Shown: in pieces, positions 1-64,000 of the stretch
How the letters are laid out: every line of letters begins with the position of its first letter
How positions within the stretch are numbered: position 1 is the first letter of the stretch
Assembly (NCBI GenBank): GCA_002104945.1
Contig: MCFH01000028.1
Span: forward strand, 248,001-312,000
DNA length: 64,000 nt
Direction of reading: 5' to 3'
Source of the DNA: Piromyces finnis finn
Taxonomy: Eukaryota > Fungi > Neocallimastigomycota
Made by a program: the position numbers and the translations under genes
The notes under the pieces: generated by a model
What the model was told of the DNA's origin: nothing
Database searches by the model: none
What the model saw: the letters and a program-made list of their open reading frames with translations, nothing else

Positions 1-148
1 GAAAAAAATCGATATATCTATATAAATAATAATTAAAAAAAAAAAAAATACTATTTAAAGATTATTATTTATTTAATAATGTAATAATTCTATTTTTTAA
101 TATGATATCATCCTACTTTGTATAAAGTCACAACAACACCATTATTAC

Positions 149-185
<37 letters not shown>

Positions 186-525
186 AGTATTAATCTTTTT
201 CATATCTTTTTTAATATTTATTAAACAACGAATTTTTTTTTTTTTTTTTAATATTATAAATTATTATTTTTAAACATTCTAAAAAAAAATTCTTGTAAAT
301 AATTTCATATCTATACTTTTTTTAATTGTAAATCATATTATATACTTTCCCAATTTCTAATAAAGTATATATATATATAAAAGTAGTCATGCAAATATAT
401 ATATAAAAAAAAAAAAAATTAAAAATAAATAAAACAAGTAAAACCATAAAAAATATATATATTTACCTTTTATAACTTTTTTTTTTAAGAAGAGTGTTTA
501 TATAATAATTTTATTTTTAGTATTC

Positions 526-556
<31 letters not shown>

Positions 557-2738
557 TAATTGTTATTGTTTATACAAAAAGAAAAAAAGTTCATATGTTT
601 CTTCTTCACCAATATAGCAACAAAGAAACATTTCTAATGTTTTGTACACAAAGTTCAATGTTAGTATTTCTTCGAATGAAAAACCATTATGGACTCATGA
701 AAGTGTGTGTATCGATTCTATCTAATATATATATATATTTTTTATTATTTAATTTATTAGACAGGGACCAATTCCATAGACATTATATATTTCATAGATA
801 GTTTATTGAACTTTATATACAACTATATTTTATTTCTATATATTATATTATTTTTATATATTATTTATATTGTAGTAGTATTACTATCAATTATTAATAG
901 GTATTATCAACTTTATGTAAATTGAATGAATAAATACAAAAAAAAAAAAAGTATTCTTATCCTTTTCTAAAAAAAATAAAAATAAAAATAAATACATTAA
1001 TTCATTTATTATGAAATGAATTTATTAATAATTACTAATTCAGAATCTTAATAACAATAAAGCATAACAAACAATATCAATAAGAATAACAAAATTTATA
1101 ATTTTATAATTTTTTTTATATCAAGTGTAAATTTTATTTTTTTTTTTTAAATATAAAGGTATACTTTTTTTTTTTTTGCAAAATAGGTTAAGTAAAAGAA
1201 AAAAAAAATATATAAAACAAGATTTTAAAAAGCTAAACACTAAAATTAATTATTCTTGTTTCTTTTAATTATAGGTAGATCATGTTAAAAGAATGGATTA
1301 TCAAAATATTATTAAATATTAGTTTAATGGTTCATTAAATAATTTGGAAATATCATCATAAAAAAAAAAAAAAAAGATAAAAACAATGCTAATAAATTAA
1401 AGGATAAACCTATTCTTTTAATTCTTTTAAATAATTAAATAAAATAATATCTGTTGCATGATTTGTTTAATATTTTGTTTAATTATTAATAAAACTATAT
1501 TTCTATAATTAGAAAATTTTTTCTCTAAAATTTATCCTATAAAATTAATTCTTACCCTACCTACCCTATAATACACACACACACTAAATTCATTATAATA
1601 TTTATAATACTTAAAATTCAAATTCAATATATATATAAAAATTAAAATAGTTTATAATGAATGGATGGAATTTTTCTTTTTTCTTTCTTTCTTTCATTAA
1701 TTATTAATAAGTAATTTATTAATTTTATCTTTTACTTTTTTTTTTTTTTCCTTTTCATTTTATTATTTTTTAAACTTTTATTTTTATGATTTGGCATAAT
1801 GTATATAATGAATAATGTTAATTAACAAATAAATATTATTAATTAACATTACGAAAAAAAAAACAAAAAAACAAAAAACAAAAAAAAAAAACGAAATATT
1901 ATAATAGTTTTGTGTTGAACAATTTTTTTTTTTTTAAATTTTTAAAAATTTATATATTTTTTTTTAAATATTTTTTGTTAGTTGAAAAAAAAGTACAAAC
2001 AATAAAATTAAAAAAATAAAGTATTACTATTAAAAATATATTACTTTTTTTTTTTTTCATTCTTTTTTTTTTATTTAAAAAAATACAATTAATATATATA
2101 GTGGACCACAATAATAATGTCAAGTACTATTGAAAATGTGAATAATATATATCTATTTTTTCTTTAAAGAAATATATATTTAAATATATAAAAAAGATAA
2201 TGACTGATTCTATTTCTCATAAAGCATTAAAATAAAATAAAATAAAATAAAAAATATAATGATTATACTAATTATTATTATTTTTTTTAATTTATTATAA
2301 TTTATAATAATAATAATAATATATATATATTTTTTTATTCTTTGAATAATCAAATGCTTAAAAATATGGATGGATAATGCTAATTCAAAATACATACTAT
2401 AATAAAAATACACTTTTCCTTCCTTCTATATATTATTGAATAAATAAACTCTCGATTTTGTATTATTATCTATCATTAAAAAATATTTAAAATGTTGATA
2501 ATCTTATATAGTCTACATCGGAGTCAGCTACTCCTCATAACGATGACAGTAGATATCGTTTCCTTTTAAATTTTTTAAAATTGTTTTTTTTTTTATACAT
2601 ATAAATAATAATTAATATATTTTCTGTATAAATATAAATTAAAAAAAAAAACATGTCAATTTAAAATTTGATAATCCTTTTATTTCAATAATAATAACAA
2701 TAAATCAAAATTACTTCAACTATTTTTCTTTTTTAAAA

Positions 2739-3355
2739 AATAATAATGATATAAAAGATACATTAAAAAAACAATCAAGTCATACTCTCAATATTGAATT
2801 AGGTTTATTACAGGAAAAAAATAATAGAGAAAAAAAGGAAACCCTAAAAAGTCCAACGGAAACAAAAATTCATTTTAAAGAACGTAAATATATATATTAT
2901 ATTATATATTATATATATTATATATATATTTTCTTCAAAGAAAATAAATAAAAAAATAAACAAACAAATATAAAAGAGTTATCAATAAATATATTTTAAT
3001 TTATAATGACATCAATATAACTTTTCAAATTATTAATAATGTATATATATATAAATGATTTCTCTATAAATTTTATATATAATATATATATACTTTAACA
3101 ATTAAACACCAATCATAAAAAAAAAAAAAAAAAGCAAAAAGAAGGAGTTTGAATGCAACAATAGAAAAAGATATTGACGCTATTGATTTTAAACAAAATA
3201 TTGTTTGTGATGATGATAATGATGACGATGAAAAAGAAGAATGTGAATTTACAAATGAGGCTATTGAAACTATGAATGCCGAAAAAATTATTGAAAGTGG
3301 TTACTTATACAAACGCTCTACAAAAATAAAAGTAATTATCGAATAATCAAGTTTA

Positions 3356-3386
<31 letters not shown>

Positions 3387-5134
3387 TAAAAAAAAATAAT
3401 TAAACAAGTTTTTTTTAAAAAAAACTTGTTTAATTAAATACAAATTAGAAATATAGTAGATTTTTTTTTTTTTATACTAAAGTAATTTATTTATTTATCA
3501 ATCTATTTATTGGTATAATAATAAAAAAAAAGAGTTGGAAAAAACGTTGGTTTGTTTTAAGGGGAACAAAATTAGCCTATTATAAAAATGAAAAGGTATT
3601 TTTTTTTTTTTATTAGTAATATTAATAAAATAAATAATTATATGTATAGATTTTAATTTTATTGAAATGTTTCTTTTTTTTTTTTAAATAAAATTTTTAT
3701 AAATTTTTAAAATAACTCTTTTCTTTAAATTTAATATTTATTATTAAAAAAAAAAAAAAAAACTCTCCAAGGAATATAAATTAATGAGTGTTATAGATCT
3801 TAGTACAATTCATAGAGTTGGTAAGGTCAATGTGTCAAGACCTAATGTTTTTGGTATAGTTACTTTACCTCGAACCTATTATGTTCAAGGTACAAATGAA
3901 GAGGATGTCGATAATTGGATAAAATCAATAAATGAATTAATAAAAGCTAATTCTAATGATGTAAATCATAAAGTTCGAAAATTATCTTTATCTGAAAGTA
4001 ACATTGATAAAGAACATCGTAAAGAATATTCTGGTGATATGTTTAATGGAAAACCAGTTAGTAAAAGTCATGATTCTTTAGAAAACTTTACAAAAGGTAG
4101 TAATGGTAGTATAGCAGGTAAAACAAAAATTTTAGAAAATAAATTTGATGCCGTCAATAATACAATTAATATGACCCCTCATACAAATAATACTGGTAAT
4201 GACAACTCTGTTGCAAAAGAAAATAATACTATTGAAAATAATAATAAACAAAATGATTCTCTAAATACTAATAATAATTTAGACAATGCCATTAATAACG
4301 ATAATATTTCAAACCTAGAAAATAAAAATACTACTAACAAAGAATCGTCAGAAAAGAAAAAAGAAAGTAAACCAATGCCAATTTTAACATCAGTCAATGA
4401 CCTAGAGGTGAATGATTCTTCAAAAGTTAAATTTATACAATCAGCAAGTGCAGTTGAATATCGGTCAGCTAATAGTTCGTTACCTTGTTCATCAAAATCT
4501 GGAAAGAATAGTAGTTATTATAATGAGATTAAATCCGCAAGACCTTATGATGAAAACCATTCAGTTATTCATGAAAATGAAGAATCTAGTAGTGAAGAAA
4601 ATCTTTTTATTGTTAATCCACTTACAAGTGTTAATGTAATGAATGATAATGTCATTGTTCGTCAAGGCTATCTTCTACGACAGAGTATGAAATATAAAAC
4701 CTGGAAAAAAAGATGGTTTGTTTTACGTAATGGTAAACTTACTTGTTATAAGAATGAAAAGGTAATTATTATATATATATAAAATATTTAATAGCACTTT
4801 TTTTTTTTTATTGAAAAATATAAAAATGTCAAATTTTCATTATATATTTTGTGTACTATTTTTATTAATGATGATTGAATATACTTAAAATATTATTACT
4901 GTTTAGGAATATGTTGTTATTTTTATTATACCTTTATCAGAAACCCTAGATATTATTGAAACGGAAAAACCAGTGAGCAAATCTCATAAATATTGTTTTA
5001 AGGTTATTACCGAAGGTAAAACAATGCTCCTTTGCTCAGAAACTGAAGAAGACTGTAATAATTGGATTAGTGATCTTCAAAGGTGTCACAAAATTATTCA
5101 AGAAATAAAAGATAATAATGGATTAGTAGAATAA
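2739..5134 (+). CDS. Tandem (two) PH-domain protein, Opy1-like architecture; 5' end unresolved
   Basis: Frame-consistent GT-AG exons ~2739-2883, 3135-3331, 3533-3595, 3772-4761, 4907-5134. PH1: IIESGYLYKRSTKIK|SWKKRWFVLRGTKLAYYKNEK|EYKLMSVIDLS...YYVQGTNEEDVDNWIKSI. PH2: VRQGYLLRQSMKYKTWKKRWFVLRNGKLTCYKNEK|EYVVIFIIPL...MLLCSETEEDCNNWISDL. No clean in-frame ATG found upstream; the ATG at 2653 fits only with a 1-nt homopolymer indel. Confidence 0.85.
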
Positions 5135-5799
5135 ATTTAAAGTAACAACAACAACAACAACAACAACAACAAAAAAAAAAAAAAAAAAAAAAAAATAAAT
5201 ATTAAATATAATTTTTTTTTCTTTACTTTTTAAATGTTTTAAAATTATAAATTCATTAAAACTATAGATAGATATAAAAGTTAAATAACTATCAACCATT
5301 ATATTAATATTATTTCTTAAAATAGTATAATTATTGTACATTTTAAGAAATAGAATATTTATTAAACCTATTACCTCCCTTTTTACATCTAAAATTATAA
5401 TTATTATTATAATTGAAAAATAAATATATTAATAAATCAGAAAAAAAAAAAAACTCAAAAAAAAACTCAAAAAAAAAAAAAAAGATATATGTTTTTTTAA
5501 TACCATTTTTATTTTTTATAGTAAATTATAGTCTTTAATTTATATATTTATTATTATTATTAATAATTATTATTATTAATTCTTACTTTTAATTATTACA
5601 ATTTAATACTTTTAAAAGAAGTTATTTTTGATGTTATTAAATGATTTTTATTTTTATTTTTAATAATTTTAATAGATATTTTGGCATAGGTTATATAAAG
5701 TTTTCTTTTGAATTATCGGTTAATGGCGTTATTCGTTATTATTATTTAATAATGACAAGATTTAATATATATATATATATGAATATATATAATATTTAT

Positions 5800-6919
5800 T
5801 TAGTATTTGTATTTGGTAGAGTAATCCTTTGGAGATACAACAAGACCACGTCCTTTTCTAGCACCACGATAAACAGTTTCAACAATATCAATCATTTCTT
5901 GTTTATCCTTTGTAATATTTTTTATAATAAAGATAGAAAATATTCAATTATTAAAAAATATAAAATTAATTATTATACACGCTTAATTATATGTATTTAT
6001 TGTAACATTATATTTGTTGCTTATTATAATAATTACTTCAAGAGCCCAATTAATCTTATTATTATTACCGGTACCCAAATCAATCATAATGTGCTTATTA
6101 CGGTAGACTTTTAAAAGTATATTTTGTTAATTCCTTAAATTTTATTTTAAAATAATTTTGTAAAAAAAAAAAAAAAAAAAAAACACTTACAAAACATTAC
6201 AGTACATGGATCGTACAATTCATACATTTTATTGAAATCTGGAACTTCAGTAATATCAGTTAAGTAGATAACAGCAAAATTCTTAACCTTTTCACAAATG
6301 GAATATAATATTTCATCCATTTTCATACATGTTGGATCCTTTAATAATAAAATGTGTACCAATAAAATGATATGGGTTAGTTTTTTTATTAATTATTTCT
6401 TTTATCATTATTTTTTTCTCTTAATAATTCAATTCAATTCAATTCAATTCAATTCAATTTATATATATTTCTCACATTTTATTATTATTATTATTAATTT
6501 TAAATAAATTTAAAATGATTATTTGAAATAATAAAAAAATGAATTTGTCCTTTGAATTTTTTTATCTAAATTATATTTTTCTTTAGATAATCATTCAAAT
6601 AAAATATATTTAAATATAAAAAAAGTTTAGAACAATACAGTAAACAAATTATCTTTTTTAATTATATTTTCAATTTACCCAATCATGACCAAAACGAATG
6701 ACAACAACTCTTTCTTCTTCATTAAGAATTGCTTGGTCTACATGCCAACCAGAATGAAGATGTGGTAAAAAATAAGACTAAATATATTAAAATAATAATA
6801 TTAAATATAAATAATTAAAAATAATATTTTTTTTAATATTTTTAATATTTTTTATAAATATATATTTTAATTAAAGTTTTCTTTTCTAATTCTAACTGAA
6901 TTTTCATTTTTTTTACCAT
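5800..6919 (-). CDS. DIB1: U5 snRNP thioredoxin-like protein Dim1/Dib1 (TXNL4A), 142 aa
   Basis: Exons 6919-6917 (ATG only), 6777-6679, 6338-6191, 6107-6037, 5907-5800 total 429 nt. Translation MSYFLPHLHSGWHVDQAILNEEERVVVIRFGHDWDPTCMKMDE...HIMIDLGTGNNNKINWALEDKQEMIDIVETVYRGARKGRGLVVSPKDYSTKYKY matches the very conserved Dim1 family. Confidence 0.97.
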
Positions 6920-8747
6920 TTTTACAATTTAAATTTTAAGATGATAAAATATGAGAATTAATAAATTACAATTTTTTTTTTAAAAAATATAAAATAAATT
7001 ACTGTCAAATATCATTAATTTACATATATTTATAACAATCATAAGATAATAACACATAATATTAACGTGATTTAATTAAATTTTGAAAAATTTATAAAAC
7101 TTCATTTTTTTAAAAAAAAAATTAAAGTTTTTTTTTTATGGAAATTACATCTTATAGAAAAGAATAATTTTTTATAGTGAAATAACATGCTACATATTTA
7201 GTTATATAATCTATAATCTAATCTAGAATATAATGAATAACTATAAAAAATAAAGTTTATTCATTAGAAACGGAACATGTATAAAGTATTAATAAAATAA
7301 TAATTAAATAACTAAAAAAAAAAAAAAAAAAATACTTTGAATATTTTTTAAAAATAAAAAAAATTCTTATTTATTAATGAATATTCAAGGAAATAGTCAT
7401 TGTAAAAATCAATCAATAATAAAAGTATAAAAAAAGAAATTATGAATTATATAATAAATGAAATTTATAATAAGCATTAATATAATTTAATACTACAAAT
7501 TGATAAGAAAGGTATACATTATTCATTAATTAATTGTATATTATACTGAGGGATAAAAAATATTAATTTTTATATCTGTAGCTTTAATTTTTCTTTTGAT
7601 AAACTTTTTTTTATATATAAATATATATAAATACTTTTAAGCAAGTATTATTCTAAATTTATATATAATAGTGTTTTTTAAAGTTATGAATTAAAGTTAA
7701 AATATTAAGGATAATTATAAAAAAGAAAAATTAAAATAGAACTTTTTTATTATGAATTTTGAAAAGCAATTTATTATTAATAATTATATTTTTATTTTTA
7801 TTTTTTATTTTTTTATATTATACACTTTTTTTTTATCGAGATTATTTTGCTTTTTTTCTTTTCAAAAAAAACAAAAAAACAAAAAAAAAAAAAACAAACA
7901 AACAAAAAAAAAAACATAGATATAAATATTTATATAGACTGTATATTTTGTATACCAAGTTTAAAAGAAAAAAAAAATATGATAATGCATTAAATTTATC
8001 CTGTTTATATTTAAAAATTGACTTTTATTACTATCGAATTGAGTGTTATTTTTAAAATAATTATATTTAATATATATAAAAAAAAAAAATTATATAATAA
8101 TTATCTCGAATAATAATAAAAGTAAATTATTTATGTGATGTAGTATTTACTAAACACAAACATTTAGTAATAATAATAATAATAATAATAATACAAGTTA
8201 TTGTTAATTAAATCAAATAACAATATAATATACTATTTTTTTTTTTTTTTCTAATATTGTATTTATTGTTTTTATAAAATATAAAGTCAATGAAAAATAA
8301 CTCTAAAAATTAATTATATATTATAAGTTATAAAAAATAAAACTTATTAAGTAAAAAAAAAAAAAAAAAAAAATAAAAAATAAAAAAAATTCTTTTTTTC
8401 TAAACTATCAATGATTAATGATTACTTAAAAAAAGGTATTATTATACTGAAAGTAATATTTAGCCCATAAAACTAGTACACTAAAGTATACAAAAAATTA
8501 TATTATTATTAGTAGAGTTAATCGTACTATAAACAATAATTTCTTCAATATCAAAATTCAATTATAATTTTAAAATAATTAACATTTGTTTTTTATATAG
8601 ACATACACACACATAGATACACTCATATATATACATAAAATATTTAATAACATAATTATAATACAATAGAATAATATCAATAAAAAAATTTATAGTATAT
8701 AAAATACAATTTCATTATTTCCTATTATATAAATAAATAAAATTAAC

Positions 8748-11700
8748 ATGGAAACATCTAATGAGACGAATACAATTAATATTTTATCATGGATATTTGA
8801 TGAATTAGACACTCAAAAATTTGGTGTGAAAAATAATAAACACTTTAATTATTTTGATGATTCGGAAGAAAATATTCAAAAGATTAATCATTTCTATTTA
8901 AATTTCAAACCAACAATTGAAAGTACTATTGATGAAAAAGAGAAAGATGATACCGATAATGAAAATAATCTTACAGAAGATGTTGGGAGACATAATAAAA
9001 ATAATAGCATGCTTCTAAATAAAATGAAAACTCGTCCTAATCAAGGAGATACAGGTGATTTTGCAGAGTTAAGAAAAAGAAGGAATCATCATGATGAAAA
9101 AGAAAAGAATGGAAAAGAAAAGAAAAACAATTTATATAATTCAGGACTATCAAGATCCCTTTCAAAAAAAGATGAAATTAAAACAAAGAATCTTAAATTC
9201 GAAGGATTTAATGCTAATATTTCATTAAATCCCGAAGATAATAGAATACAGTTTTATAATAACAAAAAGTTTAAAAAATTTAAATCTGATATTCATCTTG
9301 GTTTAAAAAGATTAGAAAAATTAGAGTCCCCGCTAAGTAAAATATCTCGTTCTTTAAGTTCATCTGCTATAATACCACCAATTCCTGTTAATCTTTCAGT
9401 AAAGTTTACCAATTTCAATGATGAAAAAAATAAATCCGTTTTTTTCAATTCATCAAATAAAAGTTTATTTAATTCACCTATGATTACTGACGATACAGGT
9501 ATTATATTATTATTTTGCTTTTTTTTTTTTTTTTTATAATTAATGTAGTTTAACAATAGAATTATTATTATTAATAAGCCTTATTGTATTATTATATCAT
9601 TACTAAAATTTTCATATTTTTAATAATATTTTAAAAATTATTCATCATGATTAAAAAAATAAAGATATTTTAACAGATGAATTTCCAGATAATAAAATAG
9701 AAAAAAATAATGAAACTGAAACAAAAAGAATTGAAAAAGAATATATTTCCGATAATAAATATGAGTTAATTAATAATAAAAAGATTAATAATTCTATCAA
9801 AAACACTGATATAATACTGGAAGAAATCATGGTTCATCCATCATCGGCATCAAGTACAACTCTTAATTCCAAAGCTACAAATAATAAAAAAGATATTATT
9901 AAGATATCATTTGAATCTGTAATGTCCAGTACGATGAAAATATCCCAAGACGATGCTTCTTTTATAGATAGAAAAAAGGATGAAAGTTCATTTATTTTAA
10001 ATGAATATGGTCAATCTTTATTCAGATTACGTTATTATCTTCTTCAATTAAAATATTTGATTGATTGTAATAAAGATCTTGAACAAATTGTTTTTTATAA
10101 ATTAGCCCTTAGTCAATATCCTGATAGTAATTCTGTAAGAACTTGGTTAAAGCGTCGTATTACTAGAGAACCATTAGTTCATGGTTATTGCCTACCTCCA
10201 TTTAATGCAAGTGATGAAAATCTTACAAATGATATGTTTAGCAGACCTTTAAAAAATAAGATTTTCAACTCACTTTCTCTAGATAAAAAATATCAAGTCA
10301 TAGAACCCCTAACTTTTGATTTTGATAGAAAAGTTATGGGTACTCCTAAGCATAAATCTTTAGTTAGTTGTAATTCCAACCTCAAATATTGTCAAATGAG
10401 ACAGCGTAGTGATATTGTTCTACGTACCATATTTATAAAACATTTGTTCCAACAAGCTCAAGCTATTAAACATGTCATTGGTAATGAAAGATTCCTTTTA
10501 TTAAAAGATAAAGCATTACTCAATCTTCAGCCACGTGCTAGTAAACACTATAAACCAAAAGAAAATGTTACCAATTCTATGATTTCTATTAAACTAAAGA
10601 CCAATAAAAAAATGGGTATCTACCTTCAACATCATTCAAAAAAATCAAGTATTGACTTTTCTTCAAGAAACTCCAGACCAAATAATAATATTTTAGCACC
10701 ACAACCAGTGGATATAATCAATAGTAATATAAATGGAAAAGGTTTACACAATTCAACAATGAATAAAAGATTTGAAAAAAGTCTATCTTATCAGAATATT
10801 TTCTCATCAAATAGCCCATCAAAACTAAGAAACTGTCATATGTTAGAACCAGCTCCAACACACAAATATTCTTATTCTCAACCTCTTGGTCATATTATTT
10901 TTAATAAGCAAAATAATACTATTGAACCTTTAGGCTCTAATTCTAATCAAAGAATATTTAATAAAGAAAAAACCTTCTTTTCCAAATATATATTTTCAAA
11001 TAATAACTATGGAAATATAAATAATTTTACCTTTCATAATACCTCAAATAGCAATATAACCTTGAATAATACTACGAATAATAACAATAATAGTAATAAT
11101 AATAATAATAGTAATAGTAATATTGATAATAATAATAATAGTAACAATAATAATAGTAATATAGCAGTAGCGAATGCAAATAGAATGAATGAATTAGGAC
11201 ATAATACTACTGCTACTACCAATAAGAATGGTAATCTCGTTAAAAGTGATATTTCCTTAAATAATAATAATAACTCAGTTTTGAATAGACAAATTAGTAA
11301 AAGTAATAATAATAATATTAATAACAATCTAAATTCATATGGTTATCGAAAGCAACACCGTCATATTAGTAGCATAAGTAGTGTAAAAGATGTTAATAAA
11401 GATATGGATACTTGTTATAACTTTAATAATCTTAAAAGTACTATTGATGTATCAAAAGCAAAACTTAATAATGATCTTAGAAATCTTAATACCACATCAC
11501 CGCAAGCTGAATATAGTCGTAATGACTTATCATCATCGAAATATCAACCATCTAATAGAAAATTAAAAGATATCCAATCTCAAAAGTCACTTAAATCATT
11601 TAAGGAATCCGATAAAGATAGTGTACAAGAAAGTTTCAGTCAATCTGACGCTATTAACAATTACAGTGATCAAGATTCGGTTTATTCCATGTCCTCTCTT

Positions 11701-12363
11701 TATGCTTCTGATAAAATAAATAGTGATAAGCAAAATATGGATAAAAATGGTAATTATAAATTTATAAAATAATATTATTGATATAATCATATTGTTATTA
11801 ATAGTTAATATTAATCTTTATTATAATTTATCTATTTATAATATAATTTTTAAAAAGAAACATCTGGAAATGAAGCACTCGATTCTAATAGAACACTTGT
11901 AGTGTACAGACCAAATAAAAAACTATCTGTTGTCAAAAAAATATTTGAAATTATAAAGATAACAAAAAGAATTGAAAAGTCTAAAAAAGGAAAAGTTAAT
12001 ACTAAACATAAATCGAGTAATATTGTTGACTCTGAAGAAACTATTAACAATTCTATGGAAATTTCTAAATCTAATCATAATAATGCCATCTCTAATAGTG
12101 ACTTTTCTGTTAATGCCGGTTCATCTATTATGAATAGTAACTTTTCTGTTAATACTGGTTCGTCCAATATTGATAGTAGCCTTTCATTAAACACTAATAA
12201 TTATAATAGTGATGAAACTATTCATGAAAGATCAAAATTAGCCGACCAGAATAATAAAGCTATTATTAAAAAGGGCGGTGAAGATGTTAAATATAAAAAG
12301 AACACAAAATGGCATATTAAAATTTTTGGTAAAAGTAATAAAAAGACAGAAGTTGGGATTTAA
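8748..12363 (+). CDS. Hypothetical Ser/Asn-rich protein, about 1,109 aa, three exons
   Basis: Exons 8748-9498, 9677-11749 and 11858-12363 join in frame through phase-1 GT-AG introns and link the three ORF-track entries. No family recognised. Confidence 0.75.
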
Positions 12364-12515
12364 ATTGTAAAATCCACAACATGTTATTTTTTTTTTTATT
12401 AAAAAAAAAAAGGGGGGGATAATTTAAACTTTATAGTGATGATGTGTGTTATATATTTTCTATAATTTAATGGATAATAATTTTTATTATAAAAACAAGT
12501 ATTGTTTATTAATTT

Positions 12516-12737
<222 letters not shown>

Positions 12738-13014
12738 TAGACGTGTACTTTTCAATTTGAAATATTATAATAACAAATTAAACATAATATTAAATAAAAT
12801 AATAATATTTTATACAAAATACTCCTTTTATTTTCTTTTGTTTTAATTTAAACGAGTTATTTTTACTATTTATTTTATTTTATTTTTTATTTTACTTTTT
12901 TTTTTTTTTTTTTTTTTATTACTTTTTTATTAATGGTTTAATAGATAATAACAGGTAATAACTAGAAGTAACGACATTGACAATAATAATAAATTAATAA
13001 AAATGCTTTTATTT

Positions 13015-14813
13015 TTAATAATTGTATATTCTATAAAGTTGTGATAGTTGAATATGTTGTCTGCATAATGGGCATTCATTCTTTTGAAATGATATTTTTA
13101 AAAAATGTATTATTAGTTTAAATTTTTTGTAATATTTAATATTTAATGAAAATATGAAAATACCTTTTTTTGACACCATTCACAAATACATTTCCTAGCA
13201 ATTAAAATTAATTTTTTTTTTAGTTTACTTATTTATACATTTAAATATGCAATATACAATTATATATATAAATATATAATTACCAGCAAAAAACATGACC
13301 ACAATTAGTAACAGATATGTCTTTACAAAATTCCAAACATAATGTACATTTTCTTTGATTTTTTTCCTCTTCTGGTAAATAATTATATTGCTTTGGTACA
13401 CCCTCATTACTAGTATATATGAAATATGAAATAATATTTAATATTAATGAGTTTAAATGATTTATAATTTAGTTTTAAATTTTTTTTTTTTTTTTTTTAA
13501 AAAAGATTACTTTTCTTTTTCTTCATCTTCATCAACATTTGATAAAATTGATTTTGAATTCTTTATTAATTTTATGAAAATTTCAAATAATATTATATAA
13601 CCAAGAGCTTCATATTTGTTTTTATCTTCATTTTTTTGAAGTTTTCTAGTAAAAATCTAAATTTATTATGTATATTAAAAAAAAAAAAAAAAAATTCATA
13701 TATACACATTATTATATGTATTATTAAAATTATTTCCATTTTGACTATTTCAATAGTTATATATATAATGTGATTTGATTGATATATTCCTCAACAACTT
13801 ACATATCTATTTTTTAATATTCTTTTTGAAATTTCATAATATCTACCATTAATATAAAATAATGAAATATGAACAGCATATATATATTTTTCAAGTAAAG
13901 TCTTCAATCTCGGTATTTGATTATGTGTAAATTTTTTAAGGGTATCACTTTTAGTACTTTTAGTTGCTATTTCTAGAGTTAAAATATTAAAATTAAATTA
14001 GATTTTATGGTGATTTCTATAGTTTTTAAATTTTTTACTGATAACAAATAATATTAATAATAACCTTTAGTATTATTTGAAGTTTTTGTTATTTTTTGTA
14101 ATTTATTTAAAAATAATATTGTTAATTGAGGAAATCCAATTTGAAATAAAATTCCATAAATTTTTGTCTGTTTTAAAGTAAAATAAGAATATTTATATAA
14201 TGCGATTATATTAGTTATTATTATTATTTTTTTTTAAAAAAAACTTTTAATATTTCAATATATACAAGTTTAGATGGAGGTGTTTTTGTTGAGTTTTTAA
14301 TTGGTATAATTTCACAATATTCTTCTCCCAATGTTTGATTTCCTTTAAATATATAGTTAATACATTAGAAAACTTTCATACTTTTTTTTAAAACATTTTG
14401 TAAAATTTCTAAATTTGAAATATACCTAATATTGAGGTTAAGATATAATATAGAAAACGGCTTATTATTGCTATTTTATTTTCATATTTTATAAATTTTC
14501 TTGTGCCTATATAAAAATGTAATTATGTAATTATAACGAATGAATAAATTCAAATTACTAACAGACATTTTTTATTTTTATTTAATACATTATATAAAAA
14601 CAATTAAAATTTTGAGATGTTTTTACCGAAAATTTGTTTAAATAAATTTTTAGTTTCATTTATTAAATAATCTTGATAATATTCATCAAATTGAACTGAG
14701 CGTATAATTGAAGATTGATTTGCAAATGGAAATGTTATATCCACAGTATTAGCTGAGCTAGTACTCTTTTTGCTAACACTTTTGCTATCTGATATTTTTG
14801 ATTGACTAGACAT
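13015..14813 (-). CDS. PEX10: Peroxin-10, peroxisomal RING-finger ubiquitin ligase subunit
   Basis: N-terminus FPFANQSSIIRSVQFDEYYQ resembles the Pex10 FPFA...IIRxxQKD motif. An exon at ~14270-14347 encodes the Pex10 signature GNQTLGEEYCEII. The last three exons give an intact C3HC4 RING: KCTLCLEFCKDISVTNCGHVFCW|KCICEWCQKK|NECPLCRQHIQ, stop at 13015-13017. Confidence 0.92.
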
Positions 14814-15681
14814 AAACCAGTATAAATTTATAATATATATATTTTCGAGTATTTTTTTTTTATGAAGAAGAAAAAATTAATTTTAAAAAATCTTAAATTT
14901 TTTTTAAAGATTTTTTTTTTCTTCTTTTAATTAAAATCCTATATTTTATTTAAATTTTTATATATATAAATATTTTTTTTTCAAAACAACAGCAACAACA
15001 ACAAAAATTGAATAAGATTCTTATTAAAATAGATTTCTTTTCCTCAGAATAGAATTATTGTAATAAAGAAAATGTAATAATTATTTTTAAAGATTATAAC
15101 TTTTTTTTTCTATTGATTTTGTAGTTTTTTTTATTTTTCCTTTTTTATATACGTATAATAACAAAAATAAATTATTATTTAATCAATTTAAATATTGTAT
15201 ATAATATTTTAATCATAAACTTGCAAGTCATTAACTCTTTCTTAAGAAAAAAAAAAGAGTTTAATGGAGTTTTTAATTAAAATTTGAAATAAAAATTTAT
15301 TTTTCAAAATTTTAAAATGTTCAATATAAAATTTTTAATTGCAACACGTGTACTACATTAAATAACGAAAAAATCATATATTTATGTTTAAATAATAGGA
15401 ATAATTATCCAATTAAATAGGAAATTGATTTTAATAGTAAATTAATCTTTTAAAAGATTTAAGGTAACTTTTCTAAATTATTAATCAATTATCCAAATAA
15501 TAAAACAATATTTTTTTGTTATATTAATAAATAGAACAGTAACAATAACTAAAAGTAAATAATATTTTTTATTAGTAGTACTACCTTAAGTTTTAATATA
15601 AATATTAATTAATTGAAAATGAAATGAATAACCAACATTATTTTTCTTTCTTTCTTTTTTTTTTTTCAATATATAAAAAAG

Positions 15682-17633
15682 ATGGTTGAACATACATGTG
15701 AAAAGTCAGATTGTAATAACTCTGCCAAACTCAGATGCCCAACTTGGTATAAAGGATAATTTTTTTTATTTTTAATATTGTAAACTTTCTATTTTATATT
15801 TATATTGATTTTTATTTTATTAAACCAAATTTTAATGTTTAAAAATAAAGTAAAAAGAAGAATATTGAGGGTGGTTTCTTCTGTTCCCAAGAATGCTTCA
15901 AAGCTGCTTGGGTTGAACATAAGGCTGTCCACAATGGTAAATAATTACAAAAAAGCCCCCCCCATTATTTAATGTATAGTAAATTTTAATTTTAAAAATA
16001 AATGTATAAATATATTATAGTTGTTACTCCATACAATCCATTCCCAAATTATCATTTTACTGGTACTCTCAGACCAATTTACCCACTTTCACCAAAACGT
16101 GAAGTTCCAGCTCACATTGAATTACCAGATTATGCAGAAACAGGTATATTTTCAAAACCAAAAATTTATAATTTATTTAATAGTAAAATTTTGAAAAACT
16201 AAATGTAATATTAAATTAAAAAGGTTACCCAACATCCGAAATGCAAATTTCTGGAGATAAACAAATTGAAGTTATCACTGGTAAAGAATTAGAACTTTGT
16301 AGAAGAGCTTGTGAAGTAAATTTCATATATAACTAAAATGTGTCCTATAATAAAAAATCTCAATATTAAATAATACAATGTATATAATATATATTCTATT
16401 ATTATCAAATAAGATTACAAGAGAAGTTCTTGAAGAAGCTGGAAAAATAATTAGACCAGGAATTACCACTGATGAAATCGATAGAGTTGTTCATGAAGAA
16501 ACAATCAAGCGTGATGCTTATCCAAGTCCATTAAATTATATGAACTATCCAAAATCAGTATGTACATCTGTAAATGAATGTATTTGTCATGGTATTCCAG
16601 ATAACAGAAAATTAGAAGATGGTGATATTATAAATATTGATGTTTCTTGTTATTACAAGGGTTTCCATGGTAATAATATATATTAATTTTTGATGCTTTA
16701 TTAATTTCATAGTTAAAACAAGGAATAATATTAAAATTTTTTATTTTTTTAACAACAATAATAATTTTTTTATAAATAAACATTTTATTCTATTACAAAT
16801 TTTTTATAATTAGGTGATAGTAATAAAACTTTCTTAGTTGGTAAAGTCGATGCTAATGGTAAAAAGTTGGTAAATGTAACAAAGGAAAGTTTAAAGAGAG
16901 CTATTGAAATTGGTAAATACTATAAATAGATAAATAGATATAAATATAAATATATAAAAAAAAATATAATTTATATTAAAAAAAGTAATTTTTTATGTTT
17001 TAATATATTAGTTAAACCTGGTGTTCTTTATCGTGAAATTGGTAATGTTATTGAAAAGTATGTTAAGTCACAGGGTTTCAGTGTTGTTAGAACTTATTGT
17101 GGTCACGGTGTTCACAGACACTTCCATTGTCCACCAACTGTATGTCACTATGCTCATAATAAGACCTTTGGTGTAATGAAGCCAGGGTAATATTTTAAAG
17201 CAAATTTTTATAATATATATATTTTATATCTAAGAATATTCATAAAATAACCATCATTTTTATTTTATTCAATTTATAAATTTTATAAAGTCATATATTC
17301 ACTATTGAACCTATGGTTAATGAAGGATCATATAAGGACACTCAATGGCCAGATGTAAATATATATTTAGTATTTAAAATAATATATATATATATAATAT
17401 AATATCCTAATTACAAACAATTATATATTATTTAATAGGAATGGACAGCTGTTACAGTTGACGGAAAAAGATCAGGTAAATCATTTATAATATAAATATT
17501 TAAAGTTAATTTATTATAAAAGCTAATATGAATATTATATTTATATATATATTTAATAGCTCAATTTGAACACACTATTTTGGTTACCGAAACTGGTTGT
17601 GAAATTTTAACTGCTAAAGATAATAACTGGTAA
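15682..17633 (+). CDS. MAP1: Methionine aminopeptidase 1 with N-terminal zinc finger
   Basis: About 10 exons. Zn finger CEKSDC...CPTC...[19 protein letters not shown], then YPSPLNY...[35 protein letters not shown] and [18 protein letters not shown] with the MetAP metal ligands. Confidence 0.97.
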
Positions 17634-19059
17634 AAAAGAGGAAAAGTTATTTGAAAGAGAAAAATAAAAAAAAAAAAAGAGAATAAAAATAAAAAAAAAG
17701 AAATATTAATAATGTCTATTTTCGGTTAATACTTTAATTTGTATTAAACGTTATACCAATATAAGAATTAATATTAATTGAAAACTTTATGCTGTTATAA
17801 AAACAAAAATTCTTTTAAAGTGTATAAATATTATTTAAAAAGCATTTTTGAATTATAAATTAAAATTATTAAATAAAATAAAAACAAACAAATAAATAAA
17901 TAAAAAAAAAAAACTCTAATATAATCATTAAAACAATGGTCCTTTTTTAAAGGAAAAGAGAAAGACTTTACTTTTAATTTCTATAATTATTCTTTCTTAT
18001 TATTCTATTATTGTCTTTAGGAATATGATAACTATGATTATCTACATTTTACTGCCAAAATCACTTTATTTTTTAAACGCAGATTTCATATGCGCTAAGG
18101 TAAAACTTTTAATCTACAAAAAAATTAAATGAATAAAAGAAATAAAAAGTAAATAAATTTATATTTATTTATCAAATATAAATCATATCTATTTATATAA
18201 TAAATCAATTTTTATCTATCTTTCTATTAATTTATTTGTATTTATATTTATTTATTCATTTAATTTTTTAAAATGATAATGATTTTTTGAATGATACACT
18301 TTGATTATATATTTTGAATATAAATCAATATATGTTAATAATATAAAACAGTATTTAACAATATATGTATATCCATATATTATTATGGTGATCGATTTAT
18401 AATTTTTTTTTAAAATTTTATTCCAAGTTACTAAATGTTAAAAAATATATAAAATTTTCAAATTTAGCCAATCATCATTAAAGTAAAAATTTTAATTCTT
18501 TTATCTTTTCTTTAAACAATTTTTAAACCATATTTTAATTAAAAATTTGAAATTTTAATTTTTTTTTATTTTTTTTTAATTTTATATTAAAAAAACATTA
18601 TTTTAATGAAAAAGGTTAACTTTATATAAAGAAGTAACTATTCTTTAAACTATATTTCTATGAATAATAAATATAAAAATTCAATGAAATTAAAGTATAT
18701 TGATTATACTATATTTAATAATTATCACACTCCAAAAGTATAAATATTATAATTTATTAAATGTATATTTTATAACTTATCCTTGTAGGATAATAACACT
18801 TTGTCACTTTAATTTTCTATCATAATTAAAGTAATATCCTTTAATAAATCGAATTTTGATTGTTTATACCGCTTTTTCATATTAACAACAATATTGTATA
18901 TTTTGTTAATACCACACACACTCACACACACAATATAAAAACATTTATTAATGTTAAAACGAAAAAAGAATATATTCATTTTTTAATTTCTTTTTTTTAT
19001 TAAAATATTTATATAAATAATATTCATATTATAAATACATTTATAATATTTTTGTAAAA

Positions 19060-19091
<32 letters not shown>

Positions 19092-19247
19092 TATAAACAG
19101 CAAAAGATAATCGAAATCTTTATTACTTTTAATATATATATGTTTGAAATTAATACATTTTATGTAAAAAAGCATATTTATTAATAATAGTTGAAAAATT
19201 TCAATTTCAATATTCATATTTAATTATTTTCAGTATATATTTTAAAA

Positions 19248-21893
19248 ATGAGTAGTATATCATTTAACACAAATACTCCTTCACTATTCGAAAAAACAAA
19301 GATAAAAAAAATAAATGAAGTTTCTTCTTCATTATCATCTATTATTAAACAAAGCCCCCGCATGGAAAATGAGGGGAAACAACATGAAGAACATAAAACA
19401 GTAACAGATAAAAATGTATTTTCATATAATAAAAGTACAACACCAGCATATCAACAACAATTTGTTAATAATAAACCACCTCTTTATAATATAAAAAAGA
19501 GTAATACATTAAATGTGGGAGAAAAGAATGGAATCTTTTTGTTAAAGAATAAAGGTTTAAAATTAAATAGTTCATTTATTGAAACTAATGTCAATTCAAC
19601 AATTATTCAATCAAAATACCCAGGAATGACAACAGGTTCAATGCCAAATATAAGTAAATTGGATACTTCAACAGATAAAAATCGTCTTACTATACCCAGA
19701 AATATATATGAAAGTAAACAACCACTTTTCCCAGAAGCAAATTATCAAACTAAACATCATCATCACCATCATCACCACCACCACCATCATCATAGAAAAA
19801 TTAAAGGAAAAAGATGGGGAGGCGGTGGAGGTAGAAGTGTAACGCTTTCATGCGATGGTAGTGAATTTATCCATAAACATAATGAAAATATAATTGATCC
19901 AGATAAATATGAAGAAAGTTCAACAAAAACTAAAAATATTGATATTGTTATTACAGAAGAAAAAGAAGATTACTCGAATGTTCATCCTTTATCATTAATT
20001 TTAGAAAATTTAAATAGTTACCCATCTTATCATAGTTATAACAGTTACAATGATAAAAATACTAGTAAAAATTCTAATCCAGATTTATTATCATTAAAAA
20101 AGGACGATGCTGTTGCTATTCAACACTTTTTCCCTGATGGATGGGCATTTGGGTAATTATTAAAAAATCTATATATATATGTATAGTTAAAAGAAAGGAA
20201 TATAAAATATTATTTTACGGAAATTAACTAATTTATTTTATATTAAAAATTTATAGCTATCATCCAGCCTCTGGATCAAGTGGTATGTTTCCATTAAAGT
20301 GTATAAAAATGGCTGAAAGTGGAGGAACAGGAATTGTTATATTTCCACCGACTGAAACTGTAAATAATAATACCATTTTAAAAAAAAAATTTTTTTTCTT
20401 TTTTTTAAAAAAAATAAGCTAAAACAATTAAATAATAAATATTCACATAATTATTATATAAATATTTTAAAAATGAAAATTTAAAAATTCATTAGGATTT
20501 ATTAATGAGTGAACTGAAAGATAATGAATCCACTGAAAATGAACATAGCATAGTACCAAATATCCAAAATGATGACGATTCCTTAATAAAAGAAAGTGAA
20601 AAAAATTCAGATGGAGATAATCTCAATAAGGAAATTAATATATATAATGGAGAATTACATGATGATCAAGATTTATCATTTACATCCCCTATACCAATTC
20701 CATCATCTTCAAAATCAATAAGTTATGAAAGTTCCTTATCATCATCTTATTTATCATCTTCTTCAAACAATCCATCATCTTCATCCCTGACTTCAACAAA
20801 TAGTTCTTTATCTTCATCTTCTTTAGAATCCAACCAAGCCTTATTTTCACCTCCAATTGCTATCAATACAGAATTTAATCCAAATAATCCATTTAGTAAC
20901 CACTATAAAAATAGGCATTATTGGATGTCTGAGTCATTTTCTCCACAATCAGAGCCTACTTTATTGAATTATAGAAGCGACGAATCAAATCACATCATGA
21001 AAAAAAGTAGTTTATTTAAAAGTGCTAACAATAATTTAACAGATATTAATGATAATAGTAACAAATTAGTCAACGAAAAAAAAGAAAACGAAGATCAAAG
21101 TGGGGAAAGTAAAGAAATCAATAATACAAAGGATGGTAGAATAACAAAGAGTGATATAAAGGATAGTGATAACGACAATGATGATAACAAAATTTGTAGT
21201 AATTTATCTTTATTATCTCTTGATGAAAAATCAAATCAAATAGAAAAAGATTTAAAGAATAATACCTCTTCAACATCACAAGTGTCAAAAAGCCCAGAGT
21301 TACAAAAGATAAACTCCGAAATAGGAGTTGCTTCAAATGAAAAGGAAACAATTACAAAGCCAGCAATTTCACCTTCTTTCTTGCATGATAAAACATTACC
21401 ATTAACTTCAGAACAAACAGAAAATAGAAAAGGAGCCAATAATGAACTATTGATGGTTAAAGTTTCCATATTAGATGAATCCAACGTAGATAATACATTA
21501 CCAATAGCTAAAAGTAATAGTAATGAATTACCAATTCCATTATCATCGACATTACCAGTAGGTAATAATAATAGTAATGAATTACCAATTCCATTATCAT
21601 CGACATTACCAGTAGGTAATAATAATGGTAACGAATTACCAATTCCATTATCATCGACATTACCAGTAGGTAATAATAATAGTAATGAATTACCAATTCC
21701 GTTATCATCAACGTTATCAGTAACCGATAGTAATAGTAATGGATTACCATTACTTTCAGCTAGACCAAGAAGAAGACGTCAAAGAAAAGATTTATCGGAT
21801 TGTAACGAATTTCTTAAAAATAGATTATTAGATCCAGATTTGCCATTACAAATTCGTAAAAGGTATCAATATTACATTGATAATAATCTATAA
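19248..21893 (+). CDS. SH3-domain protein with His tract and Ser-rich low-complexity tail
   Basis: Exons 19248-20152, ~20259-20359 and 20496-21893 join in frame. SH3-like segment across intron 1: YPSYHSY...PDLLSLKKDDAVAIQHFFPDGWAFG|YHPASGSSGMFPLKCI. Confidence 0.75.
21516..21750 (+). repeat. Coding 54-bp tandem repeat (18 aa, ELPIPLSSTLPVGNNNSN), four units plus a partial unit
   Basis: Unit starts at 21525, 21579, 21633, 21687 and (degenerate) 21741, spaced exactly 54 nt. Confidence 0.92.
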
Positions 21894-22497
21894 ATTGAAA
21901 AAAAAAATAATAATACATCATTCATCATCACACTATCCTCCATTCCTCATTCCTAAATCATTTTTAATATTAAAAATATACATACACATATAGAAAAAAA
22001 AAAAAAAAATTAATAATGAATTAGACTATAAAAATTTGGGTATATTATAATGTTTTAAGTATTAGTTTTTAATTTTAATACTTATCTTTTATGTATACAT
22101 TATATGATATGTATATATAAAGGGAAAATATTTCTTTTTTTTAAATTATTAGAAAAAAAAAAAAAAAAAAAAATTAATAAAAAAGATAAATAATAAGAAA
22201 AAAAAAAAGTGTGTATAATTTAAATTTGAAATTTTAAAAATTATTTTGTATAAAGAAACATGGTTTATAACAACAAATACAAATTCTAACACTTTAACAA
22301 TAAGGAAAACTCTTTTTTTTTTTTTTAAATAAAATGATTTTATTATTTTTATGGTAAAAAGAAAAAGAAAGAAAGAAAAAAAAGTTTTTTTTTTTTTTTT
22401 TTTTGATGAATTTATATATAATAAAAAAGGAAAAAAGGAAAAAAAAGAATAGTCTTATTGACAAGAATTATTAATGACGATAAAGAAAAATATGAAG

Positions 22498-22533
<36 letters not shown>

Positions 22534-22671
22534 TATATATTTATATATATATATATTTTTTCTCTTCCTTTTTTTATTCTTTTATATATATAAAACTGGA
22601 AGTAAGGTTTAAAATTTGATTCAAAAAAAAAAAAAAAAAGTCAAAAAAGGGAAAAAAGAAAAAAGAAATTT

Positions 22672-22806
22672 TTATAAAATAAATTTTCTTGATTCTTCTT
22701 CAAAGTTATATTTTTTCCAAGGTTTCCAATAAATAACACTTAGAGCAATTCTTGAAGCATTTAAAATTAACGGTGATGAAGAAAGCATGGATAATCTTTT
22801 TAACTA

Positions 22807-22837
<31 letters not shown>

Positions 22838-22908
22838 TATATATAAAATTTATTATAAATATTTAATTTTATATATCTATTTAAAATTTTAAAATGTGTA
22901 TATATTAA

Positions 22909-22943
<35 letters not shown>

Positions 22944-25653
22944 AACAACCTTTGTAGAGCAATTTAATTCTATAATTTCTCTTCCAACTGGATCTTCCGC
23001 ACAATTTGTTAGAATCTTTTTTTTTTTTTTAAAAAAAATAAATATTATTAATATTAAATATCAATTAATTAATATATATATCAATAGTTTTATAGTATTT
23101 ATTATATATATTATTTATTGAATAAAATAATAAATGATTACTTTAATTAAGGATAATTGGAATGAAGGATCATTATCATCATTTAACATCCAAATAATTG
23201 AATGAATTCCATCTTTATTTAATATTTTTTTAGCATCACAATTTAATGATATCCTTTGAAAAAAAAATTATTATAAAGTTAAAAGAGGCGGATAAGGATT
23301 GTATATTAATAATATTTATAAATATTTATATATATAGGCGAAGAAACATACCACATTAAAGTACTTGCGGCTTCTCTTTTTAATTCTTCAGATGAAATTA
23401 CCATAAGTTGAACAAAAATATCAATTAAATTATGTTTACATGCTAGTTCTTTTCCTTCTTTATAAAAACTATTATTTTATAGATTAAAAAAAAAAAAAAA
23501 AAATTGAAATAATATTATTATTCATGCTTAATATACATATTTATATATTTTCATAAAAATAATAGAGTTATTTAATTTGTATAAAAAAAAAGTTTTATAT
23601 CATTTTTACCATAATGCTTGTACACATTTACAAGTAGCAATTCTAACATCTTCACTATTTGTACCAGATAATAATAAGTCTTTAAAAAAGACGATAATAT
23701 TTAATTTAATAGCTGCATAAGGCATTATTTTTGGTTTACCGTATCGTATACATTTAGCAATAATTTCTAATATGATAGCTTTTAAATTCATTTTTTCGTC
23801 TTCAATTAGTTTTACTAAACGATTAAATAAAAATAAGTTTAACACGGCATCGACACCATCTTGTGTTTCACAAAGTTTTAAAAATGTTTTATATGTATTT
23901 TTCCTGACAACTTCATCGGAATCGTAAAAACGACTGGATAATGTATTTAGTATACTTAATTTTTCTAAAATTTTTTGTCTACCATATACATGATCTTTGA
24001 TGTGTATTGAAAAAAAAAATTTTTATTTGTAAAACGACGATAGTAATTATCGTAGTGATTAGTAATTTATAATAGTGGTATTGGTTGTTGTAGAAGATAA
24101 TAGGTGTGGTAGGTAGTAGTATATTACATAGATAAAATAATAATAAAATATATTATTATAGAGAGATAAATAAGATTTAATAAAAAAAATAGGATTAAAA
24201 AAAATTTTTTTTTGTTAATATTTAAAAATATTATAGTGAAATATTCTAATTTAAATATTTACTTGAATGTAAATAGATTAATTCTGTAACTTTTTGTCTT
24301 ACTAAATCTTTTCTATCTTGTATCAATTTAATTGATTTAGATAAAACATCTTTTTTTTTTATATATATATTATTATTGGAAGTCATGGGTATAGTAGTGT
24401 GGTAGTAACAGTAAAATAATAGTTTGTAAAGAAATTTTTAATTTAATAAAAGAAACTACAAGTTAATAATATTAAATTATAAATTACTACTATTTTTATT
24501 AATGATATATATATATATATATAAAAAGAATAATCAACCTTCGACAAAACCAAGATAGATATTTTCTGGTTTATGGAACATTTGACATAAAATAATTAAG
24601 GCTTTTTGACTAATTACATCATTACTACTTAATATTTGAGTAACCTTTTTTTTTTTTTCCATTTCAATGTTTATTTTTTTTTTTAAAAAAAAATTAAGAT
24701 TATTAATATTATTTATAAATGATAAAAAAAAAAAGAAAAAGATTCAAAAGGTTTTAATTATCTTTTTTTTTTCTTACTAATTGAGGAATACCATCTCTTT
24801 CAAAAGCAACATCTGTCTTTGTTGGTAATAAATGTTGAGGTACAACAGGGTACTCTAATTCATTTCTTAAAAAATCATCATAATGAGGATGTTTTGGATT
24901 AATTAAATATTGAAAACGTATATTTTTAAATCTTTCTAATTCTTTATTTAACGCTTCTTCTCTTTCCTTTTCCTTTTTAATTCTTTCTTCCATTTCAGTT
25001 GTTTGGGATTCTTGAGTTTGAGTATTTCCTTCAATTAATGAAGTATCAATTTTTTTTTCACTTTCTTTATGAGAATCAAGAATTCTTTTTTGGGATTCTC
25101 TAGTTGATGGTCTTGTATTTATTGTTGTTTCTAAAATGACCATTGGTTTTTCTTTTTCTTCCTCCTCTTCAACATCTAATTGCAGTGAATCATTATTGAA
25201 AAAGGAATCATTGTCATTCAATGGATTATCTTTTTTTTTAAAATATATATATATATATAGATAGATAAATAGATAGATAGATAGATAGATATAAGTTTGG
25301 TTAATATAATTCAATTTAAAAAAAATAATATGATAAAAAGGCTAAATAGAAAATATATTTAAAAAAATAATATGATATTATATTATAATATTAACTATTG
25401 TCTGTAATTCTTTTTAATATTATTATACTTTTATTTTTATCTATTTTTTTTTTTTTTTCGCTTTCTTTTACAATTATTATTGTCTTTTTATATTATATAA
25501 ATTTCCAGTATTTGCTTAAAAATAATATTTAAAACTTTTTTATATATATCATGTATAATATATACCATTTGTATCAGGGAAGTTATTCATTTCTTCTTTT
25601 AAAGAAAGATTGTCCTCAGATATATTATTATGACTTAAACTTATATTACTCAT
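22672..25653 (-). CDS. RSPH14: Radial spoke head protein 14 (RTDR1), armadillo/HEAT-repeat flagellar protein
   Basis: Spliced translation PQHLLPTKTDVAFERDGIPQL|VTQILSSNDVISQKALIILCQMFHKPENIY...LIQDRKDLVRQKVTELIYL...VVRKNTYKTFLKL...ILTNCAEDPVG...NASRIALSVIYWKP is collinear with RSPH14 as recalled (TTAYGHRALPKL, RQKALMALCDLMHDPE, AARIAISVIEFKP). Start 25653, stop 22672-22674. Confidence 0.85.
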
Positions 25654-26231
25654 TTTTCTTTTTTTTTTTTTTTATTCTTTCAATATACACATTTACTGTT
25701 GTGATATTAATTTCTTAATATTTTTTTTATTACTGATTCTTAAGATAGTTTTTTATTATATATGTTAAAATGTGTGTATATTTGTTATTTATTTCTCTAA
25801 AATTGGCTAAATAGAACAATAAGAATAAAGAAAAAAAAAAAAAAGTCACTCATTTTTAAATTTTTTTTTTTTTTTATAAAATCTCGAGGAATTAAAAGTT
25901 TAAATAGTATTAAATTTAAAATTTTTATTATCATTTCAAAGATTAAAATTTCCTAAATGGAATTTATAAAATTTTATTTTATAATAAATCCCTCAAAACT
26001 TTTTTTTTATTATTATCATCATTTCTAAAAGGTGATAGCAAAGTAAAAGAATAATAATTATAAAAGTAATCTCTTTTTAAATTATTAACATTTATTTCTT
26101 ATGAGTAAAAAAAATTAAATTATTTATATAATATTAAAAAAAAAAAAAAATAAAAAATAAAAAAAATAATATAATGTATATATAAAAATAAAATAGTTTA
26201 TTCCTTATAACATTTTATAATATGACATTTC

Positions 26232-26263
<32 letters not shown>

Positions 26264-26795
26264 TTAAAAAAGAAATTTAATAATAAAAAAAAAAAATAAA
26301 AAAATCTTTTTTATTTACAATCCTTCAATAATAGTTTATTGAGAAATAGATAATCAATCATATAAAAGTAAAACTTTTACTTGAAATATATAGAATTAAA
26401 AGAAATAAAATAAATAAATAAAAAAAAAAGTTATTTAATAAAAAAAAAGATTTAAAAGAAAAGCCCCATATTTAATATAGCTTTCTGTAATAAAAATAAA
26501 AATATTTATTGAGGATATTTATAAAACTATATTTAAATATAAACAAAAAGTATAAAAGTTTAGTTTTTTTTTTTTTAAAAAAAAAAAAAAAAGAAAACAT
26601 ATAATATATATATATTATAATTATTAAATAGATAAATTTTTAATTTTCTTTTCGTTTCATTGTGAAAAAAAAAAAAAAAAGATCAAGGGTAAAAAAGAAT
26701 AATAAAATTTATATTTTTTTAATATTTATTTACAACCAGTTTTCAAACATTTTAATAGAATGAATTATTAAACTTTAAATACAAATAGTGTCTTA

Positions 26796-29069
26796 TTATT
26801 TTCTTTTTGTTTTAAAATCTACCTATTTAATTTTTTTTATAATAGTAAAAATATATATAAATAATAGATTAATATTTAATTTATTTTTATTATAATATAA
26901 ATTCATTTTATTATTTTTATGCATTAAATGTATTTACCATTTCCATGCATCATGTTGTTATTATTATTGGAATTAGGATTATTCATGTTGTTATTAAAGT
27001 TATTGGGATTTGGATGACCATTCATATTATTATTCATATTCATATTATTCATATTCATATTATTCATTTTCATGTTATTCATATTATGGTTATTATTATT
27101 TATATTCATGTTATTCATATTATGGTTATTATTATTTATATTCATATTATTCATGTTATGATTATTATTATTTATATTCATATTATTCATATTATGGTTA
27201 TTATTATTTATATTCATGTTGTTCATATTGTTATTATTATTACTGTTGTTATTGTTGTTATTGTTGTTGTTGTTGTTGTTGTTACCGTTCATAGGCATAT
27301 TATTTATAGGTATATTATTCATAGGCATATTATTCATATTACCATGGTTCATATTCATAGCATTCATATTATTACCATTCATATTCATGTTATTCATATT
27401 ACCATTATTTATGTTCATGTTATTCATACCACCATTCATATTTACATTATTCATATTGTTCATACCGTTCATATTGATGTTATTTATATTACCGTTATTC
27501 ATGTTCATATTATTCATATTATTACCGTTCATATTCATATTACCATTCATATTATTATTGTTGTTACTATTTATGTTCATATTATTCATATTGTTCATGT
27601 TATTCATGCCATTATTATTCATGTTGTTGTTCATATTATTCATATTCATATTATTTATGTTATTCATGTTATTCATACCATTATTATTATTCATATTATT
27701 ATTCATATGGTTCATATTATTCATGTTGTTCATGTTGTTCATATTATTCATATGACTCATATTATTTATATGATTCATATGATTCATGTTGTTCATATTA
27801 TTCATATTATTCATGTTATTCATATTGTTCATACTGTTCATATTATTCATATTGTTCATGTTGTTCATATTATTCATATTATTCATGTTATTCATGTTAT
27901 TCATATTGTTCATACTGTTCATATTATTCATGTTATTCATATTATTCATGCTATTCATGCTATTCATGTTATTCATATTATTCATATTATTCATATTGTT
28001 CATACTGTTCATGTTATTCATATTGTTCATGTTGTTCATGTTGTTCATGTTATTCATGTTGTTCATTCTATTTATATTATTCATATTATTCATATTATTA
28101 TCCATATTAATATTTTTACGATTCATTCCTGCTACATCCATATTTTTATTTAATTTTTGAATTTTATTTTTATAATCCATTTCGTTATTGGAGTTTTTAT
28201 CGTAGGGAGGATGAGGGTGAGGATGATTTTGAGTAGGTGTAAAAACAGGTCTTGCCGATTTAGTAAAGAAAAAGTTGTTATTTGATGAACTAGATGATGT
28301 ATCATTTGACTGAGAGATACTTCTTCTTCTATTTAGAGGCTGATTTCCGTTCATATTTTGACGATATGGTGGTGGTTGGGATTGTGGTTGGGGTTGTATT
28401 GGTGTTAATTTAGCAGATTGAATAGGTGTTTGGGGTTGTGACATATATCCTTGAGGTTTAATATTAATATTTATGTTGTTATTATTACCATTACTATTAT
28501 TTGCATTATGAGGTTTATCTATAAGGAAAAAGGAGAAAGAAACACGAATTTTATATATTTCAATGATTATATAAAACAACAATAGTAATAATAGCAAAAT
28601 GAGATAAATGTTAATAATAATATTAATAAACATATAAAATAATATAAAGAAAAATATAAGATGAAATATATCGTGATAAGTAATATCTAAAATGAATATA
28701 TTATTATTATATGTATATATTCATTTAAAAGTGATAATAGTATTTTGCATTTCACCTACATTCGTGATTAATATTTTTGTTCATCATAGGGATATTTTGA
28801 TTAGAGGATGGACTACTTTTAATATTTTGTCTTTTACCATTATTATTATTATTATTATTGTTGTTGTTGTTGTTGTTGTTGTTACTATAAAATAAGAATG
28901 TTAGATAATTTTCAATGTAATTCATTTCTCTTATAGTTTTATAGTAGTATTCAAATTCATTTTTACTAATTGCCTGGTTTAAAGAACTTTCATTGTAATT
29001 TAATTCTCTTTTAGTTTTATAGTAGTATTCAAATTCATTTTTACTAATTGCCAGGTTTAAAGAACTCAT
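26796..29069 (-). CDS. Asn/Met-rich low-complexity (prion-like) protein
   Basis: Exon 29069-28760 joins exon 28518-26938 by a phase-1 GT-AG intron. More than 350 residues of MNN/NNM repeats follow a Pro/Gln/Ser segment containing RRRSIS. The start codon and the short last exon (~26818-26796) are tentative. Confidence 0.65.
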
Positions 29070-29131
29070 GATGAATGTTTTTTTAGTTTTTAGGATAAAA
29101 AGGTGTAGGTATTATACAAAAGAATGTAATG

Positions 29132-29165
<34 letters not shown>

Positions 29166-32100
29166 GATAGATCTATTAAAATATTAATAAAATTAAATAA
29201 TTAATAATCTATTATATGAATAAAATTAAATAAATAATAATATATTTAATTTTTCTTTTCTTTTTCATATTATTCGTGTTTTACATATATATAATTTTCT
29301 TTAGTAATTTATCATCAAGATTATTTCTTGAAAGTAATAAATTGTAGAATATTTCTTTTTTATGGTTTCTTTTAAAATTAATATTAGATATTTATTAAAG
29401 TTTTTATTATATACAATCAATTTTAATGGAAACTATTTTTATGTCATTTTTATTGATTAAAGGTTTAAAAATGTTTTATATTTTCTATCTTTTTATTTTT
29501 TTTCAAATTCAACTCTATTTTAAAAAATTAATTATAATTCAAAATAAAAAATAAAAACCTCTTTTTAAACTATTTCTCTTTTTCTCTTTTGATAAACAGT
29601 TTTAACTTTTTTAAGAAAAAAAAGAATAATTTTATTATAGATAGTTTTATTAAAAAAAAAAAAAAAAAAGTTAATTTTTTTTATGAAAAAAAAAATAATT
29701 TTAATATCAAATTTTATATTAAATTAATATATAGATTATCTTTGTAATATTTAATATTATTTAAAAAATAAACTTAAAACAATATAAAATTAAAATTTAA
29801 TACATTTCTAATTTAATTATTTATTAAATTAAAAAATGAACAGTATATATTAAAATATAATGTAATATATGAAATTAAAAAGTTTATAAATCATCTTTTT
29901 TAATATAGAATTAATTCAAGTAAAAAAAAGTTAATATATTATTAATTAAAGAATAATTCTGTTTTTTTATATTCTATAATTTAATATAAATAAATATAAT
30001 TTTATATATTTACAATAGTGATTTTATTAATGTATACATGTTTATAATATATATAATATATTAACAATATATTATGATTTAATAATAATTAAAATTTTAA
30101 TTAAAATATTAATTTATGTAAAGGAAAAAGAGAAAAAAAACATTTCCTAAGTTAAAAAAGCATTCACCACCTTTAAATAATATTTAAGCAATATATAAAC
30201 TAGGTATAAAGTAATATTTTTTTTTTAGAAAATATGAATAAAAAAACCTTTTTTAGATTTAACCTATTATTTAATAATTTAAAAGGAGATATACCTCATA
30301 TGCAATAATTTTTATTAAAAAAAAAAAGTAATGGTGTTCATTAAGGCATCATTTTTTTTTCTCTCTTTCCAATATAAATAATTTTTTTTGTATTTTTTTT
30401 GTTAAATTATTTATTATTTAATTTATTATTAATTTATTATTTGCTATTATTTATTATGATAAAACTTATTTATTAAGATTACTCTATTTTAAATTTATTA
30501 ATATATATTATATATATTAATACATATAATATTAACAAAAGAAAAAAGTCTGTTTTCCATCATTTTACTATATAAAAAAATTTAAAATATTCCTAATATC
30601 CTTTTCAATTGGAAGATTAATAATCATTATCATAATAAACAAGGTTTATTTATAAAAATTTAATATAAAATAAATTATTTAATGTATTTTAATATAAAAA
30701 AAATTATATAAAATATATTAAATTATATAAACAATAGAATAGGAATATATGAATGATAAAAATTCATCCTCTATCATTATGATTGTGTATGTCTTTACCT
30801 ATGAAAGACTTGAACAAGAGGATATTAGTCAAGAAGAATAAAAATAAATTATATTTTTTAGCTATCAACGGTTTTCAAAGAATTGACATTTTATTTCAAT
30901 AGATGAAGTAAAAAATTATTTAACTGAATGGTATGAATGATCCTAAAAAGATATTTTTTTTAAAAAGATTTGCAATTTATTTCAATGAGATAGAGCCAAC
31001 CAACCTATGATAAAATGATTTGTTAATACTTTTTACTACAATAAATATATATATATGCATTATTATGCATTATTATCATTTATCCATCTATTTATTCATT
31101 TATTTATTATTTAATTAATAAACCTTTCATTCATTCATTTAATAAACCTTTTTTTTCATTTATTTATTCATTCATTCACTATTAGCATTCATTCATTTAG
31201 TCATTTCTTCCTATTCTATTATAAAAAAATGTATATATTTTACTTGCCGTTCTTACACCTTTACACTTTTTATTTGATAGGTGAAAAATGTTTCATTTTA
31301 AAATTTTGGTATTTTCTTTACTCATCCTTTTTAATTTATTGATTTTATTCTCATTGGAATTTAGGAAAATATTTTATTATAAATTAAGGTTATTTATTAA
31401 AACTTTAATTTATTCATTAATATAAAAGTCATCGCTTAACATTATCCTTTATATATTAATTTTACTTTTTTAATATAATACTATATTAAATTTTGGTGTT
31501 TTTTTTTTCACTATTTAATTTAAAAAACGCCAATTTAATATTGATTAAAGTTATTTATCTATAAATTATAGTTAGTTATTCATTAACTTTTTTATAAAAA
31601 AAAATAATCCTTTACATTAAAATTATCCCTTTACTCTTTTATGAAATCTAATTTTAATAGAGTTTACGTTTTTATTATTATGGAAAAGTACTAATAGAAA
31701 TAGTATTTAATAGCATTTACATTTATATTTCATACTATTTTATAATACCTACTTGTTTATATTTTCATGAGAATATAAAAAGAAAACCCCCGTTTTAAAA
31801 ATTTAATAGTTTTAAATACCTATGATCAGAAATTTGAGAATGAACTCTATTCCTATTTAATTTTTTATTTTATATTTTATAATAATTATTTTAATTTATT
31901 ATTCTCATATTAACTGTATCAGAACTCTATTTGAATGATTTTCAAGGCAAAAAAATAAAACTATACAGAAATTCATCCAACCTTTTTTTTTTTAAAAAAA
32001 TAAAAATTTCTACAATTTTTAATATAGATAGGAAATAAATTTTATTAGTCTTGTTATATTCTGATGGATGGTAACTATTATACAAAATTACTTTGAATGC

Positions 32101-34494
32101 TTTTTCCATTATTTCTATCATCCTAATTCAATCTTATAAATTATAATTAATATTGTTTTAATATTAAATTATTCACAAAAAATAATATTTTTTGGAGATT
32201 ATTGGTTTTATAGAAGAAAAAAAATTTTTTTTCAAAAAGGTAAATCATTCATTTAATTCAAAATTTATTTATAATATATTTATAATATATAATTTAATTT
32301 ATTTTATTTTATTTAAAAGTCAACAATGAATAAATTTAATTTTTAATATAAAAATTTTATTGGTTAAAAAAAAATAATATATAAAAAATGATAACACAAA
32401 ATTTAATAAAAAATTTAATTTTTTTTTAAATGAGAATTTAAAGATATTTAAAGATAATAAATTAAGGAAAATTAGTATATAGCATGATATAGCATGAAAA
32501 TATTACAGAAAGTAAATTAGAACTAATTTATTAGTAAATGATGTCCTATTATAGTCTATTTTAGTAATAATATATTTGCAAAAAATACCAAAGTCATTAA
32601 AAGTAGATGTTTTAATTATTCTATTAATTAGTGATTGTACTAATACAATAGACATTTTTAATAAGAATTTTATTATTGATAGTATTGAACTATTCATTTT
32701 TATATTGTCATGAATAATTCTAAATTTTAATAATAAATAAGGTTTGTCCTTCGTTTTATTCCAAATTAATATCATAATAATTTAAATTTAATTTATATTA
32801 CAAATTAAATATTATATTATTTTTTTAATTTATGATATTCTATTCAATTTAATATTTATTAAAATTTTTAATCTATGGTGTATACTGTAATATATACAAT
32901 ACTATATAGAATAATATATTATACCATTTTTTATAAGACCACTTTTTCGAAATTTTTCTGGCTAGAATTCTGCCAGAGGAAAAATTTCTTCTGGCCAGAA
33001 AGTCTGGCTAAAATCGCCCAAAATCTAAGATTTATACTAAATCATCCCTATGAAAAATGTGACCACTCAAATTTTTTTGAGTGGAAGCAAAAAAAAACCT
33101 ACCAAAAAAGAATATTTAGGCACTCCAAGTGGTAAAAAAAATAAACTTTAAAGGGTCTCTTTTTTTTTTTTACTATGTAGATTTGTTAAAAAGAAGAAGA
33201 AGAAGAAGAAAAAATAGTGAAATTTAGATAAAAAAAAAATAAAATTAAAATAAAGAAAAAATAATCAAATTAAGAGGAATGATAGTTGGAATATTCTTTC
33301 TTTTTCATAGAAGATAAAGTATATAATATATATAATATATAATGAAAATAAATAAAAACATAAAACATTATATTTCTAATGTTTATATCATTTCATAATG
33401 ATAATAGATATCATTTTAATTCTTTTTGTAAAATAAAATAATCACATTTATTATAAATTATATTATTTTCATGGGAATATAATTTTAAATTTTATCTTTG
33501 TATTTTCATTCTGTTAATTTTTTAAAAATAATTATAATATTCTATTTATTTATTGGTTTATTCATTAATATGGAAAAAAAAAATAAAGATTTATTTGAAT
33601 TAGTAATGATAAAATGACAGTAGATAAATAAGAAGATAGTGATAAATAATGCAAAAAAAAAAAAGCATTTTATTATTAGTAACTAAAAATAACTTTTTAG
33701 GAAAACTATAAAAATATATTAAAAGAATATATAAACATGTAATTTTATAAATTATATATAATATGTATGTGAAAATATGTATGAGATATAAAGTTTATAA
33801 GACTATAGAATACATGATATAGATATTATTTTAAATTGAATAATAAGAAATAAAACTTTTGAAATACTTTTATAAAGTTGTTATACCTAAAGAAATAAAA
33901 AAAAAATGTTTTTTAAATAAGAAATATAATAAAGTATAAATATTTTTTTAAACTAAATAAACTTGAAATTTTATTAGTATGATTTGTTTCTTTTTTACTC
34001 TAAACCTACATCATATTTTTATATTTTTTTCTTTTCTTCTTTTCATAAAATCATCTTCCCTTTACTTTTTTTTATTTAATATTAAAAAAGGTATAAAAAA
34101 ATTTAGAATATTCTAAATTATTTCTATATTAATCTTATTTTTTATAATAAATTTTTATTTATTTTCTATTTACTATAAAAATATAAAAATTGGATAGAAT
34201 TTGAACGCAATATAAAGAAGAAACAAAGCAAAAGAAAGCAAACTTTTTATTTATTCTCTTTTAAAACAATATTTAAAAAGTACATATATAGTATATATAT
34301 TTTATAATACATGAATATTATACTTTTTTCAAGTGTTTATGGCATCTTTTTTTTTTTTACCATAAACTTATTCAAACAATAAATAGTTTATTATTGTTTC
34401 TGATTTTTTTTTTAACTAAAGAAAAAGAAATAGAAATAAAAATAAAAATAAAATAGTTTGAATATTAGTTTTAATTTTCTTTTTTCCTTTTAAC

Positions 34495-34529
<35 letters not shown>

Positions 34530-37500
34530 GAATTGAATTTATTTTGATTATTAAATAAAATATTTTCAAAAATTATTAAAGGATAATAATTTAATATATC
34601 ATACCTCTATACCTAATATAAGTTAACTTTTGATAACTTAACATCATAATATTAAAAATTAGTCTAATAAATATTAAAAAAAAATATTCTATTTTATTTT
34701 CTCAATTTATTATGAACAAACTAAAAAAAAAAAAAAAAAAAAAAAACATTATTATTACTATATAATGAGTGAATATTTTAATAGAATGAGATTATTAAGT
34801 AGTATTATTATTATTATTTGACTAGTCTATTTCTCAAAATTTGTCAACTATTTATTTTGTATAATTACTTTTAGACTTTTAAAAAAAAAACGTTCATTTA
34901 ATAGTAATAATACCTAATATCTTAAAACAGCACCTACATTTAAAGAGTAAATATTAGATCTTCTTAACATTGAAAACATTTTGTAGATGTTTATAAAAAT
35001 TTATTAAAAATAATAATACTTTTTTATTTATTACTAAGATATTGTAGAATAAAGTATTTTACGAAAAATATATATATATATATATTTATATAAATACTTT
35101 TATTTTTTTTAAAAAAAAGAAAAATACTTTCTTTACTGATAAAGAATTATTTAAGAAATATATTTTTCTAGAGTTTTTTTTTTTAAAAAATATATATACT
35201 TATAATCAAAAAATATAAATAAAAATATTTCAACTAAAAGATTTGAAAAGTTTTATTTGAATCAAAAGATGGTTTCTTAACCTGCATATTTCATTTAAAA
35301 AGAAAATTTGTAAATTCTTAGCTAAAAGTCTGATAAGGTCGAATTTCTTCTGGCTAAAAAATCTGGCTAAAATCGTCAAAAAATATAGGATAAATACTAA
35401 TTCAAGTAAAAAGTTATTTGAATCAAATGCATGGCTCTTTAAAAAAAAAGGTCACTTTCTTTACAAGTTTATTCGATTTTGATGAAATGAATCCAGCACC
35501 TATTTATATTAGTTTTTAAAATAAAATAAAAGAAAAAAAAAGCAAGAGGGAATATTTCTATTTAAGTAATGATATGATTTTTATAAATAAATAAAGATCA
35601 AAATCAGAAAGAAAAAAAAAAAAAAAACAAGAAAAAGAAAATTAATAATACTTTGTTCAAATATATGTAGAAATAAACTAATAATAATCTTTATAAATAG
35701 TAATTACAGAATTATTATTATGTAATATTAATATAAAAGATAGTAACAATACATTTATACCTATTATATATATATATATTTTTTTTTTCTTTAGATTGAT
35801 CTAGTTTATTCAATAAATAATCCTAATAAAATGGTATTCAACTATCACAACTTTATTATATTTTTTATTTTTAAATATAATAAATATATATTTAAAAATA
35901 AAAAATATGATAATTATTTCATAGAATAGAACTTTATTGATGATTAAAAAAAAAAATTTTAAAAAATGGAAAAGAATGATGAAACAAGGCTAAGATGTAT
36001 AATAAAAATATATATAATATATATAAGGTACCATTTTATCATTTTTCTTGGACATTATATGCTGGTAAACCACAATAGATCAAAAATTGTAGTATGTTCT
36101 TAGTTAAGAATCTCACCTAATAAACCATTAATTTGGATTGCTCTTCCCAAGAATACATAAAACAATCGAAAAATTGAATTTTTATGAAATTCCTTCCTTT
36201 AATAATAAAACATAGAAAGCAGAGTTAAGATATATAATAAAAATATATAAGGTACCCTTTTATTGTTTATTATGGTAAACTTACGATGAATTATTACTAT
36301 GAACGATGAATCATAGGCTAAGGTACAACTTTAATTTATAACCTTGGGTGGACCGATAAAAGTTTTTTTTTTTTTTTTAAAACACATATATATTCTTAAT
36401 TTTGATAAATTATTAATTTAATTAAATTGTCCAAGTTCGAAATATTTATTAAATATAGATATAATTAGTGTAATATTTATATTGATCTCAAGAATATATA
36501 ATACAAATGAAAATCAAGCTTTTATGAATTACTGGGAAAAAAAATAATGAATAAAAAATAAGGCGAAGTCGTACAATAAAAAAGTATATAGTAGAGTATT
36601 CCTTCCTTATTGTTTACCTTGATCATCATATAAGTATAGATAAGCAATTCAAAAAAAAAAAAAAAAACTAATTCACCTATTTTGTGAACTTTAATTAAAG
36701 ATTTTTAATAAAAATGATAATTTTTTTTATTGTAATTTTAAGTAAGCCATCATAGCATATTTCAATCAACCTTATTAAATTCATAAGAATTTTATCAAAA
36801 GTTTAGATGTAAATTAAGGATTAAAATATTTTCAATGATAAAGAACGGTTATTCATAAAATAAAAAAATAAAAAAGAATAAATAAAATTCTTAAATTGAA
36901 TTGCTTTTAAATATATATATTTATTATGCTAAATATTTTATAGTTTATCCTTTAACTTTTTTAATTCTTTGTATTAAACTAGTACTTTTTTTTTTCAACA
37001 TTGCTATTAAATATTATTTATTTTTTTTTTAAAAAATAGAATAGTAGTAATAAAATAATCTTTTTTTAACTATGATTATTTTATAAAAAGTATTTTTTTA
37101 TTTTATAATTTAACTCATTTTCCAATTGACATCACCTATTACCACCATCATCAAATAATAAAATAATTTCCTTAGGGGTTAGTTCAAGGGTTTTTTTTTT
37201 ATATTAGAAAATCTATTTTTAATAAAGTTTAATTTTTTTAATTTTTCACTATAAAATTATAAAATGTTTTTTTTTAAACTTGAAAAAAATTATATAAAAC
37301 TATACATATAAAAAATAGTAAAAAATTGTTATTTTTTATCTTTCTTTTTTAAAAAAAATTAGTATTTTAAAATTATAAAAATAACAAATTCGATTTTTTT
37401 TTTTTTTAAAAAAAAAAAGAAATTTAAAAATGTAGTATTATTATATATTTTTTTTCTTGTAGTGGAGGATTAATTTTAAAATCTTTTTCTAACCTTTTTT

Positions 37501-37689
37501 TCAATATTTATTCTTTATTTTTTTTATAGTTTCAATACAACAATAACAATAAAAAAATCTTTGTTAAACAAATAAAAAAAAACGAATAAAAAGAAGTTGG
37601 TTCTATTCTCCTTTTCCTCTTTTTATTATGTATTTTTGAAAATTCCAAAATAAATTATTCAAATTTTTATAAGGAATATTCAAATTTGA

Positions 37690-38321
37690 TGATAACGGAT
37701 TGGTAGTTATATTACAACTTTTTAAACTACTTATTCGTTACCTTATATTGTTTTATCTCGACAGCTATTGTACGAGCTTTAACAATATCTACTTGTTTTA
37801 TTATTTATTTTAATTTATTTTATAATATTTTATAATATTTATAGTTTTATTATTTAATAATATTTATATAGAATAATAACACCAGATTTATTCTATAAAA
37901 TATTATTTATTATTAACACAATAATTACAAACTAGACAAGTTTAATTTCGTTTTTATATTTTCTTTTATTTATTGTTTTTATACTCTTTTTTAACAATAA
38001 TTTTTATTATATAAAAACTTATTTTTGTCTTTTAATTATTATTATGTATTATTTAACTAACTATATTAACTATTATTAAAAATTCAACTTCTTATTAATA
38101 TGTTAAGTCTTCCCATTTTCTACTAAAAATTATTATTATTCTTTATATTAAAAATTATTTTTATAATTTAACCCAATCAAATATATAAATTTATAAAATA
38201 TTTGATTTTATGTAAATTATATTTTTATGCTAAACTATATAAAATTATTTAATAATTATTTTTATAATAAAACGTTCTACAAATATCAAATTTATAATAT
38301 ATTTATAATTATTATTTATCA
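37690..38321 (-). repeat. Outer element 3' LTR (632 bp)
   Basis: tgataacgg...ttatttatca, matches 49103-49734 with no difference spotted by eye. Confidence 0.96.
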
Positions 38322-38324
38322 AGA

Positions 38325-38335
38325 TTTCCTCCCCT
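38325..38335 (-). other. Polypurine tract of outer element
   Basis: Minus-strand AGGGGAGGAAA, 3 nt before the 3' LTR. Confidence 0.85.
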
Positions 38336-38655
38336 AAGATACAACTTAGTGGTAGCTGATAAAAATATTCATAAATAATAATAAACATATGAATTTTTTG
38401 ATATTTTCATATTAAATATTTAAAAATTAAAATATTTTTTTTTTTTTTTTTTTTTTTATATATAAATTAAAAATAATATAAAATAAGGTTTATAAAAAAA
38501 ATGATGAAAAATTTAAAAATTTTTTATTAATAAAATTTTTTTTTCAAAAGGTAAAAAAAAATAAAAAAAAAATGAGACAAAATTCGTCTTCAGCATTTTA
38601 ATGTGTGTTTTTCTTGATTTTTTTTAATATAATGGTCGTTATTTTTTATATGTTT

Positions 38656-41600
38656 TTATAGAGAGGACAAATAGGGCTTCACATTTTTAATATGGACATT
38701 ACGTTCTAGTATTTTATGCGTGTCCAGTGTCTCTAAAACTAAAGTGTTGAATTTTGATACTTTCTTTACTTTAAATGGTCCCAAAAGGAATGGATCTAAT
38801 TTTTTTCTACCTATATATCTTACCAGCACTAGATCATCTGGCTTGTACCGGTGTTGCATAGACTTTGCTGTTTCATTTCTTTGGAGCCAATAGTCGTGAG
38901 CTTGCTTGATATTTTCAGTAGCTTCTTGTACCCAATTCTGGTGTCTGACAAAACGTCTGAAATTGTATTCTTCGTCAGACTCGTCCTTTTCTTTTGGAAT
39001 ATCTGGTAGTAACACACTAAGAGGCCATAAATCTTTTCTTCCATATAAAAGTTCAAAACTACTAAACCCTGTAACTTTCGAACGAGACGTACGCAGAGCC
39101 CATAGGGTTGCCGGAAGTATTTCGTCCCAATTTTCTTGATTTTTACATAAATGTCGAAGTATTTTTATTATTTCTCTATTTCTGTTTTCAACTTGTCCAT
39201 TAGCTTCAGGGTGATGTGGTGCAACGAATTGAACCCAGGAACCATATAAGTCTATCATTGTTTTTGTTATATCCGAAGTGAACTGACTTCCATTATCTGT
39301 GACAATTATTTCTGGGACACCATGTCTTGCAAAGACGTCTTTTAGGAAATAAATAACGTCTTGACTTTCAATTTTCTTTAAGGGAGCGGCTTCAACCCAT
39401 TTAGTAGTATAGTCTACTAAAACAATAATATATAAATTTCCTTTATCTGTTAATGGTAGTGGTCCAACTATATCCAAACCAACTCTGACGAAAGGTCTTT
39501 CAACTGGACTTGAAATATTAGACAGATTTTTAGGAATAGGTTTTGGACGATAGCATTGACATTCTAAACATGTTTTAACGACTTTATTTACGTCGTTCCA
39601 CATTCCTGGCCAATAATATATTTCTTTTAATCTGGAAAGTGTTTTTTCAACACCTTCATGGCCGACAAGATGAGCCTTACGAATCAAGGAGAATTTTAAA
39701 GAGTCATCTTCAATAACTTTTAAATAATTTCCAGATTTAGAGCGGTAAACAAGGGTACCATTTAAAAATGAATAGTTCTTCTTAACATATTCAATAATTT
39801 TGGGTGGAGCAAAGGTGGAAATGTTATCTTCTTTGTCTTCTAAAATAGAATGAATAGAATTAATATTTAAATTTTGCGAAGAGGGCATACGAGACAAAGC
39901 ATCAGCAAAAACATTATTTTTACCTTTTTCATAAATAATGTCAACTCTAAATTCATTAAACTTAGCTATCCATCTAATATGTCTATCATTAGAAGGAATA
40001 CTTGAATTAAAGAAGCCTACAAGTGGCTTATGGTCAGTGTACACTTTAACAACAAAAGGAGAAGCTGCAATATAGGAGCGGAATTTATTCAAAGCGAATA
40101 AAATAGCAATACCTTCTTTTTCAGTAACAGAATAACGCGTTTCAGCATCTTTAAGACATCTACTAACACAATAAATAGGAAATTCAATATCATAAGAGTC
40201 AGAAAGCTGAAGAAGAACAGCACCAACAGCATAAGAAGATGCGTCAGTACGAATAATGAACTGTTTATTAGGGTCGGGATATTTTAAAATACTAGAAGAA
40301 CAAATAAAAGAACGAAGTGTATAAAAGGCATCAGAATGGATATCTAACCAAATAAAACTAGCTTTAGGACTTGTTAGTTTATATAAACAACTTGAAATAG
40401 CAGCAAAGTTAGGAATAAATTTTCTATAGTAGCTAACTAAGCCAAGGAAAGACCTAAGTTGAGTGACGTTTTTAGGAGTGTTCCAAGAAGCTATAGCAAG
40501 AACTTTAGAAGGCATAGGTTTAATACCATCTGCAGTAAGTACGTGACCAAGAACTTCGACGGAGTTTTTGCAAAAAGAACACTTATCAATATTAATAGAG
40601 AATTTATGTTCTCTTAGGATAATAAAAAGTTTTTCAAGGTCCTTTAAATGTTGTTTAAAGTTAGGAGAATAAACTAAAATATCATCCATGTAAACAAATA
40701 GACAAGTACCGATAAGAGGCATAAGAATACGGTTCATTTCACGTTGGAAGGATGCGGGTGCATTAGTTAACCCGAATGGCATAACCTTAAAGTTAAAATT
40801 ACCAAACTTAGTAGTGAATGCTGTCTTTTCGATATCTTTGCTATTCATTGGAATTTGATGAAAACCAGAAAAAAGGTCAATAGCAGAGAAATATTTTGCG
40901 CCATGAACAGATTCTAGTAGTTCATCAATAAATGGTAGAGCATACGCGTCTTTAATAGTAATTTGATTTAATTTTCTATAATCGACACACATACGCCATT
41001 TACCATTTTTCTTTTTCACCATAACAACAGGGAATGACCATGGTGAATGGGAAGGTTCAATGAGACCGTGTTTCAATAGTTTCGAAATCTCTTCTTTTAA
41101 TGCTTGGGATTGAGCAAGAGATATCTTATAAGGTCTCAGTTTAATGGGTTTGGTGGATGTTAATTCAATAGAATGAGGTTCAGCATCAGCAACTGAAACA
41201 TCATCAATGGAATCGATTAAAACATCCCTATAATTTTTTATTAAAGAATGAAGTTGAATTTGTTCATCCTTTGAGATAATATTATCAATATCAGAAATAT
41301 CTTTTAAGGAATTAATATTATTCATAATAGTAATATGATATAATTTATTTCCTTGCGATATGGAATCTGATGGTTGAGCAACCATAATAGAGGATCCATC
41401 AGTTTTCATATATAAAGCGTCGTCATCAGGATCTATATATAGCCTATGATCCTTTTGTGACTGGCGCCCAAGTATGATATCATAGCAGGAATCTTCGTCT
41501 TCTAGGATCCAGAAGGTAGTACTTATTTTAAGCTTATCAAAACGAAGAACGAGACTTACTGCTTGATTAGTGGAGATGACTTGTTGGCTAGCTAGCTTGA

Positions 41601-41828
41601 AGAATGTTCTTTTAAAGTATTTAATTTTATGTTTCTTTGATATAATATCAAAGAAGGACTTAGTAATCACGTTGACATCAGAGCCTGTATCCACTAACAC
41701 TCTTACAATATTGTTGTCAACAGAACCTATAACAGAAGCGATATTGACTTTATTAATGACGTTAATCTCATTACTAACATCAATGTTGTCGACACTATTG
41801 TTAACATTATTGTTATTATCATCACCAT
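38656..41828 (-). CDS. pol: Outer element pol, 3' part: protease, RT, RNase H, integrase
   Basis: VLVDTGS (protease), CVDYRKLN...YMDD (RT), TDASSYAVGAVL...EKE (RNase H), HLVGH...C-x2-C, LDIVGP, TDNGSQF, ENRNREI, LGPFKV (integrase with GPF motif). The ORF ends YLSSL with no chromodomain. Confidence 0.95.
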
Positions 41829-42201
41829 TGTAACGAAATATTATAATAATAAACACACACACTCTAATGTATCAAATATATATGTATTTTTTTTAATAAT
41901 GTTTATTTATTAAATTTATTATTATAATACGACTAACTCGCTAGGTCAGTGTATTATCAAACTAAAGACGAAACAAAAAAAAAAACTAATTTTTATTAAT
42001 TATTAATAAAAACACTAAAGAACTATTTTATCTTTCTTATTCTCTCTTTTATACATGAAAATTATTTTTTTTTTTAATACAATTTGATAAGTGAATTAAT
42101 TACTTAATGATTGGTTATAAAAATATAATTATGAAATTTTCATTAATCTAACCTTAATGATTTTCTAGTCTAACCCTTATCATTAGATATACCTCATTAC
42201 A
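41829..42201 (-). repeat. Inner element 3' LTR (373 bp)
   Basis: tgtaacgaaa...cctcattaca, essentially identical to 46896-47268 (at most one T in a homopolymer differs by eye). Confidence 0.96.
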
Positions 42202-42203
42202 AG

Positions 42204-42213
42204 CTCCTCCTCT
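42204..42213 (-). other. Polypurine tract of inner element
   Basis: Minus-strand AGAGGAGGAG, 2 nt before the 3' LTR. Confidence 0.85.
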
Positions 42214-42626
42214 AAATTCGGATTCCAGACGAATTTATAAGCTAATAATTTTTTTTTTTTTTTTAAATAGGCAGTTGACTTCATATGAGAATTAAAAGGT
42301 GTGGTACAATGGTCGAGTAGTTGGCAATAAACTAGAAGGTTGTGGGTTCGAAGTCGGGGTTGGTAGAGTAACTTTGATGTAAGGCGGGTTGGCGCCAAGA
42401 CTAAAGTATGTCCAACAAGTACTAGAGGTTTCATAGGCAAGGTTCCAATATGGCCGTTTGATAGTACTTGTTCTTGGTACGCTTGTAAGTCCAGTAAATC
42501 CCTATGGGAGCTTCGCCAAAACGGTATCGGTTAAGTTTATTCTAAAAATTAATATTCCCTCATTTGTGTCTAAAAATTAATGAAAATTAGTTAATTTTAT
42601 TATTATTAGTTTTTTTTTTTTTTTTT

Positions 42627-45600
42627 TTAATGGGTCTTGTTGAATTCTCTTAGCTTTGCTGGACAGTTCAGATTTTCTTCGGGTTCCCATGAGGCTTCTG
42701 AAATAGGATATCCTTTCCATTTGATCAAGTACTGAGTTTTGTTATAGCGTCTTCTTTTGTCCAGAATTTCTTCTACTTCGTATTCCTCCTCTTCGTTTAT
42801 AATGACAGGTGGTGGAGGTTGAACTTTTCGGTTTGTACTTTTCCCTTCGAAGTAAGGCTCGAGAGATGATTTATGGAATACCGGATCAATCTTCATGTTA
42901 CCAGGGAGTTTCAATTTGAATGAGACTTCTGATATTTGTTGTTCAATTTCATAGGGACCGAGTTTCCGAGGGGTGAATTTTTTATTTCCCTTAACTAAAT
43001 TATTATTGATTAACCATACCTTTTCTCCTGGTTTGAATGACGGGCCTGGTTGTCTATGTCTATTGGCGAAATGTTCTTGTTTCTTTTGGGCTTCCGAAAG
43101 GTTTTTCTTGAGGGTGCTGATAATTTCTTTTAATTCTTTTGTGTATTCTTCAGCTCTTGGAACTTCACTTGTTGTTGGAATTGTTGGATTAAAATTAGGA
43201 TGGAAACCATAGTTCAAGAAGAAGGGTGTTTGTTTTGCAGATTCTTGAACTGAATTATTGTAACTAAATTCAGCTAGGCTTAAGTATTCGATCCAGTTAG
43301 TGCCTTTGTAATTTGAGAAGCAGCGTAGATATTGTTCTACAACGGAGTTCACTCTCTCCGTCTGGCCATTGGATTGGTGGTGATAAGCAGAAGAGTATTT
43401 CAAATCAATCTTGAGGGTAGCAAAGAATTTCTTCCAAAACTTTGAAGTGAACTGAGAACCTTGGTCGAGAACAATGTCGGAGGGGCATCCATGAAGTTTG
43501 AAGACGTTGTTAATGAAAGCTTCGGCAGCACGTTCAGCAGAGGGAACTTTTTCAAGAGGGATAAAGTGAGCCATTTTTGTCAATCGATCAATGACAACGA
43601 AGATACAGGTAAATCCACGAGAAGAGGGGAGGTCAGTGATAAAATCCATAGCAATGGAAGACCAGGGACGTTCACCTAAAGGAAGAGTGGATAATAACCC
43701 GTAAGGTTTATGTCTAGAGGATTTCGAACGACAGCAGACCTCACAAGAACGGACATAGTCCTTAACATCCTGATACATTTTGGGCCACCAGTAGTTACGG
43801 GAAATCAAGGATAAAGTTTTTGAAATACCAAAATGGCCGGCAGCAGGGGAGTCATGACAAGAAGACAGAATTTCAACTCGGCAATCATTAGGAACATAGA
43901 TTTTATCTTGGAAAAGGAGGACGTTGTTACTAAGTTTGTAGTCAGAAGAACAATTATCATTGAGAAGTTGATTAGAAGTCTCAATGAAGAATTTGTCAAG
44001 TTTACAAGAGAGAGCAATTTTTTCAAGAAGAGAAGAAGGAGTGGATGAAGCAAAGCAGGAGCTGAAATTTTCGGGACGAAAGACAGAGTTATTAGAATCG
44101 GAATTGCAAGAGTGATCAAGATAGTCAGGTCTTCTTGACAAGGCATCGGTTTTCCCGTTCGAGGAACCAGGGCGATATTCAATGACAAAATCGAATTCAG
44201 CAAGGAAAAGGGACCATCTAATTAATCTCTGAGTCATCTTCTCCGGTTTCTTCTGAAAAAGGAGGTTTCTGTGGTCTGATATAATTTTGAAAGGATGATT
44301 CGCACCTTTCAAAAAATGTCTCCACACTTCTAAGGACGCGACGATAGCCAAAAGTTCTTTATCATAGATAGGGTAGTTCTTCTCCGGGTTTGTAAGGGAT
44401 CTAGAAAAGAACGCAACAGGGTGAAGAATATTGTCGGACTTGTTGACTTGAGACAATACAGCACCTATGGCGAAGTTACTTGCATCGGTTTCGACAACGA
44501 AAGGTAGGTCAACATCAGGATATGCAAGGATAGGCTGACTAATAAAATGCTTAACCAAAGCATCAAAAGCATCTTGAGCGGTATCGTTCCAAACGAAGGC
44601 GGTGTTCTTCTTGCAAAGTTGGTGGAGTGGGTGAGCAACCTTAGCAAAGCCAGGAATAAATCTACGATAATAGTTGGCTAAGCCTAGGAAAGATTGTAGT
44701 TCATGGACCGATTTAGGAGTCGGCCATTCCGCAATGGCTTTCACCTTATTAGGGTCCATTCCGATACCAGAGGCAGAGATTCTATGACCAAGGAAGTCAA
44801 GACAAGGAGAGTCGAATAGACATTTTTCAAGTTTAGCGTACAGTCCGGCTTCTTCGAGTCTACGAAGGACTTCATTGACGTGTTCATGATGTTCGGCTAT
44901 ATTATCAGAGAAAATGATAATATCGTCAATATACGAAAAGACGAATTTACCGATAATGCCTTCAAGAACGTCGTTAATAAAATGTTGGAAGACTGCAGGA
45001 GCGTTCTTGAGACCGAAAGGCATTACCAGATATTCGAAATGGCCAAATTGACAGGTGAAGGCGGTCTTATATTCATCGCCTTCTTTGATTCTTACCAAGT
45101 TATAGGCGGATCGAAGATCTAGCTTCGAGAACACCTTAGCTTTTCCTAGATGATCCAACATGTCTTGGATCAATGGGAGAGGGTACGAGTTCCTAATGGT
45201 GATTTCGTTCAAGCGGCGGTAGTCGATACACATACGAAGTTCTCCACTCTTCTTCGGGACAAACAGAACGGGAGCACCAGCTGGCGATTTGGATTTGCGG
45301 ATAAACCCCTTTTTTAAATTTTCATTAATGGTTTCTTCTAATACCTTTGATTCTTTCTCAGTAAGTCGGTAGATTGGACCATAAAACAAGTTGCTATTTG
45401 GTCTCAGGTTGATCTCACAGTCGTACGGGCGATGAGGAGGGAGTTTATCAGCGAGCCTTTCCTCGAACACTTTGGAGTGTTGAGAGTAGTGAATTGGAAT
45501 TTGGGGTGACTCAACTTCAGGTTCTTCTAAACAAGTGAATACATTGAAAGGGTATTCAGGTGTATTTCCAACTGACATTTCGTCCTTCGATTGGTCTTCG

Positions 45601-46826
45601 AGTTCAGAAGTGGTAGAGCTAGCAGATTCTTTCCTTAAGTAATTTTCCTTACAGTATTCAGAATGATAGGAAACGTCCTTACTAGCAAAATTGATTGTCG
45701 GATTGTGAAGGGCCAGCCAATCAGAGCCAAGAATACAACAGTAAGAAGGCAATTCTACGACGTAAAATTGTAACTGGCATGAGTGATTCATGTGTTCCAC
45801 AGTTATAGGCCAAGTCTGGCCGATAATCTTTTGGTGACCTCCGATACCTATAATTTGTGGGCATTTTACTTTGGTAATTATAGGGATCTCATGGGCCTTA
45901 ACAAAGGCGTGGTCTATCAAACAGAATTGTGAACCACTATCTAAGAGAACTTTAGTTCCGACAGATTTGTATGGAAGAACAATATCAACATCGATAACAG
46001 TTTGAGGTAAAGAGGAGTTATCCGAAAGTCGAGTGGATTTTTCTTGTTCATTCAAAACATGGACCCCAGCATTATTAGTATGGTTTTCCTTTTTGGTTCT
46101 AATAGGGCATTCAGATAATCGGTGACCAGGTTTACCACAATATAAGCAGAGATTCTCTTTCATTCGGCGGCTACGTTCTTCACTTGAAATGGGGCCAAAA
46201 TTATTTTCCTTCTTGGGCTGAGTGGATTTACTTGTAGATCTTTCTGAGGAGCGGGATTGGAAGCTTTGTTTAGAACGGAAACTTCTATTGGATCTTCTGT
46301 TTATTTCCTCTTGGTGGCATGCCAATCTACTTCCTATACGACTGGCTATTGTTTGTAAGTTTATCAAGGTAGAAGGGCCAGGAAACATCTGAAGGATATG
46401 GGTGGCGATTCTATCGTCCAACCCATCAACAAAAGCATCCATCTTGGCTTGTTCATTCCAAGTGGATTCATCAGCATAGTAGTTAAATTCCTTGATATAC
46501 TCTTGAGTATTGGATAGGCCACGTTGTTTGATCTTCTTGAGCTTTTGGTTGGCAGTATAGACCATATCCTGAAAACCAAAAGCAGCCTTCAGCTTTCCAA
46601 CAAAGGCGCCATAATCCTGTAAGCAAGGATCATGGTTGTTAATCAAGGTAGCAGCCCAATTCATTGCATCCCCGTAGAGGCGACTAACGACGTAGAAGAC
46701 CTTTTCTCCATCGTCCCTTCCTATTTCAGGATGGATCATAAAGATCATGTCCATTTTGGCTAAGAATCCCTTCAGGTAGCGACGGTTGCCATCAAAACCG
46801 TTCTTCAAATCAGCAGAGTTATCCAT
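42627..46826 (-). CDS. gag-pol: Inner element Gag-Pol polyprotein with C-terminal chromodomain
   Basis: Ty3-type capsid ([12 protein letters not shown]...AMNWA), CCHC knuckle [51 protein letters not shown]...CEVC, MDFI...DQGSQF...TERVN, LGPYEI, chromodomain [11 protein letters not shown]...[21 protein letters not shown]. Confidence 0.97.
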
Positions 46827-46884
46827 AAAAAAAATTAGAAGTAAGCAAATAAACGAGGCACTGAGGTAGCGATCTTTTTCTTAG

Positions 46885-46895
46885 AGTGTTTTTAT
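46885..46895 (-). other. Self-priming PBS of inner element (11 nt)
   Basis: Minus-strand ATAAAAACACT directly after the 5' LTR is the exact complement of minus-strand AGTGTTTTTAT at 47083-47073 inside that LTR. There is no TGG tRNA-type PBS. Confidence 0.8.
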
Positions 46896-47268
46896 TGTAA
46901 CGAAATATTATAATAATAAACACACACACTCTAATGTATCAAATATATATGTATTTTTTTTAATAATGTTTATTTATTAAATTTATTATTATAATACGAC
47001 TAACTCGCTAGGTCAGTGTATTATCAAACTAAAGACGAAACAAAAAAAAAAACTAATTTTTATTAATTATTAATAAAAACACTAAAGAACTATTTTATCT
47101 TTCTTATTCTCTCTTTTATACATGAAAATTATTTTTTTTTTTAATACAATTTGATAAGTGAATTAATTACTTAATGATTGGTTATAAAAATATAATTATG
47201 AAATTTTCATTAATCTAACCTTAATGATTTTCTAGTCTAACCCTTATCATTAGATATACCTCATTACA
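46896..47268 (-). repeat. Inner element 5' LTR (373 bp)
   Basis: Direct repeat of 41829-42201. Confidence 0.96.
47113..47120 (-). promoter_or_regulatory. Candidate TATA box of inner LTR promoter
   Basis: Minus-strand TATAAAAG 30-37 nt upstream of the start site (47083) predicted from the self-priming geometry. The AT-rich context lowers specificity. Confidence 0.5.
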
Positions 47269-48138
47269 ACCATCGACATCACCTTCGTTGATAATATTAA
47301 TAAATGAACTAATATCATCATCATCAAGATCCAAATTTTGAATGGCGTTTATTTTTCTAACGTCATTAGGATCAAGTTTTAAGCCTTTCGCACAAAGTCT
47401 TCTAATGATAGGGCTAACAGCAAAGAGTTGTGCAAAGGTAATACCAGCATTGGTATTATTGAGAGCATCATATACATCATACTCCTTATTTTTGCCAAGC
47501 ATAATAATAGAACGTAAGAAGTCGTAATAGTTTCCTTTCAGCGACTTCTTACTTCCAATAACTTCTTCCTCTATATCATCTTGATTACTAGAGATATCCG
47601 GACCAGTTCTCCTTTTGTTTCTGGCTTCTTTATTTTTCTTCTTGGCAGAAGAGATATTCTTGTCTGCAATTACCGAGGGGTCTAGGATGTCCATGCGGGA
47701 AGTAGTGGTATGAAAATTTGAATTTTTCTCGTTTTGAATTTCTTGCTGTTCTTTCATCTGAGTGGCCTTTGTGTGTATTGGCAAGGGGTTTTCTCGAAGT
47801 TTCTTTTTCTTCGACTGAGTCACGTGATCCTCATCTTCACTTTCATCACTTTCTTCAGAACTTTTCCTCTTGAATGCGTAAATAAGGTTTTCGATGTCCT
47901 TATCATCGATTGTATTTGTCACGTGATTTTGTGTAACATCATCCTTATCTATGTCTTTGATTGGATCATCCACCAAAGGGTCAGAGAATTTTTCTTCAGA
48001 ATTTGAAAATTTTTCTGTTTTATGTGAGTCACGTGTTTCATCAACATAAACTTGCTCGTTTATGTTATTGATATTGTGGGTTTGGTTATTATCAATTTTG
48101 GAGTTAGAAGGGGAAGATTGAGAACTTCCCCCATTTAA
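47269..48138 (-). CDS. pol: Outer element pol, 5' part (Gag-protease spacer), -1 frame relative to gag
   Basis: Open from the slippery site (LNGGSSQSSPS...) to the inner-element TSD (...EGDVDG). It continues in frame into 41828-38656 once the insert and one TSD copy are removed. Confidence 0.88.
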
Positions 48139-48144
48139 TTTAAA
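48110..48144 (-). promoter_or_regulatory. -1 programmed ribosomal frameshift signal
   Basis: Slippery heptamer U_UUA_AAU (48144-48138) in the gag frame right before the gag UAA, then 5-6 nt spacer and hairpin GGGGAAG-uucucaau-CUUCCCC (48131-48110). Confidence 0.8.
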
Positions 48145-49004
48145 TGGTTTTGGGAAAGGAGAGTAGCAATAAACTTATTCATATCTGACATTTCATTAGG
48201 GCAAAAACGAGCATCATGTCCTCTCTGATTACAGCGGTGACAGACATGAATTTTCATCTGGGCAAAACTCTTGGTCAGAGCCTCTAGATCGGATTCCTTA
48301 ACGTCTTTTGTACCTCCTTGATTTTTATTGTTATTACTACTACTACTGTTATTATTACTATTATTATTATTATAAGGCGATTTTTCATTGTTGGTAGTAG
48401 TTCTTTTCTTAAAGGAGCTATTGCTTTTGTTTCTTTTATAGTTATAGTCGGTTTCGTCATCACTTTCATAAGCTGAGATGGTTTCTTCTGCTGTGATGGC
48501 GATTCTCATAGCGTCCTTTAAGGTTTTTGGTTGTTTATTAATAAGAGAATTCATAATGGGAGTTCTCCTATTAAAGGCTTTAATGTAAAGGAAAACAAGT
48601 CTTTCTTCAGAAGGCTTATCCCTTTCTTTAATTTCTTTCAAGAGGTCATTGAAGGAACGATTGAATTCTCTAACTGAACTCTTGTTTATTTTAATTTTTT
48701 CTAGTTTATTGAGGTTCTTATTGGAAGTTTTATCATCCTCAAATAAGTTAGATATTTTATTGATAAATTCATTATAAGATAGGGATCTATCTTCATAATA
48801 AATATCGCTACAAAGATCCTTAGTTTTGTCCGAAGTAGCGATTAGAGCAACTCTTTTTTTTTCTTTTTCAGAAAGGTTTAAGTCCTCCAAGATATCTTCG
48901 AGTTCCATCTTCCATCTAAAGAACTTGGTAGTTTTCTTTCCGAGAGGGCTTATTTCTTTGGCCATACTTGCGGCTCTTTCAAAGTTATTCTTATCTTCGG
49001 ACAT
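48135..49004 (-). CDS. gag: Outer element Gag (289 aa) with CCHC zinc knuckle
   Basis: ORF directly downstream of the PBS, capsid-like helical region (FFRWKMELEDIL...SVREFNRSF...QPKTLKDAMRIA) and CHRCNQRGHDARFC. Confidence 0.92.
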   Translation of the reverse strand: MSEDKNNFERAASMAKEISPLGKKTTKFFRWKMELEDILEDLNLSEKEKKRVALIATSDKTKDLCSDIYYEDRSLSYNEFINKISNLFEDDKTSNKNLNKLEKIKINKSSVREFNRSFNDLLKEIKERDKPSEERLVFLYIKAFNRRTPIMNSLINKQPKTLKDAMRIAITAEETISAYESDDETDYNYKRNKSNSSFKKRTTTNNEKSPYNNNNSNNNSSSSNNNKNQGGTKDVKESDLEALTKSFAQMKIHVCHRCNQRGHDARFCPNEMSDMNKFIATLLSQNHLN

Positions 49005-49090
49005 ATTTATTAATTTAATTAAATAAATATGCTATATATATAAGTAAACAGGAATTTTATATTTTCGGCTATCCCACGGGACGACTGAGG

Positions 49091-49100
49091 TTCTCCACCA
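49091..49100 (-). other. tRNA primer-binding site of outer element, tRNA-Ala type
   Basis: Minus-strand TGGTGGAGAA, 2 nt after the 5' LTR, complementary to a tRNA 3' end ...UUCUCCACCA. U70-C71-C72-A73-CCA is the typical tRNA-Ala end. Confidence 0.75.
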
Positions 49101-49102
49101 CT

Positions 49103-49734
49103 TGATAACGGATTGGTAGTTATATTACAACTTTTTAAACTACTTATTCGTTACCTTATATTGTTTTATCTCGACAGCTATTGTACGAGCTTTAACAATA
49201 TCTACTTGTTTTATTATTTATTTTAATTTATTTTATAATATTTTATAATATTTATAGTTTTATTATTTAATAATATTTATATAGAATAATAACACCAGAT
49301 TTATTCTATAAAATATTATTTATTATTAACACAATAATTACAAACTAGACAAGTTTAATTTCGTTTTTATATTTTCTTTTATTTATTGTTTTTATACTCT
49401 TTTTTAACAATAATTTTTATTATATAAAAACTTATTTTTGTCTTTTAATTATTATTATGTATTATTTAACTAACTATATTAACTATTATTAAAAATTCAA
49501 CTTCTTATTAATATGTTAAGTCTTCCCATTTTCTACTAAAAATTATTATTATTCTTTATATTAAAAATTATTTTTATAATTTAACCCAATCAAATATATA
49601 AATTTATAAAATATTTGATTTTATGTAAATTATATTTTTATGCTAAACTATATAAAATTATTTAATAATTATTTTTATAATAAAACGTTCTACAAATATC
49701 AAATTTATAATATATTTATAATTATTATTTATCA
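49103..49734 (-). repeat. Outer element 5' LTR (632 bp)
   Basis: Direct repeat of 37690-38321. Confidence 0.96.
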
Positions 49735-49748
49735 TTGAAATTTGTAAA

Positions 49749-49841
49749 GCTCCTGTAGCCTAGAGGTTTAAGGCGTCGTGCTTATAAGGGTGTTCCTCTT
49801 ATGCAACGCGAAGATCGCGGGTTCGACCCCCGCCAGGAGCA
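49749..49841 (+). tRNA. tRNA-Ile(TAT): tRNA-Ile (anticodon UAU) with 19-nt intron (49787-49805)
   Basis: Acceptor stem GCTCCTG/CAGGAGC plus discriminator A, A-box TAGCCTAGAGG, anticodon stem TCGTG/CGCGA with loop CT-TAT-A^A, B-box GGTTCGACCCC, T4 and T6 runs at 49847 and 49859. Confidence 0.95.
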
Positions 49842-50269
49842 TTATATTTTAATAAAAATTTTTTATCCAAGCATTAAAAGAAAAAAATAGGGATAGTTTT
49901 TTAATCCTTCAAACTCTTATAAAAGATACCTATAAATTATATATATTATAAAAGGCTATTACTTTTATACTACAACCCTTTTACCATCATCATCATCATC
50001 ATTACTACCACTAATAACAGTTTTAATAGTGTATAAAAAAAAATTACCCCAAAATTCTTGTCATGATTGAATACAATTAAAATATTTAATTACTAAAAAA
50101 AAATTTTTAAAGTTTTACATTTAAAAAAAAAGGTAAATTTAGTTTTTATTCAAACAAAAAAAAAAAACTCTTTTTACTTTGATGTTTTTATCGTTCATAA
50201 TGTTACTTTTTTTTTTTTTTACTAATATTATTCATTGAATTAAATTGGGTTGGTCACCTTTTATTTTCT

Positions 50270-50314
<45 letters not shown>

Positions 50315-52219
50315 TAAATAATTAAAGTTTTAATTTTCATCTCAATTTATTTACTTATTCTATATTTATTCATTTATTTCCTAATACAAATTTATCTATC
50401 TATCTATTTATTTATATATTAAAGTAATTTTTTTTATTAACAATAAAAAAATTTTAATTTATGTATTGAATTTTAATCCCTTCATTTTAAGAAGAAAAAA
50501 AAAGATTTCCTTTTATAGTAGTATTATAAACAATATTCATTGGTTAGAATAAAATACAGAAAATATTTAATTTAATTTTATTTTCTAATTTTTTAAAAAA
50601 AAGTTTTTTTTATTATTTATTTTTATTAATTTTTTTTTCTACATTTAGTATTATAGTTTAATTTATAGTTTAATTTATGGTGTAATAGATTAACATTTAT
50701 TTTATTCGTGTAAAACTAATAAAAAAAGAAATGATACTATCAATTAATTTTTTTATTATAGAATTTCTTAAATTAAATTTTATCTGTAGTTCAAAACATG
50801 AATAGAATTAAACACAACACATTTAAAAAAATAATAATAAATAAACTTTTATTAATTTATTTTTTAATAAAATGGAAAATTTTTAAAACATCACATTTTA
50901 TCTAAAAAAGGTAAAAAAAAGTCATGAAAAATTTTTTTTCTATTTTTTTTTAATATAAAAAAAGTTAAAAAGGGTTTTCAGTATTGAAATTCTTTTTATC
51001 CTTCTTAATGACGGAGAATAAGGATGAAATAAAAACGTTAAAATAAAAATGAGTTTAACAATAATGATTATTATCATTAATAGCCCAGAAAACAAAAGGG
51101 TATTTTTTATTTATTATAGAAAAAGCATTAATAATGAAAAAAATTTTTTTATTCTTTTTTGATAACTCTAAAATTAATATAAAAAAAATTTTTTTAATAT
51201 AAAAGAATTTAATTTATTTTGATAGGTAAAAAAAAAAATACTAAATTTAGGATATAAAAGATAGGCACTTTTTTTAATATAAAATAAATAAAAAAAGAAT
51301 TAAATTTAAAATTTCCATTTTTATTTGTAAAACAGCTTCTTCCTATTATTTTATATAAATAAATGAATAAACAAATAAATTAATAAATAAATATATTAAT
51401 CCCTATTAATAAATGAATGAATAATTAAATTAATAATAAATAACTATTAATAAATGAGTAAATAATGAGTAAATAATGAATTAATATATATTAATAAATA
51501 AATAAATTAATAAATAAACGAATAATAATAGATTAAGGATTCCATTCTATAATTATTAAAATTATTATTTAATTCAACTTTTACAATGAGTTTATTATTA
51601 TGGGATATAATAATAAACTAGTTTTTATTCTATCTTATATTTTATAATGAAAGATATAATTCATATATAGTTTTATACTTTATAATGAAAGATATAATTC
51701 CTATATAGTTTTAATTTACATTTTATTTTTAATTCAAATGGTCATCATGACTAAAAATGAGAAAAAGTTAAAGTCAATTGAATAGTAAAGTTGCTTTTTT
51801 TTTTTTTGGTTTTGCTTGCTCATTTTATTTTTGAATGGTTTGAGATATTGGAAAAAAATTTTTTTTATTCGTTCTATTTTATTCTATAAAATTCTTTTTT
51901 TGACATGGCAGTTGGTGGATGGTTGATCAAAGAAAAAAAAAATTTTTTTTATGATACATTTCATTAGGAATGAATTAGTAATTTTTTTATATAAATAGTC
52001 ATTATTTATTCATTTATTAGTTCATGATGCATTATTTATTCATTCCTTTATTTTTGATGCATAGTTTTAAAAAAATGGTTATGCCTCTGCTTTTTTCGTT
52101 AAAAGAGTGAGTAATCATTGAAATGAAAATTTATAAGCCGCTTTTTTTTTTTTTTTTTAGATTTTATAAGCCATTCTTTTGTTTGAAATTTTATTGATTC
52201 AAAAGGTTAATTTTTACCC

Positions 52220-52554
52220 ATTCATTCATTACTATATATTAATATATTTATTTATTTAATTATTTATTCATTCATTACTATATATTAATATATTTATTTA
52301 TTTAATTATTTATTCATTCATTACTATATATTAATATATTTATTTATTTAATTATTTATTCATTCATTACTATATATTAATATATTTATTTATTTGATTA
52401 TTTATTCATTCATTACTATATATTAATATATTTATTTATTTGATTATTTATTCATTCATTACTATATATTAATATATTTGTTTATTTAATTATTTATTCA
52501 TTCATTACTATATATTAATATATTTATTTATTTAATTATTTATTCATTCATTAC
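52220..52554. repeat. 46-bp AT-rich minisatellite, seven copies
   Basis: Unit ACTATATATTAATATATTTATTTATTTAATTATTTATTCATTCATT at 52231, 52277, 52323, 52369, 52415, 52461 and 52507. Confidence 0.92.
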
Positions 52555-55500
52555 ACTTTTTTGTATGGTGTCACAAAATAAATTTCTTTTTTATTTCCCA
52601 TTCCTTTCCTTCCTTATATTATTTTGTATTAATGAATTAATGTTTTCTATTTAAATTCTATTCAAATTGATTTTATTGATAATAAATTAGCAGTAATGGA
52701 AATGGATACATAAAAAAAGTTTGTGGTATAAGCAATGAAAATGGTTGGTTTATTTTTATATTAAAAATTAAATACTGGAAAATTAAATAAATTCATTCAA
52801 ATGATTATCATTTAACTAGGGAACTTTAGCAGAGGAAAAAAAAGTTCATTTAGCATATTATTATTTGAACGGCATTCTTATTATGTTAATGATTTAAAAA
52901 TGTATTACCGCCATTATTATTACTATGTTAATGATTTAAAAATGTATTACCGCCATTATTATTACTGCTATTTAATTTTTGGGCTTAACGAAAACTATAC
53001 AATTTTTTTTTAATTTAACGGAACAATATCAAGTGAATAGAAAAATTTTTTTTTATTTTTTGTTTCATCCTTTTTTAATTTATATTAAATTGGAATTTAT
53101 TATTAATATTATTTATTATTAAATTTCATAAATTTCATAAAGAAAAGATTTTTTTTTTTTTGACATAGAATTGTTTTAATCTAAAAATTATTTTTTTTTT
53201 TTTAGAAAAAAAAAGTATAGAAAATTTACTCATTTAAATAACTAAAAAAAAAAACACTTTTTATTAATAATAACTATAAACTACTTTTTTCCACAACATT
53301 TTTCCATCTTTATTAGTATAAAATGAAATCGTTTTTTTATTTAACGGTTCTATCCACTAATGAAATCATTACATTTTAATATTGTAATAATAGTTTTTTC
53401 TTTTACATTTTCGTGGACGTATTTATTTTTATTTCTATTTTTGTATGTAATGTCAACATTTTTTATATTAATTTTCATTTTAATTTATTTCCTCATCATT
53501 GGTTTTAAAACAGATTTTCCCTTAATAATATATTATTGATTATATTAAATTTTATATTTACAATTTGAAAAACGAAACTTTAAAAAATACTAAATTTAAT
53601 AACAATTAAGGTTTATTAAAAAAGAAATAGAAAAAAAAGAGAAAAGGTTTTATCATTTTATTAGCAGAGTAAAGGTGATTTTAAATTTGATTTTAATGAT
53701 CATGAAGGTATGACTATAAAAATATATAATGGATACTTTGAATAGAATTAAGCAGTATAAAGTATTCCATTAAAGTTTTGGTTTAGGTTAGGTTAATAAA
53801 ATCACCATTAAAAAAAAAAACTTTTTAAAATTGTTTCCATTTAAAAAAAAAAAGGATTGTTACTTTAGGATGATGTCAACAAATCCATGAGTATGTTATT
53901 TAAAGATGTATTATGGTTATGATTTCTTTTTATATATATATACATATAATAAAATTACCTTTAAAAAGTTTAAAACTATTTTTTTTAAAAAAAAAAAAAA
54001 CAAAAAATACAAATAATAAAATAAAACTCTAGGCGGTTAATGTTTTATTTTTTAAAAAAAACCAAAGACTATAACCATTTAAAATATATTTTGTGTGCCA
54101 TAGGAAAGGAAAAAAAAACCAACTATTTGTAAAGTCAATTTATATATTTGTATTATTTATTTAAAATATACATAAAAAATAGCTTGAACTTTTAAAACTT
54201 GTACAAGTCAATTGAACTTTAGTCGCCGCTTTAATTCACCATTGATTTGAAATTAGTTTTTAATTCTTACTAAAAAGCAAACAAAAGATACCAACCAACC
54301 AACTTTTAAAATTTAAATTTTAATTTTTCATTTTTCTTCATCTATTTATTTTTTAATTTAGTTTTTAATAAAATTAATAAAAAAATAATTAAAAGTAAAA
54401 TTAAATATTTAATTATAATTTAATATAATGAATATTATTTTGTTAGGAAAGTTTAGGGTGAAAAGGTGGTGTATCGTAGAGGTCTTTGAAATTTTCTTTT
54501 TTTTTTTTTTCTAAAATAATAATGACAATTATAAGAAAAAAAAATTGTTTATGAATTTATTATCTTAATAATTTTTTTAAATAATACGAATATTATATAT
54601 ATATATATATATATATAATAAATAAGAAAACTTTGATTTATTTATTTTAAAAGTCTTTCTTTTTTTATTTATTTATTTTCTTTTCTTTCTTCTATTGCCG
54701 CAGGAATAACTTTTATTTGCGGTGAAATTGAATTTTTTAAGAAAAATGAAAAGAGACATATTAAATTTCTTTATATGGAAATTATTGATAATGTATACAA
54801 CATAGAAATGTATACAATTAGTTAAAAAAAGAAGGAAAGGTTAAACTCCTCAATAACCTATTCGCATAAACTTTTAGGATTGAAAAAAAAAAAAAGTTGC
54901 TCTCTTTGCATAAAAAATAAGTTTATTATTTTTTTAAAAAAGGTATTTTATTAATAATAAAAAAGTCTATTTTCTTTTTTAATCATTTATATATCATATT
55001 TAGTGTAGAAAAAAAAAAGACTATCGAATATTTAATTTATACTTTTTTAAATAAAAAAAGATTTTATGGTGTGTCTAATGAAAAAAAAAAAGAGTAAAAT
55101 TAATATTTAATGAGTCATTTTATTGATTTTAAAAAGTGAAAAAACCAATTTTTTTTTATTTATTCTATTATAAAAGGAATGAAGATTTATTATATTTAAA
55201 AAAGAAAAAATAAGAAAAAATTATTATTTTAATTTATTTTTCCCTCATATAACATTTCTTTAGCATGGCTATCGTATATTATAGTATTAACATTGCATAC
55301 ATTGCATGGCATGGCCATAGAATTACATTTTCAAAAAGAAAAAAAAATTTTTTTTAATAAATTAAATACTTTGATATTTTAAAATTTTTAAGGTTTTAAA
55401 TTATCTAAAATATAAAGTCACAGTAATACTCTGAAGGATAGGTGTACCATTGCAGTAATAAAAAATTTTAACAATTCATTTAGTTTTATTGTTGTTTTAA

Positions 55501-58500
55501 TTATAGAAAGTATAAAACACTTTAGGTAGTCGTTGTTGTTTTCGTTGTTTTCTCTTTTCTTCTTATTATTAATCCGATTTTATACTTTTTATATATTAAA
55601 ATTTTTTAATATCTTTTCAAAAAATAAAATTTTTAATTTATTTAATTATTAATTTAAAAAAGGAAATTTTACTTTTTTTAAACTTTAATCATTAAGGAAA
55701 TGCTAAAGGTAAATATAAATTTAATCATTAAGGTAAATGCTAAAGGTAAATGTAAATTTTAAGTTTTAGAAATAAAAAAAAAAAAAGTAAATTTCTATTA
55801 TTTGAAAGAAAGAAAAAAGTCTTTTTTTTACTATTACTTTTAATGGCATTCTTTCTTATTTAATTAGGAAGACGTGTTTAGTTATTCATTTTCCTAAATC
55901 TTTTTCTTTTTCAAGAGAGCATTTTTTGGGAATATTTTTTTTATGATTCAATTGTTATTCATATATTAAACTATATGAAATTTATATTTATTGAATAAAT
56001 ATAATATATATAAATGGCACAAAGAAAAATTAATTACCACCCACTTTTTCACAATAGAAAAAAATAAATTTTCATGGCTTAGACTAAATGAAATGAAAAC
56101 CTAAAAATATATTAAAAAAAGGGAATTAAGTATCTTTTAATGATAAAAATAATTATTTATTTTTATAAGCATGGATGGATGTTGAATTTTTTTTTACTAT
56201 TTATAATTGATTAATTGAATATTGAATACCCACCATGCATCAGCATTGAATTTACTTTCTATTACTTCCATCATCTTTTATCAAAAAAAATCTTTTTTTT
56301 TGTTATTACTATTTAATTAAAATTTCATGTTTTGTGTTAAATTAAAATTTCTATAATGAAAAAACTTTATTTTTTATTATTCTATCGTTTTAAATTCTAT
56401 TGAATTATTTATAGAAAAAATGATAATAAAATGATGAAATATAAAATTGAAATTTTTTGTGTATAGTTTAATTCTATTTTAATATATTATATATATTATG
56501 TTATTCCTACTATGAATATTATAATTGTTATTAATATATGAGTAATATATAGTATAATATAGAGGATAGATTAAACCTTTTAAATATATTCAATTATTTT
56601 ATATATTAAATTATTTAATATAAAATACATCTATGATACATTTATTATATTATTTAATAAATAGGAATAAATAAAAAATATACAATTTCTTTTTTTTTTT
56701 TTTTCATTGTAGTCATCCTATTGGTTGTATACAAAAAGTTTCATTTTATTTTTACCAACAATCTTAAATTATTGGCGGTTTTTTTAAAAAGTTAAACCTT
56801 AATTAATATTATTTTGAAGGATCGTGTTTTAAAAATTTTTTTAAAATAGAATAGAATGAAAAATGCATAATGTTTTAAAGTTTTTTTTAAAATAGAATAG
56901 AATGAAAAATGCATAATGAATGAAAATTAATATTTCTAGAAATGAAGTATTTTATACAGAAAAAAATTTTTACCAGCTTTATAAGATAGGGTGTAAAATA
57001 AAGAAAGTTAAAAAAAAAGAATGTTGTTTACCATTTTTATAAATAAAACTATAATTCCTATTCCTCTTCTACATATGAAGGAAATAAATTAGTAAAAGGA
57101 AAAAAAAACAATAAAAAAAAACTTTGTTAATTCCATTTTTATCAACTTTAATTTATTATTCAATGATAGCATCATTTAAATTAAAATATATTTAATTTAA
57201 ATTAAATTAAATTTAATACATTTGTAATTTTTTTATACAACAAAAATTTTTAATTTTTTACTATTTTTAGTAAAGTATCTAAACTCTAATAACTAATAAA
57301 ATTTCTAAAAGCTATAATTAAAAAAAACAGAAATAATTAAAATAACAAAAAAGTTAAAAGTACACTTTTGAGATTATGGATCAACATAACAAAAATAAAA
57401 AAAGATAGTATTGTTAGGGATAAAAAGAACGTAACATAAATTACCCCTTTTTTTTTAAAAAATGAAAAAATTTAATCGTCTTATTGAAAATAAAATGTAG
57501 AATAGTGGATTAGTGGATTGTATGGTGTATTCTATTGTTTAAAGCATTAGAATTTTTAATGAATATTTTAATTATATTAATTTTTCATGAGAATTAGGAG
57601 AGAATAGAAATAAGAATACTATTTATTTTTTTATCATTATTTTAAGAGCTGTTATAGTATCATTTATTGCTTCCTTTTTACCATACCCATTAATACCCTT
57701 TTTCAAATAATACTAATACGACTAGATGTGTAATAATATTAATAAATAAAAATACACCACTAAATACTATTATTCAATATATTATAGACTAATTGGTAAT
57801 GGTATCAAAAAATAATGGAAAAATTAAAATGAATGTCATAAATTAAATTTATATTAAAATTTTAGAATAATATAAAATAAATCCATATTTAATGTATACA
57901 TAATAAAAGATTGATCCAGTCAAATTAGAAAAAAGTATTATAAATAAAAAGATTTTTTTTCGTAGGTTCAATAATGAGCTCATTTTATTCATGTCTACTC
58001 TTGTATTTTAAAAGATCATTATTTTTTAAATAAAAATCAAACTCTTTACTTTTAAAAGTGGTGTGTGGTGTGATTATTATAGTTATTTATTGTTGATTGA
58101 CTATTTTAAAAATTAAAAGATAGGGTTGGAAAATTCTTTAATAAATTAAGTTTTAAATTGAAAAGTTTATTTCCTATGATTTTTCATAATTCAATTTTAT
58201 TTTAATGAAAATATCCAATAGAATTAAAGGAAAAAGAAGGAAATTTTATTTATTCTTTTTTTTTTTTTATAAACCTACCACATTAATAAATACTAAATAA
58301 TATTTAATAATACATAATAATAAATATTAAAATTTAATACGATTTAATTATATTAATAAATAAATTACACATAATAGTAATACACACAATAATACATAAT
58401 AATAAACAACTCATACTAACACATAATAGTAATACCTACACACCTTATTAGCATAATAATAGTAAAAAAAAAAAAAAAAAGATAGGGATGATGATGATGA

Positions 58501-58889
58501 TAGAAAAAGTTGTACTTTAATTCCCATATGATTATTAATGTGATTTGATTTAGAAAAAAAGTTTTTGTTTTAGAATTGTTATTGTTTTTAAAACAATCGA
58601 ATTTTTTAGTAACAATAATAGTAATATTATAAAATATTTATAAAAGAATATCTTTTATATAATGGAATAAAAATAGGTGAATAATCATAGAAGGATAAAG
58701 ATAGGCTATTTATATCTTTTTTTTTTTTATAATATAAAAATTCTTTTATTCTTATAATTATTTACCTTTTGACTAATAGCATTTCGTTTTTTTTTTTACT
58801 CAAGAGGATACAAAAAAAGAAAAAACGCGGTAATGGTTAAGGTTTATTATCTTGCAATATCTCACTATCAAATAGAATGATTTAATTTT

Positions 58890-59110
58890 ATAAGGTTCAT
58901 TCATTTAATTATTTAATAGAATTTATTTATATATTTATCTATTTATTTATAAGATTCATTCATTTAATTATTTAATAAAATTTATTTATATATTTATTTA
59001 TTTATAAGATTCATTCATTTAATTATTTAATAGAATTTATTTATATATTTATTTATTTATAAGATTCATTCATTTAATTATTTAATAGAATTTATTTATA
59101 TATTTATTTA
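58890..59110. repeat. 55-59-bp AT-rich minisatellite, four copies
   Basis: Unit TAAGATTCATTCATTTAATTATTTAATAGAATTTATTTATATATTTATTTATTTA starting at 58891, 58950, 59005 and 59060. Confidence 0.9.
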
Positions 59111-61950
59111 TATATTTATTTATATATTCATTATAAAATTTTTTTGTATGACATTAAATTTTTTTTTAATTCATTCATTCCTATTTTTCGTATATTATAA
59201 ATTTAATAAATTTAATTATTATAATTGTTTTTGTATATATTAAAATTAAATTGTAATTTATTATTATTAAAAGTTCATAGAAAATGAGTAATTAAAATAC
59301 CTACCATTTTGCTGTTTCAACCGTAAACCCATTTTAAATCGTTGAATTGCACCATTTATCCTACCACCCGACCATGATCATTTCCCAAAAATAGAAAGAA
59401 ATGGCCTAGTCCTAGTATTTCATTCTATTTTTTAAAAAATAAATTAAAACCTTTTAAATGAAATAAATTACATTGAATGATGGGATTAATTAAAAGGAAA
59501 TTAATTCATTGATAATTCATTTGAAAATATAAACAGTTAATCCCCATTTTGATTTATTTCAATTTCACCGCATTTCTTAAAAGTTTATTTCCTTTAAAAA
59601 AAAAAAAAGGTGGGTAAGCATGACGAACAGATCAATAAAGAAAAAAAAATACTATTCTTTTATAGAAATAGATAGCTATTTTTTTTTTTTATTCAATAAC
59701 TTTGGATGAATATTCAAAATAATATTTTTTATATTAAAAATAGACCCTCTTTTTCTACCCACCATAATTTATTTTTGTAGTGGTGATTGTTCTGGTTATT
59801 GTGGTTGGTTGTCGTTGTTTATTTTTTATCTGTTAAAATTTAATAAATTATAGTTTCAATTTGCTTCTATTCAACTCTAATTACTATTGTTTGGGTAGGA
59901 AAAGGAAAAAGTTTAATGTATAGGAAATAGGAGAATAGACTTTATTTTTTTGTATCTGTGTTTAATATAAAATGATATACATATTGATTCATTTACAATA
60001 TACACAATTAGTATTATTACCAATATATTTACAATATATAATTATATATAGTTCTACATATAAACAATTTATTTTTAATGTTTTTTTTTACCATTTTATT
60101 TTTTAATATTTTATTTTCATTTATACAACAAAATATTAATTATTAAAGTTTGGCTATTGATTATTTTTATATTAAGTAGAAACAAGTTTAATCCTTACCA
60201 TTTTAAATGTCATCAAAAATTCTAATATTTAATTTTTTTTATCCTTAATAAATTAATAATAGATTATACAATAAATTTAATATATATTAAACAATATATT
60301 GATAATCTTAATTTTTATTAATCTATTTGATGACAAATTAAAAATATTTTAAAAGTTTTTAATTTAAATAGAAATTAATTTATTATATTATAATTATATT
60401 TGATTTTCATCTATTTAATCTATTTATTATATTTATCAATAAACTTTTTTTTTTATTAAAGTTTTGTATTTATATGATTTAAAAAAAAATAAAATATTAA
60501 ATAGATTCTATTAATTAATGTATTTCTATGGTTTATATAAAAAAATAATAAATAGATTCTATTAATTAATAATATATTTACATCAATTAATTCTATTAAA
60601 TTGTATTATATGTACCCAATATAAATAATTTAGTCTACTTTTAAACTTTTTTTAATAGAATTTTATTTATTTATATTAATATTTATTAACATTTGAAAAA
60701 AAAAAAGTTTTTTTTTATGTCAAAGTTAAATTAATAATAAATGAAATAAATAAAAAAAGGCATCCTTTTTTTAATTCTATTAGCTATTATATAGTTTATA
60801 TATGATGATAATATAGTTCAAAGTTAATTTTTAATATACGATACTTCATAGTTTAAACGAGCTATCATGGTGAATTTATAATTTTTTTTTTTTTTTTACT
60901 TTATTTATAGTTGTGTATTTATATTAATTAGAAAAAATAGGAATAAAATTAAAATAATAATATATAAAAAAAATGAAATAACAAAAATTATTGATATAAA
61001 ACAATATAAATGCTATATATATTTAATAATATATTATAATATATGATTACCTATTCTTAAATATAACTTTAATTATATTAATAAATAGAAAGAAATTTTT
61101 TAATTATAAATAAAAGAAAAAAGTTTTTTTTTTTTTCATAAATGAATTTTTATTAAAGTGAATTTTTTTTAAAAGTCAATTAGTGTAGTATATATGAAGA
61201 TATGATAATAAGCACACTTTGAAAGTGAAAAAAAAAGTAAATAAATAAATAAATAGAAAATACAATAATTTTTTTTAACACTATATTAAATAATAATAAT
61301 AGCAAAAAAAAAAAAGTATAAAATCAACCTTTTTAAACTATATATTATTTTATAAAATAAAAAGAGGAAAAATAATTTCAATATTCTTTAAAAGATTGGA
61401 TAACGCAACAAAATTTTGATATTATTTTGAAATAAACAAATAACAAATAGATATATGTAAAAAACTTTTTTTATTTGGAAAAAAGGTAAAACAACAACAA
61501 CTATTAATACTAATATTAATAAATAATAAATAATAATAATAATAATAATAAAAATAAAAATATAAAAAATAAATTGTATACCAACTTTTTTTTTTATTTA
61601 AAAAAAAAGAGGAATCTACATATATATTTTTTTTTGAGTAATAACAATAACAATAACAATAAAACCGTTTCCGTTAAAAGTCAACAAGAAATTAGAGTAA
61701 AACGAAATTATTTTGAAATTAATAATATTTTTTATTTGATATCCAGAAAAGAATAAATAAATTAAATATTATTAAAACTCAAAAGATTTGTGCGCGTGTA
61801 TTGTGTCAATTGAATGAATCTACCTTTTTATTGATAAATAAATAAAAGAAGAAAAAAAAAAGGAAAAGGAAATAAACTTTTTTTTTATTGAAAAAGGAAA
61901 TGGGCCAATAATTAATAAAGAATAAAATATATTTATATAAATATATAAAA

Positions 61951-64000
61951 ATGTCTGTAATAGCTATGTCAATCAATGATAATACACTAGAGAAAATAAA
62001 TACTTCTACTATAACTAATAACCTATCTTTAAATTTATATGATACTACTCTTTTAAAAAATAAAATGGAAAATAGAATAAACGTACCTGTAATAACAAAG
62101 GAAATTCAGCAACAACTTCAAAACCAATATAAAATGCAACCATCTCAAGCAGCTCCTATACCAAACCAATCCATATCAATACCCCAAACATTATCTTTAA
62201 CCCAACCTGTACAACCTCAAATAATAAAAGTTATACAAGTAGCTCAACCATCTATACCAAATGCTCCTACTCAAAATGTATTTATAAATCCAATGGCTCA
62301 ACCAGCCAATATAAATTCTTCTCATACCTTAAATATACCAGTGGTTGATACCTTAAAAAGAAGATCTTCAATACCAAATATACTAGAACAACAAGGTCCT
62401 TCACAATCACAACCAAGGCGTCGTTTATCCATGCAATTAAATGAAATACCACTATCCAATCCAGATGCTATGGCTATTGATCCAAAGCCAGCACCTGTCA
62501 CACAAACGACGTCCACTGCTCAACCAGCAGTTGTGGCTGCCCCACCTCAAGTTCGTTATATTTATGGCATTCCAAGAGCACCTTCATTACCTATTAATAA
62601 TATTGTACCTACTACTATGTCACCAATTCAACCTATGAAAGCATTTCCCGCTCTACCACTTTCAAATTTTGTAGTTTATTTAGTCAATCGTATTTGGTAT
62701 CATGGTAAACCAGAATGTCGTAATGCGGCTCATCCAGAGTATGCTGAATTAACAAAATTTGTTGAAGATGTATTAAAAATCACTGATTTATCCTTAAATA
62801 CTGTCCTTTTAAGTCTTCGTTACATTTATATGCTGCGTCAAAAGTGTAATACAGATCAAAAAATATTGGAATGGTCCCTGCGCGATTTAATCGCTGTACA
62901 TTTTATGCTGGCTAATAAATTTTTATCAGATGATCGTTATTCTAACAGTGTATGGGCTTCGGTTACCGGAAAGGATTTAGATGAAATGAATCGCTTAGAA
63001 AAGAAATCATTGGAAATTCTTCAATTTAATTTAAATGTGCATCATGATGATTTTAAAAATTGGGAAAAAAGTATTTCTACGTTAGGTAAGGAATTAAGAC
63101 AACGTATGACCACCCTTCAACAAGAAAGAAATTTAAAGAAACAACAAGCAGAACTTACTGCTCTACTGAATGAAACCATGTCTAATACCAATGTCATTAA
63201 AATGCCACTTTTCCATCAAACACCACCTACCCTTTCTACCACCTTAATGGTAAATAATGTACCCACCATTCCAATTAATCCAACCGCCGCTATAAACATT
63301 ATTAATGGTCATCCTACTGCTGCTGCTACCATCACTCCAAATTCAACCACAATCATTACCAGTAATACCCAAGTAGCTCCTACTCTTGCAACATCATCCC
63401 TTAATTTAAAATTTTCACCACAACCAACAAATATTGCCAATGTTGCCGTGGTGAATACCGTCAATCCAGCACAAGTTGCAACGGTAACGAATGTATCCAA
63501 TGTAACGCTTGCTCAAAATCCAATTTCATTGAATGCAGTTACTGTCAAGCAAGCCATACCCACTTCACCAAAAGTATCTGTAACACCAATGTTTATATCC
63601 TCCTTACCTACCACCTCTTTACCCGCTACCGGTATTACCATAGTCAATCCAACCAATACGGTGAATACAATGAACGCCAATTCTATCTATCCATCACCAC
63701 CATTATGTCGTATATCCAATGCTCAACCTACCAATACCGTGTTGGCAACTTCAAATTTTGTAGGACCTACTGCAGTGGCATTAGTTCCAAATCATGAAGT
63801 TTCAACAGTCAATGCTACACCAGGCGTCAATACCCTTACTAATGAAACTTCATCATCAACTCTTTTTACCACTCAAAATGTTCGTACCGCGGCTTTTATT
63901 CCAACCAATGTTAGTGCTTCAACTCCAGCCCAAAATACCACAATTAATGTAGCCACAAATCAATGTCGCTTCCTTAAACATTCTCTTTCCAGTAATAGTT
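61951..64000 (+). CDS. Pho80/Pcl-family cyclin (Clg1/Pcl5-like), intronless, 3' end beyond window
   Basis: Open frame from ATG 61951 to the window end (absent from the ORF track, presumably because no stop lies inside). Cyclin box ~62650-63070: LSNFVVYLVNRIW...LTKFVEDVLKITDLSLNTVLLSLRYIYMLR...FMLANKFLSDDRYSNSVWASVTG...EMNRLEKKSLEILQFNLNV, flanked by Pro/Thr/Gln-rich sequence. Confidence 0.85.
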   Translation, partial: MSVIAMSINDNTLEKINTSTITNNLSLNLYDTTLLKNKMENRINVPVITKEIQQQLQNQYKMQPSQAAPIPNQSISIPQTLSLTQPVQPQIIKVIQVAQPSIPNAPTQNVFINPMAQPANINSSHTLNIPVVDTLKRRSSIPNILEQQGPSQSQPRRRLSMQLNEIPLSNPDAMAIDPKPAPVTQTTSTAQPAVVAAPPQVRYIYGIPRAPSLPINNIVPTTMSPIQPMKAFPALPLSNFVVYLVNRIWYHGKPECRNAAHPEYAELTKFVEDVLKITDLSLNTVLLSLRYIYMLRQKCNTDQKILEWSLRDLIAVHFMLANKFLSDDRYSNSVWASVTGKDLDEMNRLEKKSLEILQFNLNVHHDDFKNWEKSISTLGKELRQRMTTLQQERNLKKQQAELTALLNETMSNTNVIKMPLFHQTPPTLSTTLMVNNVPTIPINPTAAINIINGHPTAAATITPNSTTIITSNTQVAPTLATSSLNLKFSPQPTNIANVAVVNTVNPAQVATVTNVSNVTLAQNPISLNAVTVKQAIPTSPKVSVTPMFISSLPTTSLPATGITIVNPTNTVNTMNANSIYPSPPLCRISNAQPTNTVLATSNFVGPTAVALVPNHEVSTVNATPGVNTLTNETSSSTLFTTQNVRTAAFIPTNVSASTPAQNTTINVATNQCRFLKHSLSSNS

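Follow-up and report, generated by a model that had tools for sequence, protein, structure and literature searches.

Integration beside tRNA genes has been described for the gypsy-type LTR retrotransposons Ty3, Ty3p, Tj1, Tca8, Tyl3, Ylt1, Tyl6, DGLT-A and Skipper-2, the hosts of which are all ascomycete yeasts or Dictyostelium (PMC5911963). Ty3 is positioned by TFIIIB, and the precision of its integration has its basis in a vestigial chromodomain (residues 446-511) which follows the CTD of the integrase and contacts Brf1 (PMC8632968). DGLT-A is without a chromodomain, carries a tail of 32 amino acids after GPY/F and integrates ~15 bp upstream of tRNA genes (PMC5006619). In the literature, we found no report of tRNA-gene targeting by LTR elements in anaerobic fungi. 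The locus considered here lies in a stretch of 64,000 nucleotides from the gut fungus Piromyces finnis finn (assembly GCA_002104945.1, contig MCFH01000028.1, positions 248,001 to 312,000; hereafter the window), in which an LTR element of a family here called F stands directly upstream of a tRNA-Ile(UAU) gene. As judged from sequence, this outer element is very probably a recent Ty3/gypsy insertion whose integration was targeted to the start region of Pol III-transcribed genes that carry promoters of the tRNA type. Such targeting is previously unreported for anaerobic fungi as far as we found, the kind itself being known from Ty3 and DGLT-A.

With Ty3 the element shares membership of the Metaviridae and a fixed spot, in F the putative Pol III start, upstream of tRNA genes, which is used in both orientations (PMC8632968, PMC5911963). 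However, Ty3 employs a +1 frameshift whereas the pol of F lies in the -1 frame, the duplication made by Ty3 is 5 bp long and that of F 4 bp, and the integrase of F ends before the region corresponding to the chromodomain by which Ty3 contacts Brf1. The original prediction had read both a -1 rather than +1 frameshift and a 4-bp rather than 5-bp duplication from the window, and both readings hold, the former through a canonical slippery TTTAAAT before the gag stop that is the probable site of the shift, and the latter through the occurrence of TTGA at both outer edges. Going by frameshift direction, duplication length and chromodomain, all of which differ, F is not Ty3 in the strict sense. In the predicted architecture of its integrase F resembles DGLT-A, which is likewise of gypsy type, without a chromodomain and with a short tail after GPY/F (PMC5006619, PMC5911963), and whose copies, many of which are solo LTRs, likewise precede tRNA coding sequences by ~15 bp (13-33) in either orientation. 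The resemblance does not extend to ORF layout, as DGLT-A has a single gag-pol ORF whereas in F gag and pol occupy two different frames and a -1 slippery site is present. Furthermore, there are no intact copies of DGLT-A in D. discoideum, whereas F and a second family, B, have copies with 100% identical LTRs, and the host of DGLT-A belongs to a eukaryotic supergroup other than that of the gut fungus. Tj1 of Schizosaccharomyces japonicus is, like F, a fungal gypsy element and inserts within ~12 bp upstream of tRNA genes (PMC4600332, PMC5911963). However, Tj1 is self-primed, produces pol via stop-codon suppression, also targets 5S genes and resides in an ascomycete, whereas F possesses a primer binding site (PBS) and likely a -1 shift, and showed no insertions at the five 5S genes found. 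Finally, Tyl3, Ylt1, Tyl6 and Tca8 of Yarrowia and Candida are Ty3-like elements located 5-30 bp upstream of tRNA genes (PMC4600332, PMC5911963), from which F differs in that their hosts belong to the Ascomycota.

The element upstream of the tRNA-Ile gene

The features of the locus are collected in Table 1. With its chromovirus insert included, the outer element measures 12,045 bp (37690-49734, minus strand) and displays the structural hallmarks of Metaviridae, namely TG...CA LTRs, a target-site duplication, a PBS and a polypurine tract. Both LTRs start with TGATAA, end with TTATCA and are flanked by TTGA, and the positions of the PBS and the polypurine tract place the element on the minus strand with its 5' LTR facing right. 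The polypurine tract precedes the 3' LTR in all F copies with internal sequence, and the PBS is conserved across all F copies. The prediction of an LTR element 14 bp upstream of a tRNA-Ile(UAU) gene was re-found in each of its parts (LTR ends, TTGA and tRNA start), the distance from LTR edge to tRNA +1 being exactly 14 bases, TTGA and 10 more. By analogy with yeast tRNA genes, the Pol III start likely falls within the latter 10 bases.

Table 1. Features of the outer element, its insert and the adjacent tRNA gene (window coordinates).
Feature	Position	Strand	Basis or remark
TTGA target-site duplication, distal copy	37686-37689	.	Identical 4 bp at both LTR outer edges
3' LTR of outer element (family F), 632 bp, TG...CA	37690-38321	-	100% identical to 49103-49734
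Polypurine tract AGGGGAGGAAATCT (minus-strand reading)	38322-38335	-	Read directly
pol residues ~235-1291 (RT, RNase H, integrase to SH3/GPF module)	38659-41828	-	tblastn, 99.8% to L003
Nested chromovirus interrupting outer pol	41829-47268	-	LTR, duplication and domain evidence
pol N-terminal part, residues 1-236	47269-47976	-	tblastn, 100% identity to L003 pol
gag ORF, 289 aa, Ty3_capsid	48135-49004	-	ORF and Pfam
Slippery heptamer TTTAAAT directly before gag stop	48138-48144	-	Frames read
PBS TGGTGGAGAACCTCAGTC, 2 nt from LTR	49083-49100	-	Read directly
5' LTR of outer element, outer edge toward tRNA gene	49103-49734	-	LTR comparison
TTGA duplication, tRNA-proximal copy	49735-49738	.	-14 to -11 relative to tRNA +1
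10-bp leftover of native tRNA 5' flank, likely Pol III start region	49739-49748	+	Position read directly
tRNA-Ile(UAU) gene, intron-containing	49749-49841	+	ARAGORN and Rfam (57.1 bits)

The tRNA-Ile gene is the sole tRNA found in the window by ARAGORN and Rfam. Its intron of 19 nt (~49787-49805, with a boundary ambiguous by one A) appears in the Rfam alignment as a 20-nt insert that follows CUUAUA, at the canonical 37/38 intron site, which gives the anticodon UAU (Ile). The A box lies at 49756-49766 and the B box at 49820-49829, and runs of T follow the gene at 49847-49850 and 49859-49864. An alternative assignment of the same gene to Ala-UGC, offered by ARAGORN -i, is unlikely, since pair 3:70 is U-A. 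Among contigs assembled from public read data, no piece bridged the junction 49734/49735. Family F is present in public runs guessed to be RNA, where its presence is no proof of transcription. One contig from a DNA run (X1) joins an F LTR end (the 49735 side in the window) to an F LTR start (49103) with AAA between them, and this joint could represent either a head-to-tail stack of two LTRs, as at locus L011, or the junction of a 2-LTR circle. Elsewhere in the window, long degenerate tandem repeats occur at 26922-28000, where the unit lengths are multiples of 3 or 9 bp, and at 52128-52646, where the unit is 46 bp (near 52.2 kb). GC rises to 36% over the last 2 kb (62001-64000).

The coding capacity of family F could be read from a copy of 6601 bp (L003:1501-8101) that has no insert and whose LTRs are identical, and which encodes a 289-aa gag (Ty3_capsid) and a 1291-aa pol. 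Pfam domains of F follow the gypsy order (Ty3_capsid, RVT_1, RT_RNaseH, Integrase_H2C2, rve), to which a marginal protease match may be added (Asp_protease_2, E = 0.008, under the Pfam cut-off). The pol frame is -1 relative to that of gag and contains no stop in the 40 nt that precede the end of gag, and expression of gag-pol likely proceeds by -1 frameshifting at TTTAAAT. The best PDB match of the F pol is Ty3 Gag-Pol (7q5b, E = 4e-103); the integrase alignment to this structure stops at polyprotein residue 1444 of 1547, where the F integrase ends, its C-terminus reaching ~40 aa beyond the GPF motif. A Pfam search found no chromodomain in the integrase of the outer element, and an AlphaFold (AF2) model of the last 202 integrase residues predicts a long helix, then an SH3-like barrel and then the protein end (mean pLDDT 64; 70-89 over the barrel). 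The outer element is therefore not a chromovirus, the only chromodomain being that of the nested inner element. The latter is bounded by 100% identical LTRs of 373 bp and a 5-bp duplication, ACCAT, and contains a single gag-pol ORF of 1399 aa with SH3_Tf2-1 and Chromo domains in Pfam; it is located inside another element and not at a tRNA gene. Given the identical LTRs of the outer element and of the nested chromovirus, both look very young.

Shorter elements of 3.9 kb, with LTRs 94-98% identical to those of family F, were observed at L006, L009, L013 and L018 (contigs C229, C131 and C165). Their gag and first 400 aa of pol are only ~77% identical to those of F and the remaining pol is missing, so that they look like a non-autonomous or chimeric F subfamily; two of them adjoin tRNA-Thr and tRNA-Cys. 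As to priming, the PBS of family B also begins with TGGTGGAGA, as does that of F. No match to the PBS was present among the tRNA genes of the fetched loci or the window, and no tRNA ending in GGTTCTCCA occurred in the fetched loci. Whole-genome pattern searches for an Ala-type acceptor stem with G3:U70, and for a T-loop followed by the 18-nt complement of the PBS, returned nothing. The tRNA-Ala named as primer in the original prediction, as against the tRNAiMet of Ty3, is accordingly no more than a candidate.

Insertions at tRNA genes across the genome

The genome searched (56,455,805 bp in 232 contigs) contains at least 42 near-full copies of the F LTR, with 40 of 304 candidates scored, and the 42 copies with their flanks reduce to 31 loci and ~30 independent insertions. 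In four of the latter, a canonical tRNA gene stands 13-16 bp off. Besides the window, these are a second tRNA-Ile(UAU) at 13 bp from an F LTR edge (L026), a tRNA-Thr(UGU) that adjoins the 3' LTR at 15 bp (L013) and a tRNA-Cys(GCA) that adjoins the 5' LTR at 16 bp (L018). All four genes present their 5' end to the element, which occurs in both orientations, and the three elements with paired LTRs are bracketed by perfect duplications (TTGA in the window, CAAG at L013 and TTCT at L018). Direct adjacency to a canonical tRNA gene is thus seen only in 4/~30 F insertions. Even with 3000 tRNA genes assumed, the expectation by chance is ~4e-4 per insertion, and the binomial probability of placing four of ~30 in an 8-bp window is 9e-10.

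The same relation was found when starting from the tRNA genes. A whole-genome search scored 63 genes, mostly identical copies of tRNA-Arg(UCU) and tRNA-Thr(UGU), and the 3 kb upstream of the 40 top-scoring genes comprise 31 non-redundant loci and 28 distinct junction classes. An LTR end lies 11-18 bp upstream of the first tRNA (median 14 bp) in 24 of the 28 classes, a sample that is dominated by the two multi-copy species (Arg-TCT and Thr-TGT) and their tandem partners (Glu and Gly), and in which some classes may stem from the duplication of genes that already had an old insertion beside them. The first tRNA in these 24 classes is Arg, or Glu or Gly in tandem pairs, and the LTR termini read ...ACA or ...TCA, with one mutated to ...TTA. 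In the remaining classes the LTR end is found at 22 bp in one and at 28 bp in another, and two loci, both tRNA-Thr, have none. These junctions comprise at least ten LTR families, and a single tRNA flank type was met with different LTR families at different offsets, which argues for separate insertion events. Insertion close to the tRNA 5' end thus recurs over families and over tRNA species. Stacks of LTR ends spaced 3-9 bp apart extend for kilobases upstream of tRNA genes. The original prediction, which held the tRNA adjacency to be improbable by chance and the element to be a candidate Pol III-targeted retroelement, is accordingly strengthened from two sides, by F LTRs at four tRNA genes and by the occupancy of 24 of 28 tRNA loci; the search it proposed, for other copies within ~30 bp upstream of Pol III genes, revealed strong enrichment at tRNA genes for family F and for many other families.

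Several observations on the tRNA loci may be set apart from this result. The LTRs at the tRNA genes of L047 and L036 were considered as members of family F and rejected, as only the terminal 11-30 nt are shared; they belong to other families. At L034-L042, L055, L061, L064 and L066-L071 the genes form tandem pairs, with tRNA-Glu(UUC) followed by tRNA-Arg(UCU) at ~9 bp or tRNA-Gly(UCC) followed by tRNA-Thr(UGU) at ~7 bp, and the tRNA-Arg(UCU) gene exists in at least 34 identical copies with common 3' flanks. In an oriented copy of one pair (L053:2960-3000), the LTR terminus ...TTTTACA falls within the upstream tRNA-Glu, 28 bp ahead of tRNA-Arg, and the first gene seems to have been lost to an insertion directed at the second. 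The sequence (T)AGTAGTTTTATTTA recurs 30-40 bp after the 3' end of tRNA-Arg (L034, L036, L047, L049-L052 and L061), and could represent either the end of an element that inserts on the 3' side of tRNA genes or a flank that the members of this gene family have kept in common. No LTR ends were found beside the five 5S rRNA genes found, all of which have identical 5' flanks (L072-L076, on C8, C153 and C188); on C153 they recur every 8534 bp, and the 5S genes are probably part of the rDNA repeat.

Most of the remaining F copies are solo LTRs with perfect 4-bp duplications, and the duplications of F are AT-rich and without consensus. At a distance of 1-7 bp these solo LTRs are flanked by other LTR termini (...CA or TG...), which match the same families as are found at tRNA genes, and from the identity of these neighbouring ends the remaining F copies would appear to sit in stacks that lead to tRNA genes. 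Two such stacks could be reconstructed. On contig C1 the order is an LTR end of family H, TATT, an F solo LTR (478582-479205), TATT, a B element of 7.9 kb with 100% identical LTRs (479210-487107), TATT, 12 bp and a tRNA-Arg gene at 487124. At L003/L004 it is GATA, a full F element, GATA, an H solo LTR (8106-9182), GATA and a decayed tRNA-like piece, in which GGTTCGACCCC is found at 64 nt from the end of the LTR. The same 4 bp were therefore used three times in each stack. A copy of the L003/L004 piece, 99% identical, is present at L021 with an F solo LTR at the same offset.

These decayed pieces, detected through box motifs and BLAST only, bear on how the insertion point is chosen. The solo LTRs at L001, L002 and L021, which have no LTR neighbour on the relevant side, show a B-box-like GTTCGA at 65-67 nt, comparable to the 65-66 nt that separate the LTR edge from the B box of real intronless tRNAs. 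The two tRNA-Ile genes, which contain introns, have their B box at 84-85 nt instead, whereas the A box is 20-23 nt from the LTR edge in all cases, with or without an intron. As the A-box offset remains constant while that of the B box shifts with the intron, the insertion point would be set from the 5' end or the A box, and this offset hints at TFIIIB as the landmark, for which it is the expectation. In the flanks of orphan and sandwiched F solo LTRs, Rfam called no tRNA at E <= 10. One decayed tRNA-like piece, which contains AGTTCGAGACC, is represented at both L002:2133-2332 and L001:891-1043, with 86% identity between the two; at L002 an LTR end of the family of the window chromovirus lies ~70 bp past it.

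Proposed mechanism and competing explanations

The present data allow a model to be proposed for the insertion of family F. In this model, the ends of F would be joined to the target at 10-16 nt ahead of the first base of the mature tRNA, in either orientation and with a 4-bp duplication, at a position set from the gene 5' end or the A box and not from the B box. Most likely the intasome would be tethered to, or positioned by, TFIIIB that has been placed by TFIIIC, as in Ty3. The contact made by F must in that case differ from that of Ty3, because the F integrase is without a chromodomain. Repeated insertion at the same few bases would then give rise to the stacks, in which the gene-proximal element is presumably the latest arrival.

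Among the alternatives, the one that survives best, and which is nevertheless unlikely, proposes that position is determined by a DNA or chromatin feature of tRNA 5' flanks (nucleosome-free, bendable and AT-rich) and not by contact with TFIIIB or TFIIIC. It would account for AT-rich duplications without consensus, for the same preference in at least two gypsy lineages and for an integrase that is without the sole domain known to contact Brf1 in Ty3. However, the insertions fall in a ~8-bp window that is fixed relative to the A box at six tRNA species and at decayed tRNA-like pieces, identical 4 bp are re-used, and the genome is AT-rich throughout, so that AT content alone cannot mark sites. 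It is still less probable that the elements aim at the ends of other LTRs, with tRNA adjacency as a by-product. Most F solo LTRs do have other LTR ends within 1-7 bp, often on both sides, but some insertions adjoin tRNA genes without any older LTR in between, the distance to tRNA +1 does not vary, the orphan solo LTRs, which lack an LTR neighbour, are followed by a B box at 65-67 nt, and both reconstructed stacks terminate at a tRNA or tRNA-like piece. Very little credence can be given to a third scenario, in which the tRNA genes themselves have moved, either as retroposed tRNA-derived copies beside LTR ends or as genes carried by elements. The at least 34 identical tRNA-Arg(TCT) copies, with ~10 bp of 5' flank and long 3' flanks in common, speak for such movement. 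However, perfect 4-bp duplications bracket complete elements, with the proximal copy between LTR and tRNA, the junctions extend over six tRNA species and at least ten LTR families, and one tRNA flank type is associated with different LTR families and different offsets. Chance adjacency in a repeat-rich genome, suggested at most by the single locus visible in the window, is refuted by a binomial P of ~1e-9 for F alone and by an LTR end at 24 of 28 independently sampled tRNA loci.

Relatives of family F and wider distribution

Family F is one of several gypsy families found at tRNA genes in this genome. The integrase C-termini of families B and H are 40-50% identical to that of F; B has 706-bp LTRs and at least 40 copies, many with identical LTR pairs. 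Family C (29% identity) belongs to a gypsy lineage further removed from F; its SH3 is of the Tf2-1 type, and it likewise carries no chromodomain. The C-terminus of the F integrase has 37 strong relatives (44-79% identity), which derive from metagenomes and an Orpinomyces protein set, and beyond them the next matches fall to E ~1e-13; as far as the searched protein database shows, the F clade looks confined to anaerobic gut fungi.

A wider reading of these data is tentative, in our estimation possible though falling just short of probable. It holds that a gypsy clade of gut fungi may have come to target tRNA genes independently of Ty3, through a different Pol III contact that dispenses with the chromodomain, that it may have filled nearly all tRNA 5' flanks, and that decayed promoter pieces, some perhaps carried by other mobile elements, may be targeted as well. 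As such targeting has so far been described in ascomycete yeasts and dictyostelid amoebae (PMC5911963, PMC5006619), its range would be extended to the Neocallimastigomycota, an early-branching fungal phylum, where several families appear young in having copies with 100% identical LTRs. Elements of the F type would offer a natural comparison for how TFIIIB position may be read without the Ty3 chromodomain, and bear on the question of convergence. For the annotation of anaerobic-fungus genomes, tRNA genes may serve to mark transposon stacks, and LTR stacks can in turn point to decayed Pol III promoters.

Of five contigs from elsewhere with homologous pol genes, only one, from an ENA metagenome (L079), was informative. 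It carries a related pol, the integrase C-terminus of which is 57% identical to that of F. As no second LTR ties the LTR-like end on this contig to the pol element, it provides a weak hint of a further targeting case. That end, ...GCGCTTATCA (...TTATCA), is located ~0.8 kb past pol (L079:5240-6130) and precedes by 15 bp a tRNA-Arg(UCU) gene that apparently corresponds to the tRNA-Arg of this genome, with the first 10 nt compared and the anticodon identical.
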